From assembly GCA_036611895.1 (NCBI GenBank), contig GCA_036611895.1_4766.1: a stretch of DNA of 64,000 bases; one strand, given 5' to 3'. Numbering within the stretch: position 1 is the stretch's first letter; each line of letters opens with the position of its first letter. The position numbers were made by a program, and so were the translations under genes. This document shows positions 1 through 64,000 of this stretch, piece by piece. The DNA is from a phage. Below the pieces are notes generated by a model, which saw nothing but the letters and a program-made list of their open reading frames with translations, did not search any database and had not been told where the DNA came from.

Positions 1-566
1 ATGTAGTTAATACGAATTACATCCTCGGTAATGATGTCGTTGTGAATCCAACGATACAAGCTGCCTTGCATCTTGTGTTCATCATCACGGGAACCAGCAA
101 CCCAGGAATAGGTTGAGGTAGACTTAAAGTCCTGCAACAGACCTTCTGTTACGATGTCGAACTTACCACCGATAGTCCAACCCTTAACTACCCTGGTTCC
201 ACGCTTTTCAATGTAGATTGGGATAAGGTCAGGGTTAGCATCAAAGTCTGCTTTGGTTGGGTTAATGACTACTGCATCAATTACTCGCTGAGGATAACCC
301 AGTTTTTTCAATGCAGTCTTATGACCCAGCTTCCAGGCTTTCTCGATAGAATCATGTAAGCCAGTACCCATTGATGTGGAGACGAAATCCATAACATCAA
401 TTGACTGGTCACTTAAATCTACACGATGTTTCATGACGATTTGCTTAATAGGCTTAAGCAATGTAGTAACAGACAGATACTTAGGATTGTCTACGTAATC
501 ATACTCGTCATGCAATAGCCATACAGCCAGAGCCAGTGAGACATCATGGTTGTTGGTTATTTTCAT
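1..566 (-). CDS. PD-(D/E)XK family exonuclease (RecB/Cas4-like), N-terminal part; gene runs off the window start
   Basis: Hand translation of minus strand from ATG near 564-566: MKITNNHDVSLALAVWLLHDEYDYVDNPK...GGKFDIVTEGLLQDFKST, with D...DxK nuclease motif. Absent from ORF track because truncated. Confidence 0.5.
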   Translation of the reverse strand, partial: MKITNNHDVSLALAVWLLHDEYDYVDNPKYLSVTTLLKPIKQIVMKHRVDLSDQSIDVMDFVSTSMGTGLHDSIEKAWKLGHKTALKKLGYPQRVIDAVVINPTKADFDANPDLIPIYIEKRGTRVVKGWTIGGKFDIVTEGLLQDFKSTSTYSWVAGSRDDEHKMQGSLYRWIHNDIITEDVIRINY

Positions 567-828
567 TATATGCCTTTTTCAATATACGGTTGGCATAGTG
601 CACAATCTTCTCTGAGTCGTACACCGAAGAGTTTCCAGGTTTACCATTACCCATACGGGCAGCAGCATTTCGCCACAGAGCTTTAAAGGCACAACCTTCA
701 TCGAAGGTCATGCCTAGTGCTTGAATAATATCCTCACACTCTGCTTGGTATGGCTCTTGCTCTTTCCGTTGAGGGTGCTTAACTGGTACTACATACCAGT
801 TATTCAATCCACCGGAGAGCTTAGCCAT
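544..828 (-). CDS. hypothetical protein (94 aa)
   Basis: ORF track; tightly packed between exonuclease and next gene, same strand as flanking genes. Confidence 0.4.
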   Translation of the reverse strand: MAKLSGGLNNWYVVPVKHPQRKEQEPYQAECEDIIQALGMTFDEGCAFKALWRNAAARMGNGKPGNSSVYDSEKIVHYANRILKKAYNENNQQP

Positions 829-1133
829 TATTTATCCTTAGGAATCATGTTTGCCTGGAACTCTGGTTCAGACATCAGACCCAGGTTGCTGAGAGACAGG
901 TAAATGATGTCTTTCAAGTCAACCGAGGTATCGAAACGCTGGTCCAGACTAATCTTCAGGGAATGATTGGCACGGGCCAAATCTTTATAGGTCACATAAG
1001 GTTCATCAGTGAGCAACATTGTGTTCATGGTAAGCAGGGAACCATCATCCACTTTAGGAAGTTGGAAGACTACCTGTGCTGCTACCATCCAATGATATTT
1101 TCTGACTACAGTTTCTTTAGTACTTTTGGTCAT
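828..1133 (-). CDS. hypothetical protein (101 aa)
   Basis: ORF track; 4-nt overlap with downstream DNA polymerase gene start, typical coupled arrangement. Confidence 0.45.
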   Translation of the reverse strand: MTKSTKETVVRKYHWMVAAQVVFQLPKVDDGSLLTMNTMLLTDEPYVTYKDLARANHSLKISLDQRFDTSVDLKDIIYLSLSNLGLMSEPEFQANMIPKDK

Positions 1134-3709
1134 GCGAATGCCTTTTGAATTATTTGATGAACTTCTTCTGGGGTAGCGTGATTTGGAATTTCAATCTCGT
1201 TAGCCCACGTTGGGTAAAACAAGGATAGTTCCCCACCCAAACCAACCTCTGGATGAGCAATATCAGGATGATCTTGCCAGTTAACGGCTTCAACCAAATA
1301 CTTGTTCGTGAACTGCAGGGTATCCATGTTGTCACGAATCATGAAGTACTGAGCATCATGAATATGAATACTAGGACGAATATCTAACCTGAACTCACTG
1401 GCTCTGACTTTACGCATAAACTCCGAACCAGCACGGTTATTCAGTAGACACCAGCTTTGCCCTAAAGCATTACCAGCAGTTCTGCCTTCTGCTTCTGCTT
1501 CATACGGAGTCTTACATGTCCCACGTAATACCTGAGCCAGTAAAGGAGTACGCACTCTCAATCCGAATGCGGCAGTAACATAACCAGTTTTGGCAGCTTC
1601 GTCTAGCTTAGCCTGAACCCACATGTCACTAACTACGTAGAGATCGTGATAACGTTTCTCTGTAGTCTTAGCCTTTTCTTCAGAGAAGCCACAGTTTTTC
1701 ATTAAGCCCATATACGTACCACCATAGGTAAGCAAGAAGGTTGGAGCCTTCGAGTCACTACGCAATGATTTGTACTTATGCTGAATGGAGTTAATGGATT
1801 CTACCGTATCTTCTATGTCTGGCATCTGCTCGCCAAAGTAAGCATATGCACGGAGACTATGCCCATCGTAGCCATCGGTATATACCTTAAGCTTCTGTGG
1901 GTCTTTAGTAGTCAGTGCAGAGATTCTGTCTTCCAGCGAGGCGAAATCCAAGCCGCAAAATATCCAGCCTGGAGGAGCTTCGAAGCATTTCTTAATCTTC
2001 TTGGCATATTTAGAGCCGGATGGAATTGTTTGTAGATTTGGCTCTGAAGCCGATAGCCTACCGGAGACTGTGCCTCCCAGATTGAGGTTACCGAATAGGT
2101 AGTGCCAGCCATCCGGTCCCGGTTGGGCATTCCTGAAAGCTGGTATAAAGCTAGTGATAATCTTATCCACGAGCTTATAGTCGATAAGTGCATTGAGCAG
2201 TTCCTTAACATCTTCACTCTGCGTATGGGTACGCAGTGCTTTAATAGTGTCACCGTCAGTAGCAGGTTGCTTGCTCTTAGTAAGACCAAGAACAGGTAAG
2301 CCAATATAGTCAAATAACAGCTTCTGTAACTGTGGACCAGAGTTAGGATTAAACTCGATATCACAGTCAGCAAGCGTTACCTGCTTCTTCTTCAACTTAG
2401 CATTCTTATCGTCTACCCATTCCTGACGAAGCATCAGGGTGAAATTCTTCATGAGCTTAGACTCACGAATAGTTTTCAGAGCCTGGTTCCTGTCAGTTTC
2501 CATCTCCTTAGCCACTTGGTTAACGGTATCCATATTCATGGGCATACCGGTTAACTGCATCTGGATGATGTCTTCGCAAGCTGGTTTAAAGATGTTGTTG
2601 TAAACATCTAGTTGGTCATCAGCAATGAGAGTATCCCAGTGCTTCTCATAGGTGTACCAAGTACACAAACCATCAATGAGGTTGTAACGTAACAGTTGCT
2701 CATTAGGAATAAGACGAATGTCTTTAATATCATCCTGAGCATAGTTACCAGCATACTCCTGAGCCTGATCTTTCAGACTAAGGTGATTACCAGCACAACT
2801 ATTAGTAGCCAGGTAGGTGATTAACTTAGTACAGTCCCAGTTACGTAGCATGATATCCATGCCATGCAGTAAGCCTTCCGTATCAATCAGATTATCCATG
2901 AATAACTGATAGATAAGCACATACACGTCATAGCTAATGTTGTGATACATCTGACGTTGTGTGTACTTAATGAAGAACTCACGCAGAAGATTTCGAACAA
3001 TATCGTTTCTGTTGATACGCCCATAAGGTGCTTCAGTAGCTCCAGGAATTGGCTCGTAGTCCACATTAAAGGCTATGCCTTGTGTCTTACTCCAACAGAA
3101 TGTAATTGTCCCTATACCGGCGTTATAGTGCTTTAAACCGAATGCTTCAATGTCTATAGCCAGAGGCTTATTCATCTCAAGCAGTTGGTCTAGCCAGGCT
3201 TTAATCTTCTCTGGGGTATCCGGATAGGCTTCAAACTCAATGATTCCCTGACCTGGTTCAGCATACTGTCCACGTATGTGGTTAAGTAATGCATCCATAC
3301 CCTGAGCAATCTTGGATTTTACTACAGGAGGATCATAAAAGACCTGCCTGTAGCTAGGTGCATAGATAACCTTCTGCTTACCCCATACTGAGTCACAAAC
3401 ATAGCCGAGGTTAGCCTCTGCTTTAGCTTCTTTAGTCAGTATTTTGAAGTAATCAGAATCGGTACAGATAATGTATTGAGTCTCTGCATCATCCAGTACT
3501 TGTTGCAACTCCTGCTGTATGAACTCCTTAATCTCCCTTGCAGGAGTCTTCTTCTTGCCTGGGGCAGAATGAAGTTCAATGAAGATGAAATCTTCCATAC
3601 TAAGGTCATTAGGCAGCAGGTAGGTTTTAATCATCTCCTCCCTTCGGATTTGATGACCGAGGATAGCAATAGGATACTTACCCGTATCTTGAGAGGTGAT
3701 GTAACGCAT
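1130..3709 (-). CDS. DNA polymerase, family A (Pol I/T7-like) with 3'-5' exonuclease domain
   Basis: 859 aa. Exo I motif LAIDIEAFGL; pol motif A GLDFASLEDRI, motif B RSDSKAPTFLLTYGG, motif C IHIHDAQYF. Confidence 0.9.
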   Translation of the reverse strand: MRYITSQDTGKYPIAILGHQIRREEMIKTYLLPNDLSMEDFIFIELHSAPGKKKTPAREIKEFIQQELQQVLDDAETQYIICTDSDYFKILTKEAKAEANLGYVCDSVWGKQKVIYAPSYRQVFYDPPVVKSKIAQGMDALLNHIRGQYAEPGQGIIEFEAYPDTPEKIKAWLDQLLEMNKPLAIDIEAFGLKHYNAGIGTITFCWSKTQGIAFNVDYEPIPGATEAPYGRINRNDIVRNLLREFFIKYTQRQMYHNISYDVYVLIYQLFMDNLIDTEGLLHGMDIMLRNWDCTKLITYLATNSCAGNHLSLKDQAQEYAGNYAQDDIKDIRLIPNEQLLRYNLIDGLCTWYTYEKHWDTLIADDQLDVYNNIFKPACEDIIQMQLTGMPMNMDTVNQVAKEMETDRNQALKTIRESKLMKNFTLMLRQEWVDDKNAKLKKKQVTLADCDIEFNPNSGPQLQKLLFDYIGLPVLGLTKSKQPATDGDTIKALRTHTQSEDVKELLNALIDYKLVDKIITSFIPAFRNAQPGPDGWHYLFGNLNLGGTVSGRLSASEPNLQTIPSGSKYAKKIKKCFEAPPGWIFCGLDFASLEDRISALTTKDPQKLKVYTDGYDGHSLRAYAYFGEQMPDIEDTVESINSIQHKYKSLRSDSKAPTFLLTYGGTYMGLMKNCGFSEEKAKTTEKRYHDLYVVSDMWVQAKLDEAAKTGYVTAAFGLRVRTPLLAQVLRGTCKTPYEAEAEGRTAGNALGQSWCLLNNRAGSEFMRKVRASEFRLDIRPSIHIHDAQYFMIRDNMDTLQFTNKYLVEAVNWQDHPDIAHPEVGLGGELSLFYPTWANEIEIPNHATPEEVHQIIQKAFA

Positions 3710-3718
3710 AGCTTTACC

Positions 3719-4249
3719 TTAGAAAATCAGATGGGAAGCTGCATAGTACTCAATAGAGGGAAGAATCTTCTCATACTGCTTTATTGCCATGGGATCACCA
3801 GCAAGTGTCCAGGCTGCTTCACGAGTACGGGGCAGTTCCTTGTACTTACCAGTCTGGTCTTGAGCTACCAGGCACTCAGGCAGAGCATCACGCACATCCT
3901 GATAGGACATACAACCACGAACCAGGCGATATACAGTCTGGTTCACAAGGTGTACTTCCATAATCAGACGACTGGAGGCTTTCAGATACTTGTCCATTGC
4001 AGGCCAAAGTTCTGGATTAAGTGTTAATCGTTCACCGTAGGTTGGAGGTCTCGCAGCATTAGAACGCTGATAGAACTCCCCTTGATAAAGAAATCCAGCC
4101 GATACATCAATACCATTGATACGGTCATTCTTATCAATGATACCGTTTAACACACTATCAATACGAACCAGTTCTGCTAAGAACAGGTGTTTGACTATAT
4201 CGCTGCTATTGGCAACTTGACCAATAGTCGCTGAACCAATCTGAGGCAT
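3719..4249 (-). CDS. hypothetical protein (176 aa)
   Basis: ORF track; fills gap between helicase and polymerase genes on same strand. Confidence 0.5.
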   Translation of the reverse strand: MPQIGSATIGQVANSSDIVKHLFLAELVRIDSVLNGIIDKNDRINGIDVSAGFLYQGEFYQRSNAARPPTYGERLTLNPELWPAMDKYLKASSRLIMEVHLVNQTVYRLVRGCMSYQDVRDALPECLVAQDQTGKYKELPRTREAAWTLAGDPMAIKQYEKILPSIEYYAASHLIF

Positions 4250-4259
4250 ATATCCTCCC

Positions 4260-5570
4260 TTAGAAAGTTAGACCACCATACTTACTGGCAAGATTGCCAT
4301 AGAACACTACTCGCTTACGTGCACGGGATACAGCGACGTAAAGCAGACGGGCAACCATATCAGGTTGGCGACAGCTTGAGAGGTCATCTGCATCAATAAA
4401 GATTGTGTCGTAAGTAGAGCCTTGTGATTTATGGACAGTACATGCATGAGTAGCACGCAGGTCTGGAATGGTTTCTTTAAGACGGAAGTAAGGTTCCCAG
4501 TTCTTCTCCTTACCCAACCACTTAACCAAACGGTTGAAGTATTCTGGGTCAGTAGGTACTGGAACTTCACTTACAATACCACCATAACCAAGGTCCAGAG
4601 TACTATCACGAACTTCCAGTTCCAGGTCACCTGTAACTGGAATCATGCGAGTACTGCTATCCTGGTCAATGAGTTTTACGTCTTGCTCGATAGATAGACG
4701 GTCTTCCACACCTAAGCGAACAGCAGAGTTAGATACTAGTTGTTCACCAATGGAGTACTCACCCACGTAGCCATTAGCTTCACGAATGTAGTTATTGTAA
4801 TTAATAACCTGGTCATTCGTATAAGCAACAATACGGCTATTGGTAGGTTGAGTGAAGTGACTGAGAACCAGTTTCTCCATCTCTTCCCCCTGTACCCAGT
4901 CAATAATGCCCGGAATACATTTAATAGGCAGGAAGCCTGTCTTACCTTCCACCGTATCACGTAATTGCTGGTGCAATGCTTTGAGTTCCGGTGCATCGGT
5001 ACGCATCTGTTCAGTCAGATAGTGTGTTGGGATATTCCCTGCATACACTGGAGACTTATTCTCTTTAACAGGCAGAAGCTGAGAAGCATCCCCTACGAAT
5101 ACCAGCTTACACTGGTGAGTACCTTCACGAGCATACTTAAGTAACTGACGGTCAATCATGGATGCTTCGTCTACGAAGATGATTTTGTTCTTCTTAATAT
5201 TGAATGATTTAGACGGTACGACATTAGCCTCACCAGTCTTAAAGTCATTCTTAACAATCAATCCCTGGAAGGAATGATAGGTAGATGTTGGACGTCCAGT
5301 AGCCTGAGCCAGAACTTCGGCAGCCTTGTTCGTGGTCGCAGTCATAACAACTTCGTTATACAGGGGCTTGGTTCCCATAAGGGAGCAAGTTTCCATATAT
5401 GCAGGCATTGTGTCATCAATGAGGTGCGACATCAGGAATGTCTTACCAGTACCACCTGGGCCTGAAATTCCAAATTCGGTAGCATTAGGGTCGAGCAGGA
5501 AGTCGAAGAACTCCTTCGCAACCGCTTCTTGCCCCTTGTTCAGTGGGGCTTTGGTAGGTTTGGAAAACAT
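4260..5570 (-). CDS. SF1B DNA helicase (Dda/RecD-like)
   Basis: 436 aa. Walker A GPGGTGKT; motif II IIFVDEASMI; C-terminal HKSQGSTYD helicase motif. Confidence 0.85.
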   Translation of the reverse strand: MFSKPTKAPLNKGQEAVAKEFFDFLLDPNATEFGISGPGGTGKTFLMSHLIDDTMPAYMETCSLMGTKPLYNEVVMTATTNKAAEVLAQATGRPTSTYHSFQGLIVKNDFKTGEANVVPSKSFNIKKNKIIFVDEASMIDRQLLKYAREGTHQCKLVFVGDASQLLPVKENKSPVYAGNIPTHYLTEQMRTDAPELKALHQQLRDTVEGKTGFLPIKCIPGIIDWVQGEEMEKLVLSHFTQPTNSRIVAYTNDQVINYNNYIREANGYVGEYSIGEQLVSNSAVRLGVEDRLSIEQDVKLIDQDSSTRMIPVTGDLELEVRDSTLDLGYGGIVSEVPVPTDPEYFNRLVKWLGKEKNWEPYFRLKETIPDLRATHACTVHKSQGSTYDTIFIDADDLSSCRQPDMVARLLYVAVSRARKRVVFYGNLASKYGGLTF

Positions 5571-5603
5571 TAAAATCTCCAGTAAAAAACCCTCCGTAGA
5601 GGG

Positions 5604-6059
5604 TTAGATGTAAGGGGTTAAATCTGGGGGAGTATAGTCTTTCCCTTTCATAACTTTCTTATTCTCATTGAAGACAGGTTCCCCATCTTCAAACTTAGAA
5701 TAGTTTGAGCGATTGACTTCAGCCAATGCTCCAGGGACATTCATCCCAAGGAAAGTACCGACGCCAGTTGCTGTAACAATCTGGTCTGCCAGTGAATCCA
5801 GCAGGTTGGTACTGGCGTCAATGCGATAAGCATCGTCATTACGTTTCATATGGTTTGCCAGATTTGTAATGGCATCTTGTGCACGTTGTAGCAATTCTGC
5901 ATCGTAGCTACCATTTGGATAAATGGTCTGAAGCATTTCTTCTACTTCTTCCAGATGACAACCAATCTGGGTACTAATGTTCTTACTCGTCGGATTCGGT
6001 ACGGCTTTTAGAAACCATTGCCGTGTGTTTTCCAGCGTACAAACGGATGAACTTGTCAT
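5604..6059 (-). CDS. hypothetical protein (151 aa); start may be downstream of annotated ATG
   Basis: ORF track; 5' end overlaps upstream HTH gene by about 77 nt in another frame. Acidic helical motif HLEEVEEMLQ; function not assignable. Confidence 0.4.
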   Translation of the reverse strand: MTSSSVCTLENTRQWFLKAVPNPTSKNISTQIGCHLEEVEEMLQTIYPNGSYDAELLQRAQDAITNLANHMKRNDDAYRIDASTNLLDSLADQIVTATGVGTFLGMNVPGALAEVNRSNYSKFEDGEPVFNENKKVMKGKDYTPPDLTPYI

Positions 6060-6378
6060 GCTCAGTCTCTTGGTTAAGGTGGCGATTGTTATATGCCTCC
6101 AGAATCAAGTCTCTTACATATGAGCGAATCTCATAAGCAGGACCAACTTGTTCTGACAGCCAATCAGCCACATGGGTTGGTAAAGGACGTAATACGTTTT
6201 CCATGAACGTCCGACGTGTGTCGGCTGGTTCAATGTTTAGAGAACGCAATCGCAAAGTAACTGTAGTTGGGTGAACCCCCAACGTCTTAGCGATAGTTGC
6301 GAGGGACAGACCAACAGCATTCATACGAATGATGTCTTCATCGGTTGCTTTGCGATTACTTCTGAATACTTTAGACAT
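5983..6378 (-). CDS. helix-turn-helix DNA-binding protein
   Basis: 131 aa. HTH-like segment LSLATIAKTLGVHPTTVTLRL; RBS GAGGAAA about 9 nt upstream of ATG. Confidence 0.55.
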   Translation of the reverse strand: MSKVFRSNRKATDEDIIRMNAVGLSLATIAKTLGVHPTTVTLRLRSLNIEPADTRRTFMENVLRPLPTHVADWLSEQVGPAYEIRSYVRDLILEAYNNRHLNQETEHDKFIRLYAGKHTAMVSKSRTESDE

Positions 6379-6396
6379 AGCTTATTTCCTCTTCAA

Positions 6397-6430
6397 AGAT
6401 AGCCTCACTTTATTATAAGTGAGGCTATTT
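6397..6430. promoter_or_regulatory. Near-perfect palindrome (10-12 bp arms, 6-nt centre) immediately upstream of the HTH gene RBS; candidate operator or processing hairpin
   Basis: agcctcactt-tattat-aagtgaggct read directly in sequence; arms extend with flanking a/t pairs. Confidence 0.4.
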
Positions 6431-6604
6431 GAACAGGCTAGGACTGGTTCTTATACCATTCCCCGAACTCTTTCATTGCATCTTCTAAGGACAAGCCTTC
6501 AAAGAATTGACCAAAGTGTCCGTTGTACGTCACACAAATCCTTGTAACGGTTTACTTTAGGGGTGTGATTACTTCCCGTATAACCACCTTATCAATGCTA
6601 ATCA

Positions 6605-8665
6605 TTACTTAGTAGCCTTGATCAGCTTGGTAGCTAACTTAGTTTCTTCTTCAGTCAGTCCCATTGCAGTGAATGACTTCTTAGCATGACGCTTATAGTC
6701 TTGCAGAGCATGGCCTTTCTGATAGTCAGAGTACGTCGTATCGTTAAGGATGCTACGCAGATTATCAGCGTGTTTACCAGACGGAGCTACTTTAGTGGCA
6801 GCAGCAGAACGTGTAGGTTTAACTGTCTTATCCTGCTTAACAGCTTTAGGTTTACCAATAGGTTTAGCTGTATAGGTAGCACGTACATCAGCAATCTTAG
6901 CTACTACATCACTACCTACACCGAATGCACCCCAAGGCTTTCTGGCTTTGGAACGCAGTTCTACCAGAAGGTCAGCAGCAGCTAACTTATCTTCCGGTGT
7001 TGTTGCATTAAGGAACTCTTTGACTAGTTCCTGGATTTGTTCTTTCACAGTAGGAGCCTTCTTAATAGCAGGTTTAAGGTCAGTAGCTTTCACTGGTTCA
7101 GCAGCTACAGCTTCATTCAGCGACTCTTCCATGTTCAGCGCTTCTTTGCTAGCGACTGTACGGAATTGTTCTACAGAACCAGATGTGAGATTAGTGTATT
7201 TGAGGTTAGTACCACGATGACCACCAACCATAATAAGTGTGGTAGGTGAACTATGGTTCCCAACGATGGCATCATTAAGCAGCTTCTTACCTACCTCTGT
7301 CTTAGACAGATAGATACCGCTGTTAACGTTAAGACGTTCCTCTTCCGGTAGTTCAGCAATAATATGATATGCAGATACACGCATCTTATTGGTGCTGTAC
7401 TCAGGAACAGCAAATACATCTTCAGGTGCTACTTTACCAAGGATAGTTACGTCACCACCGAAGCTACGGATATAGCTCATGGATGCTACGTGCAGACCGT
7501 TAGAACAATCCTGACGACGGTCAGGGTCTACCAGGTCTTCACGTACCTGAACTTTACAGCCTACCCATTGACGAATTCTACCTGAGTGACAGTCAACGAA
7601 TACACGTCTACCATTTTCTGCGTCTTTATACTTCAGACGCTTCAGGAACAGGATTGAACCATCATCAGCAATAGGTAGCTCAGCAGTTTCCATGAATTTC
7701 ATCAGGTCTTCTACTGAGTGCAGACGGTCTTTAATAACCGGAGCCAGACGCTCAAGGAACTTAGTAAAGCCCTTGTAGTCTTTCAGCTGGGCAGACTGAC
7801 GTAGATGACGATGCAGGTTTTCAACTCCGGGGATAACCCCATTATTGGTAACAGCAACAACCACTTCGTCTTCCTTCACTTCGGTGTGAAAGTTAGCATC
7901 ATCAGTACTGATAGCACCTAATGCAGCCAGCTTCTCAGAAGCAGCAGCCAGCTTATCCTGGTTCGTAGTTTTAGCTATTTCTACATAAGGAGATGGCGTT
8001 ACATCACGACTGGTAAATACAATGTGTACTCCTTTGATGTGCTGAGCTTGTTTAGCAAACTCACTCATTTCATCATCGGATACTGCACGAATTGCAATAG
8101 GCCATTCTCGTGCAAGGATACGATTGGTATGGTCATAACCCCAACTCAGTACGTCATTGATAAAACGAACCAGTGCAGGATGGTTATGGTCCTTATCCCA
8201 GCCAGTAACCCACATCAGGTTTTCACGTCTGTCGTAGAAACCATCAGATACAGTTACTTCTGGTTCATTAGCCTGTACAGCCAGGAAGGTATCCATAGCT
8301 TTAGATACTAACGTCTTAGTAGGATTGCCCAGCTTAATATCTGAGACGATATGTGCAGGAGGAACACCTGTACCATCCTGGAAGAACTCTTTAAGTTTAG
8401 CTTTAGCTACCTTGAAGAAACGGACGAATCCGTTGGTGTTCTTCTCTGCTTCTAGATACTCAGTACGTAATGCTACTTCTGGCGCAATGTTTACTTCTAC
8501 CAGGTCTTTGGTGGTTCCCAGACCTTTGGTTTGTGCTTCAGATACAATGCGAGCAACCCGTGGGTCGTTCTGAGGATATACAATTGTGGAGCCATCAGGC
8601 TTCCACAGTGTGAGGTTACGACTGTCAACTGCCAGTGCGATGATAGAAATCAGTTCGATTTTCAT
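6605..8665 (-). CDS. rIIB: rIIB-like protein (assigned by synteny with upstream rIIA-like gene)
   Basis: 686 aa ORF directly downstream of the GHKL-ATPase gene with 5-nt spacing. No diagnostic motif; call is synteny only. Confidence 0.45.
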   Translation of the reverse strand: MKIELISIIALAVDSRNLTLWKPDGSTIVYPQNDPRVARIVSEAQTKGLGTTKDLVEVNIAPEVALRTEYLEAEKNTNGFVRFFKVAKAKLKEFFQDGTGVPPAHIVSDIKLGNPTKTLVSKAMDTFLAVQANEPEVTVSDGFYDRRENLMWVTGWDKDHNHPALVRFINDVLSWGYDHTNRILAREWPIAIRAVSDDEMSEFAKQAQHIKGVHIVFTSRDVTPSPYVEIAKTTNQDKLAAASEKLAALGAISTDDANFHTEVKEDEVVVAVTNNGVIPGVENLHRHLRQSAQLKDYKGFTKFLERLAPVIKDRLHSVEDLMKFMETAELPIADDGSILFLKRLKYKDAENGRRVFVDCHSGRIRQWVGCKVQVREDLVDPDRRQDCSNGLHVASMSYIRSFGGDVTILGKVAPEDVFAVPEYSTNKMRVSAYHIIAELPEEERLNVNSGIYLSKTEVGKKLLNDAIVGNHSSPTTLIMVGGHRGTNLKYTNLTSGSVEQFRTVASKEALNMEESLNEAVAAEPVKATDLKPAIKKAPTVKEQIQELVKEFLNATTPEDKLAAADLLVELRSKARKPWGAFGVGSDVVAKIADVRATYTAKPIGKPKAVKQDKTVKPTRSAAATKVAPSGKHADNLRSILNDTTYSDYQKGHALQDYKRHAKKSFTAMGLTEEETKLATKLIKATK

Positions 8666-8669
8666 CAGA

Positions 8670-11237
8670 TTAGTTACCTTTCAGTTTATTTAGACGATTA
8701 CGGTAGATGGACTTAAACCCAGGAATATCCTCTGGATTATTCTTAAGGTGTTTGACCAAACTACCTAAGTCCAGCGTCTGTAGAATGTCATTCTTATTCC
8801 AGTTATAACTGAATAATCCTTTGTAACCTTTCAGTATTTCAAAGTACTTATGGTTACGGGGGTTAACCATCATTGTATACGGTTCTAGGTCATCTACTGA
8901 TTTAATACAGCCCATTTCAACAAGTTTTTCTTTGTTGTTATGTGGTCGATTTCGTAGAAAGTCATATGCCCATTCATACTCTGGTTTAAAAATCAGATTC
9001 TGTAATGGTTTGAAGGTTAGGCCCAGTATGTCTAGAATTTCCCAATACTCTCTGTCATCCAGTCCTACGTATTCCAGAATACCAATACGGTGTTCAGTAA
9101 CATATTTCTTGAAGCCTTTACTGGTAATAACTGGCATCAGCTCCATAAAGCGAACATCATCAATGTGGATAGCACCACGTCGTTTAGCCTTGTTAGCTTC
9201 GATTTGATTTCGGCAGACAACTGTCTCTGCTTTCATCTCATCGGATAACTCATACCATTTCCACATGGTTCCAATTCGAGCAGTTACTGGACTACCAGTA
9301 CCAACCTGATTAGCCAGTACATAGTACTTAGGCTGTTCTACCTCAACGAAACCATATTTCTCATGGAAGCTCGGGTCAGCAAAACCTTTGTCAATGTAAG
9401 GTTTAGAATCCCAATCACCACTTTTATTCCGTACAGAAGTAGTACCAAGAACTGCATTCAATGAAATCAGAGCATTGGTTTTACCTCCTGCTTTGGTTTT
9501 ATTGGCAGCTATTGTCTTAGCACGTTTCTCAGCAGCTATCTTAGCCTGTTCTCTACGGTAGTTAGTTGGTTTGTCCCACTCATTATATTGAGTAAGGTCA
9601 ATTACCCGATAACCCATAGCAGTGAACTTAGCTACAGCCTCTTCTGCTGCACCCTTCTTAGGACCAACGACGTGAACAAAAGCTGTACGCTCCAGATCAC
9701 CTCGGTTGTATTCAGGGAAGTATGAGAAAGAGTCTGCACAATCAGATAAACGTCGGGTAACTACAACGTTCTTGGTAGTGAATATGCCGATACCCTGATG
9801 GGAGGTATGGTACATCTTAAAGTAGTCTGTAAGTTTACCTTTCACCAAGTCTACAGAATTACCCTGGTTCATTATGTAACCAGACCACTTAATACCAGAG
9901 ATTTTTAAAGCAGCAATCTGAGGTAAGTGCAGATGGCGATATACTAATTCATGGAATGGGGAGTATGTACTTTCTTTACGAGTATCCTTAAGAGCACGCA
10001 TAGCCTTACCATACAGTTTTTTAAGACCTGCATATTCAGGACGAGCTAACAATGCTTTATTGGATAGATTACGCCAATGCTTGATGTGATGCTTACGCTG
10101 CTTAGCCCACAAACTAGAGGACATATAGCGTTGAACAATTGGGTCTGTAACAGCAAGCAAGAAAGACGGATAGGTCCAGAAGCAGGTAGAGGATTTAGAA
10201 GCATATTCTTCAACCTGCTTAATAGCATCAGGAATTTTAGCCTTAATCTCTTTCTCCATACGGTCTACTAAATCTACGCATAGAGTAGTAATACCATCAT
10301 CAGTTAACTTCTGGTTAGACAGCGTTTCCCGACTAGGAGCAATAGCTAGAGTATCCGGTGCAGCCTGAACTACTAAATTGTCAGCACCAATAATATTCAT
10401 AAAGTTGAGGATAAGACCTACAGCTTCTTCACTAGCCGGGCTGGATACTATTGGGTACATTACGTTACCGTAGCGAACGTATATGTTACTACTCCCCATA
10501 TAGCCCTGATACCATTTATCAGACATATCATATGAACCAGGTTCAAATGACATACCTAACGTATCCAGTAAAGTGTAGTCGCCTTGCTGAATACTAATAC
10601 CTGTTTCTGTTTTAACGAGTTTAGTAGTACTTAGTTCAGCCTTAATCTCTCCATTGAACACAATAGACTTGATGTAATGTACAAATGTATTTACATCATG
10701 CTTACCCAGTTGGAATTTAACTTCCAGACCAGATTCCTCAGTGGGAATACCAGTAATAATAGGAACAATACCCGGTTTACCGTCATTCTCAATTGCAGCC
10801 TTAGCTACGTTATATACAGACATCTTTCCCTGGTTCCATGAAGTAACCTGGAAGCTATCTGTATAAGCGAATGGGGATTTACATCCCAGACCAAAGCCAC
10901 CAGTAACACTACTGTTGGCCTTCTTAGTAGATGCACCATAGACACCATAAATGGAACCAATGAGTTCATCCGGGATTCCGTTACCGTAGTCACGGAAGGT
11001 AATAAAGTTGTCTTTATCAATGGTAATACGAATAGGGGTATCAGTCTTACCTGCCTCAATATGAGCATCCCAACTGTTACAGATAGTCTCACGGACTACT
11101 GCCAGAGTAGGATTGTTATACAAGGAAGTACTTAATACATGGAAGAATGCCGGGTCATCAGAGATGCCAAAGGCAATTGTTTCTTTACCACCCAGTGTCG
11201 CTGAGGTAGCTACTTCATTGGTATCTGCAACTAACAT
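8670..11237 (-). CDS. rIIA: rIIA-like protein with N-terminal GHKL (histidine kinase-like) ATPase domain
   Basis: 855 aa. N-terminal ETICNSWDAH...FRDYGNGIP...GGFGLGCKS matches GHKL ATPase N, G1 and G2 boxes. Confidence 0.65.
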   Translation of the reverse strand: MLVADTNEVATSATLGGKETIAFGISDDPAFFHVLSTSLYNNPTLAVVRETICNSWDAHIEAGKTDTPIRITIDKDNFITFRDYGNGIPDELIGSIYGVYGASTKKANSSVTGGFGLGCKSPFAYTDSFQVTSWNQGKMSVYNVAKAAIENDGKPGIVPIITGIPTEESGLEVKFQLGKHDVNTFVHYIKSIVFNGEIKAELSTTKLVKTETGISIQQGDYTLLDTLGMSFEPGSYDMSDKWYQGYMGSSNIYVRYGNVMYPIVSSPASEEAVGLILNFMNIIGADNLVVQAAPDTLAIAPSRETLSNQKLTDDGITTLCVDLVDRMEKEIKAKIPDAIKQVEEYASKSSTCFWTYPSFLLAVTDPIVQRYMSSSLWAKQRKHHIKHWRNLSNKALLARPEYAGLKKLYGKAMRALKDTRKESTYSPFHELVYRHLHLPQIAALKISGIKWSGYIMNQGNSVDLVKGKLTDYFKMYHTSHQGIGIFTTKNVVVTRRLSDCADSFSYFPEYNRGDLERTAFVHVVGPKKGAAEEAVAKFTAMGYRVIDLTQYNEWDKPTNYRREQAKIAAEKRAKTIAANKTKAGGKTNALISLNAVLGTTSVRNKSGDWDSKPYIDKGFADPSFHEKYGFVEVEQPKYYVLANQVGTGSPVTARIGTMWKWYELSDEMKAETVVCRNQIEANKAKRRGAIHIDDVRFMELMPVITSKGFKKYVTEHRIGILEYVGLDDREYWEILDILGLTFKPLQNLIFKPEYEWAYDFLRNRPHNNKEKLVEMGCIKSVDDLEPYTMMVNPRNHKYFEILKGYKGLFSYNWNKNDILQTLDLGSLVKHLKNNPEDIPGFKSIYRNRLNKLKGN

Positions 11238-11264
11238 TTATTTACTCTCCAGATTAAATGTTGC

Positions 11265-11456
11265 TTACATTAGAACTTGTTTACACTTATCAAAAATAGC
11301 TTTACGAAGTTCAGCTTCTTCCCGTGGTTCATCATTAGGATGGTGACCCAGTGGACTGTTTTGAAAAGCATTCATTAGGAATAAGACCTGATACTCGGTT
11401 AAACCATTAATCTGAATGCTATACGTTTTCTCTGAGGCGATATTTACATTAGCCAT
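11265..11456 (-). CDS. hypothetical small protein (start adjusted to internal ATG)
   Basis: ORF track 11265..11528 overlaps upstream gene; internal ATG near 11456 removes most overlap. Confidence 0.3.
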   Translation of the reverse strand: MANVNIASEKTYSIQINGLTEYQVLFLMNAFQNSPLGHHPNDEPREEAELRKAIFDKCKQVLM

Positions 11457-11778
11457 TGCGTTTACCTGCCATTGCTTGAAGGACAAATACAGCCAGATCT
11501 GCTGCTTGGTCATCACTAACTGGATCATTACCGTGCCCTAATTGAATGTGACCTTCATCATCCCATTCATCAAGCATACGCTGTACTTCGGACAAACCGG
11601 CTTGAATCATTTCCTTGCTTGGTTCTAACCATAACTTACGTTCCTCTGCCAGTGCAGCAATGCACATACATAGAGAAGCGATGTTAGCTGGACAAGCAGC
11701 AATATCACCAGTTACTGCAATCTCACTAAGTGGGACAGCTTTACCGGTTTTACTATGAATTACTTCGGGGTTAATCAT
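11449..11778 (-). CDS. hypothetical protein (start adjusted to internal ATG with ATGATTAA stop-start overlap)
   Basis: ORF track 11449..11826; internal Met begins MINPEV and overlaps stop of upstream ORF. Confidence 0.4.
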   Translation of the reverse strand: MINPEVIHSKTGKAVPLSEIAVTGDIAACPANIASLCMCIAALAEERKLWLEPSKEMIQAGLSEVQRMLDEWDDEGHIQLGHGNDPVSDDQAADLAVFVLQAMAGKRNG

Positions 11779-11983
11779 GAATTTGCTCCAGGTTATGGGC
11801 AGGAATAGGGAAGCATGGATAGTCACCGGTAGGGTCCAGTGTTACTGACACATGCAGTGTATTGGTCATTTGGGTTAACATTTGAGCAGCATTGAAATCA
11901 TCCTGGATACAGGCATATACAATGTCACCCTTCTCACCCTCACACATTACAGGTGTGTCTTTGATACGGTATTTAGCAGGCAT
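11771..11983 (-). CDS. hypothetical protein (70 aa)
   Basis: ORF track; coupled to downstream gene. Confidence 0.4.
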   Translation of the reverse strand: MPAKYRIKDTPVMCEGEKGDIVYACIQDDFNAAQMLTQMTNTLHVSVTLDPTGDYPCFPIPAHNLEQIHD

Positions 11984-11992
11984 ATTGTTTCC

Positions 11993-12247
11993 TTATTTTT
12001 TACTGATAATGGGGTTTTTGTAATTCCAGGCTCTACTAAGTTTTTCCAACTTAAATCCTGCATACCCTGCTTCTTTAGACAGGATTTCTTCCGCAGTGTC
12101 TATTGCGTTAATTTTGCATAAACGCCCATCTATACAGATATTTTTAAAACTGCCTGTGGATTCTCTGTATATTCCATTGGAATCTTTCTCCAACATAGTT
12201 GCATACCAACTTGCCATAAGTCCTCCTGGGACAGTAATTGAAACCAA
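11993..12247 (-). CDS. hypothetical protein (84 aa)
   Basis: ORF track; preceded by hairpin terminator of upstream gene. Confidence 0.4.
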   Translation of the reverse strand: MVSITVPGGLMASWYATMLEKDSNGIYRESTGSFKNICIDGRLCKINAIDTAEEILSKEAGYAGFKLEKLSRAWNYKNPIISKK

Positions 12248-12276
12248 AAAAAGACCTCCCGGAGGAGGTCTTAGGT

Positions 12277-12513
12277 TTACTTACTATTTTCTTCAATGAA
12301 GCGTCTCATACGTTCTTTTGCTTCATCATGCTCTTTAATAGCTACATAGTCTCGTGCATAGTAATATGCACACCATAAGCCAATATCACATGCAGAGAAG
12401 CGAGCCGCTACGAAGAACATCTCTTCCAGGCTCTGAGCATTGTGTAATGAAAATACAAATTCCAGAACCAGGATGATACTTACAATCATTGCTTGGATAG
12501 CTAGTTTTTTCAT
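12277..12513 (-). CDS. small membrane protein (78 aa)
   Basis: Hydrophobic segment LAIQAMIVSIILVLEFVFSL; 4-nt overlap with ThyX-like gene. Confidence 0.45.
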   Translation of the reverse strand: MKKLAIQAMIVSIILVLEFVFSLHNAQSLEEMFFVAARFSACDIGLWCAYYYARDYVAIKEHDEAKERMRRFIEENSK

Positions 12514-13454
12514 TCAGTAATAGTCTCACCTGGGATTAGCTTACGGAATTGGATAAAGTGAAGCAGGTTACCTGAGTACAGATTCCCCTCTTTATCCATG
12601 GAGGTAACACCTTGTTCCCAGGTAACTGGGTTCATATTATTCACGTACTTCTCACCAAGGTTCATAGGGGTAGCCTGATGTTCTGTTGGGGAAGCATGAA
12701 TAGGTTGGTTTTCCACTAATTTAGCAAATAAGCCAAGGTCTTCTTCGATAGTAGAAGGTCGTCCTTCAAAATTGTTATAGGAAGCACGAGCACAACGTGC
12801 AGCACTTACTTTAAGAAGTAGTCCATGCACTTCTGCATCACTTGGTTCATCGCGTGTAATTCGATTACGTTTGCAGAAATTGTAAGCCCCAACACGGTCA
12901 ATATGAGCAATGTACGGCATATGCCATTGTCCATATGGTAATGCTCTTGGTGTACTTTCTTCATGTGCCTTACGCATTGCTTGAGCCAGTTCACGAATTT
13001 CTGGTTGAGCATCTTTGTGGTCACGCAATCCATAGAAATTAGCCCAGCTTGTTGAAGTTACCACTACACGAATATGTGTGAATGGTTCCAGAATACGGTT
13101 AACAATCTGCTTATGTACTTGCCCACGACGTAGCTGTTCAGCATACACAGCAGCAGCAGATGCAGCGTTATCCCAGATAAATTTGGCATCCTCAATCTCC
13201 ATAGGAGTGAGTTCTTCCTCTGCCTGCATACCTTTCTGGTTCTTGCCCCAGTGACTTGGCATCACTGGTTCATTACGAACCTGTTCGATGAACTTAGAGG
13301 TAGGAATAGCACGACTGCTTGAAGCATTGCGGTTAAATACACGGTGGGTCATAAACTCACTGTGAATGAATCGGGGATAAACCAATTCAAAGGTTGTGAT
13401 ACGAGTTCCTGTTTCTGGATGAACGGAATCTGCAATTACTGATGCCTTAATCAT
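12510..13454 (-). CDS. ThyX-like flavin-dependent thymidylate synthase family protein (diverged signature)
   Basis: 314 aa. EFMTHRVFNRNASSSRA resembles ThyX RHR...S.RY motif but reads THR/SRA; downstream YGLRDHKDAQPEIRE resembles ThyX HAQ.EIR region. Confidence 0.5.
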   Translation of the reverse strand: MIKASVIADSVHPETGTRITTFELVYPRFIHSEFMTHRVFNRNASSSRAIPTSKFIEQVRNEPVMPSHWGKNQKGMQAEEELTPMEIEDAKFIWDNAASAAAVYAEQLRRGQVHKQIVNRILEPFTHIRVVVTSTSWANFYGLRDHKDAQPEIRELAQAMRKAHEESTPRALPYGQWHMPYIAHIDRVGAYNFCKRNRITRDEPSDAEVHGLLLKVSAARCARASYNNFEGRPSTIEEDLGLFAKLVENQPIHASPTEHQATPMNLGEKYVNNMNPVTWEQGVTSMDKEGNLYSGNLLHFIQFRKLIPGETITE

Positions 13455-13897
13455 TAGAATGACCTTAGATAGTTGGTGATACCACTTCTCGTCTCTGTGA
13501 TTCTCTTAACCTGAACATATACCAGCTTAAACTCACTACGAGGTAGTTCTTGTAATACTGCTACACCTTCAGTAAGAGCCACAGAACACGCTACAGCGGT
13601 TTCTTCTTTAAAGGAGTACAAGTCTTCATACATGAGGGCTTCATACTCTTTACGTAGCATACAGAGAGCATTTCTTGCCTTATCACTTACTTCTCGTGAA
13701 CCAGCAGACATAGCTAAGCTGTATATGATAAAGACTTGTTCAAAAACAAAGTCCAGTAATCTATCAGGATTGTTAGTCCCCATGAATAATTTTGTTATGT
13801 AGGAACGAGCTTTACGGTTGAGTTCATACTCATCCTCTATGCCTTTATTATACAGAACAGGATTTCGTTCCCTTTTTCTTAAGAATGGGATACGCAT
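13454..13897 (-). CDS. hypothetical protein (147 aa)
   Basis: ORF track; 1-nt overlaps with both neighbours. Confidence 0.5.
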   Translation of the reverse strand: MRIPFLRKRERNPVLYNKGIEDEYELNRKARSYITKLFMGTNNPDRLLDFVFEQVFIIYSLAMSAGSREVSDKARNALCMLRKEYEALMYEDLYSFKEETAVACSVALTEGVAVLQELPRSEFKLVYVQVKRITETRSGITNYLRSF

Positions 13898-14277
13898 TAG
13901 TATTTACTACCTCTTCTATACCAGGGGTAGTGATGGGTAGTACTTTTGCCTTTGAACACGTCCTTAGTACGGGGGTTCTTTTGTATTTGAGCCAGATAAA
14001 GTTGTGTGTCATCCCCACATGGATTAAGCCAGAACTTATCTATGATTCGGTCTACCTTAGATTTCAGATGAGGTTCTGGGGGAATATATGAAGGAAAAGG
14101 TCTGCTAGTAGTCCATCCTTTTTGAACAAGAACCTGCATTGTTGTGTAAAGATCTAATACATTTTCATTCTCCACTTGGTCATGGATAGTTTTACCCAAA
14201 GTGAGCATTGCAGTTTGTTCTAGCTTACTTAAGTCCAGCCCATACAAGATAGACTTACCATTTCGTCTGTTTGACAT
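13897..14277 (-). CDS. hypothetical protein (126 aa)
   Basis: ORF track. Confidence 0.5.
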   Translation of the reverse strand: MSNRRNGKSILYGLDLSKLEQTAMLTLGKTIHDQVENENVLDLYTTMQVLVQKGWTTSRPFPSYIPPEPHLKSKVDRIIDKFWLNPCGDDTQLYLAQIQKNPRTKDVFKGKSTTHHYPWYRRGSKY

Positions 14278-14394
14278 AAGAGTACCTATAATTAAAAAAG
14301 CCCACGGGTTAGGTGGGCTTGGGTTAGGAGATGGATAAGCAATGAGCTGGAAGCAACTTCCACAAGCACCACTATATAATGATGCTTAGGTTAG

Positions 14395-14673
14395 TTACTC
14401 TGCTTTACTGCCACCATTGGTTTGAACAACAGTTACATTTGTAACCTGGTTCTGACCTTTGTTGGACAGTGCCCAAATCAGTGCTACTACCCAGAATACC
14501 AGTGACCAGCCTAATACGATATTAAGCACACCAATGCCCCACTTAGAGGCATGGCCTCGTGCAAAAGCAATGATAGTAGGGATAAGGTATACAGCTAATA
14601 CAAATAACAGAACAAGGATTGCTGCTAAAGATTCCATGATGGTTCCTATGTGGGGTTGAGTTAGTTTCTTCAC
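14395..14673 (-). CDS. superinfection immunity (Imm-like) inner-membrane protein
   Basis: 92 aa, two TM helices; YLIPTIIAFARGH...NIVLGWSLVFWVVALIWAL matches the motif of the superinfection immunity protein family as I recall it. Confidence 0.55.
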   Translation of the reverse strand: MKKLTQPHIGTIMESLAAILVLLFVLAVYLIPTIIAFARGHASKWGIGVLNIVLGWSLVFWVVALIWALSNKGQNQVTNVTVVQTNGGSKAE

Positions 14674-14710
14674 AAATAGCCCAACAGTGCTGGGCTATTT
14701 AGGCAGCTAC

Positions 14711-14920
14711 TTACTCAGCATCTTTGCTTGCAGGAGCAAGGGCTTTCTTCAGGTAATTACGTACTGAACGATAGGTTTCTTTGGTATCCAAAGTACCATC
14801 ATTTACAAACGAAATACGCGCGCAATCAGACTGCGGAATCTGTTGCACTGCAATCACATTTGCAGCATTAATGGTTAAACGTACATCTGAGGTTGCATGG
14901 GTTACTTGAAATACTGACAT
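14711..14920 (-). CDS. hypothetical protein (69 aa)
   Basis: ORF track. Confidence 0.35.
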   Translation of the reverse strand: MSVFQVTHATSDVRLTINAANVIAVQQIPQSDCARISFVNDGTLDTKETYRSVRNYLKKALAPASKDAE

Positions 14921-14929
14921 GAGTTTTCC

Positions 14930-15436
14930 TTATTTGCTGCTTCTTGCAGCTACTGGTTTGTTTTCCTGGTTCTGATACTTACCATTGTAATTAGCAGGTT
15001 CTTGAACCAGATGAAATAATACTTGAGCTATCCCAGCACCAGCCGGGATATGCAATTTCTTACGACCATGATAGACCAATTCAAGGGTGAGATACCCTTT
15101 CCATCCTGGTTCTATTACGGTATTGAACACTGATAATGCACGTCTTGCCCATGTAGACTTATCGTGAACTATAGCTACGCAGGACGGGGACATGTTGAAC
15201 TTCTCAATTGCTGAAGCCAATGTGAATTTACCGAAATGGCGTGATACTTGATTTCCATCAACAACCTTCACCATTGGAATCAATCCAAATAAGCGATAGA
15301 AGGTAATATCTTGTTTGATACGAATATCATAACCAGCTTCACCCAATCCATAGCTTACACCGTGTTCAGATATCTTACGGTCTGGGACATCCAGCAACTG
15401 GGATGAACGATATAGAGAATTACCATTAACAACCAT
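14930..15436 (-). CDS. dcd: dCTP deaminase / dUTPase-fold enzyme
   Basis: 168 aa. GLGEAGYDIR, AIVHDKSTWARRALSVFNTVIEPGWKGYLTLEL and IPAGAGIAQ resemble dCTP deaminase/dUTPase motifs. Confidence 0.7.
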   Translation of the reverse strand: MVVNGNSLYRSSQLLDVPDRKISEHGVSYGLGEAGYDIRIKQDITFYRLFGLIPMVKVVDGNQVSRHFGKFTLASAIEKFNMSPSCVAIVHDKSTWARRALSVFNTVIEPGWKGYLTLELVYHGRKKLHIPAGAGIAQVLFHLVQEPANYNGKYQNQENKPVAARSSK

Positions 15437-16611
15437 TATTTCATTCCTTTAGGGATATGAACTACCTCCCCAAAAGGTACGGTAGCATTGGGATTATTCA
15501 GAACACACCAGATGATTGGAATATCAAATGGCAATTCTTCCATTGGACGAACATACATATCGGAGAATATGATTGCAGCGGTTGGCTTATTCTTAATAAT
15601 CCAATCTCGTACAGGCACAAGGCTTGTACCACCACGACCTGTAATCTTAATCTCTTCAAAAGTATCTTCTTCAGTGATGTCTATCTCTTCTTGAATAATA
15701 TCGTCGAAAGTAATTAAGGACATCTTCTTAGGGTTGAACTGGCTTTTAACGTAGGCAACCTCTGAGTTAAAACGCAGAGAGTCAGCACTACTAATAGAAC
15801 CAGATACATCCTCAAAGTAGGCTAAGTGACGTAGGCGTCCTTCATCATCTTCCAGGGAAGGTAGATAAATATCAGTGTAACGACGGTTAGGTCTGGCCCA
15901 CGTATAGTGTGTGTCATCAATGTCGGTAAAGAAGTTCATGAGAACTTCCTGCCAAGGAACCACTGGTTTAAGGAATTGGGTAATGACCTCTTCCATACGA
16001 CCAGCACCCTTACCGGGCATCTGTCCACCAGCCATCTTCTGGCTCTGCATTGCACGTACTACGTTGTTGACTACAGCACCCTGGGACTGTCCCGAAGTGG
16101 GGGATTTCATGTCGCCAGCAAGACCTGCTCCAGCACCCCCTGACGGCTTCTGCCTTTTCTGAGGGTTCTTCATCAGGTCATCGTAGATGTCTTCTTCGAC
16201 CCATCCTTTATATTGCGGGTCTTTGCAAATGCCTTCATCAATGCCAGTGAACTTGTAGCCATCTTCTTCTAACTGAAGGTTAATGAAGTGGTCACAAGCC
16301 TGGTTCCATACTTCTGGGTCACGGCTTCCACGACGGATGTCATGTAGATATGCTACATGCCATAGTTCATGCATTAATACTGTTTCTCTTGCATCTGGAC
16401 ACATCCAGATAAAGAAATCAGGATTGAAATGGAGTTCTATCCCATCAGTACATGCAGTGGGACAATCCTCACGTTTCCATGAGAATTTAAGACTACACAG
16501 TAATGAACCAAAGAACGCAGCAGACTTGCCCAGAAAGGCTTGGGCCTGAATACGGTCATACTCACGCATGAGTTGTTCATCACTAAGTGTGTGCTGAGGA
16601 AATTGGTTCAT
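15436..16611 (-). CDS. vWA-like domain protein with HExxH metallopeptidase-like motif (partner of AAA+ ATPase)
   Basis: 391 aa. HELWH motif in N-terminal half; C-terminal vWA-like segment; 8-nt from upstream AAA+ gene. Confidence 0.55.
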   Translation of the reverse strand: MNQFPQHTLSDEQLMREYDRIQAQAFLGKSAAFFGSLLCSLKFSWKREDCPTACTDGIELHFNPDFFIWMCPDARETVLMHELWHVAYLHDIRRGSRDPEVWNQACDHFINLQLEEDGYKFTGIDEGICKDPQYKGWVEEDIYDDLMKNPQKRQKPSGGAGAGLAGDMKSPTSGQSQGAVVNNVVRAMQSQKMAGGQMPGKGAGRMEEVITQFLKPVVPWQEVLMNFFTDIDDTHYTWARPNRRYTDIYLPSLEDDEGRLRHLAYFEDVSGSISSADSLRFNSEVAYVKSQFNPKKMSLITFDDIIQEEIDITEEDTFEEIKITGRGGTSLVPVRDWIIKNKPTAAIIFSDMYVRPMEELPFDIPIIWCVLNNPNATVPFGEVVHIPKGMK

Positions 16612-16618
16612 GTTGTGA

Positions 16619-17671
16619 TTATCCGTGAATGTAACGAGAGATGTTAGCAGCAGCCTTACGCCATTCAGGGGTAGCCTGAAGTTCTGGTAATGCTCTGCCT
16701 ACTGTACGGAAGTACAGAATCTTATGGGTGAACGTTTTAAAGCGTTCAATGTACTGAAGAACTTCAGCGAAATTCTCTTCAGTAGTTTTGTTAGCCAGAT
16801 GGTTAACGGTAGCCCAGCACAGGTTGTTATCTTCCGGTAATGCACAGCCCAGTGGGTCTTTGACTACCTTCTCAATCGTAATGATACGATTATATACCTG
16901 AGTAAACTGAACAAATTCTGTAGCTTTACCGGCAGTAACGTGTCCTGCATAGTAGATAGAATCTTCATCAGGCAGAGCACCTTCTGGTAGGTTCTTGAGG
17001 TCTTTATTAACAAAGTCCCAGGTACGTGGACAACAGAAAGTTTTGTTCTTATGTGCTGGGTCGAAGTCATGCAGGTAACCAGGGTTAGCATGTAAGAATG
17101 CAACCAGACGTTCATCCCATTGTTGGGGAATCATTACATCTTCAACAAAGATGTCGAAGTTAAGTTCCATCTCAAAGTGAACCACACGAGACTGCATTGC
17201 AGTACCCAGAGGATTAACAATGGCACGGTCAGTAGCTTTGTTACCAGCACAGACAATCATCACATTAGGATGAAGTTTTTTCTGACCAGTCATACGGTCT
17301 AGAATTAGTTTGTATGCAGCAGCTACCACTTCTTTCTTAGCTGAGTTGAACTCATCAAGGAACAGGAGCCAGCCATTATAACCTTCGGGTACTTCGTCTC
17401 CCTCAATGGGAAATAAGTCAGCGAATGGTATAAACTCTGCACGGTCACCATTACGGAATGGCAAACCAGACAGGTCTTCCGGGGCAGAAGTAGACAGACG
17501 ATGGTCTATCAGTTTCATACCAAATTCTTCTGCAATAGAACGAATGATTGCAGATTTACCCATGCCTGGTGATGAAGTTAGGAATGGTACGTTACCTGCT
17601 TTCAAAGCACGGATAATAAAGTTACGAGCTTGACGTGAATTACATACGGTCAAGGAGTCAATGCTTGCCAT
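16619..17671 (-). CDS. AAA+ ATPase (MoxR-like)
   Basis: 350 aa. Walker A SPGMGKS, Walker B LLFLDEFN. Confidence 0.8.
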   Translation of the reverse strand: MASIDSLTVCNSRQARNFIIRALKAGNVPFLTSSPGMGKSAIIRSIAEEFGMKLIDHRLSTSAPEDLSGLPFRNGDRAEFIPFADLFPIEGDEVPEGYNGWLLFLDEFNSAKKEVVAAAYKLILDRMTGQKKLHPNVMIVCAGNKATDRAIVNPLGTAMQSRVVHFEMELNFDIFVEDVMIPQQWDERLVAFLHANPGYLHDFDPAHKNKTFCCPRTWDFVNKDLKNLPEGALPDEDSIYYAGHVTAGKATEFVQFTQVYNRIITIEKVVKDPLGCALPEDNNLCWATVNHLANKTTEENFAEVLQYIERFKTFTHKILYFRTVGRALPELQATPEWRKAAANISRYIHG

Positions 17672-17705
17672 TTACTTACTCTCCTAAAGCTAATGGAATT
17701 ACTAA

Positions 17706-18032
17706 TTAAGATTTAATACATGGGTATGCTGTATCAATCGCCAACAGAACCATGTCTGATGGCACTTTTATTGCATTAACCTTTCGGTCATACAGAATAA
17801 TAGTGGCTACCTTGTCAAAGACATTTCCTAACTTCAAATGCTCTGGTACGCAGTTTTTTCCTGCTTCTACGCCCATAGTAACCATGCCCATGAAATAACC
17901 CTGGTTCACAAAGTTTGCATTATTGGCTTTGTAGTCGGCAGCAGCATCCAACAAGGTTTCACGGCTAGATGCTTGGGCATTGAATGACAGAACAGATAAA
18001 GCTACTACAGCAACAGCAATTAAAGTTTTCAT
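17706..18032 (-). CDS. secreted (signal-peptide) protein
   Basis: 108 aa. N-terminus MKTLIAVAVVALSVLSFNAQA has n/h/c signal-peptide organisation with AQA-S cleavage-like site. Confidence 0.5.
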   Translation of the reverse strand: MKTLIAVAVVALSVLSFNAQASSRETLLDAAADYKANNANFVNQGYFMGMVTMGVEAGKNCVPEHLKLGNVFDKVATIILYDRKVNAIKVPSDMVLLAIDTAYPCIKS

Positions 18033-18218
18033 TTAGTTACCTTTTAATTGGTTTAGTTGAAGTACACCGATAGGGGTTAATGACCACCCAAGACCAGCAT
18101 TGAACTGTACTAAGCCCAGCTTCTTAAGAGACTGTGCGGTTTTGTTATTACGGTTGCTGGTGGCAGAACCACCTTGAACCATACGAAGGAATATTGCTTG
18201 GGACTGGGTTAATTTCAC
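18033..18218 (-). CDS. hypothetical protein (61 aa)
   Basis: ORF track; abuts neighbours. Confidence 0.35.
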   Translation of the reverse strand: MKLTQSQAIFLRMVQGGSATSNRNNKTAQSLKKLGLVQFNAGLGWSLTPIGVLQLNQLKGN

Positions 18219-18475
18219 TCATCTTCTCCTTCATCTGGGAGTGGTGATAAATCTACACCTAAATGCTCAAAGCGTTTTTCTAAGACAGCAATCCTCTTTT
18301 GATAAAATGACAGCAGTTCAGGAAGTATTCTTGTACGAGCTTGTGGTCCTAAATCCGTACCATTGAATGATACTTTCACCATATGTGGTGACTTCTTCAA
18401 ACTAGCTAATTGCTGTCGGTTGTCGTTGTATTCTTCATACAGTTTTTCAACCAAACGTAGATTATGAATATTCAT
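18215..18475 (-). CDS. hypothetical protein (86 aa)
   Basis: ORF track; 4-nt overlaps both sides. Confidence 0.4.
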   Translation of the reverse strand: MNIHNLRLVEKLYEEYNDNRQQLASLKKSPHMVKVSFNGTDLGPQARTRILPELLSFYQKRIAVLEKRFEHLGVDLSPLPDEGEDE

Positions 18476-18660
18476 TTCTTCTCCGGTACGAACTGCATTA
18501 CACAGTTTTGATTACGAGGGATATTAAGTTCACATTCATGTTTGAGGGTTTGTGTTACAGAGTTTGGAGTAGAACCAAAGTAGGTATTAGATATAGCTAC
18601 AAATCCTGCACCTATTAAACCACCTAGCAAGAATGAGAAGAATGCAATCTCTTTATACAT
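18472..18660 (-). CDS. small membrane protein (start adjusted to internal ATG with GGAG RBS)
   Basis: ORF track 18472..18693; internal Met MYKEIAFFSFLLGGLIGAGFVAI preceded by GGAGCCAGGAA. Confidence 0.4.
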   Translation of the reverse strand: MYKEIAFFSFLLGGLIGAGFVAISNTYFGSTPNSVTQTLKHECELNIPRNQNCVMQFVPEKK

Positions 18661-18721
18661 TTCCTGGCTCCAGATGTAGAAAACCCCAGTCAATGCTGGG
18701 GTTTATCTATCAGTTTATACT

Positions 18722-18982
18722 TTATAGACCGTGTGGTCGGCATAGACTACCTGAACCAAAGGAACGATGTCCAAGTCGGCCCAGGATTAGGTTGCTTACT
18801 TCAGCAGCAGCACGACTGAATGCTTTAAAGTCAAAGACTACGATACCAAAGAGTGGGGCTGCGATAGCAGCTACCATGATTGGCGTCAGGTCAACCAGTG
18901 ACATACCCAAGATTAAGTGAGCAGCGTAGGCAATAATACCCATTCCAACACCACAACCATATCCAATAGCAATTTTACGCAT
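18722..18982 (-). CDS. small membrane protein (86 aa, two hydrophobic segments)
   Basis: GMGIIAYAAHLILGM and IMVAAIAAPLFGIVVF hydrophobic stretches. Confidence 0.45.
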   Translation of the reverse strand: MRKIAIGYGCGVGMGIIAYAAHLILGMSLVDLTPIMVAAIAAPLFGIVVFDFKAFSRAAAEVSNLILGRLGHRSFGSGSLCRPHGL

Positions 18983-19049
18983 AGTTACCTTCTTAGTTAG
19001 TAGATTGATACATATTCATATAACAGACAAACAATAGTCAAAAAAAGAC

Positions 19050-19078
19050 CTCCCTTCAATAGGGAGGTCAAGCTTGGG
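19050..19078 (-). terminator. intrinsic terminator after decoration-protein gene
   Basis: gacctccc-ttcaata-gggaggtc hairpin preceded on plus strand by a7 (U-run after hairpin on minus strand). Confidence 0.5.
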
Positions 19079-19119
19079 AGTTTTATTTCAGGGTTTATAA
19101 CCCCAAACAAAGGATACCC

Positions 19120-19953
19120 TTATTCTGCAACAGTAACAGGGATGGTTACATCGACAGTACCATTGGTAACTACTACAGAAGTAGCATCACCAGCAGCAAC
19201 TGGTTTAACCGTCAGTACGTTACCAGCAATGGTAGCTGTAGCACGACCGGATTCTGGAGCAGTCTTGATAGACAAAGTACCGACAGATGAGCCAACAGGC
19301 ATAGCAACAATCGTTACGTTCTTACCATCAGTAGTATCAGCAGCAACAGACAGAGCCAGTGAAGCTGGAGTAGCTACCAATGAGCTTGCTTCGTAGTAGC
19401 CTACAGCCAGCAGCGACTCATCTTCTACAGTGGTTCCATTAGCATCGGTAACAATCACTTTGTAAGTACCAGCAGAAGCAGCTGTTACGCCATTAAGAGA
19501 CAATGTTGCAGTAGCAGCGGATTCATTCTCACCTGAATCAATATCAGCGAATGCTGCACCAGCAGTATTAGTTTTGAATTGCCATTTATAAGTAAATGGT
19601 GCTTTACCACCTGCTACATCAACATGCCAGTTAATATCCTCACCTTCGATAGCAGAGACTACACGAGGCAGTTTGGTAGCAATAGTCAGTCGTGGAGTAG
19701 CCTTCATCTCAATAGAGATAGCCTGCATATCCACGATGTTGTTAGGCCAGAAGCCTTCTTCAGCAGGGTTTTTGGCAGAGCGTTTATACAGCAGATCACG
19801 AACACCATGAAAGATAACTAAGCTATCTGGATAAGTGGCATCTGGATGTACAAAGGTTCCTACTTCTACGGAACCACCTGGGATAGAGCCATTGGCATCC
19901 AGTACAGTTGCAACATTAGTGGTTTTGTTAAAACCTACTTTTAAAGTTGGCAT
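19120..19953 (-). CDS. capsid decoration protein-like, Ig-like (Big-type) domains
   Basis: Start moved to internal ATG with AGGAAA RBS (MPTLKVGF...). Ig-like repeats (TYKVIVTDANGTT, VTNGTVDVTIPVTV); position just downstream of RNAP II genes matches N4 gp17 synteny as recalled. Confidence 0.55.
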   Translation of the reverse strand: MPTLKVGFNKTTNVATVLDANGSIPGGSVEVGTFVHPDATYPDSLVIFHGVRDLLYKRSAKNPAEEGFWPNNIVDMQAISIEMKATPRLTIATKLPRVVSAIEGEDINWHVDVAGGKAPFTYKWQFKTNTAGAAFADIDSGENESAATATLSLNGVTAASAGTYKVIVTDANGTTVEDESLLAVGYYEASSLVATPASLALSVAADTTDGKNVTIVAMPVGSSVGTLSIKTAPESGRATATIAGNVLTVKPVAAGDATSVVVTNGTVDVTIPVTVAE

Positions 19954-20027
19954 ATCAATTTCCTCATAAGTAAATAGCAGAGTTAGTATACATGACAGAT
20001 AAAAAAATAAACCCTCCGTTAAGAGGG

Positions 20028-20210
20028 TTAGTTGTTTACACAGTAGATAGCAAAAGCTATCCATCCTGCTATTACAAAGCAGCCTAGTGAGTATGCTCCA
20101 TAGTAGTAATAAGCAAACTTAGACTTGTGGGCATGGACTATCGTAGACAGAACCAGTACAGATAAAACTATCAGTATTAGCTGAAAGATTACTTCAAAAG
20201 GGATTAGCAT
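20028..20210 (-). CDS. small membrane protein (start adjusted to internal ATG with GGAGGT RBS)
   Basis: ORF track 20028..20243; MLIPFEVIFQLILIVLSVLVL hydrophobic helix. Confidence 0.4.
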   Translation of the reverse strand: MLIPFEVIFQLILIVLSVLVLSTIVHAHKSKFAYYYYGAYSLGCFVIAGWIAFAIYCVNN

Positions 20211-20235
20211 AGTTGTTACCTCCAAGCAAAAAATA

Positions 20236-20262
20236 TGCCTCACTCCCGAAGGAATGAGGCTA
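20236..20262 (-). terminator. intrinsic terminator-like hairpin after RNAP II large-subunit gene
   Basis: gcctca...tgaggc stem preceded on plus strand by caaaaaat. Confidence 0.4.
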
Positions 20263-20267
20263 GTTTA

Positions 20268-21485
20268 TTAACTTAATGCATAGTCTGTTTCAAGAATGTC
20301 CTGCCAGAGGCTGTCATCCAGCTTACCAGCAGAGAACTCTTGTCCCAGTACCTGAGACAGGATGAAGCCTAGCAGGTCACTCTTAGCAATGTCAGACAGA
20401 ATCTGATTGTACTGACGACGTAGGTCATTACCGTAGTTAGGATGGCAACGGAAGCAGTCATGTACAGTCATTACAGGGAATGGTTTCTTAGGCATAGTGT
20501 CAATCATATCTGCTACTACCTGATGGTCTACATAAGCAATAGTGCATGGGTCAAGATAATCCAGGATTGATACGGATAGGAAGCCAGATTTCTCATAATG
20601 GCTCCACAGCTCCTGTACTTTCTCCAGATTGCCTGCAATCTCCCCATATTCTGATGGACCATCCTCACAGAGTTCTCGCACAGCTTCCACTAAGTCACGG
20701 TCGAAGTTACAACGACGCAGCATCTCACGCACCACCATCCCATCAATAGAGTGGGTGATGTTAGCAGAGAGCATACGAGTCTTCTCTTCTGTGCCCTGAA
20801 CCATACGAGTGATGTCGAATGGCTTACCTAAGAAGTTAACAGTCTGTACTTCAGGAATCATGACCTTAATGACAGCGTGGAAGTTGTCAGGCAGTACCCA
20901 TACGTAACGGTTGGCATCTGGATTACCACATTGCAGTAAGAACTTGTTAAGTGCCCAAGGACCACTAGCAACAGTTTCCATTACATTCTCAAAAGTCTTG
21001 AGACGAATACCTTCACCGAATACTTCTTTAGGCTTGGCTTCTGAGCCGTAGAATGCAGTCATAACTGCCTGCTTAGTGTCACTACGTTTAATACGAGATG
21101 CTTCACCAAGGATGTCCAGCATCTTGTGATAGATAACTGTATAGGCATCACGACGTAATGGCTTACCATTCTCTCCCATGTAGTTAACTACGTTACACAG
21201 TTCAGCAGCAGAACGGTCACCAGTCAGGCAAGCCAGTAACTGCAATCCGGATGATGTAGCATCCAGGGCTACGGCATAACCAATAGGCTTACCTGCTTTC
21301 ATATCTTTCCATGCATTTATACCTGCAAAGAACAGAGCAGAATCTTCAGCTTCATCTACCAGATTAAGCAGGTTAGCTTCGTTCTCATCGAACCAGGAGA
21401 TACGCTCATCCCATGTCTTTTTATCTAAGCCATAGTTATTAGCAATATCTACTTTCAGGTATTCACGAGCGGTTAACAGTTGCAT
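20268..21485 (-). CDS. phage RNA polymerase II, catalytic (C-terminal-type) subunit, T7-like single-subunit RNAP fold
   Basis: 405 aa. ALDATSSGLQ resembles T7 motif A (DGSCSGIQ); RSDTKQAVMTAFYGS resembles motif B with K-to-Y spacing of 8; MTVHDCF resembles motif C. RBS AAGGAA upstream. Confidence 0.85.
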   Translation of the reverse strand: MQLLTAREYLKVDIANNYGLDKKTWDERISWFDENEANLLNLVDEAEDSALFFAGINAWKDMKAGKPIGYAVALDATSSGLQLLACLTGDRSAAELCNVVNYMGENGKPLRRDAYTVIYHKMLDILGEASRIKRSDTKQAVMTAFYGSEAKPKEVFGEGIRLKTFENVMETVASGPWALNKFLLQCGNPDANRYVWVLPDNFHAVIKVMIPEVQTVNFLGKPFDITRMVQGTEEKTRMLSANITHSIDGMVVREMLRRCNFDRDLVEAVRELCEDGPSEYGEIAGNLEKVQELWSHYEKSGFLSVSILDYLDPCTIAYVDHQVVADMIDTMPKKPFPVMTVHDCFRCHPNYGNDLRRQYNQILSDIAKSDLLGFILSQVLGQEFSAGKLDDSLWQDILETDYALS

Positions 21486-21539
21486 TTTATGTTCCTTTTG
21501 CTTCTTGGCTCTCCACTATGGAGAGCCTGCTTATTGGAT

Positions 21540-21656
21540 TTATTTACGTTTACGTTTACGTTTGGCCTCTGCCTCACGTTTGAGAGCTTCGTTAATACGC
21601 TTTAACACTAGTTCTCTGTGAGCATAGAAGTCAGCTACTGCACGATGATTAATCAT
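21540..21656 (-). CDS. candidate 38-aa highly basic micro-protein (C-terminal KRKRKRK)
   Basis: Hand translation MINHRAVADFYAHRELVLKRINEALKREAEAKRKRKRK; ATG overlaps stop of upstream RNAP II small-subunit gene (ATGATTAA). Below ORF-track size cutoff. Confidence 0.3.
   Translation of the reverse strand: MINHRAVADFYAHRELVLKRINEALKREAEAKRKRKRK
21543..21563. repeat. (ACGTTT)3 perfect tandem hexamer repeat
   Basis: tttacgtttacgtttacgttt read directly; encodes the KRKRKR tail of the micro-ORF on the minus strand. Confidence 0.8.
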
Positions 21657-22467
21657 TGTTTACTAGCTCCTTATCAGCGAACTCCAGTACAGCTTTGTTG
21701 TAGCTGGTTCCCTGATAGTTGATGTGGTAGCCGCAGGCATATGTACGCCCACGTTTGTCATACTTGTGAGCCAGTGAGAAGTTATTACCTTCTTTGGTTA
21801 CTAACTCCATTACTTCCTTAGCTGTACGGCTGTACTTCTCAAAGGCTTTAACACGTTTCTCATAGTCCTGACGGGTTTCACCCTCTTTGGGTTTATCCAT
21901 GTTAGGACGAGAGTCTTTTACATAGTTAGCAACGTCCCAGTTAATACAGAGACGTTGGTTATTCATACGGTTGATGTGGTCAAGACAGACATCCATCTCA
22001 TGATGGTTCTTCTTGAGGATGATGCTACCTCTGCTTTCATAGTAACCAGTATCACGATTACACAGAACAGGCTTAGGAGCACTTACGATAGGCAATGGAT
22101 ACTGGAATGCTTCCAGTTCCATCTGAACATCTTCACTAATCTCATAGATAACACCGAACTTGTCGATGGTAGGGTCATAGTTGAAGCAGTCATTCTCTGC
22201 CATCTTATATAGGCAGTCAGCGATGTACTGAGCATCATCTGAGTGACTCATGAGAGAGCCAATCATAGTTTGGATGTCAGCACGTTTATGTAAGGCAATC
22301 TGCACCATTGCATCAATGAGCAGCTTATAATCAATTTCTAAATAGGCAGCGAATGCCTTAAAGTCAATTTCTTCGGAGTCCTCGAATTCCTTCCTCATGC
22401 GAGGGAGTAATTGATTCTTGTTGAAAAGGATTTCAAGTCGCTTCTGATGTTCAATAGATGAGTACAT
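21649..22467 (-). CDS. phage RNA polymerase II, N-terminal-type subunit
   Basis: 272 aa. KYDKRGRTYACGYHINYQG resembles the T7 RNAP DxRGR region; directly upstream of the catalytic subunit. Confidence 0.7.
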   Translation of the reverse strand: MYSSIEHQKRLEILFNKNQLLPRMRKEFEDSEEIDFKAFAAYLEIDYKLLIDAMVQIALHKRADIQTMIGSLMSHSDDAQYIADCLYKMAENDCFNYDPTIDKFGVIYEISEDVQMELEAFQYPLPIVSAPKPVLCNRDTGYYESRGSIILKKNHHEMDVCLDHINRMNNQRLCINWDVANYVKDSRPNMDKPKEGETRQDYEKRVKAFEKYSRTAKEVMELVTKEGNNFSLAHKYDKRGRTYACGYHINYQGTSYNKAVLEFADKELVNND

Positions 22468-22494
22468 CGCTTATTCTCCTAAATATGATTAATA

Positions 22495-22520
22495 ACCAAA
22501 AGCTGCGGAGCAGCTATTAC
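22495..22520 (-). promoter_or_regulatory. vRNAP-type hairpin promoter candidate (P-d), 45 nt upstream of RNAP II gene
   Basis: agctgc-gga-gcagct: 6-bp stem, GGA loop, same architecture as the three hairpins at 26.98-28.16 kb; preceded by aaccaaa. Confidence 0.45.
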
Positions 22521-22781
22521 CTAACGCTTAGTCCAAAAGGTAATACGAATACTGTTTTCATTACCGATGTAGTCGATGCGTACATGCAGACCATTACCAT
22601 TAAACTCATTACTTTTCTTCTGATAAGGCCAGACTAGGCTAGTCATAGGTATTTTGATGAAACCAGATATGTGGCCTAGCTTAGTACGACTCTTTAATTC
22701 ATTTTGTAATGCACAATAGATGTCGTGCCGTGTGAGTGCTCTGGCTCTGACTTGAGCAGACCATAATTCTTCATATGTCAT
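22521..22781 (-). CDS. hypothetical protein (86 aa)
   Basis: ORF track. Confidence 0.4.
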   Translation of the reverse strand: MTYEELWSAQVRARALTRHDIYCALQNELKSRTKLGHISGFIKIPMTSLVWPYQKKSNEFNGNGLHVRIDYIGNENSIRITFWTKR

Positions 22782-23161
22782 GAGAAGGTTCCCCAGTAGA
22801 TATAATCATCTCCCAGAATGGGCTTCCAGGCTTCGTCAAACATGACATTGCCAGTAGCATTGGCAAACATAGGAGCGATTTCTTCATCCTTATAGCCAGC
22901 TAATCCACAACCAATACGTGTTACTTTAAAGTCCCACTCTGGATGTGCTGCTGCATACAGGATAAATGCTTCAACGAATGTTTTAATGTCTTCTAAGGAC
23001 ATAGTCTTTATTGACTGGTCTTTGGTTGGAATTGCATAGCTGCAACCATAATGGCCTACGCCCATACCCCAACGAGCACCATGCTTTTTATATGCAACTT
23101 TCGCTGCACCAGCACCGTGACGACCTGCTAAATTACTTCCGAATACAAAGACTTCTTTCAC
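22778..23161 (-). CDS. hypothetical protein with glycine-rich nucleotide-binding-like N-terminus
   Basis: 127 aa. VFVFGSNLAGRHGAGAAKVA and IGCGLAGY motifs; family not assignable by eye. Confidence 0.45.
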   Translation of the reverse strand: MKEVFVFGSNLAGRHGAGAAKVAYKKHGARWGMGVGHYGCSYAIPTKDQSIKTMSLEDIKTFVEAFILYAAAHPEWDFKVTRIGCGLAGYKDEEIAPMFANATGNVMFDEAWKPILGDDYIYWGTFS

Positions 23162-23340
23162 ACTAACCCCCTTACTTCTTTATAGAATTTAACAGCGTCT
23201 TCCTGAGTTTCAGGCTTAACTTCATAAACATAGTCAAGAGCTTGTTCGTGGTCTTTCTGTTCCTTCTTGGTTCTACAATGACCACATTTACCATCCCATT
23301 GGGATACATGGCCTTTACCACATTTGCATTGTTTATTCAT
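23158..23340 (-). CDS. zinc-ribbon small protein (start adjusted)
   Basis: CKCGKGH...CGHC four-Cys motif; ATG overlaps stop of upstream gene. Confidence 0.4.
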   Translation of the reverse strand: MNKQCKCGKGHVSQWDGKCGHCRTKKEQKDHEQALDYVYEVKPETQEDAVKFYKEVRGLV

Positions 23341-23713
23341 TAGGATTCTCCACAAAATAGTTATATATAGCCTTTACTAGCTTCTCTTTAATAACCTCAC
23401 CATGACAAGGTTTTGGATAACAGAAGCACTGTAAGGCCAATCCTTTCTCGTCAATGGCTTTATTACCAAGACGATTAAGTTCATCCAGTACAACTGGATT
23501 CTTTCTCATGATTTGTTCATTAAGCCATACTCGATACTTGGCTATAACCTGTTCTCTCGAACCGTCTTTACCAATGACAAATGGATTGCCTAATGGTGAG
23601 CCACGCCCAATATACTCACCGGATTTACTGTGATGTTTATTAACAATAGTAATTGATCGTGCAGTTACACCCATTAGAGTATCTGTGTTATTACCTATTG
23701 AAATAGTCTTCAT
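23333..23713 (-). CDS. hypothetical protein (126 aa) with GNPF and CxC...CHG motifs
   Basis: RGSPLGNPF ... CFCYPKPCHG; resembles a DUF-type family common in phages, identity not verifiable here. Confidence 0.45.
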   Translation of the reverse strand: MKTISIGNNTDTLMGVTARSITIVNKHHSKSGEYIGRGSPLGNPFVIGKDGSREQVIAKYRVWLNEQIMRKNPVVLDELNRLGNKAIDEKGLALQCFCYPKPCHGEVIKEKLVKAIYNYFVENPNE

Positions 23714-24024
23714 GGTTTAAGTACCTGGAATGGGAACACAGGACGTTTACTACGCCACTGGTTCATAGCTAATTCACTGGTTTCAGAACCATCATGTAAG
23801 TCATAGATAAATGAGATTACATAGTCTGGTTCTTCCGGGAAGTTCTCTGTAGAGAATGGTAGCCCAGATTCCTTAAGGATAGGAACCAGTGGTGATTCAG
23901 CATTACAATAGAGGGTAAACTCTTCATTAAATGCCTGGCTTGTCTGAGATACATAATCAATATTACGCATCATCTTATCTACATCAGTAAATGTAGAATC
24001 ATGAACTACTAGAATAGTTTTCAT
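23710..24024 (-). CDS. hypothetical protein (104 aa)
   Basis: ORF track; 4-nt overlaps with neighbours. Confidence 0.45.
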   Translation of the reverse strand: MKTILVVHDSTFTDVDKMMRNIDYVSQTSQAFNEEFTLYCNAESPLVPILKESGLPFSTENFPEEPDYVISFIYDLHDGSETSELAMNQWRSKRPVFPFQVLKP

Positions 24025-24275
24025 ACCTTTCTTAATGTCCCATAGATGTTATTATCGACAATATTCAAATCACAAAAACCAATCTCTTCTTGTCTCCCAG
24101 AGGATACCCAGATATTGTTTTCTGTTAGCTTAGGCTTTTTAGAGAATCCTATTAGTGAGGTATTAGCACTCTTATATTGACGAGGTAGTAATGCTATATA
24201 CTTAACCCAGTGAGGCACTTGAATAGTATGCTTCATATATTCCACAGTCTTGCCTGTAGGATATGTAATAATCAT
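24021..24275 (-). CDS. hypothetical protein (84 aa)
   Basis: ORF track. Confidence 0.4.
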   Translation of the reverse strand: MIITYPTGKTVEYMKHTIQVPHWVKYIALLPRQYKSANTSLIGFSKKPKLTENNIWVSSGRQEEIGFCDLNIVDNNIYGTLRKV

Positions 24276-24632
24276 TTAGTACCTTACAACATATACGGGT
24301 TTATTAAGCCTATTCATGATATCAATCATGTGCTTGGTTCCTTTGGAATTACCATCCCAGAAGCACACAGCAGCATCTGCAAATTCACCCATTTCTTTAT
24401 TCCTACGGAATCCAGCAGATTTGCCATAGGTATCCCATTCAGCAGGGAATACATGTATCTGCATATTTGCAGATTTCCATAGATGGAAAGCTAATATATC
24501 TGCTCCACGAGCCATACCACATACCAATTCTGGGCATTCCGGTATATTCCCTGAATTTACTAACTTCTGTAATTCCTCAATCATACGATTGGTATTTACG
24601 AAGTCTCTCCCACCAGCTACAATCAGTCTCAT
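24276..24632 (-). CDS. SLOG/DprA-LOG-like Rossmann-fold protein
   Basis: 118 aa. RLIVAGGRDF ... GMARGADILAFHLW ... VCFWDGNSKGT resemble the Smf/DprA-LOG (SLOG) superfamily signature. Confidence 0.45.
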   Translation of the reverse strand: MRLIVAGGRDFVNTNRMIEELQKLVNSGNIPECPELVCGMARGADILAFHLWKSANMQIHVFPAEWDTYGKSAGFRRNKEMGEFADAAVCFWDGNSKGTKHMIDIMNRLNKPVYVVRY

Positions 24633-24850
24633 TTCTGATACCCCTGTATATAGTTAATACGGCGAATACGTTGAGTAGATGCCTTAACAGCTATCTGTTG
24701 ATTCTCTTCTTTATGCTGATTATTCAGGATCTTATCCCATTCCTTCTGGTTCCGTTGTTTCTGTAGAATACGACTACACTTCTTATGATTAGCAACTCCT
24801 CTTCCTTTATTGCAAATCGGGCAAATACCATAATTAGTGCTGAACAACAT
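24629..24850 (-). CDS. zinc-ribbon small protein
   Basis: CPICNK ... HKKC motif. Confidence 0.4.
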   Translation of the reverse strand: MLFSTNYGICPICNKGRGVANHKKCSRILQKQRNQKEWDKILNNQHKEENQQIAVKASTQRIRRINYIQGYQK

Positions 24851-24862
24851 TTTGTTTATTCC

Positions 24863-25096
24863 TTAGTAAGTATATTCAAGAGAGGTTTTACCATCTGTAT
24901 GACATACAGATACTTTACTATCTATGAAGTACATCTTGTTATTAATACGTACTTCATCAATAGAGAAATTGCTAAAAGGTTTAGAGTACACCTTACGAAC
25001 AATAGTTCTGTTAGTACCCTTTAGTTTAATTCGGGCATAACCTTTTCGGTCAACGAATATCTCATTACCTACAATTACATCACTGAGGTTGTTCAC
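24863..25096 (-). CDS. hypothetical protein (77 aa)
   Basis: ORF track. Confidence 0.4.
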   Translation of the reverse strand: MNNLSDVIVGNEIFVDRKGYARIKLKGTNRTIVRKVYSKPFSNFSIDEVRINNKMYFIDSKVSVCHTDGKTSLEYTY

Positions 25097-25397
25097 TTAG
25101 TGCCTCCAGTAGTATTTTACGAATAACATTTACATCAGATTCAGTACCAATTAAACCAACAGGTTTACCTGTACTATCTGTTACAAAGGATGCAATCCTT
25201 TCCATCTCTGCTGTAATTAACTTGTCACCACTAATAAGACGATTACGAAGGTAAGCTTCATAAGCTACCTCTACATCTTCTACCGTGGTTCTTTCATTAC
25301 GAGTGAATGGATTACTTAATGGGAAAGGTAAGTGGATACGTATATTCCGGTCAGCTATCTTAGCTGAATGGGGAAGTATACAAACAATTTCATTCAA
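25080..25397 (-). CDS. hypothetical protein (105 aa)
   Basis: ORF track. Confidence 0.4.
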   Translation of the reverse strand: MNEIVCILPHSAKIADRNIRIHLPFPLSNPFTRNERTTVEDVEVAYEAYLRNRLISGDKLITAEMERIASFVTDSTGKPVGLIGTESDVNVIRKILLEALSEQPQ

Positions 25398-25647
25398 GGT
25401 TATTTCTCCTATTTAAATACATATCTAACTATTCAAGAATAAAAAATAGAAGCCCTCCTAATGGAGGACTCCCAGTTCTACTAATGCACCATAGGTTAAT
25501 AGTGCAAACATGGTTATTGAGATAAGCCAGTTCATTTGAACGCATCCGGGTGATTGAAGGTAACAATCTTACGTACTGGTTCAGATGTCTTTTTCTTAGC
25601 AGCCAGACGCTCTTTCATCTTCTGTACGTCTTCTTTGGTTCCCATGA

Positions 25648-25830
25648 TTAATGACTTACGCATGATTTAGTACTCCACATAAAGTTAAAAGGTTTACTGT
25701 TACGTACAATTCTTACAACCATTTGATAGCCATTGAGTTGTACAACACCATAGTGTCGTTTCTGTACACCAGTGTGATACCTACGAAAGATACACTCTTC
25801 AATGGCATCTTCTATGTTAGTGAATATCAC
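25648..25830 (-). CDS. hypothetical protein (60 aa)
   Basis: ORF track. Confidence 0.35.
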   Translation of the reverse strand: MIFTNIEDAIEECIFRRYHTGVQKRHYGVVQLNGYQMVVRIVRNSKPFNFMWSTKSCVSH

Positions 25831-26045
25831 TGGTTCCTCTTTGCAAACTCTTCGGCTTCCTTAGCCCAGAGTTGCTTACGATCTTCTTTAGCTACGATGG
25901 AAGCAAACAGGCATTTAACGAATACAACTGGTAACTTACAAATAAGTACCAGCTTAGTAATTACCCACTTGGCTCCATTGAGAATGTAACCACGTAGGTG
26001 ATAAAGCACATAACAGAGTATTACAAACGCAATGAAGTCCAACAT
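25827..26045 (-). CDS. small membrane protein (72 aa)
   Basis: MLDFIAFVILCYVLYHL hydrophobic N-terminus. Confidence 0.4.
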   Translation of the reverse strand: MLDFIAFVILCYVLYHLRGYILNGAKWVITKLVLICKLPVVFVKCLFASIVAKEDRKQLWAKEAEEFAKRNQ

Positions 26046-26047
26046 AG

Positions 26048-26347
26048 TTAGTCCTTACAGTTAATGAATTGAGAATGTAATTCACCATTACAGATATTCA
26101 TACCATCTTCATAGTATGGCTCACCTAGTTCTTCATAGTAGGCTTTGTCATCAGGATGTGGTCTAACCACCAGGTCAAATGCAGGTAATTGACTGCCACC
26201 ATCAATCACGTTGAGTAAGCTGAATATAGCTCCCTCAATACGTTCAGTAGTATCTCCTCCATCTGGAGTATTTGCCCAGTAATGTACAATTTCTTTAGCA
26301 TTAAGTAGGAATTTATTCCTTACTTCTTCCTCAGTAAGTGCTCTCAT
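26048..26347 (-). CDS. acidic early protein (99 aa)
   Basis: ORF track; Asp/Glu-rich composition (DKAYYEELGEPYYEDG). Confidence 0.45.
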   Translation of the reverse strand: MRALTEEEVRNKFLLNAKEIVHYWANTPDGGDTTERIEGAIFSLLNVIDGGSQLPAFDLVVRPHPDDKAYYEELGEPYYEDGMNICNGELHSQFINCKD

Positions 26348-26444
26348 TTAGTACATATCCTCTTCTAATATAAATCTATATCTATCTGGTTACTGTTTCA
26401 GTACCCTTCGTCTAAAGATACTCAAAAAGTAGAAATAGCTTATC

Positions 26445-26475
26445 GTCTAGTTAAAAATAAAAGACTCCCCGAAGG
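26445..26475 (-). terminator. intrinsic terminator after first early gene of promoter P-c
   Basis: gactccc-cgaa-gggagtc hairpin preceded on plus strand by aaaaataaaa. Confidence 0.45.
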
Positions 26476-26490
26476 GAGTCTATTGGTTGA

Positions 26491-26871
26491 TTAGAAAGTC
26501 AGTTTACGAGCATATTTATTCTCGTCTGCTGGGATGTCAGCAGCCTCTGCTTTCACACGACGAAGTTGAACTTGCAGGTTAATGATACCTTCTTCACCTG
26601 GTTCCAGGTTCTGAGCATATGCGATTAACTGTTCCAGCAAGTCGTTCTGTGCACAACGCATAGCACGGAAGTCAGCATTGCTGCTATTGGTAGGCAGCGG
26701 TTCCTGAGTATCCAGTGGAATACCAGTAGGCAGTGAGATGAATTTCTCATCATCAGAGCCTTCATTAGCCACATAACCAATGTTCAGCCAGAACTGAGCT
26801 TTTGGTTTGTCAGTTTTAGCAGTAGAAGCAGTATCGTTAGACTGACCGAAAGTGAATTTTTGAATAGACAT
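26491..26871 (-). CDS. early protein (126 aa; start at internal ATG with GGAGAG RBS)
   Basis: ORF track 26491..26964; annotated first ATG lies only about 19 nt from promoter hairpin centre with no RBS, internal Met (MSIQKFTF) has one. Confidence 0.5.
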
Positions 26872-26969
26872 TTTGTACTCTCCAGATTTATGTGATTTAC
26901 GGGTGAACTCGTCGGTGAGAACACCCAAACAAAAGGATAAAAGTTCAATGATTAGTGGATGCATTTACA

Positions 26970-27000
26970 TCATCCATAAGACGCGGAGCGTCTTGGTTTT
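26970..27000 (-). promoter_or_regulatory. vRNAP-type hairpin early promoter (P-c)
   Basis: tccataa-gacgc-gga-gcgtc-ttggtttt: 5-7 bp stem with GGA loop; conserved flanks shared with P-b. Confidence 0.6.
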
Positions 27001-27003
27001 GGC

Positions 27004-27273
27004 TTACCAATACATAGCTGCTGTGCCTTCTTCGGCAAAGAACTCATCTAAGCTGTTTTGATTTTCTTTACGGAACTGACGACGCAGCTTACGGATTTGT
27101 TTCTTGGTAGGTTTAGCAGGGAAACTGTAGTCAACAACCAGAGGCATTCTGGTTTCTTCACATACTTCAGAGAACCATAACTGCCACTCTGCTGCAGCAG
27201 GGATGTGTTGCTGCTTACCAAAAACCGGTTGCTTAGTACCACCAACATAGAACAGGTCAGTATTAAATTGCAT
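27004..27273 (-). CDS. early protein (89 aa)
   Basis: ORF track; RBS CAGGAG upstream; about 44 nt downstream of P-b hairpin. Confidence 0.5.
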   Translation of the reverse strand: MQFNTDLFYVGGTKQPVFGKQQHIPAAAEWQLWFSEVCEETRMPLVVDYSFPAKPTKKQIRKLRRQFRKENQNSLDEFFAEEGTAAMYW

Positions 27274-27299
27274 GAGTAAACTCCTGAATTAAAATGATA

Positions 27300-27325
27300 T
27301 CCAATAGAAGCGGAGCTTCTTGGTT
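27300..27325 (-). promoter_or_regulatory. vRNAP-type hairpin early promoter (P-b)
   Basis: tccaata-gaagc-gga-gcttc-ttggtttt; matches the N4 early promoter hairpin as I recall it (GAAGCGGAGCTTC). Confidence 0.6.
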
Positions 27326-27326
27326 T

Positions 27327-27698
27327 TTAAGGAATGTAGGACAACCAGGTTAATAGTTCTGCTTTAGCTTTCTGATACTTACTGTCTACAGTTTCATCTG
27401 AGATATCTATGTCTGATTCTCCGTAATGATGGATGTCAGACTGATATTGCTCTTGCTGGCGAATGGCTTCCTCGAATCTATTTAATGCTTCAATAGGTTC
27501 TTGTTTTTGCCATACCCATAAAGCACCTGCAAGAGGTAGATTGTCATCTTTGTACCAACGTGGTCCTATTCCAGATACACACTTTAATTTACTATCTTCA
27601 GTAAGAATGAATCTTCCTGGTGAGTGAAATTTTCCTACTAGTTCTGTTCCTACAGGAACATCTTTAGTTAATGATTTTACGCAAATGTACTTAGCCAT
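27327..27698 (-). CDS. early protein (123 aa)
   Basis: ORF track. Confidence 0.5.
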   Translation of the reverse strand: MAKYICVKSLTKDVPVGTELVGKFHSPGRFILTEDSKLKCVSGIGPRWYKDDNLPLAGALWVWQKQEPIEALNRFEEAIRQQEQYQSDIHHYGESDIDISDETVDSKYQKAKAELLTWLSYIP

Positions 27699-27785
27699 TA
27701 TCTATCTCCAAAGTAGATAGTTATCTACTTTTGACTATCTATCTAATGTTCAAAACAGGAGACTCCGAAGAGTCTCCTTGATGAC

Positions 27786-28109
27786 TTAGTCTTTAGTCAG
27801 GATGTCAATTACTTTGGAATATTCTGCGTTATAGATCCGAGCGTTCTCTGAATCCTTGCAGAATTCCTCGATACTTTTCTTACGCAGAGTCTCAGTCATA
27901 GCTGTTTCCTCTGCCAGTTTATTAACAAAGGTATGCATTTCTAATTTAGTACGAATGGCTTGTTTCTCTGCCATAGTACTAACATATGAATTAAGCATAC
28001 CTACTGCTTTAGTTGCTGTGCTGAATGTATCTGCAACAGTAGTAGCAGCTGAGTTAACAGTACCAAGTAAAGTTCCTGCGGTCATACGTACAGTAGCTTG
28101 AGTAGTCAT
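27786..28109 (-). CDS. early protein (107 aa), first gene downstream of P-a
   Basis: ORF track; about 49 nt downstream of P-a hairpin centre. Confidence 0.5.
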   Translation of the reverse strand: MTTQATVRMTAGTLLGTVNSAATTVADTFSTATKAVGMLNSYVSTMAEKQAIRTKLEMHTFVNKLAEETAMTETLRKKSIEEFCKDSENARIYNAEYSKVIDILTKD

Positions 28110-28145
28110 GATGATAGCTCCAATAGTTGATGATAGGACGACATG

Positions 28146-28168
28146 TCCATAACATGCGGAGCATGTGT
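28146..28168 (-). promoter_or_regulatory. vRNAP-type hairpin early promoter (P-a)
   Basis: tccataa-catgc-gga-gcatg: same stem/GGA-loop architecture and tccataa flank. Confidence 0.55.
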
Positions 28169-28343
28169 AACGTGTAAGGTGGGGTAGGGTAGTGGCTACA
28201 CCGTCAACATACCGGGGGGGCTAGTTGAGTGTAAGGGTGTAGCCCCAGCCACACCACTATGGCTGTACATAGCTATCACAATTTTGACATGCAAAAATAT
28301 TATAGGCACTATCTCTATAAGCAGATAACTTTGAGGTACTAAC

Positions 28344-28472
28344 ATGAAAGATGGATGGGGTAACTACAATCCTACAGACCCTGAGAACTGGCTTCACTTT
28401 ATTGCATGGGCTTGCGCTGTAGGATTCATAAGTATTGTGCTCTTATCACTGGTTCTATCTTATCTGTAAATA
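28344..28472 (+). CDS. candidate 42-aa single-pass membrane micro-protein on the opposite strand
   Basis: MKDGWGNYNPTDPENWLHFIAWACAVGFISIVLLSLVLSYL; GAGGT 6 nt upstream of ATG; TTGACA hexamer about 55 nt upstream; hairpin follows stop. Confidence 0.3.
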
Positions 28473-28473
28473 C

Positions 28474-28497
28474 TATGGGGGATAGCTATTTATCCCC
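28474..28497. terminator. hairpin (possible bidirectional terminator) between micro-ORF and paralog array
   Basis: ggggata-gctatt-tatcccc stem-loop read in sequence. Confidence 0.35.
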
Positions 28498-28667
28498 TAT
28501 TCATCATAGCGTTTAATACCTAAAACCTTGTATAGCTTACCCTTTACAAGCAATGGTCCACCTACTTCTACGAAAGCTAGGCTGTGTACTATCACTGGTT
28601 CAAGTAAGCCTTTTACTGTTATATACCACATATTAATCCTTATAAGCAGTTAAATAGGAGGAAGTGG

Positions 28668-29072
28668 TTAGTAGCTATCTGTGATACCAAAGGACATATG
28701 ATAACCACCTGTGTTTACATCCCAGGGTTGCGACAAATTAATATCCCAAGGAAGTGTCTTTCCAGATTCAAGTATTCTTATAGACCTGAAGGAGTTACCC
28801 TCTTTTATCATACTGGTTTTTACTGTTACCGGTAGGAAGATATGGAAGTAATCCCCTTCTGGTGCAAGGTAAGTATCTCCTTCATTGAGGGTAACTATCT
28901 TTGCTTTGCTGTTAGTGAGAAGTCTATGCCCCTGTGCAAAATCTGCTAACTCTCCTGGTTCCATTATTAGTGTAGAACTCCCATAGGTCATAATATGGAT
29001 GATTGCTTTTTCTGGTTCAGAGGAATAGTGCAGTAAATCTGTACCATTCATCCCTAAGAGTTTAACGTTCAT
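28668..29072 (-). CDS. paralog-array protein P6 (134 aa)
   Basis: Core STLIMEPGELADFAQGHRLLTNSKAKIVTLNEGDTY aligns with the other five paralogs. Confidence 0.55.
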   Translation of the reverse strand: MNVKLLGMNGTDLLHYSSEPEKAIIHIMTYGSSTLIMEPGELADFAQGHRLLTNSKAKIVTLNEGDTYLAPEGDYFHIFLPVTVKTSMIKEGNSFRSIRILESGKTLPWDINLSQPWDVNTGGYHMSFGITDSY

Positions 29073-29075
29073 ACT

Positions 29076-29360
29076 TCAGTACCTTTCCTTATAGATGGGG
29101 GTGCTATCATCGAATGATAGGATGTACTTGTCTGTATTAAGATGCCAAGGACTAAAGCTACCCTGCCAGGACATAGGTGTTTCTGGTTCAAGTAGATGTA
29201 CTACCGAATTCTTATTGTATAGGAAGAGTAATCCTTGTATCTCATGTAGAGACTGTTCATCTGGAACCAAGATAAGTACATCAGCATTCAGGTCAGCTAT
29301 TTCTTTATGGTGGATGTAATTTTCCCCATTAGGCTCTGGATAAATTTTACTGATAACCAT
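29076..29360 (-). CDS. paralog-array protein P5 (94 aa)
   Basis: Core DVLILVPDEQSLHEIQGLLFLYNKNSVVHLLEPETP. Confidence 0.6.
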   Translation of the reverse strand: MVISKIYPEPNGENYIHHKEIADLNADVLILVPDEQSLHEIQGLLFLYNKNSVVHLLEPETPMSWQGSFSPWHLNTDKYILSFDDSTPIYKERY

Positions 29361-29680
29361 TAGAGACTCTCGTCGCTAGATAAATATGAGGTAGAAGGGT
29401 AGAGGGTAATAAGTCTACCGGTAAGGGTAGTAACTACCGTAGGTTCAGCAGTTGATAAGATATATACTCGTGCAAACTCAGATATCTCAACTGATGTATC
29501 TATCTTAGTGAATGTAATGGGTATGCCTAACATTAGACATGTACCTATGAACTCATCTGCTTCTTCATTTGGTTCATATAGGATAGTAGTTCCATCCATC
29601 TTACCATTTAAACAATCTTGTTTAGTTACTTTGCTGCGATAGCAACTTGTACTTAGAGCAACTAATGAGTAGAAGTGCAT
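29360..29680 (-). CDS. paralog-array protein P4 (106 aa, most diverged)
   Basis: Core TTILYEPNEEADEFIGTCLMLGIPITFTKIDTSVEI. Confidence 0.5.
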   Translation of the reverse strand: MHFYSLVALSTSCYRSKVTKQDCLNGKMDGTTILYEPNEEADEFIGTCLMLGIPITFTKIDTSVEISEFARVYILSTAEPTVVTTLTGRLITLYPSTSYLSSDESL

Positions 29681-29683
29681 GGC

Positions 29684-29998
29684 TTACTTCCTTACATAGT
29701 AATAATGGTATTCCTCATTCTCATGACTACTATCCCATTGGTAATCATCAGATACCAACATGAAAGGCAGGGCGTCATATGCACTGCTATCGGCATAGAC
29801 GGAAGGAGGAATGATACATACAACCTTACGATCATTACCTGCTAAGAATAGTTGACCTCTTACTTCATGGTAGTCCTCTAGAGTAGGAACCAGGATTACA
29901 TGCTGAGGATTGCTATCTATCACTTCTTCTAAAGTGAAGTCTGTTGTGTACAAGGATTCCCCTTTAATAAAACTGGGGGCGGTCAGTATGAATTTCAT
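29684..29998 (-). CDS. paralog-array protein P3 (start at internal ATG with AAGGAAGGAAAA RBS)
   Basis: Core HVILVPTLEDYHEVRGQLFLAGNDRKVVCIIPPSVY; ORF track 29684..30073. Confidence 0.6.
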   Translation of the reverse strand: MKFILTAPSFIKGESLYTTDFTLEEVIDSNPQHVILVPTLEDYHEVRGQLFLAGNDRKVVCIIPPSVYADSSAYDALPFMLVSDDYQWDSSHENEEYHYYYVRK

Positions 29999-30359
29999 GA
30001 TGGATTTTCCTTCCTTTAGGAATAGGTCTGAAGTAAACGGAAAGTGTTTTATTAAAGAGGTTATGTTCAACAATCATTTCCCAGCCTGGTACTTTATAGA
30101 ACCTGACTCCTGGGAAGAATGTTTCGAAGTCTGCATACTCAGTAAGGTCATACACAACTGGTTCAGTAAGTATACGCGTATTGATTTGCAGATTACTTAA
30201 GAAAAATGAACCAACTATCTCGTGGGATTCTTCGCAGTCTGGTAGGAAGACTATTTGTTTGGATAGGAACTTACTAACTATCTCTGGTTCCCCTAGGTAG
30301 TATGGTTCCTGCTTACGTAGTACACCAGTAATATCAATATCAAAAGCGTAGATGCTCAT
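29964..30359 (-). CDS. paralog-array protein P2 (131 aa)
   Basis: Core QIVFLPDCEESHEIVGSFFLSNLQINTRILTEPVVY; strong RBS CAGGAGG upstream. Confidence 0.6.
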   Translation of the reverse strand: MSIYAFDIDITGVLRKQEPYYLGEPEIVSKFLSKQIVFLPDCEESHEIVGSFFLSNLQINTRILTEPVVYDLTEYADFETFFPGVRFYKVPGWEMIVEHNLFNKTLSVYFRPIPKGRKIHHEIHTDRPQFY

Positions 30360-30374
30360 ATTTGCATACCTCCT

Positions 30375-30410
30375 GAAAAAGAAATGGGGTAGAGCCTCTC
30401 GACTCTACCC
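30375..30410 (-). terminator. intrinsic terminator inside the paralog array, just upstream of P2 RBS
   Basis: ggggtagag-cctctcga-ctctacccc (9-bp stem) preceded on plus strand by aaaaagaaa. Confidence 0.5.
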
Positions 30411-30559
30411 CTTACCGTTTTCTATCACGGGTCAGTTCATCACCCTAGATACATGTGTATCGTTAGCCTACTAGGTAGGAAAGGAGCCGGGCAACCCTGA
30501 CTGTAGAAGTTATTAACTCTTTACGAGTACCGCCACTGTCTACTAGGCGGCATGACTAA

Positions 30560-30850
30560 TCACATCGTCACCGTCATCCGAACACTGTCTTTGCTTCGCC
30601 TGACGGAGACACTATGAGGTAATTTTGTGAAGAACACAAGAGCTGATGGCCCCTTTTCTAAAGAGTAAGTTTCTCTTGGTTCTAAGATTTTAATGCCCGG
30701 ACGATTCTCTAAAAGCATCATCCCAGCTAATTCATGGTAGGTATCTTCATTATGGGTAATAATGATATCACCTGAAAGAAAACCAGCCTTAGTGTGGTCT
30801 AGCTCCCTGTATTCATCTTTAGAGCCTGAGACTTTCATATAGATTCTCAA
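30560..30850 (-). CDS. paralog-array protein P1 (96 aa; TTG or internal ATG start)
   Basis: Core DIIITHNEDTYHELAGMMLLENRPGIKILEPRETY; first codon is TTG with AAGGAG upstream, in-frame ATG 4 codons later. Confidence 0.55.
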   Translation of the reverse strand: MRIYMKVSGSKDEYRELDHTKAGFLSGDIIITHNEDTYHELAGMMLLENRPGIKILEPRETYSLEKGPSALVFFTKLPHSVSVRRSKDSVRMTVTM

Positions 30851-31021
30851 AGGTTACTCCTTTTGGGAATAGGGTCATCGGAACAATACATACTATTTAG
30901 TATCATGAACTTTTTCTATATCATGACTAAAGTGTAACTGTATGGTATCGTTTCTTCAAGGGGTATCTCACCCCAAGAAAAGAATCTTCTTTAATAGACA
31001 TAACTTTGTAGCGAGATAAGT

Positions 31022-31711
31022 ATGAGTGAACTAACTAAGCAGCAGATTATTAATGCCTTACCTGCTAACTTCAAAAACAGTGTTACCCAGGAGTTGGTAG
31101 ACACGATTAACAACATAACCCAAGACCAACTGGTTGCTGAGTCCTTTCGTGAAAACTTTATCTCCTACTCTGGTGTAATGAAGGAAGGTAAGTTTAAGAC
31201 ACAGGACTACATGAATGCAGTTCAGTATGTGACTTACAAACATATGGGCTACTCAAATAAGGAAGCCTACTTTAAGACGTTCCCTAATCGACAAGCAGAA
31301 CTTGTTGCACGAGGAACCAGTGAGAAAGATATTAGTGCTTATGTATCTGCCTACCACAGGGGTAAGTTAGTTAACCTCATCATGGAACAAAGTTTGGTTC
31401 CAGTGTGGATTGTGAACCAAGACAATTATCAGAAGGCTATCAACGTTCAGGTTGAACTGATGACTACAGCAGCAAGTGAGAAGGTAAGATGTGATGCAGC
31501 TAACTCTATCCTTACTCACTTAGCTAAACCAAAAGATCAGGTAACAAATATCAATCTGGACTTAAGAGAGAACTCCGGATTAACTGACCTCAAGGCAACA
31601 CTTGCTGCATTAGCTGAACAGCAGATTAATGCAATCAATAGTGGTGTACCTACCAAAGAGGTTGCTGGTTCTAAACTAGTACGTGCAGATGAGGACATTA
31701 CAGATGTCTGA
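31022..31711 (+). CDS. putative terminase small subunit / DNA-packaging protein
   Basis: 229 aa immediately upstream of and overlapping large terminase gene; position only. Confidence 0.35.
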   Translation: MSELTKQQIINALPANFKNSVTQELVDTINNITQDQLVAESFRENFISYSGVMKEGKFKTQDYMNAVQYVTYKHMGYSNKEAYFKTFPNRQAELVARGTSEKDISAYVSAYHRGKLVNLIMEQSLVPVWIVNQDNYQKAINVQVELMTTAASEKVRCDAANSILTHLAKPKDQVTNINLDLRENSGLTDLKATLAALAEQQINAINSGVPTKEVAGSKLVRADEDITDV

Positions 31712-33293
31712 GTTAATTAAACAGGAACTGGATGAGTGGCTAGACCAGGTGGATTACTCCCACCTTAATTCTTCTAACTACGTTCCTAGTCAGTTTGCTC
31801 TTACCTTTGCCAACTTTATTAAGTTGGTTAATGGCAAAGAGGGTGAGTCCAACAAAACACCTCCAGTTCACTTGAAGATGCTGGATAAGATGATTAGTCC
31901 TAACCAGTATGTAGTTAACCTGTGCTTCCGTGGTGCAGGTAAGACTGCTGTGTTCATGGAATACTTTACTTTATTCCTGGCAGTGTTTGGTCACTTACCA
32001 AGCCTGGGTAAAGTAGAAGGAATGATTTACGTATCAGACTCAATGGATAACGGTGCTAAGTCTGCACGTAAGAACATTGAGTTTCGCTACAAGAATAGTG
32101 AGTTCCTTCAGCAATGGATACCTGAAGCTACCTTTACGGATAACCTATTAGAGTTTCGTAATGTAGAAGGGCATCGACTTGGTGTTAAGTTGTTTGGTGC
32201 TAAGACAGGTCTTCGTGGTACGAAGATATATGGTAAACGTCCAACACTTTGTGTACTGGATGACTTGATTAGTGATGGTGATGCTAACTCCAAGACTAGC
32301 ATGGAAGCTATTAAGGATACCGTCTATAAAGGTGTGAACCATGCACTTGACCCAACCCGTCGTAAAGTAATCTTCAATGGTACTCCCTTTAATAAGGAAG
32401 ATATTATCATTGAAGCTGTTGAGTCTGGTGCATGGGATGTCAACGTATGGCCTGTATGTGAGAAGTTCCCCTGTAGTAGGGAAGAATTTCAGGGTGCATG
32501 GGATGATCGTTTCTCTTACGATTACATTAAAGCCCAATATGACATGGCAGTTAAGACTGGTAAGTTGGCTGGCTTCTATCAGGAACTTATGCTCCGTATT
32601 AGCTCCGAAGATGAGAGACTGGTTCAGGATAGTGAAATAAGGTGGTATAGCAGACAACAACTGTTAAGGATGAAGTCCTGCTACAACTATTATATTACAA
32701 CCGACTTTGCTACTTCGGAGAAACAGACCAGTGACTACAGTGTCATATCAGTTTGGGCTTATAGTTCTAATGGAGATTGGTTCTGGGTTGATGGTGTGGC
32801 TAATCGTCAGCTTATGGATAAAAACTTTGATGACCTGTTCCGTCTGGTTCAAGAATACCAACCCCAAAATGTTGGAGTCGAAATCACAGGACAGCAGGGT
32901 GGATTCATCTCACTCCTTCAGAAAGAAATGATTAACCGTAATGTCTTCTTTAACTTTGCATCCTCTGAGGGTGGTAAGCCAGGCATACGTCCTGTAACCT
33001 CTAAGCTGTCACGCTTTAACCTGGTAGTTCCATGGTTCAAAGCTGGTAAGATGTACTTCCCAGAAGAGTTGAGAGATTCAACTATTATGGGTCTGTTCAT
33101 GGGTCAGATTAAACTAGCTACCATTAATGGAATCAAAGGTAAGGATGACTGTATTGATACTATCTCTATGCTGGGTTATCTCAATCCTTGGAAACCACAA
33201 GCAGGTATGACTATGGTGGATAACAAGGGCGACCCAATGTGGGATGATGAAGAAGAAGATAGTGTTAACCCATTACGTTCGTACATTGTGTGA
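31683..33293 (+). CDS. terminase large subunit
   Basis: 536 aa. Walker A CFRGAGKTAV, Walker B TLCVLDDLISD, C-terminal nuclease-like DFATSEKQTSDYSVISVWA. Confidence 0.85.
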   Translation: MQMRTLQMSELIKQELDEWLDQVDYSHLNSSNYVPSQFALTFANFIKLVNGKEGESNKTPPVHLKMLDKMISPNQYVVNLCFRGAGKTAVFMEYFTLFLAVFGHLPSLGKVEGMIYVSDSMDNGAKSARKNIEFRYKNSEFLQQWIPEATFTDNLLEFRNVEGHRLGVKLFGAKTGLRGTKIYGKRPTLCVLDDLISDGDANSKTSMEAIKDTVYKGVNHALDPTRRKVIFNGTPFNKEDIIIEAVESGAWDVNVWPVCEKFPCSREEFQGAWDDRFSYDYIKAQYDMAVKTGKLAGFYQELMLRISSEDERLVQDSEIRWYSRQQLLRMKSCYNYYITTDFATSEKQTSDYSVISVWAYSSNGDWFWVDGVANRQLMDKNFDDLFRLVQEYQPQNVGVEITGQQGGFISLLQKEMINRNVFFNFASSEGGKPGIRPVTSKLSRFNLVVPWFKAGKMYFPEELRDSTIMGLFMGQIKLATINGIKGKDDCIDTISMLGYLNPWKPQAGMTMVDNKGDPMWDDEEEDSVNPLRSYIV

Positions 33294-33299
33294 GGAACC

Positions 33300-34010
33300 A
33301 TGCAAAAATTATCGGAAGTATATCGAGGCTTGGCACTAAGTACCTTAAAAGGTACTGGTGCAGTCACTGATGACAGATTAGATATTGAACCAGATAGTAA
33401 GCCTGAAATATTGGCTGCTATTAATGAAGGACTGGTACGACTGCATAGTCGTTTCCCTCTTAGAACTAATAGCTGCATTGTAGAGATGAAGGAAGGTCGG
33501 ACTGATTATCCTCTACAATCTAAGTATGCTTACTCCAGATTTACTAAGTCTACGCTTGAGATTCAATATCCATATATCATGGATGGGTTCATGAAACCTT
33601 TCCAAGATGATGTTATTAAAATCTTAAATGTGTTTGATAACTCAGGGAATCGCCGTAGACTGAACGATGATTCAGACCCTCATGCAATTTTCACCCCTCG
33701 GCCTGATACTATTCAGTGTATGCGTCCTCGACACTTCGAGGCACTTAACGTAACTTATCAAGCTAAGCACCCAGTACTTACGGGTGATGAAGAACAGGAA
33801 GTTGATTTAGCTGATACGCTAATGACGGCACTTCATAACTGGGTGGGTTATCGTTACCACACTGGTTTGAATACTCCGGAAGCTAATGCTAAGGCAGCAG
33901 AGTATCTGCAAACATACGAAAGCATCTGTGGTGAGGTTGTTGATTACGACCTGGCTAATGGAAGTATTTCAATTACCGAAACTAAATTTGAACAACGAGG
34001 ATGGCGATGA
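33300..34010 (+). CDS. virion-associated protein (236 aa)
   Basis: ORF track; between terminase and tailspike genes. Confidence 0.4.
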   Translation: MQKLSEVYRGLALSTLKGTGAVTDDRLDIEPDSKPEILAAINEGLVRLHSRFPLRTNSCIVEMKEGRTDYPLQSKYAYSRFTKSTLEIQYPYIMDGFMKPFQDDVIKILNVFDNSGNRRRLNDDSDPHAIFTPRPDTIQCMRPRHFEALNVTYQAKHPVLTGDEEQEVDLADTLMTALHNWVGYRYHTGLNTPEANAKAAEYLQTYESICGEVVDYDLANGSISITETKFEQRGWR

Positions 34011-36694
34011 ACGCACACAACCCTTTTGATGCAAAACAGGATTGGACTAATCCTTACTGCCAGAATAGTTCCAATGACCCAATGGTGGATGCACTACTTG
34101 GTAATGCTTACCATGTGGTTCGTACTGTGTACTGCAACCTGGGTAATCTTAAACTCCTGTATGATTTCCTGAACCAGTATGGAATGGTACTTGGTGTACA
34201 GTCTGAGGCAGAACTTAAGGCTCTAACCACTGATGCTAAATATGCACGTATCTATGGCTTCTCTCGTGCAGGTGATCGTCAGGTTACTGACTACCTGTAT
34301 GTGGAAGGCGACCGTACCGGTATTATTCCAGATGACCCAGAAGCAACTGGTTCGTGGATTACTGTTGCTACTACTGGTTCCAATGGGGGTGGTACTTCCT
34401 CCAGTGAGGGTGCTTATATCCCTTGGGTATACAGCAATGGTTCTGCTACTGGTGGGGAAACTTCCATTAACGTACCGGATGGGACAGTAGGTGTACCCTT
34501 TATTATTGTTAATGGTGATATGCAGTATGTAGGGCGAGGTTTTGAGTTTAACGCAGATAACCTTTCCGTAACTCTGGCTCAGCCTTTGGAAGAAGGTGAT
34601 GAAGTAGTATTCCTTCTGACTGGAGTTCCTGCTGTACCGGACAATCCCAATGTTAATGACTGGGTTCAGATTAACTGGTTATACAACAATGGTGCTGCTG
34701 TAGGTGGTGAGCAGGTTATTGCTGTTCCTTATACCTTCCAGTCTATTCCAGCCGTGTATAAGAATGGGCTTCGTTTGTATAAAGGTTTAGCTTCTGAATC
34801 TTATACTGCTGACCCAGATAACCAACGTATTCTTCTTACTGAACCACTGGCAACCAATGACCGATTAATTGTACAGATTGGTGGTGAAGCACAGGTACTG
34901 GAAACATCAGACCATACTCTTCAGGAAGTTGCTCGTGCTACTAACGTTAAGGATAGTGAGGTAATTCTTAGCACTGACACAACTCAATTCCTAAATGGTA
35001 AGAAGATTGTTTACTCTGTTAGTGAGCAGAAGTCCTATAGATTACCTACATTACCTACTAACGTATTTATTTCTTCCGTTAATGGTAACCAACTAACATA
35101 CAATCCTGGTGGGATTGTTGTTGACCTGCTCCCTGCACCTAATGATGTAATTCCAGTGGAGAATGAGTTGCAGGCATATAAAACGGCTATGGTTACTGAT
35201 GGAGGAACATTAGTAAATTCTGGCTTATCTGGTGTTTCTTCTGCAATTAAGCGAACCATTGATAGCCATTTTAAAGACTACTATAACGTTAAAGATTTTG
35301 GTGCTGTTGGAGACGGTGTAACTGATGATACTGAGGCTATTCAATTAGCGGTATCATTCCTTGGAGATTTAACTACTAAAACTATGTTTAGTAGACCATC
35401 TGTACTGTTTTTCCCTGAGGGTGATTACTTAACCAGTAAGCCCATTATCTTGTGGGATGGTGTTACTTTACGTGGGGCATCTCAATCTTCTACAAGGATT
35501 CAGATGACTTCTTCTACTAATACTACGGAAGTCACTACTAATTCCCCTGTTAGGAATCTTCCACGTAATGTTAACTGTATTCTTGCGGTGTTCTCTTCTG
35601 GAACAGGTTACCCATATAGAACTACTATCTCTGATATTCAATTGTATGGTATAGCCGGTACAGCTGGAGTAACTACAGGCAAAGTAGCCTATGCAATCTA
35701 TGCACCGGAAGCAGCATTTCTAACCGTGGAAAGGGTACGCACTTGGTATACAAACTATGGCATTATGTCATATAACCTGTGGATGAGTACTTTTCGAGAC
35801 TTAGATTTACGCGAACATGCTGAGTGGAGCTTCTTACTATCTAACGATAGTACTGGTAGAGGAGGTTCTACATCTATTTCCCTAGAACGGGTATATGGTC
35901 ATACGAGTGAAGGTGGAATTAAACTATATGGGGCCAATTATTCTACATTGTCTTCCTGTGGAGTAGATGCAGCAGGTTCGTCTAATCCCTCCGCAGCGGA
36001 TGCGGCATCTAAAGCCCCATATGTATTTGAAAGTTGCCAGGGTCTTGTAGCCAATTCTTTAGGCGCAGAATCTATTTATACAAGTCGTTGTATCATTGTT
36101 ATTGGCGGGCATGTAACCCTTAATGAGCCTGATTTATACGCTTGGCGTGGTGATGTCACTGGGCGGCGTATGTATGGAGTACATGTAACGGTAAATGGCA
36201 ACCTAGTACTTAATGGTGGTAGGTTATATGGAATTCAGTTCAGAGCAACTGATGCTACCGAATGCTTTGCAGTAGTACAGTCGGATGGTGTTAATGGGTC
36301 TGTTCAATGCAATGGGTCATTAATTTCTGATGCTTCTGTTGACTCTGAAGGTACAGCGATTGGTAATATTTTCTTTGGTTCCCGTACTTATAGAGGCAGG
36401 ACTATTCAGCAAGAAGCAGGGATATCTAGATACCAGACTAATACCTTAACCCTTATTGCAAGTGTTACTACTGGTGATTTATTCTCATCTGGCTTAGATA
36501 CTACAAGGTATACTGTAATAGATGCTGTAGCTCAAATTCATAGTAATTCCCCTACACTAGACCAGGCAAAGCTAAAAGTGCAGGTTATGAATGTCAGTGC
36601 AAATAGTGCTAGAATTTGGATTATTAATCCAGATGGTACTGCTAACTTCACTGCCCAAACCTTACGTGTAACATTCACATATAGAGTAAATTAA
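34001..36694 (+). CDS. tailspike with pectate-lyase-superfamily beta-helix (candidate polysaccharide depolymerase)
   Basis: 897 aa. YNVKDFGAVGDGVTDDTEAIQLAV is a pectate-lyase-type beta-helix N-cap signature common in phage depolymerase tailspikes. Confidence 0.7.
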   Translation: MAMNAHNPFDAKQDWTNPYCQNSSNDPMVDALLGNAYHVVRTVYCNLGNLKLLYDFLNQYGMVLGVQSEAELKALTTDAKYARIYGFSRAGDRQVTDYLYVEGDRTGIIPDDPEATGSWITVATTGSNGGGTSSSEGAYIPWVYSNGSATGGETSINVPDGTVGVPFIIVNGDMQYVGRGFEFNADNLSVTLAQPLEEGDEVVFLLTGVPAVPDNPNVNDWVQINWLYNNGAAVGGEQVIAVPYTFQSIPAVYKNGLRLYKGLASESYTADPDNQRILLTEPLATNDRLIVQIGGEAQVLETSDHTLQEVARATNVKDSEVILSTDTTQFLNGKKIVYSVSEQKSYRLPTLPTNVFISSVNGNQLTYNPGGIVVDLLPAPNDVIPVENELQAYKTAMVTDGGTLVNSGLSGVSSAIKRTIDSHFKDYYNVKDFGAVGDGVTDDTEAIQLAVSFLGDLTTKTMFSRPSVLFFPEGDYLTSKPIILWDGVTLRGASQSSTRIQMTSSTNTTEVTTNSPVRNLPRNVNCILAVFSSGTGYPYRTTISDIQLYGIAGTAGVTTGKVAYAIYAPEAAFLTVERVRTWYTNYGIMSYNLWMSTFRDLDLREHAEWSFLLSNDSTGRGGSTSISLERVYGHTSEGGIKLYGANYSTLSSCGVDAAGSSNPSAADAASKAPYVFESCQGLVANSLGAESIYTSRCIIVIGGHVTLNEPDLYAWRGDVTGRRMYGVHVTVNGNLVLNGGRLYGIQFRATDATECFAVVQSDGVNGSVQCNGSLISDASVDSEGTAIGNIFFGSRTYRGRTIQQEAGISRYQTNTLTLIASVTTGDLFSSGLDTTRYTVIDAVAQIHSNSPTLDQAKLKVQVMNVSANSARIWIINPDGTANFTAQTLRVTFTYRVN

Positions 36695-36700
36695 ACTTTA

Positions 36701-36726
36701 CCCCCCTCTTCGGAGGGGGTTTTACT
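36701..36726 (+). terminator. intrinsic terminator after tailspike 1
   Basis: cccccctc-ttcg-gagggggg hairpin followed by tttt. Confidence 0.6.
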
Positions 36727-36746
36727 AGAAAAACAAAGAGGTCGTT

Positions 36747-38804
36747 ATGAACGAGTTATTCTCACAAGGTGGTAAAGGCTCTACTGGTATTCTTACCAAT
36801 AAACAAGCCATTGCTCGTAAGTTCGGTGTTAAGCATAATGAAGTAGTCTACTTTGCTGTAGGTGTAGACTTGGGTGGTTATAAAGTCATCTATGACAAGT
36901 CTACTCAGCGTGCTTATTCTTTACCTGCACTACCGGTAGGAACCACTGCTGTAAGTCTCAATGTACATGCAGTTCTGGTTCATTCAGCAGGTACAGTTGA
37001 TTTGGGTGAACTGGCTGCTACACGTAGGGAGTTCGTAAACCTATCCGACTCGTTTGCTACCGGTTTAATCGTGAATACTAGAAATGAATTACTATTCCAT
37101 AATGGTATAGGTTACACCTACTTAGGCACTCTACCTGTAACAATTACCGCAGGAATTAATCCAGTTGGCAACCCCGATTGGAAACCTCAGACAGACCCGA
37201 ATTTTGGGCGGGATGAAGTTAATGATGACATTCGTGCTTACGTTAGAGACGGCGATCCCATCGCCCCAGACTATACTCAAGCATTAAAGCGAGCTATAGC
37301 AAGTGGTCGTGGTCGTGTTTACATTAATGTACCTGTTGAGATTAAAGAGGATTTGACAATCCCACGTCTTTTCCGGGTAGATGTAGATAAAAACGGGTAT
37401 ATATACTCAACGACAAATAAAGTTCGTATTGAGGGTTTTATTAACTCAATAGGTGGTGGTGATCCGTATCGCAACTATATCAAACAATACGGGGTCAATT
37501 CCTCTACCGTCCCGGGCGTGTACATGGCTAACGTAGTGGTCAATATCCCGGAAGACTTCCCTACGATGCAGGCCGCTATAGATGCCGTACCGGATAACTA
37601 CTGGCAGTTTATTACCTTGCAGATATCTGATGGAATCTACGACGAAGATTTGGTTATTCGTAATAAGAAGGGTTGCTGCCCTACGTTCCCACCAGCTTCT
37701 GGTCAGCAGGCAATTCTGGTTATCACTAGTAAGTCTAAAGACAGGTCTAAAGTGAGCTTCCGCTCAGCTCAGGTATTTTCTTGCGGTGGTACTCCATTCT
37801 CTCCTAATCTGGAGAACCTTAACTTCACTAACCGTACGCACAGTGATGAGGATTGTTCTGTAGAATTCTACGGCTGCACTAGTGGAGCAGTTAATAAGTG
37901 CAGCTTTAATGGTGTAGGCGTAGACAAGTGCATCGAAGCATACAACAGCATAATTATCGTAGAAGCGTGCCACTTCGGGGATAATATCAACGATAAAGGA
38001 ATGGTAGTTAAGCATGGCGGTACTATCTTGTCTGCCTCTACTCAGATTGGTGGTATACTGCAACCTATTACTGGAACCTTAAAGTCCTGGGTAGCAGTAG
38101 GTATTGGTGGCACTATCATAGCTAACGACCTCAGTTCTTGTATTGGCAAGGTAGCACAGTCTCGCGTAGATGGCGTGCAGTCAGGGGTAATAGTTGAAAC
38201 CGTAAGTAAGAGCATTAACGGAGTAACTAACTTCTTCAGACTAGCTACCACTCGCCACCATACGCAATTCCAGGATTATGACAAGTTCACTAATACTGTA
38301 ACTGGTTCGGGTTCCAGTCTTAATTACTACCCTGAAGGGGGGTTAGTGGTTAATGCGGGTACTGCCGGAGGTACTGCCCTGCTTCGCTATAAAAGAGAAC
38401 GTCGCCTAGTTCGTCAGCATGAAACCTCTAACTATTTAGGCTTTGCTGTAGCCTGCACAGTCCCCAGTGGAGTGACCGCACTTAACTGTCATTTAGTATG
38501 TGGCTCAGTGGAAAGTGGCAACTACTTCGGTATCCGTTATATCAATAATGTCGCTCATGGCGTCATCTGCCGGGGAGGAGTAGAAACTACTACTCCATTA
38601 GCTTATAGCACTGAAACTATATGTACATGGACGTGTAAGTATTTAGGTAAGGGTGATGGTCAAGTATTGTTTATGTATGATGATGTATATGCTGGGCATA
38701 TTAATGGCATTAAGCTTGCTTCTTACGATGGCACGTATTTCGAAGCTAACGTAACCAACGCTCGCACGCAACTGTACGAACTTGAGTTCGTAAGCAGTAT
38801 GTAA
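36747..38804 (+). CDS. second tailspike/tail fibre protein with beta-helix-like repeats
   Basis: 685 aa. Gly/Asn/Val-rich repeats with periodic Cys (GCTSGAVNKCSFNGVGVDKC), Thr/Ser-rich segments. Confidence 0.55.
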   Translation: MNELFSQGGKGSTGILTNKQAIARKFGVKHNEVVYFAVGVDLGGYKVIYDKSTQRAYSLPALPVGTTAVSLNVHAVLVHSAGTVDLGELAATRREFVNLSDSFATGLIVNTRNELLFHNGIGYTYLGTLPVTITAGINPVGNPDWKPQTDPNFGRDEVNDDIRAYVRDGDPIAPDYTQALKRAIASGRGRVYINVPVEIKEDLTIPRLFRVDVDKNGYIYSTTNKVRIEGFINSIGGGDPYRNYIKQYGVNSSTVPGVYMANVVVNIPEDFPTMQAAIDAVPDNYWQFITLQISDGIYDEDLVIRNKKGCCPTFPPASGQQAILVITSKSKDRSKVSFRSAQVFSCGGTPFSPNLENLNFTNRTHSDEDCSVEFYGCTSGAVNKCSFNGVGVDKCIEAYNSIIIVEACHFGDNINDKGMVVKHGGTILSASTQIGGILQPITGTLKSWVAVGIGGTIIANDLSSCIGKVAQSRVDGVQSGVIVETVSKSINGVTNFFRLATTRHHTQFQDYDKFTNTVTGSGSSLNYYPEGGLVVNAGTAGGTALLRYKRERRLVRQHETSNYLGFAVACTVPSGVTALNCHLVCGSVESGNYFGIRYINNVAHGVICRGGVETTTPLAYSTETICTWTCKYLGKGDGQVLFMYDDVYAGHINGIKLASYDGTYFEANVTNARTQLYELEFVSSM

Positions 38805-38813
38805 ATAAAACTA

Positions 38814-38840
38814 AGCCCCCTTAACTGGGGGCTTTTCTTA
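38814..38840 (+). terminator. intrinsic terminator after tailspike 2
   Basis: agccccc-ttaact-gggggct followed by tttctt. Confidence 0.6.
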
Positions 38841-39053
38841 TATAGAGTCTACTGTTTGCATTACCCTAATGGATACTGATGTTAAGATTATTACTTGCCC
38901 AGATATATTAAACATACCCAACTGAATACCATCCACCATGAGTTGATACCAGATACTACGTCTGGATGTATTTCATCATACTAAGTATTATCTAAGAGTC
39001 ATCTTATGATATGACCCTATTGGGGATTCTAACTACACAACTACGGTAATATT

Positions 39054-39383
39054 ATGAATGAATCGGGTGAACTACTCCTAGTCAGACTGGAGGAACGATT
39101 GAAGACTCTGTTTGAGAACCAGACAAGGGAAAGGCAGGACCGTGAGAAACTGGAGGAAACTCTGGTAGAACTACGGGATTCAATCAATGACATAGGCAAT
39201 AGGCTGAAAAATGTGGAGGATAGCTTAGCTAAGAATGAACCTACTATTGAAGAGTTCATTACCATTAAGCATAAAGTTGTTGGTGCTGGGATTTTCGGTA
39301 AGTGGGTATGGGCTGGGGCAGGTGCAATTATTGGTGTATTGGCTGCTGCAAGACGGGAGATTTTCACATGGTTCGCAGGCTAA
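39054..39383 (+). CDS. coiled-coil protein with C-terminal transmembrane segment (lysis-module membrane protein)
   Basis: 109 aa. C-terminal VVGAGIFGKWVWAGAGAIIGVLAAA hydrophobic helix. Confidence 0.4.
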   Translation: MNESGELLLVRLEERLKTLFENQTRERQDREKLEETLVELRDSINDIGNRLKNVEDSLAKNEPTIEEFITIKHKVVGAGIFGKWVWAGAGAIIGVLAAARREIFTWFAG

Positions 39384-39628
39384 AGAGAAAGATTGAGTTA
39401 GTACCCAATTGGAAAAGGTGCTGGAAGTGGGCATCTATTCAGATTAGTACATTTGGATTAATTATGTTTTCTGCCATAGATATCATTCAACCAATGTTGA
39501 CAGGACTACCCCGTCATATCCTGGAAGATATTCCCCATGGTTCCAATATTGCAATCGCACTGTTTGCCTTAAACATTGTAGGCAGATTAATACGATTCCG
39601 ACCAAAGGAAAATTCACATGAAAGCTAA
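39368..39628 (+). CDS. holin candidate (start at internal ATG)
   Basis: ORF track 39302..39628; from MVRRLKRK two hydrophobic helices (WASIQISTFGLIMFSAIDII, IAIALFALNIVG); sits before the endolysin. Confidence 0.4.
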   Translation: MVRRLKRKIELVPNWKRCWKWASIQISTFGLIMFSAIDIIQPMLTGLPRHILEDIPHGSNIAIALFALNIVGRLIRFRPKENSHES

Positions 39629-40253
39629 ACAGAAACTTGCTGCGAAAGGAGGTGCAGTGGGAGGAGTTGTCGCTGCTATCCTGGGGGCAGTGTTCTATAT
39701 GGAAGGGGGATATGTAAACAATCCTCGTGACCCAGGTGGGGAAACTAATCATGGAATTACCCAATCTGTAGCTAAATCTCATAAAGAAGTCCTGGCTACT
39801 GAGTATGGTTGGGATGGTTCTATGAAAGGTTTATCAAAAGAGATGGCTGCTGAGATATACATTGATGACTATGTACTTAAGCCTAACTTCGTAGCCTTCG
39901 CTGATATATCTCCTGCTGTAACACACAAGCTGGTAGATGCTGGTGTTAACACTGGTGTAACCCGTCCTGCTAAGTGGTTGCAGTTATCTCTTAATGAAAT
40001 GTCCCGTAATGGCAAAGACTACCCTAAAATACAGGTTGATGGTAAAGTCGGTACAAGTACTGTTAATGCATATAAAGCATTACAGAAAAAACGAGGCAAA
40101 GTTGCAGCATGTCAGGTAATGATTAAGTTACTTGACGCCAAACAACTGAACCACTACACCTCATTAAACATGCCAGACTTTACGTATGGTTGGGTAGCTA
40201 ACCGAATAGGCAATGTGCCACTGGAGGCATGTAATGAAGATGCTAATCTCTAA
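39618..40253 (+). CDS. SAR endolysin, glycoside hydrolase family 108 N-acetylmuramidase-like
   Basis: 211 aa. Gly/Ala-rich N-terminal signal-anchor (GGAVGGVVAAILGAVFY) followed by EGGYVNNPRDPGGETNHGIT GH108 signature. Confidence 0.7.
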   Translation: MKAKQKLAAKGGAVGGVVAAILGAVFYMEGGYVNNPRDPGGETNHGITQSVAKSHKEVLATEYGWDGSMKGLSKEMAAEIYIDDYVLKPNFVAFADISPAVTHKLVDAGVNTGVTRPAKWLQLSLNEMSRNGKDYPKIQVDGKVGTSTVNAYKALQKKRGKVAACQVMIKLLDAKQLNHYTSLNMPDFTYGWVANRIGNVPLEACNEDANL

Positions 40254-40740
40254 AGGTTGGCCTTATCTTCTGGTGGTGGTCCTTGGGGCCACCATTTACT
40301 TTTGGGGTAATTCCAATGGGCAGTCTACTGTTCAAAAGAAATGGGATGCTCAAAAGGTTGAAGACCAAAAGGCAACACAAAAATTACAGGACAAATACAA
40401 TGCTCTCCAAAGAAACCATAGTTATGAAGTCGGGTTACTCACTTCCCGGTTGCAGACGGCTGAGAGTAATTACGCAAGCGAGCTTGCTCGCGTTAGCAGT
40501 GATTACGACAGCCGGATGCAACAGTCTGAAAGACGAGCATCGGTATATAAACGTCAAGCCGAAGCCGGAGCCTTTGAGTGCAGAAGTCTTGCAAGCCATG
40601 CAGCCAGACTCGACAACAGTCTTGAAGAAGGCAGACGTTTGGTTGAAGAACTCCGGGCAACTGTTAGACTCCGTGACAGCCAACTAATTGAGTTGGGTAA
40701 ACAGATTCAGGCTGACCGTAAACTTTTTGAACAGGAATAA
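40234..40740 (+). CDS. i-spanin (Rz-like)
   Basis: Start at ATG with GGAGG RBS ([23 protein letters not shown]): N-terminal TM helix then long coiled-coil periplasmic domain. Confidence 0.55.
40400..40687 (+). CDS. o-spanin (Rz1-like lipoprotein) embedded in +1 frame of i-spanin gene
   Basis: From ORF track 40283..40687; signal peptide with lipobox-like ITTAG-C, Pro-rich mature part (KPKPEP). Confidence 0.5.
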   Translation: MLSKETIVMKSGYSLPGCRRLRVITQASLLALAVITTAGCNSLKDEHRYINVKPKPEPLSAEVLQAMQPDSTTVLKKADVWLKNSGQLLDSVTAN

Positions 40741-40742
40741 CT

Positions 40743-43013
40743 ATGGAACACCAAGACACTTTTAAGCCTTTACCAGACCCGGCTCAATCAGAGAAGTTAA
40801 CGGACTGGAAGAAGGAACCAAGTATCCAATTACTGAAAGGTGATTTGGAATCAGCTAAACCTGCTCACGATGCAATCATGGCACAGATTCGTGAGTGGAA
40901 TGACCTGATGGAAGTTAAGGGTAAGGCTAAACCCCCAAAGGTTAAAGGACGATCCCAAGTCCAACCTAGACTGGTTCGCCGTCAGGCAGAGTGGCGTTAT
41001 GCTCCATTGTCTGAACCATTCCTCTCATCCAATAAACTTTTCAAGGTAACCCCTGTAACTTTTGAAGATGAGTTAGCTGCACGTCAGAATGAATTAGTTC
41101 TTAACTACCAATTCCGTACTCAGCTTAATAAAGTAAAACTGGTAGATGATTATGTTCACAGTATCGTAGATGACGGTACTGGTATTGCTCGCATTGGTTG
41201 GGAACGTAAGACTGTTAAGATTAAAACAGAAACTCCAGTCTTCCAGTTGTATCCGATTGAGAACCAAGAACAAGCAGATATTCTTCAGCAGGCTTTACAG
41301 CTTCAGGCAGAAAATCCTCGTGAGTATGATGAAACAATGCCCGAAGATATTAAGGAAGCTGTTAACTACTTCAATGAAACTGGAGAAGCTACCTATGCAA
41401 TCCAGACTGGTGTTACTGAGGTAGAGGTAGAGAAAGCACTGGTTAACAGACCGACTGTTGAAATGCTTAACCCCAATAACGTAGTTATTGACCCAAGCTG
41501 TAATGGGGACTTGGACAAAGCTTTGTATGCAGTTATCTCGTTTGAGACATGCAAAGCAGACCTCATGAAGAACAAGGACCGTTACCACAATCTGGATAAG
41601 ATTGACTGGGAAAGTTCTAGTCCTATGACTGACCCAGACCATGAAAGTAAAACTCCTAGTGACTTTCAGTTTAAAGATGCACTACGTAAGAAAGTAGTTG
41701 CTTATGAATACTGGGGATTCTACGACATCAATGATGATGGTTCGCTGGAACCAATTGTTGCTACCTGGATTGGTTCTACTCTTATCCGTATGGAGAAGAA
41801 CCCATTCCCGGATGGTAAGTTACCGTTGGTAGTTGTTCCTTACATGCCACGTAAACGTGAACTCTATGGTGAAGCTGATGCTGAATTGTTAGGTGATAAT
41901 CAAGCAATTCTTGGTGCAACTATGCGTGGGATGATTGACCTGTTGGGTCGAAGTGCAAATGGACAACGTGGTTATCCTAAAGGGATGTTAGATACCCTTA
42001 ACCGTCGTCGTTATGATGATGGACAAGACTATGAATACAACCCAATGCAGGGTAACCCTAGTCAGGCCATTATGGAACATAAGTTCCCTGAGTTACCTCA
42101 GTCGGCAATAGTAATGACTCAGATGCAGAACCAGGAAGCAGAAGCACTAACAGGTGTTAAAGCATTCTCTGGTGGCGTAACTGGTGAAGCTTACGGTGAT
42201 GTTGCTGCTGGTATTCGTGGTGTACTCGATGCAGCATCCAAACGTGAGATGGCAATCCTTCGTCGATTAGCTAAGGGTATGGCAGACATTGGTACTAAGA
42301 TTTGTGCAATGAATGCTGTGTTCTTATCTGAGAAGGAAGTGGTACGTATTACTAATGAGCAGTATGTAGAAATTAACCGTGAAGACCTTAAAGGTAACTT
42401 CGATATTGAAGTTGATATTAATACTGCTGAGATTGATAACCAGAAATCTCAAGACCTGAGCTTCATGGTTCAAACGTTAGGTAATACAGTGGACCAGACT
42501 ATTACGTTATCTCTTGTAGCTAAGATTGCAGAACTTAAACGTATGCCTGACCTTGCTCATGAGTTACGTACCTGGCGACCACAACCAGACCCTATGGAAG
42601 AACAGCTTAAGCAATTGGCAATTCAGAAAGCACAGCTTGAGAATGAAGAGTTGAAAAGTAAGATTGCACTCAATAATGCTAAAGCGAAAGAAGCTATTTC
42701 TAGTGGTGACCTTAAAGACCTGGATTATCTGGAACAGGAATCTGGTACTAAACATGCTCGTGATATGGAGAAACAAAAAGCACAATCTCAAGGAAACCAG
42801 AACCTTCAGATAACTAAGGCGTTGACAACACCTACTAAAGAAGGTGAAACTACCCCCAACATATCTGCTGCTGTCGGATATAACGCTTTGACTAACGGGA
42901 ACTCTTTACAGGAACGTGACTTAGCTGCACAGCAAGACCCGACTTATTCACTTAGTTCCCAGTATTATGACCCTAGCCAAGACCCAGCATCGGCTCTTGG
43001 TATGAACTTATAA
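40743..43013 (+). CDS. portal protein
   Basis: 756 aa; size and position upstream of scaffold and major capsid genes, matching N4-like late-region synteny as recalled. No motif-level confirmation. Confidence 0.6.
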
Positions 43014-43026
43014 GGCAGACCTTCAC

Positions 43027-43371
43027 ATGAGTAAAGAATCAACAATCGCAGGACTGGAACATCGACTGGAAGCTGCTAAAGGTGCAGTTGCACATGCAGA
43101 AGATGTACGTAAACTTCTGGAGAATCCACTGTTCCGTAAAGTAATCCTTCGCCAATTCTGTGTGGAAGATTGTGCACGTTACGTACAAGAGTCTGGTGAT
43201 CCACTGCTTGAATCGAATAACCGTGCAGATGCACTGAACATGGCTCAAGCTGCTGGTCACTTACGTCGTTGGCTCGACCTCGCTATTCGTATGGGTGAAA
43301 ATGAAGCTGACGTTATTCTTCAGGTAGAAGAAGAACTCGACGCAGTTCGTGCTGAACCTGAAGACGAATAA
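43027..43371 (+). CDS. hypothetical protein (114 aa)
   Basis: ORF track. Confidence 0.5.
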   Translation: MSKESTIAGLEHRLEAAKGAVAHAEDVRKLLENPLFRKVILRQFCVEDCARYVQESGDPLLESNNRADALNMAQAAGHLRRWLDLAIRMGENEADVILQVEEELDAVRAEPEDE

Positions 43372-43390
43372 TTAACCGGAGATATTTCCT

Positions 43391-44611
43391 ATGACTACGG
43401 AAGCTGCAACCACAGCTTCCGACATTCTCGCAATGTCGGATGATGAGATTCTGAATATGGAAGCCCCAGCAATTATTGCTGAGGAAGATACTTCCACTCA
43501 GAACAACCCAGAAACCAACGGCGTACAGACTCCTGATGAAGAAGTTGACCCCTCTGCTGTTGAAGACCTACCAACCGAAGAAACCTCCCCTGAAACTGAG
43601 CCAGTTGAAGATGATTCAGCAAATTCTTTAACTTCTGATAAAGTTGATGATAAAGTTGTTGACACAGAAGTTGATAGTAACGGTGAGCCGATTACTAAAG
43701 CTGAACCTTCTACTACTGAACCAGGCCAGGAACAGAAAGAAGAAGGCAAACAGTCTGAAGGTCTGCCTGCTGACTTCAACTATAAGGAAGGTTATGAAAA
43801 GTTGATGGCTCCTTTTAAAGCTAACGGCAAAATGATTACTCCCCGTTCTCCGGAGGAGGCCATTAGCCTGATGCAGATGGGTGCTAACTATACTCGTAAG
43901 ATGCAAGAACTTCAGCCGTACCGTAAGGTAATGCTGATGTTACAGAACAACGGTTTAATGGATGAGGAAAAACTTTCTTTCCTGATTGACCTGGATAAAA
44001 AGAATCCTGAAGCCATTAAAAAGTTGTTGAAAGACTCTGGTACAGATCCTCTGGACTTTAATCCAGAGGAGGAAATTAACTACCAGGGTGGCAAACACCG
44101 TGTTACAGACACCGAAGCAGATTTTGCAACCGAAATTGACGACTTAAAGTCTACTCAAGAAGGACAAGCTACATTAGGTGTTATTAGTTCGACATGGGAT
44201 GCTGCCAGTAAAGATGCTCTTTATCAGAATCGTGGCTTACTCCACACCATTCACGAACAGCGTGAGAATGGTATTTATGACACCATTGCTAATGAAGTGA
44301 ATCGTCTTCAGGTGTTAGGTCAGATTCCGGTAGGTACTCCGTTTATTCAGGCTTATAACTACGTTGGTAACCTCCTTGCACAACAGGGAGCATTTAACCA
44401 AGTAGCTAAGCCTGAACCGGTACAAGCAGTTAAACCAGCAGTTCAGCCGGTAGTGCGTGTAGCACAACCTAAGCAGACTCTGGCTAACAGTGAGCAAGCT
44501 AAAGCAGCTTCCCTTAATCGGGCTGCTACACGTAAAGCAACACCTATTGTGAACCCACTCGCTATGAGTGATGAAGATTTCGCTAAACTCCCAGTACCGG
44601 GTAGTCTTTAA
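43391..44611 (+). CDS. putative scaffolding protein
   Basis: 406 aa; highly acidic low-complexity N-terminus, helical C-terminal half; directly upstream of capsid gene. Confidence 0.45.
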   Translation: MTTEAATTASDILAMSDDEILNMEAPAIIAEEDTSTQNNPETNGVQTPDEEVDPSAVEDLPTEETSPETEPVEDDSANSLTSDKVDDKVVDTEVDSNGEPITKAEPSTTEPGQEQKEEGKQSEGLPADFNYKEGYEKLMAPFKANGKMITPRSPEEAISLMQMGANYTRKMQELQPYRKVMLMLQNNGLMDEEKLSFLIDLDKKNPEAIKKLLKDSGTDPLDFNPEEEINYQGGKHRVTDTEADFATEIDDLKSTQEGQATLGVISSTWDAASKDALYQNRGLLHTIHEQRENGIYDTIANEVNRLQVLGQIPVGTPFIQAYNYVGNLLAQQGAFNQVAKPEPVQAVKPAVQPVVRVAQPKQTLANSEQAKAASLNRAATRKATPIVNPLAMSDEDFAKLPVPGSL

Positions 44612-44627
44612 ACAGGAATGAGATGAT

Positions 44628-45830
44628 ATGTTAAACTATAACGCTCCAATTGACGGTCAGAAATCTAGCATTGATGGTGCTGGTTCCGACCAGATGAATA
44701 CCTATTACTGGCTGAAGAAGGCTATTATTCAGTCCCGTAAAGACCAATATTTTATGCCTCTGGCTAACACCGTTAACATGCCGAAGAACTACGGTAAGAC
44801 TGTTAAGGTGTATGAGTACGTTCCTCTGCTCGACGACAAGAACATTAACGACCAGGGTATTGATGCCAATGGTGCTACCATTGTTAATGGTAACCTGTAC
44901 GGTTCTTCCAAAGACGTTGGTAACATCACTTCTAAACTGCCTCTGCTGTCAGAGAATGGTGGTCGTGTTAACCGTGTAGGCTTTACCCGTCTGGCTCGTG
45001 AAGGTTCCATTCATAAGTTCGGCTTCTTCTATGAATTTACCCAAGAGTCTCTGGACTTTGATTCTGATGACCAACTGAAAGAACACCTGTCTCGTGAACT
45101 GATGAACGGTGCTGTACAGTTGACTGAAGCTGTTCTTCAGAAAGACCTGCTGGCTGCTGCTGGTACTGTATTGTATGCAGGTGCTGCTGTCTCTGATGCT
45201 ACCATCACTGGTGAAGGTTCTACCCCGTCTGTAGTTTCTTATAAGAACCTGATGCGTCTTGACCAGATTCTTACTGAGAACCGTACCCCGACTCAGACTA
45301 CTATCATCACTGGCTCTAAGCTGACAGATACTAAAGTACTTGGTGGTACTCGTGTAATGTACGTTGGTTCTGAACTGGTTCCAGAACTGAAAGCGATGAA
45401 AGACCTGTTTGGTAATAAAGCATTCATCGAAGTTCAGCACTATGCTGATGCTGGTACTCTGATGAATGGTGAAATCGGTTGTATTGATAAGTTCCGTATC
45501 ATCCAGGTTCCAGAGATGCTGCATTGGGCAGGTGCTGGTGCTCAGGTTACTACTAACCCGGGTTACCGTACCTCTATGGTATCTGGTCAGGAGCACTACG
45601 ACGTATTCCCGATGCTGGTAGTTGGTGATGACTCCTTCTCTACCATTGGCTTCCAGACTGATGGTAAGTCTGTTAAGTTCACCATCATGACTAAGATGCC
45701 TGGTAAAGAAACTGCTGACCGTAATGACCCGTATGGTGAAACTGGCTTCAGTTCTATCAAGTGGTACTATGGTATCCTGGTTAAACGCCCAGAACGTCTG
45801 GCTCTGATTAAGACTGTTGCTCCTCTGTAA
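44628..45830 (+). CDS. major capsid protein
   Basis: 400 aa; size and synteny match N4 major capsid protein as recalled; followed by strong terminator. Confidence 0.65.
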
Positions 45831-45846
45831 TAGTCCGAAATAAAAC

Positions 45847-45872
45847 AAGGGGGACATTAGTCCCCCTCTTAA
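45847..45872 (+). terminator. intrinsic terminator after capsid gene
   Basis: gggggac-atta-gtccccc hairpin followed by tctt. Confidence 0.55.
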
Positions 45873-45897
45873 TAAAACTAAATGAACCACAGGAAAT

Positions 45898-46536
45898 ATG
45901 AACATGAGCATTAACGATAAACCGACCACTGACGTAGAAGTGAACGTACAGGGCAACGAAGATACCGTTAACGATATTGCAATGCCTAGCGAACTTGAAG
46001 TTCTTAAGCAACGTGCAACGTTGATGAATATCAAGTTCTCTAACAACATTTCCGTTGAAAAGCTTCGTGAGAAGATTGAAGCTGCACAAGTAAAAGATGA
46101 ACCAGTAGTAGAAGCTTCTGTTAACCCACTTGGTGCTAATCAAGAAGCTGGCGTTAAGAAGATGACCCTGGGTCAGAAGATTCGTGCAGAACAGACTCGA
46201 CTGATTCGTGTACGCATCCAGAACCTCGATCCTAAGAAGAAAGACCTGCCTGGTGAGATTATCACCGTAGCTAACGAATATATGGGTACTGTACGTAAGT
46301 TTGTTCCGTTCGGTGAAGTGACCGATAATGGCTATCATATTCCGTATTGTATCTACGAGTTCCTTAAAGAACGCAAGTTCATCAACATTACGACTCGTAA
46401 AGGTAAGAATGGCTTACCGGACATCCGTGCAACAGAAGCACGTGAGTTCTCTATTGAAGTACTGCCTCCGTTGACTGAAGCAGAATTAGCTCAACTGGCT
46501 CAAGCACAGATTGCTGCTGGTAGCCTTAACGATTAA
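45898..46536 (+). CDS. virion-associated protein (212 aa)
   Basis: ORF track; late-region position. Confidence 0.45.
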   Translation: MNMSINDKPTTDVEVNVQGNEDTVNDIAMPSELEVLKQRATLMNIKFSNNISVEKLREKIEAAQVKDEPVVEASVNPLGANQEAGVKKMTLGQKIRAEQTRLIRVRIQNLDPKKKDLPGEIITVANEYMGTVRKFVPFGEVTDNGYHIPYCIYEFLKERKFINITTRKGKNGLPDIRATEAREFSIEVLPPLTEAELAQLAQAQIAAGSLND

Positions 46537-46606
46537 CGTATAAGCTACAGTTCAACACGGCTCACTGGGGTAACTCCGTGGGCCGTTTCTTTTTGAACCA
46601 AGAGGA

Positions 46607-47449
46607 ATGATTATGTCTTGTTCTGCTGAGGTAGAAGCTAACCGACTCCTAGAAGAGTTAACTAAGGGTGATGACTTTACCCTTCCTGATATTGATATGT
46701 CCGGTCCTGAATGGGATATACCTGGTGGAGATGATTCCCCAATCTTTGGGGCCATTACTAAAGTAACAAATGAATCTCTTACTACTCGTGAAGTAGGTGG
46801 TAGTGGTACGTTTGATGCATTAATGGAATCCGCACACAATCACCTTAAAGCTGAGTTTAAGGCTAACCGTATTACAGGTGGTGAATATACCAAAGCATAT
46901 ATTGCTATGATGGAATCATGCATGAGTAATGCTGTTCAGTTCTTACTTGGTCGTGACCAGGCATACTGGGCTGCTGCATTGGCACAGATTCAGGCAGTTA
47001 CTGCTCGTGTTACATTGGCTACTTCTAAAGCTCAGTATGTACTGGCTAAGATACAAGCATTGTCTACTAAGGGTGAATACGCTCTTACTAAGATGAAGAT
47101 TGCTACTGAGTCTGAAACATACTGTGCTGCATTATTTAATGTACAAAAAATTCTTCCTGCACAGGAGCGTTTGATACAGGAACAATATGAAGTACAACGT
47201 GCACAGACTCAGGAAATGCGCTCTGATGCATTACCTATTCTTGGTTCTATTGGTAAACAGAAAGAGTTGTATTCTCAGCAGATTACTTCGTATCAACGAG
47301 ATGCAGAAGTTAAAGCAGCTAAGCTGTTTACTGATGCATGGATTACTCAGAAGACTATTGATGAAGGCTTGAATCCACCTAATGGCTTTACTAACGCAAG
47401 TATTGATACCATTCTAACCAAGCTGAAGTCTAACAACGGGCTGAACTAA
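46607..47449 (+). CDS. virion-associated protein (280 aa)
   Basis: ORF track; late-region position. Confidence 0.45.
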
Positions 47450-47450
47450 T

Positions 47451-50105
47451 ATGGGCTTATTCAGTGGGAAGACCAAAGTATACGTAGCATCCTCTGTCTA
47501 TAACATGGCAGGGGATATTCACAAACGTCCTAACTATATGAAGACTGTAGTCATTGGTAACATTATTTCCAATACAGGATTCACTATGGCAGACACTATC
47601 TCTGATAGTTATCTGAATGGACCCGGTATTCGTATGCGACTGTTCTCCAGCTGGAGTAAGAACCACTATGATTCAGAAGTTGGTATGGCTGGTTCTTCAT
47701 TAGGTGTACTGGCTAAGATTGACCCTACTGTAATAGAGGGTCAAATTACACCTCCTGCTGGGGAGTCTGTTTATGTTCAGGCAGCAGAGATTGGCTTTGC
47801 TGATTTTGAGCAATGGTGTGACCAGTACCTTTATGAGAATGCTCCAAGTCGAATCATGGAACGATTCGACGTAGACATTGATGAGGATACCAATGAAATT
47901 ACTATGACCTCCCTGGATGGAGGTTCTACTATTAAATTCACACCTACCAACTTTGAACCAGGTGCTTTGTATCTCTATGCTGATTACACGTCCTATAAGT
48001 CCCCTACTACTAATCCACCTGTAGTAGGACCGACTACTGTCTATGATGATGAGGATGACTTACCCTCTACTTTGTTATGGACTACCATCTCAAGTGATAC
48101 TACGGCCAATTCAACTAACCTTACCAAAACTATACATACTCATTCTGTTTACTCTGATGGCAGACCTGATGAAGACAGTACTGTCATTGAACCAAGCATA
48201 GATAATTGGAACTCTTACGTTAAGGTTTATCGTAGAGGATTCACTGAGAAACCTGATGATGTGACTGTAGTTGTATCTGACAGGGTAATGACCCATAGAA
48301 AGTTCGGTGAGATTCAGTCCAGTACTGCTGTAACTACCAATGTAGTAGATATTGGTGGGGGTGTTACTCGCACAGACACAATCACTACAACCACAGAGAC
48401 ACTGGTTCGTAAGTACTCATCTCAGACTACTCGTACTGACACAGAGATGACTGCTGTTGGTACACCTAAGATGCTTATCTATAAACAGAACTCTGGTAAT
48501 GTTGCACTGGATTCTCTGTTTGAGACTGAGGCTACTGATAACCGATTCTACCCGTTCATTCCAATCAGGAATGATAAACGATGGGTAGAAAATGACCCAA
48601 TCTACCCACACTGTAAGAAAGCTCTTTATAAAGCTACTGGTGGAAAAATTGATAAAGTAGTCACGGAGCTTAAGAAGAATGATGACATAGGTGATATTCA
48701 GTACATTTATGGCACATTTGGTGTATCTCTTAATACCCCAGAAGATGCTGCTAAGGAATACATCTACCGTTTCTTTCAGATGGCTACTGAAGCATTCCCA
48801 CCTGACCCAACCTACCCGACTTTGGAAGCAGTAATTGCAGGTTATCAGGCAGCTAATGATGCAGTTGATGCATATGTAGAATGGTGGAACAGGACTGAAG
48901 GGCATACTATTGGAACTCCTCCACCACTGCCAGAATACCCTGTAATACCTAAACGAGAGTTTAGAGTGCATAGTAATAAGCATTATAAATACGACATGAC
49001 CATTGGTTGGAACTATGTGTCTGAAACTACACATTCAGGGCAAGCATGGGCTGGGGCTAAGCAGGGACAACTACGAGCCAGATATGCAGGAGATATAACC
49101 CTTACTCGCAAGAACATAAGGACAGCTTCTAACTCCGGTTCTGCTAAGAAACTTGAGGTAACATATACATTCTATTCAATGCAGGAGTATGAGTTACTTT
49201 GGCAGGATGGTAATAACACTTACCGTAAACTCAGAGTATTGGGCCTAAACCACAATAACAGGGTATATAAGAATAAGTCAGTGCACATTGATGTTGCTGA
49301 AGCAATGGGTGATGCAGAAGAAAGTGGATTCATTATTCCACTGCACACTAACATTTACCGTTCAATGTCACTGGTTCGAAGTACTCAGCTATCTACTGCC
49401 TGTTCCTACTTAGTGATGAACTCATATAAGAAGGTTAAGCAGAAATGGTATCAGACCGGGGCATTTAAGATTGTTGTTGTAGTGGTTGCTGTGGTTATTT
49501 CTGTATTTACAGCCGGTGCTGGTGGTGCAGGCATACTTGGTGCATATGGTGCAGTTGGTGCTTCACTTGGTTTTGTTGGATTAGCTGCTGTGATAGTTGG
49601 TGCTGTAGCAAATGCTATTGCTGGAATGATTCTGGTATCCATTATCACTAAAGTATCCACATCACTGTTCGGTGATAAATTGGGCTTTATTATTGCAGCT
49701 ATTGCCTCAATGGTAGCTATGAATGTTGGTACTGCCCTGTCTACCGGTACATCTCTGTCCACTCTGGCAAGTGAAATGATGAATGCCCAAAACATCATGC
49801 AGCTTACCAGTTCAGTAGGTAATGGTATTAGCCAGTATATTAATGCATCTACGGCTGCTACTATTCAGAAAGCAGAGAAAGTAATGCAGCAGTACAATAC
49901 TGATATGATGGCAATCAATAAGCAGTATGAAGAAATGTTTGGTACTGCTGGACAGGGTGTAATTGACCCTATGCAATTCGTGTCAATGGAGTCACTGGAT
50001 TCATTCTTATCACGTACTCTTATGACTGGTTCAGATATAGCCGACATGTCTTTAGACATGATAGGTAACTACTCTGACATGACCCTTAATACTGACCTAG
50101 TTTAA
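47451..50105 (+). CDS. internal virion/ejection protein with C-terminal multi-helix hydrophobic domain
   Basis: 884 aa. C-terminal 250 aa dominated by Gly/Ala/Val-rich hydrophobic stretches (FKIVVVVVAVVISVFTAGAGGAGILGAYGAVGASLGFVGLAAVIVGAV). Confidence 0.5.
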   Translation: MGLFSGKTKVYVASSVYNMAGDIHKRPNYMKTVVIGNIISNTGFTMADTISDSYLNGPGIRMRLFSSWSKNHYDSEVGMAGSSLGVLAKIDPTVIEGQITPPAGESVYVQAAEIGFADFEQWCDQYLYENAPSRIMERFDVDIDEDTNEITMTSLDGGSTIKFTPTNFEPGALYLYADYTSYKSPTTNPPVVGPTTVYDDEDDLPSTLLWTTISSDTTANSTNLTKTIHTHSVYSDGRPDEDSTVIEPSIDNWNSYVKVYRRGFTEKPDDVTVVVSDRVMTHRKFGEIQSSTAVTTNVVDIGGGVTRTDTITTTTETLVRKYSSQTTRTDTEMTAVGTPKMLIYKQNSGNVALDSLFETEATDNRFYPFIPIRNDKRWVENDPIYPHCKKALYKATGGKIDKVVTELKKNDDIGDIQYIYGTFGVSLNTPEDAAKEYIYRFFQMATEAFPPDPTYPTLEAVIAGYQAANDAVDAYVEWWNRTEGHTIGTPPPLPEYPVIPKREFRVHSNKHYKYDMTIGWNYVSETTHSGQAWAGAKQGQLRARYAGDITLTRKNIRTASNSGSAKKLEVTYTFYSMQEYELLWQDGNNTYRKLRVLGLNHNNRVYKNKSVHIDVAEAMGDAEESGFIIPLHTNIYRSMSLVRSTQLSTACSYLVMNSYKKVKQKWYQTGAFKIVVVVVAVVISVFTAGAGGAGILGAYGAVGASLGFVGLAAVIVGAVANAIAGMILVSIITKVSTSLFGDKLGFIIAAIASMVAMNVGTALSTGTSLSTLASEMMNAQNIMQLTSSVGNGISQYINASTAATIQKAEKVMQQYNTDMMAINKQYEEMFGTAGQGVIDPMQFVSMESLDSFLSRTLMTGSDIADMSLDMIGNYSDMTLNTDLV

Positions 50106-50118
50106 CAGGAGAATCCCT

Positions 50119-50562
50119 ATGGATTTGTCATTCTTAACAGGCAACCAAACCCCACAGCCAGCTGCTATGTCTTGGATGTCTAATAACAATCAGAACTTTA
50201 ATACCCCGGCTATGAACTATAACCCTGGTGCTGCTATCGGTATGGGTACAAATTTGGGGGCAACTTCCCCTACTTCTTTCATGTCGGGTTCAGCTAATCA
50301 GTTGGGCCTGAATGTACCCACCTTCCAGTTAGGACTGGGTGCACTTGGTTCATTAGCTAATATCTATAGTGGTTTCCAGGCCAATAAGTTAGCCAAAGAC
50401 CAGTTGAACTTTACTAAGAGTGTTACTAACACTAACCTGAATAACCAGATTAAGTCTTATAACACTGCACTGGAAGACCGTGCTCGTAGCCGTGCTGTTG
50501 CAGAAAACCGTGACCAGTCTTCAGCTGATGCTTACATTGCAGCTAATAAATTAACCCGTTAA
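50119..50562 (+). CDS. virion protein, low-complexity (147 aa)
   Basis: ORF track; Asn/Gly/Ser-rich. Confidence 0.45.
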   Translation: MDLSFLTGNQTPQPAAMSWMSNNNQNFNTPAMNYNPGAAIGMGTNLGATSPTSFMSGSANQLGLNVPTFQLGLGALGSLANIYSGFQANKLAKDQLNFTKSVTNTNLNNQIKSYNTALEDRARSRAVAENRDQSSADAYIAANKLTR

Positions 50563-50574
50563 TAGGAAACCATC

Positions 50575-52521
50575 ATGGCTCAAATTACATGGCGTAATGT
50601 TGATGCACCTAACTTCTCTGGAGTTGGTGACAGCATTCGCACATTTGGTAGCATGATTGGTAACGCCACCTCCGGCTTAAGTGATGCACTGGGTAATTTC
50701 CAGAACGCTGCCAAGCAGGAGGCTGGCAATGCCGTCATGATGAATGCTATGCAGTATCAAGACCCTACTGAGTATCGTAATGCTTTGGCATCCGGTGCAT
50801 TGTTCCAGGGGGTTGACCCTTCACTCGTAAACCAACATACCCTGCAGAATCTGGATGAGCGAGCAGGTACTCTGTTGACCCAACAAGGTCAGCAGGGAAT
50901 TAATGACTACAATGTTTATCGTTTTGGTCGTTTACAGGATAATGACTCTGCATTAGATAATGCATCTCCAGCTATTCGTTTACTGTCTGAGGCTTATCAG
51001 TCTGGCGACCAGAATCGTATTAATGCAGCATTGAGTCAGACTCGTGATGCACTGTCTGCACTTCCTGCTGACCAACAACTGGATATGCTGAGCCGTCTTC
51101 AAGGTCAGGGTGGTCAGGCTATTAACCAAGCACAGAACCGCTTTGATTTGGGTGTGGCTCAACGCAATGATGCGGATTCACAAGCTGCATCCGGTATATT
51201 GACGGACATTTTCCGCAGTGCTTCTACACCTATGGATGCTCTTACACTGGCAGAGTCTGCTATGAAGAATGCTTCTCCTGGTGTACGTGCTGCAATCATG
51301 CGAGGTGTGAACCAGAGGTTCCCGGGTACTTATGCTGCATCCCCTTCTGGCTCTTCTCCAGGAACTGCTGGTACTCGTTCTGGTTCCCCTTACGATGCAA
51401 CCTATACCTTTGCAGCTACTGATAAGCCTATTACTGAGATGACCCTTGGTGAGGTTACTAACCATCAGCAAACTATGATTAATAACCCATCACAAGGTCA
51501 TTCTCCTGTAGGTGCATTCCAGATTAATAAAGCTACCCTGGAAGACTATGCTCCTAAGGTGCTTGGTTCAAATTGGCGTAATCAGCAAATGACTCCTGAA
51601 GTGCAGGACAAAATAGCTGAAGCAATCTTCAATGACCGTAAGAATGGTAACCTTTCTAAGACTTGGGCTGCATTGCCTGACCTTGGTGTGGGTGGTTATA
51701 AGGACATGCCTTGGAGTGAAGCACGTCAGTTAATTGCACAGGCAGAGGTAGGTGCATCTCTTGAGCAGTTACAGACCCAACAAGTAGTTTCAAACATGGC
51801 AGGCAATACAGTTGCTGCACGTCAGTCTGAAGATAATACTGGAACCATTACTGCTAACTATGCTCGTGCATTACGTGATAACTCTACCATTGGTGAAGTA
51901 GCAGACCGTCTTCTTAAGGATGCTTTTAAAGGTTCTGAGAAAGGATGGATGATAGCTCGACTGAATGATGTTATGCAGGAATCCGGACAGTCTCCTGCTG
52001 TAGCTGCTGAGATTCTTAAGCAGTCTACTACCAACGTACCGGAAGGTATGATTAGTCGAGCACTCGATGCACTTAACCCATTTATCTCCAATGAAGGTGG
52101 TGGTGGTATTCGCATTGATGATACCGTTGCCAGAGAACTGGCACGTTCAGTACGTCGTGGGGAAGGTATTGAAGCTACTGCTCGTGATAGTGTTCTTACT
52201 CAGGTGCAAGGTAATATTGCAAATGCCCAGAACCAGGTAACGCAAGCAGAAGCCTTACTTGCTGATACTCGCCGTCGTGTAGCTGCTGGACAAAGTGGGC
52301 TTGCTGCTACTATTCCTGCTCGTGAGGCTGAGTTAGTAAGAGCACGGGCTGCACTGGATGCTGCTGTCAATACTGTGGTAGCTAACCAAGGAAACCTGGT
52401 TCCACAGAACTTCCGTTCTAATGCTTCAGTAGAACGTGAGCGTAGTCGTGAAGATGAAGAACGAGCTAGACGTTATCGAAAATTAGCAGAGGGTTTACCT
52501 CCCTATATGCAACCTCGATAA
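50575..52521 (+). CDS. internal virion protein, possible lytic-transglycosylase-like segment
   Basis: 648 aa. NNPSQGHSPVGAFQINKATL loosely resembles the SLT-domain S..GA.GLMQ motif; weak. Confidence 0.45.
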   Translation: MAQITWRNVDAPNFSGVGDSIRTFGSMIGNATSGLSDALGNFQNAAKQEAGNAVMMNAMQYQDPTEYRNALASGALFQGVDPSLVNQHTLQNLDERAGTLLTQQGQQGINDYNVYRFGRLQDNDSALDNASPAIRLLSEAYQSGDQNRINAALSQTRDALSALPADQQLDMLSRLQGQGGQAINQAQNRFDLGVAQRNDADSQAASGILTDIFRSASTPMDALTLAESAMKNASPGVRAAIMRGVNQRFPGTYAASPSGSSPGTAGTRSGSPYDATYTFAATDKPITEMTLGEVTNHQQTMINNPSQGHSPVGAFQINKATLEDYAPKVLGSNWRNQQMTPEVQDKIAEAIFNDRKNGNLSKTWAALPDLGVGGYKDMPWSEARQLIAQAEVGASLEQLQTQQVVSNMAGNTVAARQSEDNTGTITANYARALRDNSTIGEVADRLLKDAFKGSEKGWMIARLNDVMQESGQSPAVAAEILKQSTTNVPEGMISRALDALNPFISNEGGGGIRIDDTVARELARSVRRGEGIEATARDSVLTQVQGNIANAQNQVTQAEALLADTRRRVAAGQSGLAATIPAREAELVRARAALDAAVNTVVANQGNLVPQNFRSNASVERERSREDEERARRYRKLAEGLPPYMQPR

Positions 52522-52538
52522 AATCTTACATACTAATA

Positions 52539-52562
52539 AAGCCCCATCCGGGGCTTTTCTCT
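52539..52562 (+). terminator. intrinsic terminator before vRNAP gene
   Basis: aagcccc-atcc-ggggctt hairpin followed by ttctctt. Confidence 0.55.
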
Positions 52563-52606
52563 TACATTCACTTACTGTACAGTGAATCTTCTTATACGAT
52601 ATAAGT

Positions 52607-55600
52607 TTGAACAGGAATCATGCTATGTCAACATTTGACCGTCTGGCAGGTTTCGCAGACAGCATCACTACTGCTAAGCAAGTCGATGTCTCTACTGCAA
52701 CCTCTCGGAAACAAGCTGAACAAGGGCAAAGCCCTTTCCAATTAACTCCTCAGAATGCCTACCAATTACAGGCAGGACGTGCCGGTGACTTAGGTGCTGG
52801 TGCATTTGAACCAGGTTCTATTCAGGCAGATTTTACTAATGCCTCCCCCCTTGAAATCGTAAACAAGTATGGCAATGAGCAAGGAATGGACATTCTCAAT
52901 GCTCGTGTCAATGCAGCTAATTCTGTTCGTCGTGATTTAACTAAGAGTCGTACTTATGGTGAAGCACTTGGTGATACCCTTTCTGGTGTTGGTCTTGGTG
53001 TTGCTAATACCCTTGGGGGCATTGCTGCTCTTGGCACAGGTTTGGTCAATGATAATGCCGGGGCAACCATTGCTTCCAGTCTTGACTGGTTGAATAAAGG
53101 TGTACACAACCTACAGTCTGATGCACTGAATGCTCGCCGTAATGTAGTACAGAACCAGAACGTAATATCTGCACAGGAAAATGAGAAACAGTATAAGCAG
53201 GATATTGCTGAAGGAGAAAGTGAACTCGTTGCTTCCTTGTCTCGCATTGGTCGTGATGCTTACGATTCTGTCGCTAACACTTTGTCTAATGGCATGGCTG
53301 CTACAGATGGTCTGGCTGAGGGTGTTGGTTCACTGTTTACTGGTGGTCCACTTATCCGTGGTGTATCTGCACTAGGTAAGGTAATGGTAGGTGGTGATAA
53401 AGCTGTTAAGGGCATTACCTTAGCTGCTGAATTAGGTTCACGTCCTGCACGAATTGCACAGTCTGCTGGTCGTGTTGCTGCACCTGCTATAGCAATTGGT
53501 GGTATGGAAGCTGGTGGTGCATACCAACAGACTGCTAATGAAATTATGGAAATGCCATTCAGTGAACTGGCTGCTAAATCTCCTGTATACCAACAGCATA
53601 TTAAAGACGGTTTATCTACTGAAGAAGCACGACGTCAGACTGCATCTGAAACAGGTATCACTGCTGCTGGTTTAACTGCTCCAGTTGCTGCTCTTACTGC
53701 TCCACTGGTATCCAAGTTTGAACTTAATCCACTTAAGGTAGGTTCACTGGCTGGTGCTGGTTCTAACATGCTGCGAGAGACTGTAGAAGAAGGTATTCAG
53801 TCTGGTACAAGTCAGTTTGCACAGAACAAGGCAATCCAAGGTAATGTTGATGCATCTCGTGACATCCTCAAAGGTGTAGGCGAACAAACTGGTCTTGGTG
53901 CATTGTATGGCTTTGGTTCTGCTGGAGTTGCTCAAGCTCCTGGTGCAACTGTTAAGGCTGCTGGTGCTGCCGTTGGTCCTGCTGTACGTACTACCCTGGC
54001 TGGTGCTTCTCTGGCTGGTAAGGCATTAGCAAAAGTAGCTTCTCCTATTACTAACATCCTGGTTCAACGTGGGGAAGAAGTTGCTAAGCGTAATGAACAA
54101 GCATCCCCTGTATCTGATGCTACGGTTAACGCTGCTGCACAGGAAGCTACTGCTCAGGCAGAACAAGCACAAGCAACTGTACAGGAAGCAGTAGATGCAA
54201 TGGATATTTCTCCAGAAGAGAAAGCTGCTGCTACTCAGTATGCTGCTGACTTAACTCAGGTAATGAAGTTTGATCCAGTAGAACTGGAACAAGCTAGTCC
54301 AGTAGTCCGTGAAGCTGTTTCTGGTTCCACTAACCGTGTTGAAGCTATTCAGAAGATGGCTGACCTGGTTAATACTGCTGAAGACCCTAACGTTCAAATG
54401 GAAGCTGCAATCCAGATGTATGACAACATTATGTCTATGGATAGCTTCATTAACCGTGATCCAGGTGCATTAGCTAATCTGGAACAGGGTTCTCCTGCTG
54501 CTAATATTGTTGATCAGTTCTCCGGTCTGATGGCTAATGTACAGAATACACCGAAGGTACTCCGTGCATTCCGTGCCATTCATTCCATGATTCAGGAACA
54601 GGCAGAAGCAGGTAAACTGAAAGCTACTGAAGAAGCTAACCAAGCCCAAGCAAACAACATTGCTATGGCTGCTGATATGTCTCCAGAAGTGCTGGACGCA
54701 GATTCAGTGAACATGGTTCTGAAACATGCAAGTGAAGGTAAGATTACATTGGGGAATCGTCAGCGTGCTGCCCTGCAATCTGCTGCTGCTCTATTGCAAG
54801 GAGCACGGGAATTTGACGCTAAAGCAGAAGAACTAGGCTTACGTCCTCAAGACATTGTTAGTAAACAGATTAAAACCGACGAATCTCGTTCTAATGAAGG
54901 TCAGTACTCTGCGTTGCAACATGCTAAACGCATTCGTTCTGCGTACAACTCTGGTAACTTCGATTTGGCTTCCGCTTATCTCGACGACTTTATGAAGTTC
55001 GCCCAGCACATGCAGAATAAGGTCGGAGCGTTGAATGAGCATCTGATTTCTGGGAATGCGGATAAGAATAAGTCTGTCCATTATCAGGCTCTTACTCCCT
55101 CGCGTGAATGGGTACGTAGTCGTACTGGCCTCGGTGTCAATCCGTATGATACCAAGTCTGTTAAGTTTGCCCAACAAGTAGGACTGGAAGCCAAGACCGT
55201 AGCTGATATTGCTAACGCACTTGCTACGGCTTACCCGGAGCTTAATGTTTCTCATGTGAAAGTTACCCCATTGGATTCACGTCTGGACAAGCCTGCTGCC
55301 CAGGTAGTTAAAGAGTTCCGTCAGGGCAATCTTGATGCTGCTCAATCCCAACAGACCAATGAACCAGTGAATCAGGTTGATGAAACTCCTGTTACAAAAC
55401 AGGAACCAGTTACCCCTACTGTACAGACTAAACCCTCTGTTAGTGAAGCTGTTAAAACAGAACCCACTATTAAAGAGTCTAAACCACAGGCTGTAAAAGA
55501 ACCTGAGAATCAGTCTGAATCTTCTATCCCAGCTGGGCCTGAAATGAAGACTGCTGAGTTCACCGGTAAACAGCAAGCCTCATATATGCAGTTAGGTCAG

Positions 55601-58600
55601 TACTTTGCTTACAACGGTAAAGACTTTATTGCTATTGGCAAAGATATAGAAGGCACTCGTGCTGTTCCTGTTACTGGTGGTAAGACTATTGTTATTCCAG
55701 GAGAAACTACTGTTACAGGTAAAAGTGACGTACTGACTTCCTTTAAGTATGGGGAAACAAATGTACCTTACGTTATGACTCCAGAAGGTCGAATCTTTAG
55801 TCTACGTAGTACTCGTGAGGTATGGGCTACCCCATCTCAGGCTCGTACAGATTTCCTTAACTATGTTCGGAATACATTCCCTCAACCGGAATCTGCTCCG
55901 GTTAATGTAGAGGAAACAAAGTCTGAATCCGAAAAGCCAAATGATACTACCCTTACTAATGAGGATACCATCGAGCAGTCTACTGAATCTGAAAGGGATG
56001 CTTATGTAAAAGAGAATACTATTTCTCAAGAAACTCTTAATAAGTATGGTGACCGTAGGGAGAGTCCATGGCTCTTTGCTGATGGTACTGTTGTTGGTTC
56101 CAATGGTGACCATATCAGTCTGTCCGATGTATTTGGTCATGATGGGTATCGTGACATGTCTCTGGATACTGGTGCTGTGCGTTCTACCTTCTACAAGGCC
56201 AAGTCTGGCCATCCTGAGGATGTGGACTTCGTGTCGCTGCAGCTGTTTGATAATCAGAAGCTGACTGCTGAACAATTCAATACCGTTCAATCTTTCGTTG
56301 AAGCCAATAATGCACATATTCTGGTTGGTGTAGATACATCTGGGCTTAATACCAATAACGTTGAGGAAGATGAAGTATCACTGGCTCAACTGAAAGCAGA
56401 CCATACCGTGGGCGGTGAACCTCTATCTCAAATGGAAACAGTGTTCCCTGTCTATAACAACGAAAAGACACCGAACCAGTTCCTTAAAGCATTTTCTCTA
56501 CCAGAAGAACCTAAGTCTCGTACCATTGGTTCTGAATCTCCTTTAACTGATGTTAAGAAAGCACTGTCTTCTGCTGCTCGTTTTGAAGCATTCACTCAAA
56601 AAGAAAATAACGCTCTCACAAGTGATGTGATTAAGCGTTATCAGGACTTGTTTGATTTTGGTGAAACTCTGAAGACTACTCTGTCTGACCGTCTGGCTAA
56701 GTTCCTTGCTAATAAGAATGTTGGTAAACGTTTTGCAGAGGGTACTGAGGCTAACCGTTGGGTAGGTGGCAAACTGCTTAATATCGTAGAGAAAGACGGT
56801 GACACCTTTAAGTTCAATGACCAGTTGTTGGAGACTGCTGTACTTGCTGGTCTGCAATGGCGACTGACTGCTACACAGAATGCTGCCATTAAAGACATGA
56901 AAGACGTAGCTGCTATTACTGGTGTAGAAGCATCTCTGCTACCAGAAGGCATTTTGGCTGACTTCGAAAATGCTCAGACATTGGTTGAAGCTACTAACTC
57001 ACTGGCTCAAAAGATTGAATCCTATTGGGGTTTAAATCGTAATCCTAATGCACCACTGGGTTATACCAAGGGTATCCCAATGGCAATGGCTACAGAGATT
57101 CTGTCTTCTCTCATTGAAATGGGTGAAGTTAAAGAGTCCATGCTGGATGTATCTGAGATTGACCCAGAATCTAACAAGACTGTTGGTCTGTATACCATTG
57201 AGAAGTTAGACGATAACGATGCCATTAATAAATTCCCTACTGCTATTGAAGAAGCTGTTCTCGTAGAACCAGTAGAGAAACTGTACCTGGGTGATGATAT
57301 TCCTTCCGTGGCTCAAACTCAGTTACGTAATCCGGCTGTTAAGAATACCCCAGAACAGAAAGCTGCTCTTAAAGCAGAACAGGCTACTGAGTTTCGTGTA
57401 CATATGCCGATGGTTAACTTCTATGAAGCAATGGGTCGTGACAACATTCTGGAATTGATGGGTGCTGGTGCTCTTAATCCTGAGCTACTGAATGTGAATA
57501 CTGCTAAATCTCTGGAAGGTAAAAACCTGTCCGTGTCCATGGCATATGATTCCTTGTTTGGTGTAATCAATCAGATTAAGGAACAGGAGAATGGGCTGGA
57601 TACACCTATTCACTATGGTTACAACATGACCCGTGTAGGTCGTATGCAGATGCTTGGTAAGAACAATCCACAGTCCAGTAAGCTGGTACGTGAAGCAATT
57701 CTACCAACCTTCTCTACCATCGACTTGAGTAATGAAAACAGCCAAACGTTCTCTGACTTCCAGTTAGGTCTGGCTCAGGCATTGGGCATCAAAGTTCATA
57801 AAATGTCTCGCGAAGTTATGTCAGATGAACTGACTAAAGCTCTGGAAGGTAAACTGAAACCTGCCGTCGATATGATGGTTGAGTTTGATAAGTCTGGGCA
57901 CTTACCTACTAATGCAGTGGATATTCTGAAGACTTCCTTGGGGAATGATAAATCATTCGTAGCTCTTATGGCTCTTATGGAATATGCCCGTTACCTGAAT
58001 AGTGATGACCGTGCTAACTTTAATACCCCACTGTACGTTGAAGCTGATGGTGTAACCAACGGACCAATCAACGCAATGGTACTGATGACGGGTGGTAAGT
58101 TCACTTCAGACTGGATTAAGAATACTGCTAAGGGTGGTTTGTTCTTCGGTAAAGCTGGTAAGACCATGAATGAGCATCATTCGCATGAGGACAGCGTTGA
58201 CCTGTATGAAGCATCCACTAATAGTCTGCAACAGGCACTGAATGAATTGCGTAATACTTATCGTAACAACGTTCCTGTTACGAACCAGATGAAGCATCTT
58301 CAGAAGTTAATGGACCTGTTCATTAAAGACTTCAATCTTAATGAAGATGGTACTCTGGACCTGAAACGTGGTATCGCTAAAAACCCACTGACTATTACCA
58401 TCTATGGTTCTGGTGCTCGTGGTATTGCAGGCAAGATGGTTAGTGCAATTACTGATACCATCTACGAACGCTTCAGCGACGTTCTGCAAGCCCGTGCTGC
58501 TGACCCTAGCATTTCTCCAGCTATGGCTATGTTTGGTAAAGAGGCTGCATCTGAAGCTGATGCTCAGGCTATGCTGGATACCTTCCTTACTTCTATGGAA

Positions 58601-61600
58601 GCATTAACTGGTAATGTTCCAGTTATGCGTAAAGGTGAACTGTCTATTCAACAAGTAGAGGGTGCTCTGTCTGGTAAGTTAGACCCCCAGAAGTTTACCG
58701 TATCTGGCAATGCTCTGAAGAACCTGCAAGAGAATATGCTTCACCTGTTCGTTGAACCAATGCGTACTGGTATCCGAAATACTGTTGGTGAAGGGTTGAT
58801 GCACTCTACTGAGAACTTACAGAAGGCTACCCAGATTCAATCACTGGTATTGCAGGATATGTTCCAACAAGCTGTACAGGCTAAGCTGGCAGAAAAAGAA
58901 AAAGACCCAACATGGAAGAAAGGTGATTTCTTAACACAGAAAGAACTGAATGAAATCCAGAATAGCTTAGCTCCGCTGGCTCCAATGATTGAGACTGGTT
59001 CTCAAACATTCTACATTGCTGGTAGTGAGAATACTGATGTTGCTAACCAAGTACTGGCTACCAACTTAGATGACCGTATGCGTGTGCCAATGAGCATCTA
59101 TGCTCCTTCACAGGCAGGTGTTGCAGGTATTCCATTTATGACCATCGGTACTGGTGATGGCATGATGATGCAGACTCTTTCTACTATGAAAGGTGCTCCG
59201 AAGAATACCCTGAAAATCTTTGATGGTATGAACATTGGCATTAATGACATCTCTTATGCAAGCCGTAAAGCTAATGAGGCTGTATATACTTCCTGGCAGG
59301 GTAATCCTATTAAGAATGTATATGACTCCTTTGCTAAGTTCATGAAGAACGTAGACTTCAGCAAACTGTCTGATGAAACCAAACAGGCTATCGCTAAGTC
59401 TGCTCTGGAGTATGACCAACGTGAAGGTGCTACTGATGACCTGTTACGCGTTGGTGCTGAACAGATTGAACGTAATCTGCGTAACATTGCTTTGGGTGTA
59501 GATATTCGTCACAAGGTAATGGACCAGGTACAGGTCACTGTTGACCAGATGGCTGCTGTAGGTGCTCCTTATGTGAACAACGGTAAAATCTCTCTGGAAG
59601 GTTTAACTGTAGACCAGCAAGTAGCTAAGCTGAATGAACTGTTTGATGCTGAATTAAATAAGCGTCGTGATGCAGTACGTGCTGCTAAAGCAGAGTCAAC
59701 GAAGGTAGAACCAGTGAAAGAAGTGCCAGTGGTTGAAGTGCCTGCTATGGAGAAGGTTGGTCGTGTACTGAAGTCTGGTGTACGCCTGCTGTCTAATACT
59801 GCCATTACTAAGCTGGCTAAAGAGATGTCTCCTGAACAACAAGCAGTATTGAAAGAAATACAGAAATCCCTTGCTGCTAAAGACTACAAGGTTGTTTACG
59901 GTACACCTTCTCAACTGGATGCCTACGCTATTGAGAAGAATATTACTCGCCCAGCACCAGAAGATATTGAAGCTGCTGAAGCAGGCAATGCATACGGTTG
60001 GACTAACTTTGAAGATAAGACCATCTACTTAGTTACCCCTTCCTTAGAGACTCTGGTTCATGAATTGGTACATGCTTCTACTTTTGAATCTGTACTGGCT
60101 CACTATGAGGGTACTCCTAACGAAGCAGTCCAGAATATTGAAGACCTGATGAACCAGTTCCGTGCTCTGGATGTTAAGGACGAATCTCCGGCAGTACGTG
60201 AAGCATATGCTGATGCACTCAATACCATTAATGGTCACTTGTCTAACGGCTTTATTGAACCAGCAATGGCTAAAGCTGCTGCACTGAATGAGTACATGGC
60301 CTGGGGTTTAACCAACCGTGAATTGATTGGCAAGCAGAAGAAAACCACTGCACTTAAAACTATGGTTCAGGCTGTATATGAAGCAATCAAACGTCTGGTA
60401 TTCGGACGTAAGAAAGCTCCGGCTAATGCAGATGATATGTTCTCTGGCTTACTGTTTAACTCTGCTGTAGTAATGCGTGGACAAGCTCCTACTGCTGCTG
60501 TAGCCAAAGACACTACCTTGTTCCATAACAAAGCATACGGTGACAATACTCGTCTGGAAGAGCTAGGGAAAACCTTCGATAAGCTGATTACTGACTACAT
60601 TGGTTCAGAACCAGTACAACAAGTAATTCGTAAAGGTAAGTTCTCTGATGCAGTAGTGAATGCAACTAAAGTAACTCGCGATGTTCAGGCTCATGGCTTC
60701 ACCATGAATATGCAGGAACAGCGTCTCTTTACTAACATTGTTGCTGCACTAGCTACCGAGGCTACTATTAACCCAGCTGCCATGGCTCGTGCACAGGAAT
60801 ACTACACGCATGTTACTAAGAACCTGACTGTTGAAGCGTTCATGGCTGACTCTGATAGTACTAACCCTGCTGACCGTTACTATGCACAGCAGAAGTTCGA
60901 TACCATTATGGGTGCTAACAACATTGAGTTTGATGCACAGGGTCGTTCTTCCTTACTGCCTACCTTTGTTGGTCTGGCAATGGTAAGTGAAGAGGTACGT
61001 AAGGTACTGGCTGATATTCCTGTTATGAAAGCAGATAAGAAATCAGGCAATACTGTTGATGCAATGCTGACTAACATCGGTACTGCTGCAATGGCTAGTC
61101 TGAATGCTCGTGTAGCAGGTGATACTAAAGCTACTAACGTACAGGAAGGTATGGATGCACTGGCTCAGACAATCATGCAGACCAGCCTTAATGCAGAGTC
61201 TTTCTATGATTCCGTTGCTACTCCTACCGGTAATGCTATTGACCGTGCTAACCAGTATCTGGTGGATTCTATTGATGCACTGTCTACTCGTACTTTGGAA
61301 GGTGCTCGTGAAGTTGCAGCTAATACCAAGAACCCACTGGTTAAAGGTGCTGCTCATGCTGCACAACTGATAGCTGCTATTGCTACAGAGAAGAATGGTT
61401 CAATCGTAGCTGAAGGTGTTATGGCTGCAATGAACCAGGGTAAAGTATGGCAACCTTTTCATGACCTGGTTAATGACATAATCGGTCGTACTAAGAGCAA
61501 TGCTTCCGTATATGATTTGATTAAAGCAGTACGTGCACAGGTACAAGCAGACCGTCAACAGTTCCGTGAACATTTGCCTACCACTATCGCATCTAAGTTC

Positions 61601-63862
61601 AGCCGTAAGCTGACTAATGATGAGTGGAAAGTAATGCATATCGGTATGGGTAAAACTGACTTAGCTGTTCTGCGTGACACTATGTCTCTGGCTGAAATTC
61701 GTGACCTGCTAACTGACCAAAAAATTGTTGACCGTGAGGTTAATAAACTGGAAGCAGATTTGCAAAAACAAGCAGGACGTAACTGGCCTCTAATTAGCCG
61801 TAAATCTAAGCAACTGGCTCAGTACATGATTAATGGTACAGTCGGGAATAACCTGCTGCGTAATGCTACTGCAATTTCTCGTTTACTGGGTGAACGTAAG
61901 ACTACGCGTTCTGTTGTAGATGTAGCTCAGCTGGATAAGCTGATTACTCTGTATGCACTGGAAGCAATGAATAAGACTGACCGTGAGATGTTATCTTCGC
62001 TGGCTCAGACAGAAATTGAAGGCATGGATTTTGCTACTTCTTACCTAGTTGGTCAGCGTAAGGATGAAATGGCTAAAGCTAAGTCTGATTCTCGTGCAAC
62101 CCTGAACCAGTACAAAGGGTATATTCCTGGTGAAACTAAACAGGGTGTTAACCTGATTGTTGCTGAAGATAATCAGTTTGCTGATTTGATTGAGAAGTCT
62201 TATGTACGACTGGGTACATATCAGGGTAGCTCTGCTAATCGAGGTCCAGCACGTAGTTACTACTTTGCACCAGTGCAGGCACAGGCTCCATTCTCACAGG
62301 GTATCCTACAGAACGTTCGCAATACTGCTGGTGGTGTAGACCTTGGCACAGGCTTTACGATGGGAACCATGGTAGCTGGTCGTATTACTGACAAGCCTTC
62401 CGTAGACCGTATCACTAAAGCACTGGCTCGTGGTGAACGTGGTAATGAGCCACTACTGCCTGTATATGATGCCAATGGTAATGTGGTTGCTTACGAGCAA
62501 TCCATTGACCCTAACATGCTGAAGCATATTGAAGGTGAGAATCATCTTGCTCGTGCAATTGGTGTATGGCGTGGTCGTCAGGTAGAAGAAGCTAAGGCCC
62601 AGCGTTTCAACGATATGCTGATTGAGAACCTGCATAGCATGTATGAAAACGACATTAAGATGTCTGCATCTAATAAGTCCCAGTACGTTAACCTTCTTGG
62701 TTCTAAACTGGACCCAGTGACTGCTGATGCTCTTAAGCTGATGAACAGTGAAACACGTCAGAAAGCAGAAAGTCTGTTTGGACCAGGTGAACTGTGGGTA
62801 CGTCGTGACATGCTGAATGATGCTTTAGGCTATCGTGCAGCTTCTGTTGGTGATGCCTGGTCTGGTAATTCTCGTTGGTCCCCAGAAACACTGGATACCT
62901 TCAAGAAAGCTATGCTGGGTGTATTCGGCAACCGTGCCTATAAGTACGTAATGGGTGGTGAGAATCTGGTTCAGAACTTAGTTAAAGAAGCTAAGACTCT
63001 GATTGTAGTTAAGTCAGTAGTTGTACCTGCTGTTAACTTCCTGGCTAACCTTTACCAGATGGTTGCTCGTGGTGTGCCTGTTAAGAACATTGCTAAGAGT
63101 ATTCCACAGAAAACTGCTGAGATTAATCAGTATCTGAAATCTCGTCTGCGTCAGGTAGATGCAGAAGCAGAGTTACGTGCAGCTACTAACCCGAACCAGA
63201 TTCGTAAGTTGAAAGCTGAGATTCAGTCCATCACGGATAGTCATAAGCGTTTGAGTATCTGGCCTCTGTTGGAAGCTGGTGAGTTCTCTTCAATTGCAGA
63301 TGCTGGTATTGGGCGAGATGACATTCTGATTACTGAAGGTAAACTTCACGAATACATGGAAAAGCTGGCTGATAAGTTGCCTAAGTCTGTACGTAACGCA
63401 GGTCGTTATGCACTAATCACTAAGGATACTGCTCTCTTCCAGGGTATCCAGAAGACGGTTGAGTACTCTGACTTTATCGCTAAAGCAATCATCTATGATG
63501 AACTGACTAAGCGTAAAGGTAAGACTCGTGAAGAAGCACTTGGACGCGTAACGGAAGAGTTCATTAACTATGACCGTCTGCCAGGTCGCTTCCGTGGGTA
63601 TATGGAAAGTGTTGGCTTAATGTGGTTCTACAACTTTAAAATTCGTTCTGCAAAAGTTGCAGTATCCATGATTCGTAATAACCCAGTACATGCTGCTATG
63701 GCTATGCTGGCTCCAACTCCAACTATGTTTGGTAATGTTGGTCTGCCTATTCAGGACAATATCTTTAGCATTGCTGCACAAGGCAATCTCGGTTACTCCT
63801 TCGGTTTCGGTCAAGGCTTACGTGCCCATAACCTGAACCCTTGGCTCAACCTTACTAACTAA
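52607..63862 (+). CDS. virion-encapsidated giant RNA polymerase (N4 vRNAP-like), 3751 aa
   Basis: Single ORF. VEADGVTNG (Asp near aa 1813), IAKNPLTITIYGSG (Lys 1925, Tyr 1933) and IFDGMNIG (Asp near aa 2206) reproduce the D-K-Y-D spacing (111, 8, 282) that I recall for N4 mini-vRNAP D559/K670/Y678/D951. Likely true start is second in-frame ATG at about 52625 (AGGAA RBS). Confidence 0.9.
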   Translation: MNRNHAMSTFDRLAGFADSITTAKQVDVSTATSRKQAEQGQSPFQLTPQNAYQLQAGRAGDLGAGAFEPGSIQADFTNASPLEIVNKYGNEQGMDILNARVNAANSVRRDLTKSRTYGEALGDTLSGVGLGVANTLGGIAALGTGLVNDNAGATIASSLDWLNKGVHNLQSDALNARRNVVQNQNVISAQENEKQYKQDIAEGESELVASLSRIGRDAYDSVANTLSNGMAATDGLAEGVGSLFTGGPLIRGVSALGKVMVGGDKAVKGITLAAELGSRPARIAQSAGRVAAPAIAIGGMEAGGAYQQTANEIMEMPFSELAAKSPVYQQHIKDGLSTEEARRQTASETGITAAGLTAPVAALTAPLVSKFELNPLKVGSLAGAGSNMLRETVEEGIQSGTSQFAQNKAIQGNVDASRDILKGVGEQTGLGALYGFGSAGVAQAPGATVKAAGAAVGPAVRTTLAGASLAGKALAKVASPITNILVQRGEEVAKRNEQASPVSDATVNAAAQEATAQAEQAQATVQEAVDAMDISPEEKAAATQYAADLTQVMKFDPVELEQASPVVREAVSGSTNRVEAIQKMADLVNTAEDPNVQMEAAIQMYDNIMSMDSFINRDPGALANLEQGSPAANIVDQFSGLMANVQNTPKVLRAFRAIHSMIQEQAEAGKLKATEEANQAQANNIAMAADMSPEVLDADSVNMVLKHASEGKITLGNRQRAALQSAAALLQGAREFDAKAEELGLRPQDIVSKQIKTDESRSNEGQYSALQHAKRIRSAYNSGNFDLASAYLDDFMKFAQHMQNKVGALNEHLISGNADKNKSVHYQALTPSREWVRSRTGLGVNPYDTKSVKFAQQVGLEAKTVADIANALATAYPELNVSHVKVTPLDSRLDKPAAQVVKEFRQGNLDAAQSQQTNEPVNQVDETPVTKQEPVTPTVQTKPSVSEAVKTEPTIKESKPQAVKEPENQSESSIPAGPEMKTAEFTGKQQASYMQLGQYFAYNGKDFIAIGKDIEGTRAVPVTGGKTIVIPGETTVTGKSDVLTSFKYGETNVPYVMTPEGRIFSLRSTREVWATPSQARTDFLNYVRNTFPQPESAPVNVEETKSESEKPNDTTLTNEDTIEQSTESERDAYVKENTISQETLNKYGDRRESPWLFADGTVVGSNGDHISLSDVFGHDGYRDMSLDTGAVRSTFYKAKSGHPEDVDFVSLQLFDNQKLTAEQFNTVQSFVEANNAHILVGVDTSGLNTNNVEEDEVSLAQLKADHTVGGEPLSQMETVFPVYNNEKTPNQFLKAFSLPEEPKSRTIGSESPLTDVKKALSSAARFEAFTQKENNALTSDVIKRYQDLFDFGETLKTTLSDRLAKFLANKNVGKRFAEGTEANRWVGGKLLNIVEKDGDTFKFNDQLLETAVLAGLQWRLTATQNAAIKDMKDVAAITGVEASLLPEGILADFENAQTLVEATNSLAQKIESYWGLNRNPNAPLGYTKGIPMAMATEILSSLIEMGEVKESMLDVSEIDPESNKTVGLYTIEKLDDNDAINKFPTAIEEAVLVEPVEKLYLGDDIPSVAQTQLRNPAVKNTPEQKAALKAEQATEFRVHMPMVNFYEAMGRDNILELMGAGALNPELLNVNTAKSLEGKNLSVSMAYDSLFGVINQIKEQENGLDTPIHYGYNMTRVGRMQMLGKNNPQSSKLVREAILPTFSTIDLSNENSQTFSDFQLGLAQALGIKVHKMSREVMSDELTKALEGKLKPAVDMMVEFDKSGHLPTNAVDILKTSLGNDKSFVALMALMEYARYLNSDDRANFNTPLYVEADGVTNGPINAMVLMTGGKFTSDWIKNTAKGGLFFGKAGKTMNEHHSHEDSVDLYEASTNSLQQALNELRNTYRNNVPVTNQMKHLQKLMDLFIKDFNLNEDGTLDLKRGIAKNPLTITIYGSGARGIAGKMVSAITDTIYERFSDVLQARAADPSISPAMAMFGKEAASEADAQAMLDTFLTSMEALTGNVPVMRKGELSIQQVEGALSGKLDPQKFTVSGNALKNLQENMLHLFVEPMRTGIRNTVGEGLMHSTENLQKATQIQSLVLQDMFQQAVQAKLAEKEKDPTWKKGDFLTQKELNEIQNSLAPLAPMIETGSQTFYIAGSENTDVANQVLATNLDDRMRVPMSIYAPSQAGVAGIPFMTIGTGDGMMMQTLSTMKGAPKNTLKIFDGMNIGINDISYASRKANEAVYTSWQGNPIKNVYDSFAKFMKNVDFSKLSDETKQAIAKSALEYDQREGATDDLLRVGAEQIERNLRNIALGVDIRHKVMDQVQVTVDQMAAVGAPYVNNGKISLEGLTVDQQVAKLNELFDAELNKRRDAVRAAKAESTKVEPVKEVPVVEVPAMEKVGRVLKSGVRLLSNTAITKLAKEMSPEQQAVLKEIQKSLAAKDYKVVYGTPSQLDAYAIEKNITRPAPEDIEAAEAGNAYGWTNFEDKTIYLVTPSLETLVHELVHASTFESVLAHYEGTPNEAVQNIEDLMNQFRALDVKDESPAVREAYADALNTINGHLSNGFIEPAMAKAAALNEYMAWGLTNRELIGKQKKTTALKTMVQAVYEAIKRLVFGRKKAPANADDMFSGLLFNSAVVMRGQAPTAAVAKDTTLFHNKAYGDNTRLEELGKTFDKLITDYIGSEPVQQVIRKGKFSDAVVNATKVTRDVQAHGFTMNMQEQRLFTNIVAALATEATINPAAMARAQEYYTHVTKNLTVEAFMADSDSTNPADRYYAQQKFDTIMGANNIEFDAQGRSSLLPTFVGLAMVSEEVRKVLADIPVMKADKKSGNTVDAMLTNIGTAAMASLNARVAGDTKATNVQEGMDALAQTIMQTSLNAESFYDSVATPTGNAIDRANQYLVDSIDALSTRTLEGAREVAANTKNPLVKGAAHAAQLIAAIATEKNGSIVAEGVMAAMNQGKVWQPFHDLVNDIIGRTKSNASVYDLIKAVRAQVQADRQQFREHLPTTIASKFSRKLTNDEWKVMHIGMGKTDLAVLRDTMSLAEIRDLLTDQKIVDREVNKLEADLQKQAGRNWPLISRKSKQLAQYMINGTVGNNLLRNATAISRLLGERKTTRSVVDVAQLDKLITLYALEAMNKTDREMLSSLAQTEIEGMDFATSYLVGQRKDEMAKAKSDSRATLNQYKGYIPGETKQGVNLIVAEDNQFADLIEKSYVRLGTYQGSSANRGPARSYYFAPVQAQAPFSQGILQNVRNTAGGVDLGTGFTMGTMVAGRITDKPSVDRITKALARGERGNEPLLPVYDANGNVVAYEQSIDPNMLKHIEGENHLARAIGVWRGRQVEEAKAQRFNDMLIENLHSMYENDIKMSASNKSQYVNLLGSKLDPVTADALKLMNSETRQKAESLFGPGELWVRRDMLNDALGYRAASVGDAWSGNSRWSPETLDTFKKAMLGVFGNRAYKYVMGGENLVQNLVKEAKTLIVVKSVVVPAVNFLANLYQMVARGVPVKNIAKSIPQKTAEINQYLKSRLRQVDAEAELRAATNPNQIRKLKAEIQSITDSHKRLSIWPLLEAGEFSSIADAGIGRDDILITEGKLHEYMEKLADKLPKSVRNAGRYALITKDTALFQGIQKTVEYSDFIAKAIIYDELTKRKGKTREEALGRVTEEFINYDRLPGRFRGYMESVGLMWFYNFKIRSAKVAVSMIRNNPVHAAMAMLAPTPTMFGNVGLPIQDNIFSIAAQGNLGYSFGFGQGLRAHNLNPWLNLTN

Positions 63863-63867
63863 ATGAA

Positions 63868-63900
63868 AAAGCCCCTCATTAGAGGGGCTTGTTTTTTATT
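63868..63900 (+). terminator. strong intrinsic terminator after vRNAP gene
   Basis: agcccctc-atta-gaggggct followed by tgttttttatt. Confidence 0.75.
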
Positions 63901-64000
63901 GGCTTTTTAAGCCTTACTACTTTGTCGGGTAGTTCAGTACCTTTCGGTAAAAACTACCTTACACCTTTGAATCAGATTGTACAACCACCACCATCACAGG

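Follow-up and report, generated by a model that had tools for sequence, protein, structure and literature searches.

Adjacent tailspike genes with exchangeable tips in a G7C-like Escherichia coli phage, probably forming a branched complex

Two adjacent genes in a 64,000-nucleotide stretch of phage DNA (the window) very probably encode the host-recognition spikes of a G7C-like phage, the first (P1, 897 aa) anchored to the tail and probably carrying the second (P2, 685 aa), with a swappable tip on each. By homology, P1 would trimerize, attach to the tail via its N-terminal anchor, and display two T4-gp10-like XD domains, and the head of P2 (aa 1-143) would dock on the second of these (XD3), so that each tail position would bear two different enzymatic spikes. 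The tip of each spike, a beta-helical module, would bind and process a surface polysaccharide, most probably O-antigen, and the two tips would jointly set the host range.

On sequence evidence, the window is a Gamaleyavirus genome (G7C-like, N4-related, Schitoviridae) of an E. coli phage. Its backbone is about 94% identical to those of Gamaleyaviruses, and the gene order is that of both ZQ2 and G7C: terminase, gp67-like, P1, P2, gp63-like, holin, GH108 endolysin, Rz, and portal. P1 and P2 lie side by side between the gene of the gp67-type virion protein and the gp63/holin/endolysin genes. No complete E. coli genome in the collection searched by megablast matched the region, so none of them carries it as a resident prophage. 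The upstream neighbor matches Pfam PF24175 (SU10_adaptor; E 3.6e-6, 28 bits against a cut-off of 27) and the virion structural protein family phrog_2125 (E 4e-92). It occupies the position of G7C gp67, a protein confirmed in the virion, and may be the attachment platform for the spikes. The preliminary description of this DNA had reported two consecutive open reading frames across 34001-38804, and both are borne out (Table 1).

Table 1. Coordinates of the spike locus within the window
Feature	Position	Strand	Basis
Upstream neighbor, N4 gp67-type virion protein, 236 aa, adaptor-like	33300..34010	+	PF24175 SU10_adaptor, phrog_2125, synteny
P1, gp66-type primary tailspike, 897 aa (895 aa from probable start)	34001..36694	+	ORF, phrog_12242, G7C gp66 likeness
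P1 tail-anchor domain, then Gly/Ser-rich linker TTGSNGGGTSSSEG	34001..34375 (aa 1-~125; limits approximate)	+	Structure-chain matches
P1 XD2 and XD3, tandem T4-gp10-like XD domains	34412..34894 (aa ~138-298)	+	Internal repeat, CBA120 matches
P1 head (D1) domain, holding the left crossover of the tip cassette	34913..35155 (aa ~305-385)	+	Likeness to P2 head, informative-site map
P1 receptor-binding module: cap motif, predicted right-handed beta-helix, small C-terminal beta domain	35282..36691 (aa 428-897)	+	PF12708, AF2, Foldseek
Conserved junction: hairpin 1 (UUCG loop), then CTAGAAAAACAAAGAGGT (RBS), then P2 ATG; 57 nt	36696..36752	+	Terminator scan, fold
P2, gp63.1-type secondary tailspike, 685 aa	36747..38804	+	ORF; exact NCBI protein
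P2 head domains (D1-D2), expected to dock on P1 XD3	36747..37175 (aa 1-143)	+	phmmer, G7C gp63.1, ZQ2
P2 rare receptor-binding module, predicted beta-helix and jelly roll	37205..38801 (aa ~153-685)	+	Beta-helix + jelly roll
Hairpin 2, bidirectional terminator-like stem-loop, right boundary of P2 tip module	38813..38834	.	Terminator scan, fold

P1 probably starts at ATG 34007 (895 aa) rather than at ATG 34001, because the former has GAGGA 5 nt upstream, forms an ATGA overlap with the stop codon of the upstream gene, and is the start of the NCBI entry MEF6482072.1. That entry was found by exact protein look-up; the version from ATG 34001 is absent from the same collection. The exact P2 protein is MEF6482073.1, labeled "hypothetical protein [Escherichia coli]" on a 72,516-bp contig.

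Evidence for a branched spike complex

P1 matches the tail protein family phrog_12242 over aa 3-486 (E 2e-280), and its aa 1-404 are 70% identical to G7C gp66, the N-terminal region of which is the virion attachment part (PMC8825819). The N-terminal part of P1 also matches solved chains of Moo19 gp82 (PDB 9d80_D; E 5e-158) and, over aa 16-379, B2 gp49 (9d83_D; E 1e-137). The gp66-type anchor is followed by XD2 and XD3, visible as an internal repeat (aa 140-208 against 224-296, 33% identity, E 5e-13) and through matches to CBA120 TSP4-N (7rej) and TSP2 (6w4q). P2 begins with a gp63.1/TSP1-type head, which phmmer matched to G7C gp63.1 (4qnl; E 2e-51), CBA120 TSP1 (4oj5; E 1e-50), and B2 gp48 (9d84; E 8e-49, spanning P2 aa 1-142), as well as to CBA120 TSP3 and TSP4. 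P2 aa 1-141 are 65% identical to G7C gp63.1, and the head-coding region is 86% identical to ZQ2 at the nucleotide level. The two spikes, initially described as unrelated in sequence, are not wholly so: their head (D1) domains (P1 aa 307-372 and P2 aa 20-84) are 33% identical (E 3e-9).

These N-termini make it most likely that P1 and P2 form one branched complex. In G7C, the binding of gp63.1 requires XD3 of gp66 (PMC8825819), and B2 gp48/gp49 is a solved complex (PMC11654681). The N-termini of P1 and P2 are homologous to the two chains of the B2 complex, each at E <= 1e-48. The original reading of two tailspikes stands in that both are receptor-binding proteins of tailspike type, but with N-termini of gp66/gp63.1-type partners they are probably not independent spikes. 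It is very unlikely that P1 and P2 are each fixed directly to the tail, as in SP6/K1-5-type phages. In phages of that type, one adaptor holds both spikes. The B2-like pairing of the two N-termini argues against independent spikes here, as do the retention of XD2 and XD3 in P1 and the lack of an anchor domain in P2, the head of which resembles a protein that depends on gp66 XD3 for attachment. Points on the other side are that sequence alone does not prove contact between P1 and P2, that the P2 head has no match to Pfam PF18668 (Tail_spike_N) at E <= 10 although relatives do, and that the gp66-like protein and the main spike of Moo19 sit at different tail sites (PMC11654681).

Tip folds and likely substrates

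From aa ~347, P1 is 93% identical (87% at the nucleotide level) to TSP2 of the Salmonella Kuttervirus myophages SenALZ1, Se-F, Se-G, and bering, and also of SeTs-2. A beta-helix cap motif had been noted in the 897-aa protein; it is found as FGAVGDGVTDDTEAIQ, beginning at aa 433 (nt 35297-35344), within a match to Pfam PF12708 on aa 428-518 (E 6.5e-20, 72 bits against a cut-off of 27, profile positions 2-86 of 213). The tip is predicted to adopt a tailspike beta-helix fold by an AF2 model with a pLDDT of 80.3; the AF2 models are of monomers, though the proteins are almost certainly trimers, and have some low-confidence loops. The best Foldseek matches of P1 are tailspikes, namely, Dettilon gp208, gp42 of Acinetobacter phage AS12 (TMq 0.54), CBA120 TSP2, and Sf6, and AlgE4 is also among the matches. 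The cap is that of a pectate-lyase-like fold, as the term "pectate-lyase-type signature" had suggested, but lyase chemistry is not implied. PF12708 is a fold-level family common to GH55 glucanases, alginate (AlgE) epimerases, and hydrolytic tailspikes, so the cap signature is uninformative on lyase chemistry. Assignment of P1 to the pectate/pectin lyases (PL1, PL3, etc.) was rejected, the sole match being PF12708 over the N-terminal cap. NCBIfam gave no meaningful family for either protein (E 7.5e-4 and only 17.8 bits against a cut-off of 1100).

The P2 tip is likewise predicted to be a right-handed beta-helix (aa ~190-485), pectinesterase-like in its N-terminal part from aa 269, and is followed by a concanavalin/lectin-like jelly roll (aa ~500-685). 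Structure prediction and Foldseek, proposed at the outset as the check on fold, predict both spikes to be beta-helical and of tailspike type, in agreement with what had been said of the 685-aa protein. Membership in CE8 (pectin methylesterase, PF01095) was rejected at 20.5 bits against a cut-off of 27, over profile positions 10-126 only and with the canonical motifs QDT, DFIFG, and GRPW absent; the fold resemblance remains. An SGNH esterase of the G7C gp63.1 type was also rejected, given no likeness to gp63.1 past aa 141 and no SGNH Pfam match. A profile built from the P2-tip alignment recovered nothing from the PDB apart from N-terminal adaptor domains and one marginal match to a pectinesterase (1gq8, E 0.06), and no close solved homolog of either the P1 tip or the P2 tip was found in the PDB.

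In sequence space, the P2-tip family is small, rare, and uncharacterized, with 25 clusters among 5.8 billion proteins. P22 head-binding domains included in the alignment partly flooded a profile search across 1.84 billion representatives; from it we used only the ~30 matches that covered profile positions above 265. The tip occurs on other scaffolds: P22 head-binding N-termini in 6 of 23 family members, PF18668 heads in 10 of the 23, and T7-fiber or tail-collar N-termini in distant relatives. The combination of a pectinesterase-like helix that lacks CE8 motifs and a lectin-like domain could bring an O-antigen-modifying chemistry new to tailspikes.

We infer depolymerase activity for P1 and P2. 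Invariant acidic residues are present in both (P1 D600, D616, D656, E690, and E709; P2 D367, E368, E373, and E397), none of them assigned a catalytic role. It is unlikely that P2, or possibly P1, instead modifies its polysaccharide, for example, as a de-O-acetylase or esterase like G7C gp63.1, Moo19 gp82, or B2 gp48/49, even though the second spike in the G7C-like group can be a deacetylase instead (PMC10743462, PMC11654681). Targets other than O-antigen, such as capsular (K) polysaccharides or another exopolysaccharide, also seem improbable. Beta-helix tailspikes of the same fold from Klebsiella and Acinetobacter phages, which are among the Foldseek matches, do degrade capsules, and some Kuttervirus and Taipeivirus TSPs act on Vi or KN2 capsules; however, characterized G7C-like and Kuttervirus TSPs are overwhelmingly O-antigen-directed, and the P2 tip occurs on P22-like prophage tailspikes of E. 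coli and Citrobacter. Tailspikes of that class target O-antigen. The receptors assigned in PMC8432352 do not include that of the SenALZ1-group TSP2.

Cassette exchange and intergenic hairpins

Comparison with related phages shows both tips to be exchangeable cassettes of mosaic origin, variable in an otherwise conserved phage backbone. Such a comparison had been recommended for detecting cassette swapping, and we mapped the crossovers with informative sites against ZQ2 and SenALZ1. The left crossover of the P1 cassette lies at 35039-35048 (aa ~347), in head-domain coding sequence; sites are of the Gamaleyavirus ZQ2 type to 35038 and of the Kuttervirus SenALZ1 type from 35048. The right crossover lies at 36724-36737, just after hairpin 1. 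The P1 tip (aa ~347-897) and hairpin 1 make up a 1.7-kb block, 86-98% identical to Kuttervirus TSP2, with conserved flanks: head-coding sequence on the left, the hairpin-RBS junction and gp63.1 head-coding sequence on the right. At the right end of the P2 tip module, likeness to the ZQ2 backbone resumes at 38828, within the 3' arm of hairpin 2. Modular exchange and a role in host range, both anticipated in the preliminary description, are well supported because the module boundaries coincide with hairpins and the tips are variable. C-terminal swapping of spikes has already been described in the G7C phage set (bioRxiv 10.1101/542787), and tips common to Kuttervirus and G7C-like phages have been noted before (PMC8432352).

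Hairpin 1 (36702-36719) reads CCCCCTC-TTCG-GAGGGGG followed by TTTT, with an RNA dG of -15 kcal/mol, and hairpin 2 reads AAGCCCCC-TTAACT-GGGGGCTT followed by TTCTT (dG -16.7). The hairpins lie 8-9 nt past the stop codon of each gene (9 nt for hairpin 2). In the surrounding 7.5 kb, the scan counted 11 terminator-like sites, whereas shuffled sequence gave 5.0 +/- 2.4. Neither Rfam nor tRNA scanning gave a hit anywhere in the window, so the hairpins do not coincide with an RNA gene or a known RNA family. The hairpin-RBS junction recurs at 82-94% identity in 151 phage records, which span at least three lineages (Gamaleyavirus, Kuttervirus, and Phapecoctavirus), and it is annotated as "terminator" in PhAPEC5 and as "repeat_region" in G7C. 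A seven-phage alignment of the hairpin 1 stem contains one compensatory change, T:A to G:C, in G7C. Hairpin 2 has another stem sequence at the same place in ZQ2, with an identical T-tract, and its G7C equivalent is annotated as repeat_region.

A GC-rich hairpin does follow each stop codon, but the initial description of both as strong terminators does not hold for hairpin 1. Its tail has 4 T only, and the P2 Shine-Dalgarno sequence GAGG (about 36738) lies ~19 nt past the stem. Since no promoter fits between hairpin 1 and the P2 RBS, hairpin 1 cannot be a fully efficient terminator if P2 is made, and would at most attenuate; P1 and P2 are probably cotranscribed.

The chances seem even that the hairpins are ordinary terminators or RNA-stability elements with no recombination role, the cassette ending there since the conserved flank begins there. 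Their classic form, a GC stem with a T-run at a short distance from the stop codon, fits this reading, and the crossover near hairpin 1 falls outside the stem, in the conserved CTAGAAAAACAA tract just past it. Homologous recombination in the conserved flanks would suffice to explain the cassette pattern. Against plain termination are the short T tail and the read-through needed for P2 expression, and hairpin 1 moves with the cassette between phage families, its stem kept by a compensatory change. For the G7C phage set, the stem-loop boundary has been described, and its authors suggested a role in recombination (bioRxiv 10.1101/542787).

The 57-nt hairpin-RBS junction and the head-coding sequence could be universal homology arms, or even a recognized recombination site. 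If so, tip cassettes would move among lineages with no relation to one another (Schitoviridae podophages, Ackermannviridae myophages, and Phapecoctavirus), and the 1.7-kb block would be a recent example at 86-98% identity. These proposals, universal exchange arms for tips and, independently, a novel O-antigen chemistry in the P2 tip, are possible but doubtful.

Comparison with known spike systems

A branched two-spike arrangement with swappable tips is already well known, and P1 and P2 leave the current understanding of such systems unchanged. A close counterpart, with the same backbone (at genus level) and gene order, is the gp66/gp63.1 branched complex of G7C (PDB 4QNL), which also has a hairpin after each spike gene. 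Neither C-terminal tip is related to its G7C counterpart, however: P2 lacks the SGNH esterase domain, and P1 has drawn its tip from the pool of Kuttervirus TSP2 tips. The solved Schitoviridae adaptor-plus-spike complex of Shigella phage B2 (gp49/gp48), together with Moo19 gp82 (PDB 9D80-9D84; PMC11654681), resembles P1/P2. However, B2 gp49 (410 aa) serves only as an adaptor and has no tip, B2 and Moo19 have esterase spikes, and B2 is classified in another subfamily (Humphriesvirinae).

The TSP1-4 branched complex of Kuttervirus (CBA120 type) shares with P1 and P2 the XD2/XD3 domains, the D1/D2 heads, and the beta-helix bodies, and the hairpin and RBS between its TSP2 and TSP1 genes are also those of the P1-P2 junction. 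It differs in belonging to a myovirus, in which four spikes attach by way of TSP4; SenALZ1 TSP2 has no gp66 anchor domain, and its XD domains resemble those of P1 only weakly. The P1 tip ties an E. coli podophage to Salmonella Kuttervirus myophages, and the receptor of either would predict that of the other. P1 and P2 are the right genes for predicting or engineering the host range of this phage, and boundaries for tip swaps are supplied at P1 aa ~347 and P2 aa ~153-165.

The P2 module is shared with P22-like prophage tailspikes of E. coli and Citrobacter (PF09008 plus a beta-helix), at 53-69% identity over 98% of the tip. One such tailspike, P0009, lies in a P22-like prophage, and GCA_034539455.1 is among the genomes that carry a prophage of this kind with the P2-type tip. 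These are temperate podophages whose spikes carry a P22 head-binding domain instead of the gp63.1-type head. Since the P2 tip is common to them, identifying its substrate would point to a receptor for every carrier at once.

Spike gene organization and exchange of the tips

By sequence, the window is that of a G7C-like phage (Gamaleyavirus, Schitoviridae): positions 40000-62000 are 92.6 to 94.3% identical over 92 to 98% of their length to nithesis, ShWW44, ZQ2, St11Ph5, and others, and the gene order is common to the window, ZQ2, and G7C. The two consecutive open reading frames listed in the preliminary description, P1 and P2, were recovered exactly. P1 could begin at either of two ATGs in the same frame, 34001 or 34007 (window 33997-34010). 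The true start is probably ATG 34007, making the 897-aa version two residues too long, because this codon has GAGGA 5 nt upstream, overlaps the stop codon of the upstream gp67-like gene as ATGA, and opens the NCBI version (MEF6482072.1, 895 aa, "glycosyl hydrolase family 28-related protein").

Features of the spike region and its neighborhood
Feature	Position	Strand	Remarks
Large terminase	31683-33293		First in gene order
ZQ2-type backbone	33000-35038		91%
gp67-type virion/adaptor protein	33300-34010		PF24175
P1	34001-36694	+	ORF, 897 aa
P1 anchor region	aa 1-~125		Then Gly/Ser linker
P1 tandem T4-gp10-like XD domains	aa 140-208, 224-296		Mutual identity 33%, E 5e-13
P1 head (D1) domain	aa ~305-385		33% identical to P2 residues 20-84
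SenALZ1 TSP2-type block	35048-36724		85-98% in most 100-nt windows, one at 73%
Hairpin 1	36702-36719		UUCG loop, dG -15 kcal/mol, then TTTT
ZQ2-type block, P2 head	36737-37204		86%
P2	36747-38804	+	ORF, 685 aa
Block resembling neither ZQ2 nor SenALZ1	37205-38827
Hairpin 2	38813-38834	both	Terminator-like on both strands, dG -16.7
ZQ2-type block	38828 onwards		92%
gp63-like protein	39054-39383		3' of P2
Putative holin			Between gp63-like and endolysin genes
GH108 endolysin	39618-40253
Rz			Between endolysin and portal genes
Portal	40743-43013

We mapped the mosaic structure of the spike genes using blastn and informative sites against the Gamaleyavirus ZQ2 and the Salmonella Kuttervirus SenALZ1. 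The SenALZ1-type block defines the P1 tip (the swappable C-terminal module) as a cassette of ~1.7 kb that includes hairpin 1. On its right side, the P2 tip ends within hairpin 2, where ZQ2 carries another stem followed by an identical T-tract. These cassettes, with boundaries at the hairpins, bear out the modular exchange proposed earlier. Earlier work on G7C-set phages had described exchange of the C-termini of gp66 and gp63.1, with a conserved terminator-like stem-loop as the boundary (bioRxiv 10.1101/542787), and tips common to CBA120 TSP4 and G7C-like phages were also known (PMC8432352). The system type, the way its modules evolve, and the boundary at the hairpin are all known; the particular combination of P1 and P2 tips appears new.

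A predicted branched complex

G7C gp66 and gp63.1 form a stable branched complex in which gp66 sits on the virion and gp63.1 on gp66, an attachment that needs XD3 (PMC8825819), and for phage B2 the structure of gp49 (adaptor) in complex with gp48 (spike) is known from cryo-EM (PMC11654681). P1 is 70% identical to gp66 over aa 1-404 and aligns with Shigella phage Moo19 gp82 (PDB 9d80; aa 1-391, E 5e-158) and B2 gp49 (9d83; aa 16-379, E 1e-137). Residues 1-143 of P2 match gp63.1 (4qnl; E 2e-51, 65% identity), CBA120 TSP1 (4oj5; E 1e-50), B2 gp48 (9d84; E 8e-49), and the N-termini of CBA120 TSP3 and TSP4. Both interacting parts of a G7C/B2-type complex are conserved in P1 and P2, making one branched complex with two tips the best-supported arrangement. 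The two proteins are spike-type, as previously described, and most likely form this single complex rather than two independent spikes. By homology, P2 would dock on P1, placing two different enzymatic tips at each tail position. Each tip would bind surface polysaccharide and process it, with activities and substrates likewise predicted from homologs; the outcome would be adsorption that is both specific and reversible, and passage through the O-antigen layer (reviewed in PMC10743462). Our analysis places P1 and P2 in the branched tailspike system of the G7C type: of its four defining features, three were examined and found here, and the fourth, docking, is predicted. By sequence criteria the spikes belong to neither the pectate lyases, the CE8 esterases, nor the SGNH esterases, although a pectate-lyase-like fold is present.

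The two tips

P1 shares the N-terminal part of gp66 but has no similarity to it beyond aa ~400. The beta-helix cap motif noted in the preliminary description, FGAVGDGVTDDTEAIQ, starts at residue 433 within a PF12708 match (aa 428-518; E 6.5e-20, 72 bits against a cut-off of 27); this pectate-lyase-type signature is real but informative at the level of fold only. In the suggested structure prediction (AF2, aa 400-897, pLDDT 80.3), the chain forms a right-handed beta-helix plus a small beta domain at the C-terminus. Foldseek ranks this model closest to the tailspikes Dettilon gp208, AS12 gp42 (Acinetobacter phage; TMq 0.54), CBA120 TSP2, and Sf6, together with the AlgE4 epimerase. TSP2 of the Salmonella phages SenALZ1, selz, Se-F, Se-G, SeTs-2, and bering shares 93% protein identity with the P1 tip, which is absent from all other Gamaleyaviruses of the phage collection searched; P1 is a singleton among the 15 billion proteins searched. 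The receptor of SenALZ1-group TSP2 is not among the assignments in PMC8432352. A TSP1 subtype for which E. coli O18A has been assigned is present in the same phages, so an E. coli target is plausible.

PF18668 (Tail_spike_N, "TSP1/Gp66 N-terminal domain") has no match on P2 aa 1-160 (36747-37226) at E <= 10, even though this head aligns with the N-termini of gp63.1 and CBA120 TSP1 at E ~1e-50, and it matches aa ~91-156 of relatives P0002 and P0004; the D2 head domain seems to exist in two variants. Past aa ~150, P2 has no similarity to gp63.1, whose head it resembles; the SGNH esterase domain of gp63.1 therefore has no counterpart, and this assignment was rejected. The best whole-chain Foldseek match of P2 is CBA120 TSP2 (E 2e-7). 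The sole Pfam similarity in its tip, to pectinesterase (aa 269-389), is sub-threshold at 20.5 bits against a cut-off of 27 and recurs in 17 of 23 tip family members; CE8 catalytic motifs were not found in P2. Ten residues are invariant in all 23 homologs (H365, S366, D367, E368, E373, K394, E397, N400, K422, and H423), and we infer that the H365-H423 block is the obvious active-site candidate.

Residues ~166-187 (37242-37307), VRDGDPIAPDYTQALKRAIASG, resemble a degenerate copy of the P1 cap motif GAVGDGVTDDTEAIQLAV, and a second, pectinesterase-like cap, FPTMQAAIDAVP, lies at aa ~270. In P0151, a distant relative, a PF12708 match precedes one to PF01095, the same order as the P2 caps. The P2 body may comprise two stacked helix segments.

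The P2-tip family is small, with only 25 matching clusters among 5.8 billion proteins and ~30 representatives (50% identity) in a profile search of 1.84 billion. Its tip occurs on PF18668-type heads (10/23 members) and P22 head-binding domains (6/23), one of the latter inside a P22-like E. coli prophage with gp7/gp20/gp16, Arc/Ant, and integrase genes; in distant relatives it follows T7-fiber or tail-collar N-termini. The best match among sequenced phages is CBA6 (52% identity). This spread over attachment domains is typical of, and fits, a candidate O-antigen-specific tailspike module.

Hairpins, the conserved junction, and phage origin

A GC-rich hairpin and T-run lie 8 to 9 nt 3' of each spike stop codon, and the region holds more terminator-like sites than its shuffled versions (11 versus 5.0 +/- 2.4). 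The strong terminator proposed after each gene does not hold for hairpin 1, which must be leaky if P2 is to be expressed, because it has only four T's, the P2 Shine-Dalgarno GAGG (~36738) starts ~19 nt past its stem, and no promoter-like site lies between them. The observation in the preliminary description is confirmed and its interpretation supported, with three refinements: the branched complex, the fold-level cap, and the weaker hairpin 1.

The 57-nt junction (hairpin 1, RBS, and P2 start codon) occurs in 151 phage records at 82 to 94% identity, including Gamaleyaviruses, many Kutterviruses (between TSP2 and TSP1), and Phapecoctaviruses (5' of a truncated 102-aa spike fragment). A seven-phage alignment is essentially invariant, CCCC(T/G)CTT(C/A)GG(A/C)GGGG...CTAGAAAAACAA(A/T)GAGGT...ATGAACGA, with a compensatory T:A to G:C change in the G7C stem; upstream of the hairpin, sequences are unrelated unless the phages share a tip. 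This breadth across lineages is a modest addition to prior reports. In Escherichia phage nieznany (Phapecoctavirus, MN850598.1; locus L005, 3501-3851), the 102-aa ORF annotated "tailspike" covers no more than the N-terminal head of a spike of the gp63.1/TSP1 type and looks like what is left of a spike cassette, here in a third phage lineage unrelated to the others. The junction and a gene starting MNELFSQGG... also occur in OR844942.1 ("UNVERIFIED_ORG: Enterococcus phage Efm 3-10", 111 kb; locus L007, 3501-3572); this enterobacterial-phage junction is unexpected for an Enterococcus phage, and the record, flagged unverified, may be mis-assigned or a mixed assembly.

NCBI lists the exact P2 protein (MEF6482073.1) as bacterial; its contig, 72,516 bp long, belongs to an E. 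coli assembly. The spike region has no match in the complete E. coli genomes searched. The phage genome, present in a whole-genome assembly and without a match in complete genomes, is probably that of a lytic phage whose DNA was sequenced along with the host's (carrier culture or contamination); the O-type of that host would hint at the receptor. Scans of the whole window returned no tRNA and no Rfam family. Between hairpin 2 and the gp63-like gene lie ~220 noncoding nt (38835-39053), 92% conserved with ZQ2 and unusually long for such a tightly packed module, with one weak sigma-70-like site (38882-38909). The G+C minimum (0.371) falls at 24001-26000, where GC skew is strongly negative, and the skew changes sign near 28 to 31 kb, at the switch of transcription from the minus to the plus strand (divergent early/late modules).

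Follow-up and report, generated by a model that had tools for sequence, protein, structure and literature searches.

The window analysed here, a stretch of 64,000 nucleotides of phage DNA, carries a run of small overlapping genes between its tailspike and portal genes, and the question raised by this locus is whether the genes form a complete lysis module and by what mechanism such a module would open the host cell. Five ORFs with tight overlaps lie on the plus strand at 39054-40740, at the positions and in the order that an earlier note on this DNA had described: ORF-A (39054..39383, 109 aa), ORF-B (39368..39628, 86 aa), an endolysin gene (39618..40253, 211 aa), an i-spanin gene (40234..40740, 168 aa) and an o-spanin gene (40400..40687) in the +1 frame inside the i-spanin gene. 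The placement of the cassette between tailspike and portal was likewise borne out, since the upstream gene (36747-38804) matched PHROG tail spike (3e-71) and the downstream gene (40743-43013) matched Pfam SU10_portal (8e-151). The spacer between the tailspike gene and the cassette is 249 nt whereas the gap to the portal gene is 2 nt. An ORF on the minus strand at 39041-39367, antisense to ORF-A, was without support and was treated as spurious. Scans for tRNA and Rfam families over the whole window found nothing.

The window DNA matches more than 30 Gamaleyavirus genomes at 93-97% identity, each with the same annotated cassette, and is about 94-95% identical to that of PD205, ECBP1, St11Ph5 and Bp4. 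Judged by this identity, the window is Gamaleyavirus (Schitoviridae) DNA from a G7C-type, N4-like coliphage. The family matches of the cassette proteins (GH108, PG_binding_3, DUF7940, PHROG holin, Rz-like spanin and phrog_5211) are far beyond chance, and the BLASTP E-values of four of the proteins against N4 range from 2e-43 to 1e-104. These comparisons point with a probability of about 0.9 to a multi-gene lysis module in which every gene has its orthologue in N4 gp63-gp62-gp61-gp60/gp60a. The cassette is already known: dozens of phage genomes have near-identical, annotated copies of it, and the N4 counterpart has been dissected experimentally. The genes, domains, membrane and lipoprotein signals and orthology were established in the present analysis, with the membrane features based on hydropathy and composition only; the roles of the individual proteins and the order of events we infer from the experiments on N4, for which the source is a preprint and the orthologues are only 57-70% identical.

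In that work gp63 of N4 was identified as a pinholin, gp62 as a late canonical holin, gp61 as a SAR endolysin and gp60/gp60a as a two-component spanin (bioRxiv 10.1101/2025.11.12.688109, Awuah et al.). The gp63 protein was described as the master lysis timer; it complemented the pinholin S21 but failed to complement lambda S. The gp62 protein, a non-essential canonical holin, caused late, CCCP-triggerable lethality with release of soluble R, and its deletion shortened the lysis delay, with lysis about 1 h earlier, a phenotype that could not be complemented. The gp61 protein was membrane-associated, functioned with a pinholin and became active once depolarisation had freed it from the membrane, and a charge introduced into its SAR segment (G12E) resulted in rapid lysis; its muramidase activity is credited there to Stojkovic & Rothman-Denes 2007. 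Finally, gp60/gp60a complemented lambda Rz/Rz1. The same preprint notes that G7C, a Gamaleyavirus genus-mate, is reportedly without the N4-type lysis inhibition. Timing and regulation may thus differ from N4 in the window phage. Closer to the window, the Gamaleyavirus-like phage UE-M6 has an 86-aa holin and a 211-aa GH108 endolysin, with gene sizes identical to those found here; both were cloned and were growth-inhibitory, and lytic activity was reported for the endolysin (PMC12661215).

ORF-A is 67% identical to N4 gp63 (BLASTP, 2e-53), with homology over the full length that includes the PTIEEFITIKHKVVGAG motif and the C-terminal transmembrane domain (TMD), and matched the profile phrog_5211 at 1e-49. 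Residues ~6-60 (nt 39069-39233) are assigned to a cytoplasmic coiled coil, residues 61-71 (nt 39234-39266) to the equivalent of the N4 'LIN domain' with PTIEEFITI conserved, and residues ~75-99 (nt 39276-39350) to a Gly/Ala-rich TMD with an internal Lys, the C-terminal segment being the only hydrophobic one revealed by hydropathy. The long coiled coil anticipated for one of the upstream membrane proteins was supported by a heptad test of residues 6-60, in which hydrophobic residues occupied 80% of the a/d positions as against 15% elsewhere (0 of 2000 shuffles as high), and by a single-sequence AlphaFold2 model with a helix over residues 3-61 at pLDDT > 90. ORF-A is predicted to be a tail-anchored pinholin of the gp63 type that would form small holes as its N4 orthologue does. 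It may act like a pinholin yet falls outside the S21 family, as the phage 21 pinholin has two TMDs, TMD1 being a SAR domain, whereas ORF-A has one C-terminal TMD and a cytoplasmic coiled coil.

Two details of this gene were considered and rejected. A dual start was suggested by N4 Met17, which corresponds here to a TTG at 39099 preceded by GGAGGA; the codon specifies Leu or Phe in most relatives, leaving no conserved start. A change of N4 S62 to Asn61 in the LIN domain was considered as the cause of absent lysis inhibition in G7C-type phages, but G7C itself has Ser at that position.

ORF-B, counted from an ATG with a GGGAG Shine-Dalgarno sequence and overlapping the gp63 homologue by 16 nt, is 62% identical to N4 gp62 (BLASTP, 2e-43) and matched Pfam DUF7940 (1e-13, 52.1 bits against a cut-off of 27) and the PHROG holin family phrog_1356 (9e-30). 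Hydropathy peaks at residues 22-40 and 59-77 indicate two TMDs which, with basic N- and C-termini (N-in/C-in) and a gene adjoining the endolysin gene, are the features of a class II holin. From orthology with N4 we infer that this class II-type holin is late-triggering. The reading frame is open upstream to GTG 39302, providing alternative starts at GTG 39302 or ATG 39308 that would add 22 or 20 codons. The long frame is open in six of nine relatives, whereas Moo19, Fifi450 and Paxi have stop codons in it; a longer gp62 isoform is therefore not a conserved feature and is a possible product here.

The assignment of pinholin to ORF-A and late holin to ORF-B has to be weighed against a reversal of the N4 roles, or a true holin/antiholin pair, in which the two-TMD protein would be the timer and the coiled-coil protein a regulator or antiholin. 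Such an arrangement draws on the holin label, which only gp62 carries in GenBank and PHROG, on the co-occurrence of gp62 and gp63 in 60 of 65 N4-like genomes, on the antiholin-like advance of lysis upon deletion of N4 gp62, and on the possibility that regulation differs in G7C-type phages, given their reported lack of lysis inhibition. Set against this, N4 gp63 is lethal to cells by itself and makes good a pinholin defect, its deletion delayed lysis or forced suppressor mutations in the SAR domain, and no gp62 mutant was found among more than 60 N4 rapid lysers. Moreover, Delftia phage RG-2014 has gp63 beside the endolysin gene without gp62, and an alignment of 10 relatives revealed that gp63 is nearly invariant over the stretch that begins at PTIEEF and closes with the TMD. 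Exchanged roles, or a true holin/antiholin pair, are judged quite unlikely. The earlier note had suggested that the two upstream membrane proteins may form a holin/antiholin pair; two such proteins are indeed encoded upstream of the endolysin, but the N4 results identify gp63 as the pinholin and timer and gp62 as the late holin. An antiholin-like role of N4 gp62 is conceivable from the shortened lysis delay of the deletion, which could not be complemented.

The third gene of the cassette encodes the endolysin. The protein is 70% identical to N4 gp61 and 96% identical to G7C gp61, and is assigned to the endolysin family by PHROG. Pfam detected GH108 (PF05838) at residues 24-113 (6e-20, 71.9 bits against a cut-off of 21.2) and PG_binding_3 (PF09374) at residues 117-196 (1.5e-7, 31.9 bits against a cut-off of 24.6). 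The structures 6v3z (5e-27) and 6v40 are its relatives in the PDB. NCBIfam returned a sub-threshold match only (holin_dep_muram, 57 bits against a cut-off of 240). Members of GH108 have a conserved EGGY motif with the catalytic glutamate close to the N-terminus. Here EGGY occupies residues 29-32 (nt 39702-39713) at the start of EGGYVNNPRDPGGETNHGIT (residues 29-48), preceded by K10-GGAVGGVVAAILGAVFYM; the motif is present in eight of 10 aligned family members, with EGGW in inbricus and EQGY in RG-2014, and the Glu in all 10.

The segment between K10 and Glu29 (residues 11-28, nt 39648-39701) has the properties of a SAR domain, which is a weakly hydrophobic N-terminal TMD, rich in Gly, Ala, Ser and Thr, that follows basic residues. 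Its G+A fraction is 0.50 and its mean Kyte-Doolittle hydropathy 1.87, with K2, K4, K6 and K10 upstream, and it is conserved across 10 genera-level relatives. The G+A fraction was the informative measure, as the TMDs of the gp62 and gp60 homologues have values of 0.15-0.24; a crude sum on the Hessa hydrophobicity scale did not tell it apart from the remaining TMDs encoded in the cassette. The SAR domains of P1 Lyz and phage 21 R have similar G+A fractions, 0.45-0.55. The segment is without Cys and hence without disulfide caging of the P1 type. A single-sequence AlphaFold2 model, made to see whether the SAR helix packs into the catalytic domain, failed at a mean pLDDT of 34. The glycine replaced in the N4 G12E mutant aligns with G15.

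It could be argued that the N-terminus has no releasable SAR domain and is either a Sec signal peptide that is cleaved off or a signal anchor that stays in place, as a basic n-region (K2, K4, K6, K10) ahead of 18 hydrophobic residues bears a superficial likeness to a signal peptide. However, Glu29 of EGGY follows the hydrophobic stretch directly, leaving no c-region and no -3/-1 small-residue site upstream, a sequence argument against cleavage, and Gly and Ala make up half of the stretch. The membrane association of N4 gp61, its compatibility with a pinholin and the rapid lysis upon placing a charge in the segment are also contrary to this alternative, which is considered very unlikely. The results support the gp61-type protein as a SAR endolysin with a GH108 muramidase domain, for which activity and release are predicted. 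Thus, the combination of a Gly/Ala-rich signal anchor with a GH108 motif claimed by the earlier note is substantiated by PF05838 and the G+A fraction, and its proposal of SAR export with pinholin-type triggering is what the experiments demonstrated for the N4 orthologues, at 57-70% identity.

The i-spanin ATG is preceded at 6 nt by a GGAGG Shine-Dalgarno sequence, the mechanical ORF beginning at 40213. The protein matched the PHROG Rz-like spanin family phrog_6197 (5e-78) and is 57% identical to N4 gp60 (BLASTP). It has an N-terminal TMD (residues ~7-24), a periplasmic helical domain, a C-terminal heptad region and one Cys (C123), an architecture of TMD and periplasmic helical/coiled-coil domain expected of an i-spanin; heptad scores for residues 118-165 were equalled in 7 of 2000 shuffles. 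A terminator-like hairpin at 40272-40296 was also observed within the region encoding the TMD.

Translation of the +1 frame placed the o-spanin ORF, which starts at ATG 40400 or ATG 40427 and stops at 40687, wholly within 40234-40740 as anticipated. The gp60a homologue is predicted from its sequence to be an o-spanin lipoprotein, with a lipoprotein signal, a lipobox (...AVITTAG-C, Cys codon 40517-40519) and Asn, a residue other than Asp, at +2. The Thr at -3 (TAGC) departs from the strict [LVI][ASTVI][GAS]C consensus and is identical in Moo19. The mature protein comprises 56 aa in which the lipidated Cys is the only one. An embedded o-spanin with a mature length of 56 aa and the core NVKPKxEPLSxxVLQAMQPxST.. 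was present in eight of nine related loci scanned (59 aa in Paxi), and none was detected by a frame scan of the Burkholderia HN01 locus. The same ORF is annotated in St11Ph5 as gp60.1.

Taken with the N4 experiments, these features suggest a sequence of events. The endolysin would be exported by Sec and held in the inner membrane, tethered and inactive, by the weakly hydrophobic Gly/Ala-rich SAR segment, with the catalytic Glu29 directly at the membrane end of that segment. The tail-anchored gp63-type protein would build up in the inner membrane and at a set time form small depolarising holes, as a pinholin. Loss of the membrane potential would free the SAR endolysin to the periplasm, where it would refold and cut peptidoglycan as an N-acetylmuramidase. 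The two-TMD gp62-type protein may serve as a second, late-triggering large-hole holin, a back-up or modulator, and the i-spanin/o-spanin complex would act last to disrupt the outer membrane.

The cassette resembles that of N4 in gene order, overlaps, domain content and adjacency to the portal gene, and in protein size (109/86/211/168/56 mature here and 110/87/208/167/56 in N4). Conservation extends to the N4 LIN-domain residues T65, I70, T71 and I72 and to the SAR glycine G12. The two differ in genus (Enquatrovirus for N4, Gamaleyavirus here) and in the upstream genes (gp64/gp65 in N4, a tailspike here), and also in the replacement of S62 by Asn, of the internal Met17 by a TTG Leu codon, and in the o-spanin, whose signal peptide here has a lengthy n-region and the lipobox TAGC where N4 has IVGC. 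The tethering by a Gly/Ala-rich anchor of a Sec-exported endolysin that is freed by small depolarising holes is shared with S21/R21 of phage 21 and with P1 Lyz, although there is no sequence relationship and the enzyme here is a GH108 muramidase rather than one with the T4-lysozyme-like fold. The spanins resemble lambda Rz/Rz1 in the +1-frame embedding, a type II i-spanin of coiled-coil character and a small outer-membrane lipoprotein as o-spanin, but belong to phrog_6197, and the mature o-spanin is without Cys beyond the lipidated one.

Gamaleyavirus cassettes in GenBank (G7C gp60-gp63, St11Ph5, Bp4, pSb-1, ECBP1, PD205 and UE-M6) contain essentially the same genes with allelic differences only, the gp63 of St11Ph5 being 99% identical to ORF-A, and the spanin pair is annotated gp60.2/gp60.1 or gp60/gp60'. 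The value of the analysis beyond correct annotation is small, as this is a textbook pinholin/SAR endolysin/spanin system that has been deposited many times. Relatives of ORF-A are mostly mislabelled 'tail length tape-measure protein' or 'hypothetical', for which gp63-type pinholin is the fitting name. That ORF-A is a virion protein with no role in lysis, as implied by that label or 'tail needle protein' in many related records and by the adjoining tail-fibre genes, is barely conceivable, since a protein of 109 aa with a C-terminal TMD cannot be a tape measure, the label seems to have spread in error through coiled-coil similarity, Pfam returned only a sub-threshold coiled-coil match and the N4 orthologue functions as a pinholin.

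An intrinsic-terminator-like hairpin on the plus strand at 38813..38834, AAGCCCCC-TTAACT-GGGGGCTT followed by TTCTT, starts 9 nt past the tailspike stop codon. Terminator-like sites numbered 7 against 1.8 expected from shuffles, and each of the 11 Schitoviridae loci that were checked has an equivalent GC hairpin with a T-run ahead of its gp63 homologue. The hairpin would mark the upstream limit of the cassette transcription unit. Accordingly, the view that the cassette is embedded in the structural operon stands as regards gene order, but the hairpin and the spacer part it from the tailspike gene.

Compared with G7C, the coiled-coil half of the gp63 homologue is a different allele, nucleotide identity being about 60% as far as nt 39243 and 85-100% thereafter. 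A recombination junction for tailspike exchange falls inside gp63, and the boundary of tailspike-module exchange reaches into the pinholin gene. Fragments of the coiled-coil segment were also found in a Phapecoctavirus and an Ackermannviridae phage. It is conceivable, although unlikely, that the 5' two-thirds of the pinholin gene, encoding the coiled coil, is recombination-prone and allelically diverse and moves with tailspike modules across unrelated phage families. G7C-type phages, with an intact N4-type LIN motif yet reportedly without lysis inhibition, are useful natural comparators for the study of lysis inhibition in N4. Should lysis timing be set by the coiled coil, or should this domain respond to a signal of superinfection or lysis inhibition, a swap of the host-range module would also reset timing, and receptor specificity would be linked with lysis regulation in N4-like phages.

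Megablast searches with the cassette and a 25-kb stretch showed that the window DNA is ~93-97% identical to phages PD205, ECBP1, St11Ph5, Bp4, pSb-1, ZQ2 and EC1-UPM that infect E. coli and Shigella. Judged from sequence, the window is from a Gamaleyavirus, a G7C-like N4-like phage of the family Schitoviridae, subfamily Enquatrovirinae. The minus strand carries early and middle genes (~800-30400), the plus strand the late ones (31000 onward). The ORF at 52607-63862, 3751 aa long from a TTG start, most likely encodes the giant virion RNA polymerase characteristic of N4-like phages; such an enzyme is annotated in related records, whose matches reach only to nt 55000. Neither Rfam nor tRNA scans of the window gave any hits.

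The lysis cassette reported in the earlier note was confirmed at 39054-40740 as five plus-strand genes with short overlaps, assigned by agreeing Pfam and PHROG searches. ORF-A (39054-39383, 109 aa) matched phrog_5211 of unknown function (1e-49), and ORF-B (39368-39628, 86 aa, 16-nt overlap with ORF-A) matched DUF7940 and a PHROG holin family (9e-30). The endolysin gene (39618-40253, 211 aa, 11-nt overlap with ORF-B) encodes GH108 and PG_binding_3 domains, the GH108 match scoring 71.9 bits against the Pfam cut-off of 21.2. The i-spanin gene (40234-40740, 168 aa, 20-nt overlap with the endolysin gene) matched the PHROG Rz-like spanins (5e-78) and has a GGAGG Shine-Dalgarno sequence 6 nt 5' of its start. 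The o-spanin gene lies inside it in the +1 frame, from an ATG at 40400 or 40427 to the stop at 40687. The portal gene (SU10_portal, 8e-151) starts at 40743, 2 nt past the i-spanin stop, and two genes upstream of the cassette (34001-36694 and 36747-38804) belong to tailspike families.

The cassette is already known as a feature, the same genes having been annotated in records of close megablast relatives. The St11Ph5 record lists gp63 (hypothetical), gp62 (holin), gp61 (N-acetylmuramidase), gp60.2/gp60.1 (spanins) and gp59 (portal), while that of G7C gives gp63, gp62, gp61 and gp60/gp60'. From UE-M6, a close relative, the holin (86 aa) and the GH108 endolysin (211 aa) have been cloned (PMC12661215). 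GenBank relatives of 39054-39383 widely carry the labels "tail length tape-measure protein", "tail needle protein" or "hypothetical"; the virion-type labels on this 109-aa membrane protein appear to be propagated mis-annotation.

Direct BLASTP against phage N4 (NC_008720) aligned ORF-A with gp63 (67% identity, 2e-53), ORF-B with gp62 (62%, 2e-43), the endolysin with gp61 (70%, 1e-104) and the i-spanin with gp60 (57%, 5e-59). The o-spanin matches N4 gp60a, with a mature part of 56 residues in both and an almost identical core (NVKPKxEPL...). In a preprint, N4 gp60-63 were enough for rapid lysis, gp61 was a signal-anchor-release (SAR) endolysin functioning with a pinholin, charge insertions in its SAR segment such as G12E gave rapid lysis, and gp60/gp60a complemented lambda Rz/Rz1 (bioRxiv 10.1101/2025.11.12.688109).

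In the N-terminus of the window endolysin, four lysines precede G11-GAVGGVVAAILGAVFYM-28, which runs straight into E29-GGY, the catalytic motif of GH108. Gly and Ala make up 50% of residues 11-28, versus 15-24% in the transmembrane domains (TMDs) of the gp62 homologue and i-spanin. Since no space is available for a signal-peptidase c-region ahead of the catalytic Glu, the sequence argues for an uncleaved anchor, and P1-type disulfide caging is not expected since the segment contains no Cys. Related phages of Achromobacter, Erwinia, Pseudomonas, Stenotrophomonas, Delftia and Burkholderia also keep the segment. Related solved structures are the TtsA-like muramidases 6v3z and 6v40. Asn occupies position +2 after the o-spanin signal peptide, from which outer-membrane sorting is predicted; lipobox position -3 is Thr, slightly outside the strict consensus, yet identical in Moo19. 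An equivalent embedded ORF was found in eight of nine related loci scanned and was not detected in Burkholderia HN01.

The interpretation in the earlier note was supported overall. In N4 the coiled-coil protein is itself the pinholin, and the holin/antiholin pair that the earlier note thought possible is not established. ORF-A has a strong heptad pattern at residues 6-60 (reached by none of 2000 shuffles), and residues 3-61 are a confident helix in a single-sequence AlphaFold2 model. Across the family, the PTIEEFITIKHKVVGAG motif is almost invariant, as is the TMD, which is rich in Gly and Ala and contains an internal Lys. In N4 the main timer is gp63, a pinholin anchored by its C-terminus, with rapid-lysis mutations clustering in its LIN domain from S62 to I72, and gp62 is a late-triggering canonical holin that is non-essential (bioRxiv 10.1101/2025.11.12.688109). 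The two hydropathy peaks and basic termini of ORF-B indicate a predicted N-in/C-in topology. A dual start in gp63 was dropped as not conserved among relatives, as was a long gp62 isoform overlapping gp63, its frame being open in only six of nine relatives. The idea that S62N explains why G7C-type phages reportedly lack lysis inhibition was refuted, since G7C itself has Ser.

Eight further Schitoviridae loci were compared (Moo19, Klebsiella phi1_146050, Achromobacter Axy04, Erwinia Fifi450, Pseudomonas inbricus, Stenotrophomonas Paxi, Delftia RG-2014 and Burkholderia HN01), and all eight carry a gp63 homologue and endolysin gene just 5' of the portal gene; spanins are annotated in some, not every, record. 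The gp62 gene is absent between gp63 and the endolysin gene in RG-2014, and its position in inbricus holds only a truncated, 44-aa annotated ORF, results suggesting that some lineages can do without the two-TMD holin.

The description of the cassette as embedded in the structural operon agrees with the gene order tailspike-cassette-portal, but an intrinsic-terminator-like hairpin (38813-38834) and a 249-nt spacer (38805-39053) part it from the tailspike gene. The other tail-fibre gene likewise has a GC-rich hairpin and T-run 3' of it (36701-36723), and an equivalent element lies 5' of the gp63 homologue in 11 of 11 Schitoviridae loci examined (L001 and L003-L012). These hairpins suggest a conserved transcriptional boundary ahead of the lysis cassette, which thus probably heads, or is attenuated into, a transcription unit running on into the portal and head genes. 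The G7C record annotates hairpin copies as 16-bp repeat regions. In phage nithesis an extra 627-nt minus-strand gene (3031-3657 of locus L002) lies between the tailspike gene and gp63, where the window has the spacer only.

The cassette genes, domains, membrane signals and orthology were established in the window, and the roles and their order are inferred from N4. In the best-supported model, the endolysin would be exported by Sec and tethered to the membrane, inactive, until membrane depolarisation by the gp63-type pinholin, at a set time, releases and activates it; the gp62-type holin would act as a late back-up or modulator, and the spanin complex would then disrupt the outer membrane.

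Nucleotide identity to G7C is ~60% at 39064-39243, the coiled-coil part of gp63, versus 85-100% from 39244 (PTIEEF motif) onward, indicating a mosaic junction within the pinholin gene. The junction with St11Ph5 is further upstream, at ~38944. Two unrelated large myoviruses carry fragments of the gp63 5' region beside tail or tailspike genes. In the Phapecoctavirus vB_Ec-G1, EcG1_105 (3001-3444 of locus L013) is a chimeric 147-aa ORF whose N-terminal 84 aa share 87% identity with window gp63, and in AV101 (Ackermannviridae) an unannotated 5' remnant (2501-2614 of locus L014) accompanies a tailspike whose N-terminus shares 58% identity with its counterpart in the window. Together, the junction and the fragments suggest that tailspike-module exchange, across families, carries part of gp63 along as a passenger.

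Follow-up and report, generated by a model that had tools for sequence, protein, structure and literature searches.

How does an N4-like phage deliver a virion RNA polymerase (vRNAP) of 3751 aa into the cell, and what do the genes directly upstream of the polymerase gene contribute to this delivery? We analyzed a 64,000-nt stretch of phage DNA (the window), which shows ~93% nucleotide identity to phages ZQ2 and St11Ph5; by its sequence, the phage is assigned to Gamaleyavirus (G7C/N4-like Schitoviridae), coliphage type. A previous sequence-only reading had placed open reading frames at 47451-50105 (+, 884 aa) and 50575-52521 (+, 648 aa), followed by the 3751-aa frame, and all of these coordinates and lengths proved exact. 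It had lacked the 147-aa frame that sits between the first two. The genes of the locus are as follows.

46607..47449, + strand: tail tube protein, N4 gp54 orthologue, 280 aa, directly upstream of the plug gene (PDB and PHROG matches)
47451..50105, + strand: N4 gp53 and DEV gp74 orthologue, the tail plug protein, 884 aa (PDB matches, N4 identity, synteny)
50119..50562, + strand: N4 gp52 orthologue ("16.5 kDa protein"), an ejection protein of the outer-membrane complex analogous to T7 gp14 and DEV gp73, 147 aa (PDB, N4 identity)
50575..52521, + strand: N4 gp51 orthologue ("66 kDa protein"), an ejection protein of the periplasmic tunnel analogous to T7 gp15 / IVP-C, 648 aa (PDB, blastp, PHROG)
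52538..52565, + strand: terminator-like hairpin followed by a U-rich tail, between the gp51-like and vRNAP genes (RNA fold, sequence)
52607..63862, + strand: vRNAP, N4 gp50 orthologue and third ejection protein, 3751 aa (open reading frame, N4 synteny)

The cassette order, gp54-gp53-gp52-gp51-vRNAP on the same strand, is the order found in N4, and the cassette proteins are 46-63% identical to their N4 counterparts gp51-gp54. On this evidence, the interval 47451-52521 is identified as part of the tail-gating and ejection cassette conserved in Schitoviridae, of which it holds three genes. This cassette is already known from phage N4 (gp53 plug; gp52 and gp51 DNA-ejection channel), and the genes described here are its orthologues. 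Virion location and stoichiometry are transferred from N4 (46-63% identity) and from DEV. The 280-aa tube protein matches PDB entries 9d80_C (E 1.3e-140) and 9lc0_K, N4 Gp54 (E 2.7e-119), belongs to phrog_2050 (virion structural protein) and is 63% identical to N4 gp54. The hairpin that precedes the vRNAP gene has a folding energy of -13.1 kcal/mol (z -4.5), and none of 200 shuffled sequences folded as stably; judging from start-codon context, the true start of vRNAP is likely the ATG at 52625.

The 884-aa protein matches the N4 structure 9yft_FA ("Gp53") over residues 1-883 with E=0 and the DEV "N4 gp53-like protein" 9ze4_M with E 9e-19, and it is 55% identical to N4 gp53 over 883 aa. As in the present phage, the genes of N4 gp53 (PDB 9yft) and DEV gp74 (PDB 9ze4) directly follow the tail-tube gene. 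In N4, gp53 is present as a single copy that plugs the tip of the tail tube from outside and stays on the particle after it has emptied; its residues 29-56 and 670-716 make up a "hydrophobic knot" by which the tube is corked (PMC13434306). Both knot segments are conserved in the 884-aa protein, without gaps and at high identity, and correspond to the following elements.

47535..47618, + strand: N-terminal "hydrophobic knot" element, gp53-like residues 29-56 (gapless homology to N4 gp53)
49446..49745, + strand: Gly/Ala/Val-rich hydrophobic block including the second knot element, gp53-like residues 666-765 (hydropathy, translation, N4 conservation)

The last 250 aa of this protein had been described as Gly/Ala/Val-rich membrane-like helices. 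The description holds for residues 666-765, which are 48% Gly/Ala/Val, contain only three charged residues (K673, K734 and D742) and harbor all 19-residue Kyte-Doolittle windows of the protein that reach at least 1.6 (maximum mean, 2.53); by hydropathy it fails for the final ~110 aa, which are polar and Met-rich. Could the 884-aa protein be ejected and insert into a membrane, its hydrophobic C-terminal helices contributing to the trans-envelope channel, as had been proposed? In length and hydrophobicity the 100 residues of the block resemble three to four transmembrane helices, and the last ~160 residues of N4 gp53 lie in the tail lumen next to gp52, where they are not resolved in the structure (PMC13434306). 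However, N4 gp53 is mostly outside the tube, the hydrophobic segment is resolved there as the knot plugging it, DEV gp74 caps the tail tube as well (PMC12892993), and a DNA-sized pore cannot be made from one copy. We therefore consider a channel role of the 884-aa protein very improbable and, by analogy with N4, interpret it as a tail plug rather than an ejected protein. The partner of this plug may differ from that in N4, where the sheath protein gp65 holds it, because G7C-like phages carry different adsorption organelles.

The 147-aa protein is 59% identical to N4 gp52, belongs to phrog_2646 and matches PDB entries 9yf4_OA (E 7.6e-46) and 8vxq_A, the DEV "N4 gp52-like" protein (E 4e-4). In common with N4 gp52 (PDB 9yf4), DEV gp73 (PDB 8vxq) and T7 gp14, its N-terminal half is disordered and rich in N/Q/G, and its amphipathic C-terminal helix is conserved. 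Hydropathy analysis detected no classical transmembrane segment in this protein (maximum 19-residue Kyte-Doolittle mean, 1.14). Given the outer-membrane role of gp52-type proteins in N4 (PMC13434306) and of gp73 in DEV (PMC11445570), the 147-aa orthologue is predicted by analogy to build the outer-membrane part of the channel.

The 648-aa protein is a full-length orthologue of N4 gp51 (PDB 11mn; 644 aa), whose gene likewise lies between those of gp52 and vRNAP. It matches 11mn_A over residues 1-358 (phmmer, E 3.6e-115), N4 gp51 over 624 aa with only 46% identity (blastp, E 3e-177) and the gp51 family phrog_6126 (E 9e-303). N4 gp51 leaves the virion at genome release, assembles into a decameric T7-gp15-like tunnel and forms channels in bilayers, and residues 52-255 were resolved by cryo-EM of deltaC-gp51 (PMC13434306); DEV gp72 and T7 gp15 (IVP-C) are its analogues. 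The proposal that the 648-aa protein is a channel-forming ejection protein is thus borne out by its orthology to a protein with this activity demonstrated in N4. Within Gamaleyavirus, the gp51-like protein occurs in two divergent allelic types beyond approximately codon 200. The 648-aa protein had further been credited with a "loose lytic-transglycosylase-like block (SPVGAFQI)" and with cell-wall-opening activity, which directed our attention to the following features.

50728..51339, + strand: region homologous to the decameric "leg-fold" tunnel of N4 gp51, gp51-like residues 52-255 (gapless homology to N4)
51358..51759, + strand: lambda-lysozyme-like (GH104/phrog_90-related) domain without the catalytic Glu, gp51-like residues 262-395
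51367..51369, + strand: codon for Ala265, at the position of lambda lysozyme Glu19 (chained alignments)
51502..51525, + strand: SPVGAFQI, residues 310-317, matching STGAGRYQ of lambda R and the G-L-M-Q motif of SLT

The similarity of residues 262-395 to lysozymes is well beyond chance at the level of sequence profiles. The window sequence itself has no match to phrog_90 ("endolysin") at E<=0.1; however, 46 of 60 diverse family members do match this family (best E 1.7e-12), to which lambda R belongs (E 3.9e-62). In hhalign comparisons, the domain profile aligned with the lambda R family over 103 columns (91.8%, E 7e-7) and with the baseplate hub/tail lysozyme of Atu_ph07 (98.6%, E 7.5e-16), which in turn aligned with the lambda R family (97%, E 9e-11). 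The Atu_ph07 protein forms a bridge, as it matches both phrog_90 (1e-22) and phrog_6126 (1e-8). The domain retains the sugar-cleft motifs S-x-x-G-x-[FY]-Q-x4-T, F/M-T-P-E-x-Q-D and W-x-x-L-P...G-x-Y; in the substrate-binding motif G-x-x-Q-x4-T (G313-A-F-Q316-I-N-K-A-T321), residues G313, Q316 and T321 are invariant in the 60 diverse relatives. No other segment of the family is as well conserved as the domain (52-59% identity versus 12-25% elsewhere); as the domain itself served as the query for finding the relatives, this conservation profile is biased. The distribution of the domain covers 499 clusters at 50% identity. Foldseek gave no significant match, and Pfam no match for the 648-aa protein even at E<=1, while 16 of the 60 relatives produced Pfam matches, all of them sub-threshold: SLT (PF01464) in 6 (best E 0.013) and PF06737 (Transglycosylase-like) in 10 (best E 0.004). 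Membership in SLT (GH23, PF01464) was rejected, as there is no match above the curated threshold and no conserved Glu at the position of the E-S motif, which in SLT lies on the helix ahead of G-L-M-Q, the G-x-x-Q-x4-T motif alone being present. The block pointed out earlier is accordingly confirmed by profile alignment as a lysozyme-superfamily block, one closer to lambda R/GH104 than to SLT/GH23. From these alignments, we identify residues 262-395 as a compact, highly conserved domain that descends from a phage tail lysozyme of the lambda type (GH104-like).

Lambda R (GH104; PDB 1am7; phrog_90), a free endolysin, and the hub lysozymes of Atu_ph07 type both possess an N-terminal helix ending in the catalytic Glu (Glu19 in lambda). 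In contrast, the domain described here lies within the central part of a helical channel protein of 648 aa and lacks both helix and Glu. The chained alignments equate AWSE19GTD of lambda with GKTEGTD of Atu_ph07 and GTA265GTR of the window. The lambda-type Glu19 (W-S-E-G-T, at the end of the helix) is absent from the 648-aa protein and from its 133 relatives, none of which has Glu at column 265 and two of which have Asp. In every architecture checked, the helix is replaced by a low-complexity G/A/P/S-rich linker; the present phage also has a shortened beta-lobe between the YD strand and GxxQ motif. N4 gp51 contains an equivalent domain with His at the Glu position; published N4 work does not mention it, and the 1-359 construct used there cuts through it (PMC13434306).

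These losses render the attributed cell-wall-opening activity of the 648-aa protein doubtful. The domain could nevertheless be an active muralytic enzyme, a lysozyme or lytic transglycosylase cutting murein locally during tunnel assembly, in which a non-canonical acid might be supplied by Glu391, which terminates the last helix, perhaps with help from Glu/Asp293. All 133 relatives have Glu391, and likewise G313, Q316, T321 and Q344, and both the homology to active lysozymes and the retained cleft motifs agree with such an activity. In addition, the N4 authors deem a peptidoglycan hydrolase necessary and identified none among the N4 ejection proteins (PMC13434306). The Pseudomonas schitovirus protein ZC03_016, which adjoins vRNAP, was found in the virion and carries a bona fide SLT domain in its middle (Pfam E 2.5e-18, above threshold), although it has no detectable sequence homology to the 648-aa protein. 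T7 gp16 (N-terminal SLT) and phiKMV gp36 (C-terminal lysozyme) provide a precedent as internal virion proteins with active muralytic domains. All three of these proteins resemble the present case in having a lysozyme-superfamily domain on an ejected podovirus protein, ZC03_016 even in the same cassette position, but they possess canonical catalytic motifs, whereas the window domain is of GH104 type without the Glu. Position 293 is acidic in 86% of the relatives and Gln, Ala or Gly in the remaining 19 of 133 (14%), and the Atu_ph07 lysozyme has the MTLGE motif around it alongside the canonical Glu; therefore, residue 293 is not the primary acid. To our knowledge, no enzyme of GH23, GH24 or GH104 works without its N-terminal Glu. 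Taken with the missing helix and the shortened beta-lobe, this makes an active enzyme quite unlikely.

It is also unlikely that the domain serves only in structure or oligomerization (for example, as a collar of the decameric tunnel, or in vRNAP or portal docking) with no peptidoglycan contact and with its lysozyme ancestry as a relic. Such a role would suit a protein that, like N4 gp51 (PMC13434306), surrounds the portal until ejection and has to make contact with gp50 and gp52, and the C-terminal part of the DEV tunnel protein has been proposed to bind vRNAP (PMC11445570); moreover, Q344 and E391, whose invariance is specific to this family, do not belong to the lysozyme active site. However, the best-conserved positions are the lysozyme cleft motifs (SxxGxYQ, WxxLP, GxY) and not a new surface, and the real SLT of the positional analogue in ZC03 points to a murein-directed role for this place in the tunnel protein. 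The explanation that we prefer, and regard as probable, is an N4-type plug and ejection cassette whose tunnel protein bears a degenerate, catalytically dead lysozyme domain that binds peptidoglycan. The binding itself is inferred only from the retained cleft motifs.

Under this preferred explanation, one copy of the gp53-like protein would cap the 12-mer tail tube from outside, as inferred from N4 and DEV, with residues ~29-56 and the Gly/Ala/Val block from ~666 forming the hydrophobic knot inside the tube mouth and the polar C-terminal ~110 aa lying in the lumen. Receptor binding would displace the plug, and the gp52-like protein (147 aa) would pass from its store in the tail lumen into the outer membrane. 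From its store around the portal, the gp51-like protein (648 aa) would go next and build a ~10-mer tunnel across the periplasm, through which vRNAP and DNA would pass. The pseudo-lysozyme domain, mid-way along the tunnel protein, may dock or register the tunnel in the murein layer, and any murein cleavage that is needed would come from another source.

The analysis adds one new point, a modest addition to a known cassette: the gp51-like protein contains a conserved lambda-lysozyme-like domain without the catalytic Glu. As judged from its sequence, the 648-aa channel protein is more likely to hold on to the cell wall than to cleave it.

Five genes on one strand, separated by intergenic gaps of 1, 13, 12 and 85 nt in the ORF list, form a cassette that ends with the vRNAP gene:

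46607-47449, plus strand, tail tube, orthologue of N4 Gp54, 280 aa (9lc0/9yf4, E 2.7e-119; 63% identity to N4)
47451-50105, plus strand, orthologue of N4 Gp53, 884 aa (9yft_FA, E = 0, residues 1-883; 55% identity to N4)
50119-50562, plus strand, orthologue of the N4 '16.5 kDa protein' (gp52), 147 aa (9yf4_OA, E 7.6e-46; 59% identity to N4)
50575-52521, plus strand, orthologue of the N4 '66 kDa protein' (gp51), 648 aa (11mn_A, E 3.6e-115, residues 1-358; 46% identity to N4)
52607-63862, plus strand, vRNAP ORF as called, 3751 aa (ORF list)

The 884-aa, 648-aa and giant 3751-aa ORFs lie exactly where the sequence-only reading had placed them, and the order gp54, gp53, gp52, gp51, vRNAP is identical in the N4 GenBank record. 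In a search of PDB chain sequences, the 884-aa and 147-aa proteins also matched the 'N4 gp53-like protein' (9ze4_M) and the 'N4 gp52-like protein' (8vxq_A) of phage DEV. By megablast, the full 6-kb stretch is 89-93% identical to the Escherichia phages vB_EcoP-ZQ2, St11Ph5, ECBP1 and EC1-UPM, which are G7C-like N4-like podoviruses (Gamaleyavirus, Schitoviridae). Minus-strand ORFs inside the 884-aa and 648-aa genes (e.g. 48417-49034) were rejected as shadows of long, homology-supported plus-strand genes. Across the whole window, the GC skew changes sign at ~27-29 kb and the GC content falls to 0.37 at 24-26 kb, consistent with a switch between divergently transcribed early/middle and late gene blocks, an arrangement typical of N4-like genomes.

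The roles of the corresponding N4 proteins were described by Bellis et al. 2026, who compared full and emptied virions (PMC13434306). N4 gp53, present in one copy, plugs the tail; its globular core sits outside the 12-mer tail tube, which is corked by a 'hydrophobic knot' of residues 29-56 and 670-716; the last ~160 residues lie in the lumen and are unresolved, and the plug, held by one sheath protomer, persists on empty particles (PMC13434306). The tail lumen holds gp52, visible as 12 N-terminal fragments, and a helical hairpin of gp51 surrounds the portal; both are gone after genome release (PMC13434306). The recombinant fragment gp51(1-359) assembles into a decameric channel resembling T7 gp15, in which residues 52-255 are resolved, and gp51 and gp52, which require detergent, form channels in planar bilayers (PMC13434306). 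According to the body text of that paper, gp52 builds the outer-membrane complex and gp51 the periplasmic tunnel; its abstract reverses the two assignments relative to the results, figure legends and discussion, and the body text is followed here. In DEV, the plug, outer-membrane pore, tunnel and vRNAP are gp74, gp73, gp72 and gp71, respectively (PMC12892993, PMC11445570), and Hardies et al. 2016 equated N4 gp51 with T7 IVP-C and N4 gp52 with the IVP-B position.

The 884-aa, 147-aa and 648-aa proteins are thus almost certainly the orthologues of the plug, the outer-membrane pore and the tunnel. The sequence-only reading had proposed that the 884-aa and 648-aa proteins are ejection proteins that together form the channel for the polymerase. 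Its general idea is correct and was known for the family beforehand, but the cast differs: the role of plug falls to the 884-aa protein, and the 648-aa and the overlooked 147-aa proteins make up the channel. The cassette is already characterized in Schitoviridae, at textbook level since 2024-2026. The sole addition to current knowledge is a modest and directly testable one, a lambda-lysozyme-like domain in gp51-type proteins that has lost the catalytic Glu.

The last 250 residues of the 884-aa protein had been described as membrane-like. Hydropathy analysis supports this for residues 666-765 only, which are 48% Gly/Ala/Val and reach a 19-residue Kyte-Doolittle mean of 2.53, and which include the charged K673, K734 and D742; the final ~110 residues are polar and Met-rich. 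The hydrophobic block is strongly conserved with N4 and spans the knot segment 670-716 of N4 gp53. Hydropathy revealed no classical transmembrane segment in the 147-aa or 648-aa protein, which fits an amphipathic, oligomerization-dependent membrane insertion. Residues 1-60 of the 147-aa protein (50119-50300, plus strand) are of low complexity and rich in N/Q/G/S/M/P, in agreement with Hardies, who remarked that the internal virion proteins have no non-helical segment other than the N-terminal part of N4 gp52; its C-terminal ~90 residues are highly conserved, with 54% identity even to gp17 of the Pseudomonas schitovirus ZC03.

The domain occupies residues ~262-395 of the 648-aa protein, around the SPVGAFQI block that had been noticed as SLT-like. 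A Pfam scan of four cassette proteins gave no meaningful match, and none in the 648-aa protein, and the domain family profile matched N4 gp51 alone among all PDB sequences. Residues 255-420 matched 499 clusters at E<=1e-3 (phmmer, 1.84 billion cluster representatives), nearly all of them proteins of 550-800 aa with the match at ~residues 250-430, which defines a discrete and widespread domain of gp51-like proteins. In A3, an alignment of 60 diverse relatives, G313, Q316, T321, Q344 and E391 are invariant; the G-x-x-Q-x4-T pattern is the SLT/Rpf substrate-binding motif. When the A3 members were scanned singly against PHROGs, 46 of the 60 matched phrog_90 'endolysin' (best E 1.7e-12), in the same profile region as lambda R, which itself belongs to phrog_90 (E 3.9e-62). 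Sub-threshold Pfam matches were weak, to Transglycosylase-like in 10 members and to SLT in 6.

Direct comparison by hhalign gave a probability of 71.7% for A3 against the single lambda R sequence and 91.8% against a small lambda R family alignment (E 7e-7, 103 columns); the latter gained little profile depth because the homologue search returned only proteins at least 85% identical. By phmmer, lambda R matched single family members only marginally. A bridge between the two is provided by the baseplate hub/tail lysozyme of Atu_ph07, whose lysozyme domain matches phrog_90 (1e-22) as well as phrog_6126 (1e-8), the family of gp51, and aligns with A3 (98.6% probability, E 7.5e-16, 117 columns) as well as with the lambda R family (97%, E 9e-11). 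An AlphaFold2 model of residues 262-400, with the 60-sequence alignment as input, reached pLDDT 93.3 and pTM 0.87, and Foldseek found nothing significant in the PDB; taken alone, such modelled structural evidence for lysozyme homology would be weak. Taken together, the profile evidence and the model indicate that the domain is very probably lysozyme-derived, homologous to lambda-type (GH104-like) tail lysozymes. The block is therefore real and profile alignment places it in the lysozyme superfamily, but with lambda R rather than SLT/GH23 as the closer relative.

For lambda R and its close homologues (GH104), the lysozyme itself carries no Pfam domain, and families are listed only on longer, fused gene calls. 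It is for this reason that Pfam-based annotation never flagged the gp51 domain; in PHROGs, GH104 is covered by phrog_90. A tblastn search with the domain matched 140 of 50,697 phage records, every one of which labels the gene 'structural' or 'hypothetical'.

The cell-wall-opening activity that had been proposed for this protein is made doubtful by the catalytic position. In the chained alignment, Glu19 of lambda R (AWSE-GTD) corresponds to the Glu of Atu_ph07 (GKTE-GTD) and to Ala265 of the window protein (GTA-GTR), with identical spacing of the downstream G-T-x-x-G-x-x-Y-[DN]. N4 gp51 carries His at this position, and a wider set of 133 family representatives contains Ala (52), Pro (15), Gly (13), Val (9) and others, including two Asp and no Glu. 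The Glu-presenting helix of lambda R is also missing, being replaced by an upstream Gly/Ala/Pro/Ser-rich linker in every architecture inspected. Two other acidic residues were considered as the primary catalytic acid and rejected. Glu293 belongs to the conserved M-T-L-G-E helix, but only 114 of the 133 relatives have E/D at this position, and 19 (14%) have Q, A or G; Atu_ph07 has MTLGE in addition to the canonical T-E-G-T, and lambda Glu19 aligns to Ala265. The 'ESG' at residue 469, which resembles the SLT E-S motif, is not conserved among relatives.

We favor, with some reserve, a non-catalytic lysozyme fold that binds murein, the glycan cleft being kept and catalysis lost. Conservation within the protein is highest in the domain, at 52-59% identity to the window sequence versus 12-25% elsewhere among 111 full-length relatives that were themselves chosen by their domain match. 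It would act as a peptidoglycan-binding module in mid-tunnel, flanked on one side by the outer-membrane-proximal leg fold (52-255) and on the other by a C-terminal part that is proposed to extend to the inner membrane, which would place it at the murein layer. A working lysozyme without the canonical Glu appears unlikely. It would use Glu391, an invariant residue peculiar to the gp51 family, as a relocated acid, or a Glu helix contributed in trans by a second ejected protein; murein cutting would then begin only in the periplasm, upon ejectosome assembly, and the question of the source of the N4 peptidoglycan hydrolase, left open by the 2026 N4 study, would be answered. That study states that the N4 ejection proteins lack peptidoglycan-hydrolase activity, which must come 'in trans' (PMC13434306). 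Overall, the earlier observation is partly confirmed and its interpretation partly supported.

The cassette of ZC03 (NC_048638, 20493-26994) is syntenic with that of the window, its gp19, gp18 and gp17 being 39, 30 and 54% identical to the gp54-, gp53- and gp52-like proteins. The protein adjoining its vRNAP, ZC03_016 (gp16, 831 aa), was detected in virions by mass spectrometry and contains a bona fide Pfam SLT domain (residues 336-443, E 2.5e-18). Homology of ZC03_016 to the gp51-like protein was rejected, there being no detectable similarity; the position in the cassette is conserved, the gene content is not. Tail-lysozyme domains are variably hosted by internal virion proteins (Hardies et al. 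2016). Both the SLT domain of ZC03_016 and the domain of gp51-like proteins lie mid-protein, so that a lysozyme-superfamily module recurs at the tunnel position in Schitoviridae; the module of ZC03 looks active, and that of the N4/G7C lineage is degenerate.

Within Gamaleyavirus, the gp51-like gene has a mosaic structure (~51177-52521, plus strand). Nucleotide similarity to G7C-, U1G- and PD38-type genomes ends at ~codon 200, and the lysozyme-like domain is 95-98% identical to those of St11Ph5, ZQ2, EC1-UPM and HK2 but only ~55% identical to that of G7C, which is about as distant as N4. This pattern implies that two allelic types of the C-terminal two-thirds of the tunnel protein circulate in one genus.

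The 85-nt gap between the gp51-like stop and vRNAP contains one further element:

52538-52565, plus strand, GC-rich hairpin AAAGCCCC-AUCC-GGGGCUUU, followed by a U-rich tail

The hairpin has a dG of -13.1 kcal/mol (z -4.5; none of 200 shuffles folds as well) and is not listed by the consensus terminator scan. It could attenuate read-through and so contribute to vRNAP being made in fewer copies than gp51. The vRNAP ORF as called begins mechanically at TTG 52607. A start at the in-frame ATG 52625 (MSTFDRLAGFAD...), which has AGGAA before it at 52613-52617, is more plausible and would give 3745 aa instead of 3751.

The main use of these findings is the correct annotation of the cassette genes. 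They also bear on gp51 construct design: the N4 construct 1-359 is disordered beyond residue 255 because it ends inside the domain and halves it, and ~256-400 would be better boundaries. A murein-binding pseudo-lysozyme in mid-tunnel would suggest, in concrete and testable form, how the tunnel comes to be registered within the cell wall.

Follow-up and report, generated by a model that had tools for sequence, protein, structure and literature searches.

The window, that is, the whole 64,000-nucleotide stretch of phage DNA analysed here, carries an uninterrupted open reading frame on the plus strand from 52607 to 63862. An earlier note on this DNA described it as an ORF of 3751 aa, which holds as 3751 codons when counted from the TTG at 52607; this TTG is only a product of mechanical ORF calling, and the ATG at 52625 is preferred. 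The latter is the first in-frame ATG and lies 8 nt after an AGGA at 52613–52616 (direct reading of the sequence). The protein is assigned a length of 3745 aa, with ATG 52625 as its true start, because translation from this codon begins with MSTFDRLAGF, the start also annotated for N4, G7C and eight further virion RNA polymerases (vRNAPs). The gene is located directly downstream of the ejection/structural genes gp54–gp51 (blastp against gp54/53/52/51 of N4 and HK2), among which the gp53, gp52 and gp51 homologues share 96, 80 and 95% identity with HK2 and 55, 59 and 46% with N4 (blastp). A bidirectional intrinsic terminator follows the stop codon, as it does in the annotations of G7C, PhAPEC5 and PhAPEC7. 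The features of the locus, with amino acids numbered from the ATG, are as follows:

47451–50105, plus strand: upstream ejection-protein gene, gp53 homologue (blastp)
50119–50562, plus strand: upstream ejection-protein gene, gp52 homologue (blastp)
50575–52521, plus strand: upstream ejection-protein gene, gp51 homologue (blastp)
52613–52616, plus strand: Shine-Dalgarno-like AGGA
52625–63862, plus strand: vRNAP coding sequence (N4 gp50 homologue), 3745 aa plus stop
52625–55327, plus strand: N-terminal domain (NTD), aa 1–901, counterpart of N4 residues 1–906 (alignment)
55328–55522, plus strand: linker segment 1, aa 902–966, E/Q/T/P/V-rich
55523–55885, plus strand: module A, aa 967–1087, orphan insertion, probably beta-rich
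55886–55981, plus strand: linker segment 2, aa 1088–1119, acidic Ser/Thr-rich spacer between modules A and B
55982–56422, plus strand: module B, aa 1120–1266, compact alpha/beta domain
56426–59683, plus strand: RNA polymerase (RNAP) domain, aa 1268–2353, mini-vRNAP equivalent, N4 1007–2101 (Pfam, alignment)
58046–58048, plus strand: catalytic Asp1808, motif A (alignment)
58379–58405, plus strand: motif B, Lys1919 to Tyr1927 (alignment)
59222–59224, plus strand: catalytic Asp2200, motif C (alignment)
59684–59755, plus strand: short RNAP–CTD linker, aa 2354–2377, N4 2102–2123 (alignment; domain limits from PMC13434306)
59756–63859, plus strand: C-terminal domain (CTD), aa 2378–3745 (alignment)
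63869–63897, no strand: bidirectional intrinsic terminator, directly after the vRNAP stop codon

An N4-type virion RNA polymerase

By sequence, the ORF is homologous to N4 gp50 and encodes the virion RNA polymerase of a G7C-like phage in the genus Gamaleyavirus (Schitoviridae). Among annotated vRNAP genes, 59 records matched it with at least 80% coverage at 80–95% nucleotide identity, and the best match, 94.3% (nithesis, HK2), is high enough to place the gene in the genus Gamaleyavirus. The likeness to the N4 vRNAP is not a matter of chance, since phmmer gave 5073 bits against full-length N4 chains. The RNAP part contains PF21894 (340 bits), PF21867 (194), PF21769 (189) and PF21624 (94), each with a Pfam cut-off of 27 bits, and these are N4-specific polymerase sub-domains (plug, helical domain, vRNAP domains).

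The catalytic residues D1808/K1919/Y1927/D2200 align column for column with N4 D1556/K1667/Y1675/D1948, which correspond to mini-vRNAP D559/K670/Y678/D951, and they are invariant in 10 of 10 aligned vRNAPs. The N4 catalytic spacing given in the earlier note proved to be right by alignment; in TTG numbering the residues are D1814/K1925/Y1933/D2206, while position 1813, given there for the first Asp, is an Ala. The N4 vRNAP is packaged in the virion, ejected into the host and transcribes from early hairpin promoters, and by analogy the polymerase studied here is predicted to be packed into the particle and injected.

Layout of the protein and position of its additional residues

The protein is colinear with N4 gp50 over its full length (NTD, linker, RNAP, linker and CTD, about 3.5 kaa), and its sole departure is two insertions in the first linker. 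N4 gp50 (3500 aa; PDB 9PNQ/9PNR/11GP; mini-vRNAP 2PO4/3C2P) shares the domain order, the catalytic residues, an HExxH in the CTD and a Pro/Thr/Lys/Glu-rich linker, with 60–71% identity per domain, but it lacks modules A and B. The NTD, whose role is membrane association (PMC13434306, PMC13492108), is 60.5% identical to that of N4 and 97.4% to that of HK2, while the RNAP domain and the CTD share 70.9% and 70.1% identity with N4, respectively. The CTD is an autoinhibitory and encapsidation domain in N4 (PMC13434306, PMC13492108, PMC5512222). It carries HELVH at aa 2479–2483 (window 60059–60073), and no Pfam peptidase model matched it at E 0.1, although HExxH is conserved in 10 of 10 vRNAPs. Among polyvalent proteins, a zincin-like metallopeptidase (MPTase, HExxH) is described as fused to the N4-like RNAP (PMC5512222).

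The whole NTD–RNAP linker comprises 366 aa (residues 902–1267), compared with 100 in N4, where it spans residues 907–1006 and has already been described (PMC13434306); the 2026 cryo-EM studies presented it as a featureless tether. In the alignment of 10 vRNAPs, all of the excess length consists of two discrete blocks in this linker, and it is neither evenly spread nor located in the C-terminal domain. Compared with N4, the core is offset by +252 residues and the polypeptide has 245 additional aa (251 if counted from the TTG), in agreement with the values of about 250 that had been claimed for both. The earlier note also assigned the surplus to the N-terminal injection region, which is correct insofar as the residues lie N-terminal of the catalytic core; the injection NTD itself is not expanded, having 901 aa against 906 in N4 and aligning with it end to end. 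Likewise, the low-complexity peptide that had been counted within the expansion, PVTKQEPVTP...EPENQ, is present (TTG aa 928–969, window 55388–55513), but it lies inside linker segment 1 and is conserved at about residues 925–971 of N4. Linker segment 1 is 98.5% identical to that of HK2, with a dN/dS of 0.34 against G7C, and linker segment 2 is composed of 22% E, 16% T and 12% S.

Modules A and B and their relatives

Besides the window, module A was found only in three records from two phages, G7C (86% aa identity) and Shigella phage B2. In B2 (Humphriesvirinae), module A occupies the same place in the linker (aa about 963–1085) of gp30 (3741 aa), a protein that mass spectrometry has detected in virions (PMC11654681), but gp30 has no module B and the remaining polymerase is only about 25–31% identical. 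The B2 copy of module A is 83% identical at the amino acid and 80% at the nucleotide level, whereas the rest of the B2 gene reaches about 30% and 46%, respectively. This implies that module A has moved laterally between subfamilies, and the nearest relatives of B2 do not carry it. The dN/dS of module A is 0.09–0.10, indicating purifying selection. Searches for module A were negative in JGI metagenomes and, with the degenerate pattern NVPYVMTP(D/E)G, in GTDB genomes, and in IMG/VR it occurred only in G7C; a single match among 1.84 billion proteins (P0020) was rejected as a repeat-protein artefact. Single-sequence AlphaFold2 prediction of modules A and B together gave a pLDDT of 36.

Module B is present in 29 phage records, and its AlphaFold2 model is confident (pLDDT 90.7, pTM 0.86). 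It is characterized by the motifs SPWL-x2-DG, GDH, TGA(I/V)R and Q-x-LT-x2-Q, and eight residues are invariant across 17 copies that share 21–58% identity. The polar ones among them (D, H, R, Q, S) are retained whether the module is part of unrelated proteins or forms a solo protein, and D1166/H1167 and R1190 of the window correspond to alignment positions D47/H48/R71. Its dN/dS of 0.06–0.10 again indicates purifying selection. Homologues are found in proteins of 1.3–3.7 kaa together with SLT, ddrB-ParB, MTase and SNF2 helicase, LPD22/38/39 or InPase domains, one of them adjoins tail and ejection genes on a 43-kb phage contig, and the solo homologue (P0010) has 166 aa. Module B belongs to a family that is represented in giant polyvalent proteins, which are co-injected with DNA, as well as by a solo protein.

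Module B had no Pfam or PDB relative and no known catalytic fold was detected; its superpositions on gelsolin/ADF-H-like and Hjc/PD-(D/E)XK-like folds were not significant, and these candidates were rejected. The 17 copies did not match the Pfam LPD families (LPD1–LPD40) at E up to 1, a comparison that covers only the LPDs deposited in Pfam. No close relatives of module B were found in GTDB genomes, and in IMG/VR only Gamaleyavirus contigs contained them. For either module, PHROGs, PADLOC, NCBIfam and Pfam hold no family, profile searches of PDB sequences returned only noise, and the homologous-protein search gave no match in an index that seems to be without such giant proteins.

N4-like vRNAPs have been classed as polyvalent proteins, of which they are a founding member (Iyer et al. 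2017, PMC5512222). Similar to these proteins (PMC5512222; P1 DarB/DdrB-like, RPP1 vRNAP), the polymerase of the window is giant, multidomain, presumably delivered with DNA and subject to domain shuffling, and through module B it possesses a shuffled domain common to other such large proteins. However, module B matches none of their Pfam-deposited domains, and module A was found in none of them. Other vRNAPs also carry additional domains N-terminal of the core. The vRNAP of RPP1 (Roseovarius) has ART-PolyVal (36.5 bits, cut-off 31.2), located where modules A and B lie in the window, and a zincin peptidase, while those of Pokken and Pylas have a GNAT-like and a SLOG-like insert, respectively, at the same linker site, both scoring below the Pfam gathering threshold. 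At least five unrelated modules, namely A, B, ART, GNAT-like and SLOG-like, are found at the linker site.

Among gamaleyaviruses, PW8 (3452 aa) and PhAPEC7 (3450 aa) have neither module, Bp4 (3570 aa), HK2 (3594 aa) and Bas96 (3599 aa) have module B only, and G7C (3748 aa) and the window (3745 aa) have both. Many close relatives without one or both modules are viable, so the modules are dispensable in at least some hosts. The modules of the window are in frame and do not differ in GC content from the remainder of the gene. The polymerase is ordinary for a G7C-like phage, and its architecture is already present in G7C gp50 (YP_004782180.1, 3748 aa, Gamaleyavirus, deposited in 2011), with the same domain order, both modules, flanking genes and terminator. 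The two proteins share 88–93% aa identity in NTD, RNAP and CTD, 86% in module A and 94% in module B, but only 59% in linker segment 1. The backbone of the window is far closer to HK2/Bp4-type phages (97–98% aa), which themselves lack module A, than to G7C. Compared with HK2, identity is 96–100% up to aa 966 and again from aa 1276, and only 73–90% across module B. Judged by these identities, the window is a recombinant and not an isolate of G7C, because its backbone is HK2/Bp4-like, its linker segment 1 is so different from that of G7C, and its module B has a loop (KAKSGHPEDVD) 5 residues longer than G7C's. No paper was found on the G7C linker insertions; those reported in a horse-phage preprint affect polymerase genes other than gp50.

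The linker as a proposed slot for injected domains

This is a vRNAP of N4 layout which is longer only through two autonomous linker domains, and the linker probably serves as a permissive slot from which modules would act as injected early effectors. Each module is flanked by low-complexity spacer inside the NTD–RNAP linker, whose structure would tolerate such cargo. According to the N4 model (PMC13434306), the vRNAP passes through the tail in an unfolded state, like beads on a string, and an extra small bead would therefore cost little. The modules would enter the cell as infection begins, on a tether that joins the membrane-bound NTD to the polymerase. By analogy with the ART, GNAT-like and SLOG-like domains that occupy the same site in other vRNAPs, they are most likely early effectors involved in host take-over or counter-defence. 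Their dN/dS is 0.06–0.10, compared with 0.3–0.5 in the linker segments.

The same data bear on other explanations. An enlargement of the genome-injection domain itself, with altered genome injection as its consequence, would agree with extra residues N-terminal of the core, but it is very unlikely and is refuted by the alignment, in which the NTD is no longer than in N4, the surplus forms two linker blocks and the supposedly added low-complexity stretch is shared with N4. Inteins, homing-endonuclease cassettes or an assembly artefact are scarcely credible, as the junctions (...NQSES|SIPAG..., ...RNTFPQ|PESAP..., ...IEQS|TESER..., ...VGGEP|LSQME...) show no His-Asn followed by Cys/Ser/Thr and no nucleophile at the N-junction, structural echoes were not significant, the insertions are in frame, under purifying selection and equal in GC content to the rest of the gene, and the independently sequenced G7C genome has the same architecture; these readings are effectively refuted.

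It is unlikely, though less so, that the modules are passive spacers, providing a longer or stiffer tether, or tolerated hitch-hikers with no biochemical role of their own. Their position in a disordered linker, the viability of close relatives with zero, one or two of them, and the failure to detect a known catalytic fold all point in this direction, whereas their dN/dS is as low as that of the polymerase core and well below that of true spacers, polar residues of module B are invariant in unrelated contexts and in the solo protein, and module A has kept 83% identity since its transfer to a polymerase that is otherwise 30% identical. Somewhat less probable still is a role in envelope crossing, in which the modules would act in the periplasm and not in the cytoplasm, for instance as binders of peptidoglycan or of some other component of the envelope. 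In its B2 copy, module A weakly matches PF22753, the N-terminal domain of the peptidoglycan O-acetylesterase Ape1 (E 0.035, below threshold), but the match scores 15 bits where the cut-off is 27, and it occurs in one of three copies. In addition, some polyvalent proteins with module B carry lytic transglycosylase domains, and the vRNAP follows gp52 and gp51 through a periplasmic tunnel (PMC13434306); however, the linker ends on the cytoplasmic side in the N4 model, and the other cargo at the site (ART, GNAT-like, SLOG-like) looks cytoplasmic.

Beyond the preferred reading of the modules as injected early effectors, we propose tentatively, at rather lower confidence, that the linker might be a dedicated recombination-prone slot, in which effectors are swapped even between subfamilies that share hosts. 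Module B, in which an Asp-His/Arg/Gln site is conserved, might then represent a new and probably enzymatic fold that polyvalent proteins use widely, and module A a recently mobilised orphan effector. The new point is a modest one, namely the linker as a slot for exchangeable injected domains, since both the kind of protein and the G7C architecture were already known.

As a widespread domain family that has not been curated and whose fold is predicted with confidence, module B is a reasonable target for structure–function work. Moreover, PW8 with no module, HK2 with module B only, and G7C and the window phage with both form a near-isogenic natural set, which makes a direct test possible. In a protein of roughly 3500 residues, the linker would be the only site at which small folded domains are gained, lost and exchanged among schitoviruses. 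This is relevant to the amount of folded cargo that beads-on-a-string translocation may carry through a channel of about 35 Å, and to the question of which proteins arrive in the cell ahead of phage gene expression, when counter-defence would be most valuable.

Identity and limits of the polymerase gene

By its sequence, the window is assigned to a Gamaleyavirus (G7C-like, Schitoviridae). The open frame at 52607-63862, which the earlier note had taken for an N4-type virion RNA polymerase (vRNAP), is confirmed as such by four N4-vRNAP Pfam domains far above threshold, by matches of 5073 bits to the full-length N4 vRNAP chains 11GP, 9PNQ and 9PNR (phmmer against PDB sequences), by the homologues of N4 gp54, gp53, gp52 and gp51 situated upstream, and by its catalytic residues. 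D1808, K1919, Y1927 and D2200 align with N4 D1556, K1667, Y1675 and D1948 and are invariant in all ten vRNAPs aligned; counting from the TTG, the earlier note had correctly placed three of them (1925, 1933 and 2206) and set the remaining one at 1813, one residue off the true 1814. The closest nucleotide matches, covering 96% of the gene at up to 94.3% identity, are Escherichia phages nithesis and HK2; G7C shares 88% over 99%, and the majority of the 59 phage records with genus-level matches are annotated as virion RNA polymerase. The protein clearly belongs with the N4-like vRNAPs and has the architecture of G7C gp50, so the finding as first written was already in the databases.

TTG 52607 is merely the earliest codon at which translation could start; the first in-frame ATG lies at 52625, with AGGA 8 nt before it, and because translation from this ATG opens MSTFDRLAGF..., the N-terminus annotated in N4, G7C and eight other vRNAPs, the protein is 3745 aa long and residues are counted from this ATG.

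Features of the gene and its borders
~52540-52561: hairpin with a T-run after it, in the space that separates the upstream gene from the vRNAP start, read from the sequence
52607-63862, plus strand: open frame of the vRNAP
63869-63890: bidirectional terminator after the vRNAP stop codon

Phages PhAPEC5 and PhAPEC7 have a terminator annotated at the site matching the hairpin. ARAGORN found no tRNA genes in the window (1-64000); in relatives such as Bp4, PhAPEC5, PhAPEC7 and Bas96, annotated tRNA genes follow the vRNAP stop at 1-2 kb, and the equivalent site would fall just outside the window. Elsewhere, the GC skew switches sign near 27-28 kb, with long ORFs lying on the minus strand left of this point and on the plus strand right of it, which matches the divergent arms usual in N4-like genomes. 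GC content drops to 37% at 24-26 kb. A 366-aa ORF at 44949-46049 (minus strand), antisense to a plus-strand ORF at 44628-45830 in the structural-gene arm, is probably a chance frame.

Position and mobility of the extra sequence

Domain lengths were measured with the N4 limits from a 2026 cryo-EM study (N-terminal injection domain, NTD, 1-906; low-complexity linker 907-1006; RNAP 1007-2101; C-terminal domain, CTD, 2124-3500; PMC13434306).

Domain lengths in the window vRNAP and in N4 vRNAP
NTD: window 901 aa; N4 906 aa
NTD-RNAP linker: window 366 aa (residues 902-1267); N4 100 aa
RNAP: window 1086 aa; N4 1095 aa
CTD: window 1368 aa; N4 1377 aa

The entire surplus over N4 is located in the linker. 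The injection domain is not enlarged (901 aa versus 906), contrary to the earlier proposal that the extra sequence expands the N-terminal injection region, and the Pro/Thr/Lys/Glu-rich peptide (55388-55513) counted as part of that expansion is conserved in N4 and belongs to the linker already described. The alignment with N4 and other vRNAPs that had been suggested as a check placed the surplus outside the NTD, in two discrete linker blocks, with the CTD at 1368 versus 1377 aa.

Among the ten vRNAPs, module A (aa 967-1087) is carried only by the window and G7C. Module B (aa 1120-1266), separated from it by a 32-residue acidic and Ser/Thr-rich spacer, is shared by the window, G7C, HK2, Bp4, Bas96 and PhAPEC5 and is lacking in N4, KP8, PW8 and PhAPEC7. 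Three length classes result, with no module (3450-3452 aa), B only (3570-3599 aa) or both (3745-3748 aa), and the same classes recurred over more records when spans were surveyed with a query lacking the modules. Of 50,697 phage records, 29 carry module B, each of them Gamaleyavirus, and three carry module A, representing two phages, G7C and Shigella phage B2. The module B loop KAKSGHPEDVD (56198-56227, aa 1192-1201) of the window is 5 residues longer than the KG-SEQP of all other aligned Gamaleyavirus copies; nucleotide identity to HK2 and G7C falls there to ~72%, and the AlphaFold2 model places the loop between two strands, in a family-variable region.

Phage B2 belongs to a subfamily other than the window's, Humphriesvirinae. 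Its vRNAP is ~30% identical to that of the window in amino acids (46% in nucleotides) but 83% (80%) in module A, which occupies the same linker position, and its nearest kin (92% identical, FSL SP-058 among them) are without module A. HK2, also without module A, is 96-100% identical to the window in nucleotides on either side (to aa 966 and from aa 1276), but only 73-90% across module B. It follows from both patterns that the A+B cassette is a recombinant patch acquired from an unsampled lineage. In GC content it does not differ from the remaining gene.

The gp52 homologue (50119-50562), a small ejection protein, is 80% identical to that of HK2, and the flanking gp53 (47451-50105) and gp51 (50575-52521) are 96% and 95% identical; with G7C gp51, the gp51 homologue of the window shares just 64% identity. 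This block of ejection proteins is therefore mosaic as well.

Relatives of the modules and other linker cargo

No relatives of module A were found in the 1.84-billion-protein library, JGI metagenomes, GTDB genomes, PDB or Pfam, and IMG/VR yielded it in G7C only. The B2 copy gave the sole lead, matching PF22753 (Ape1_N) below threshold (E 0.035). A low-confidence single-sequence AlphaFold2 model, which is not relied on, hints at short beta-strands and a helix at the C-terminus.

When 1.84 billion representative proteins were searched exhaustively with A+B by HMMER, 20 matched, all to module B except one, a spurious repeat protein. The carriers are mostly large multidomain proteins of up to 3675 aa, the remainder being short fragments or a solo protein (P0010, 166 aa), and one adjoins tail and ejection genes on a 43-kb phage contig. 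Their partner domains include SLT, ddrB-ParB, adenine MTase with SNF2-type helicase, LPD22, LPD38, LPD39 and InPase, the repertoire of polyvalent proteins (Iyer et al. 2017, PMC5512222). Two distant metagenomic vRNAPs (P0011 and P0031, 23-31% identical) likewise hold module B (34%) between NTD and RNAP. Residues S, P, L, G, D, H, R and Q are invariant in a 17-sequence alignment, with motifs SPWL-x2-DG, GDH, TGA(I/V)R and Q-x-LT-x2-Q, and AlphaFold2 with this alignment predicts a compact alpha/beta domain (pLDDT 90.7, pTM 0.86). Because of its carriers' repertoire and because no family in Pfam, PHROG, NCBIfam or PADLOC matched it, module B is an uncurated polyvalent-protein domain (the LPDs compared being those deposited in Pfam), possibly with an enzymatic function.

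The P0010 gene (7294-7794 on metagenomic contig L014) has a DNA-polymerase-exonuclease gene on one side and a ParB-HTH gene on the other; a cluster of prokaryotic ubiquitin-like type (Prok_Ub, E2, JAB, ThiF) follows a few genes downstream. Window NTD residues 301-427 (53525-53905) are 30% identical (E 1.6e-4) to aa 441-569 of P0004, a 3675-aa metagenomic polyvalent protein with SLT, SNF2-type helicase, MTase, LPD39 and module B. A portion of the NTD may therefore be an element common to polyvalent proteins too.

Other schitoviruses carry other cargo. Klebsiella phage Pylas vRNAP (3819 aa; NC_049444.1 41315-43621) has at the linker site a ~200-aa module related to neither A nor B; it contains the motif HSGGAVGSD and matches four SLOG/DprA-type Pfam families below threshold (E 0.005-0.009). 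Stenotrophomonas phage Pokken (NC_049463.1 48629-50158) has there a ~105-aa GNAT-like insert with the motif RGQGGARKVL...FYESMGF and matches to five GNAT Pfam families (E 0.001-0.015, all below gathering scores); Xanthomonas phage RiverRider is without it. In Roseovarius phage RPP1 (3760 aa), the stretch from the N-terminal region to the RNAP core holds ART-PolyVal, above threshold, together with a zincin peptidase, a fusion already reported by Iyer et al. (PMC5512222).

Possible role of the modules

The dN/dS of module A is 0.09-0.10 (against G7C and B2) and that of module B 0.06-0.10, compared with 0.04-0.12 for the polymerase core and 0.3-0.5 for the two low-complexity segments; the module junctions show no intein signatures. 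Such values point to functional domains rather than junk. That the modules are a passive spacer seems improbable, and that they aid envelope crossing slightly more so. Architecture, module mobility, selection on the modules and the family link of module B are demonstrated. With the ART, GNAT and SLOG cargo and polyvalent proteins taken as analogues, the likeliest role of the modules is that of early effectors in host take-over or counter-defence, a reading held tentatively.

In the N4 model, vRNAP is threaded through the tail like a series of loosely linked beads (PMC13434306, PMC13492108). As the linker is unstructured, small domains added to it would leave NTD, RNAP and CTD undisturbed, would enter the cell with the first arriving protein and would then be tethered beside the entering DNA and polymerase.

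A literature search found no published description of these linker insertions. Modestly new are the discrete two-module structure of the linker surplus, the transfer of module A across subfamilies, module B as a confidently predicted fold and uncurated polyvalent-protein domain, and the repeated use of the linker for insertions. The finding as first stated is of moderate to low interest, which would become moderate if the linker does serve as a cargo slot.
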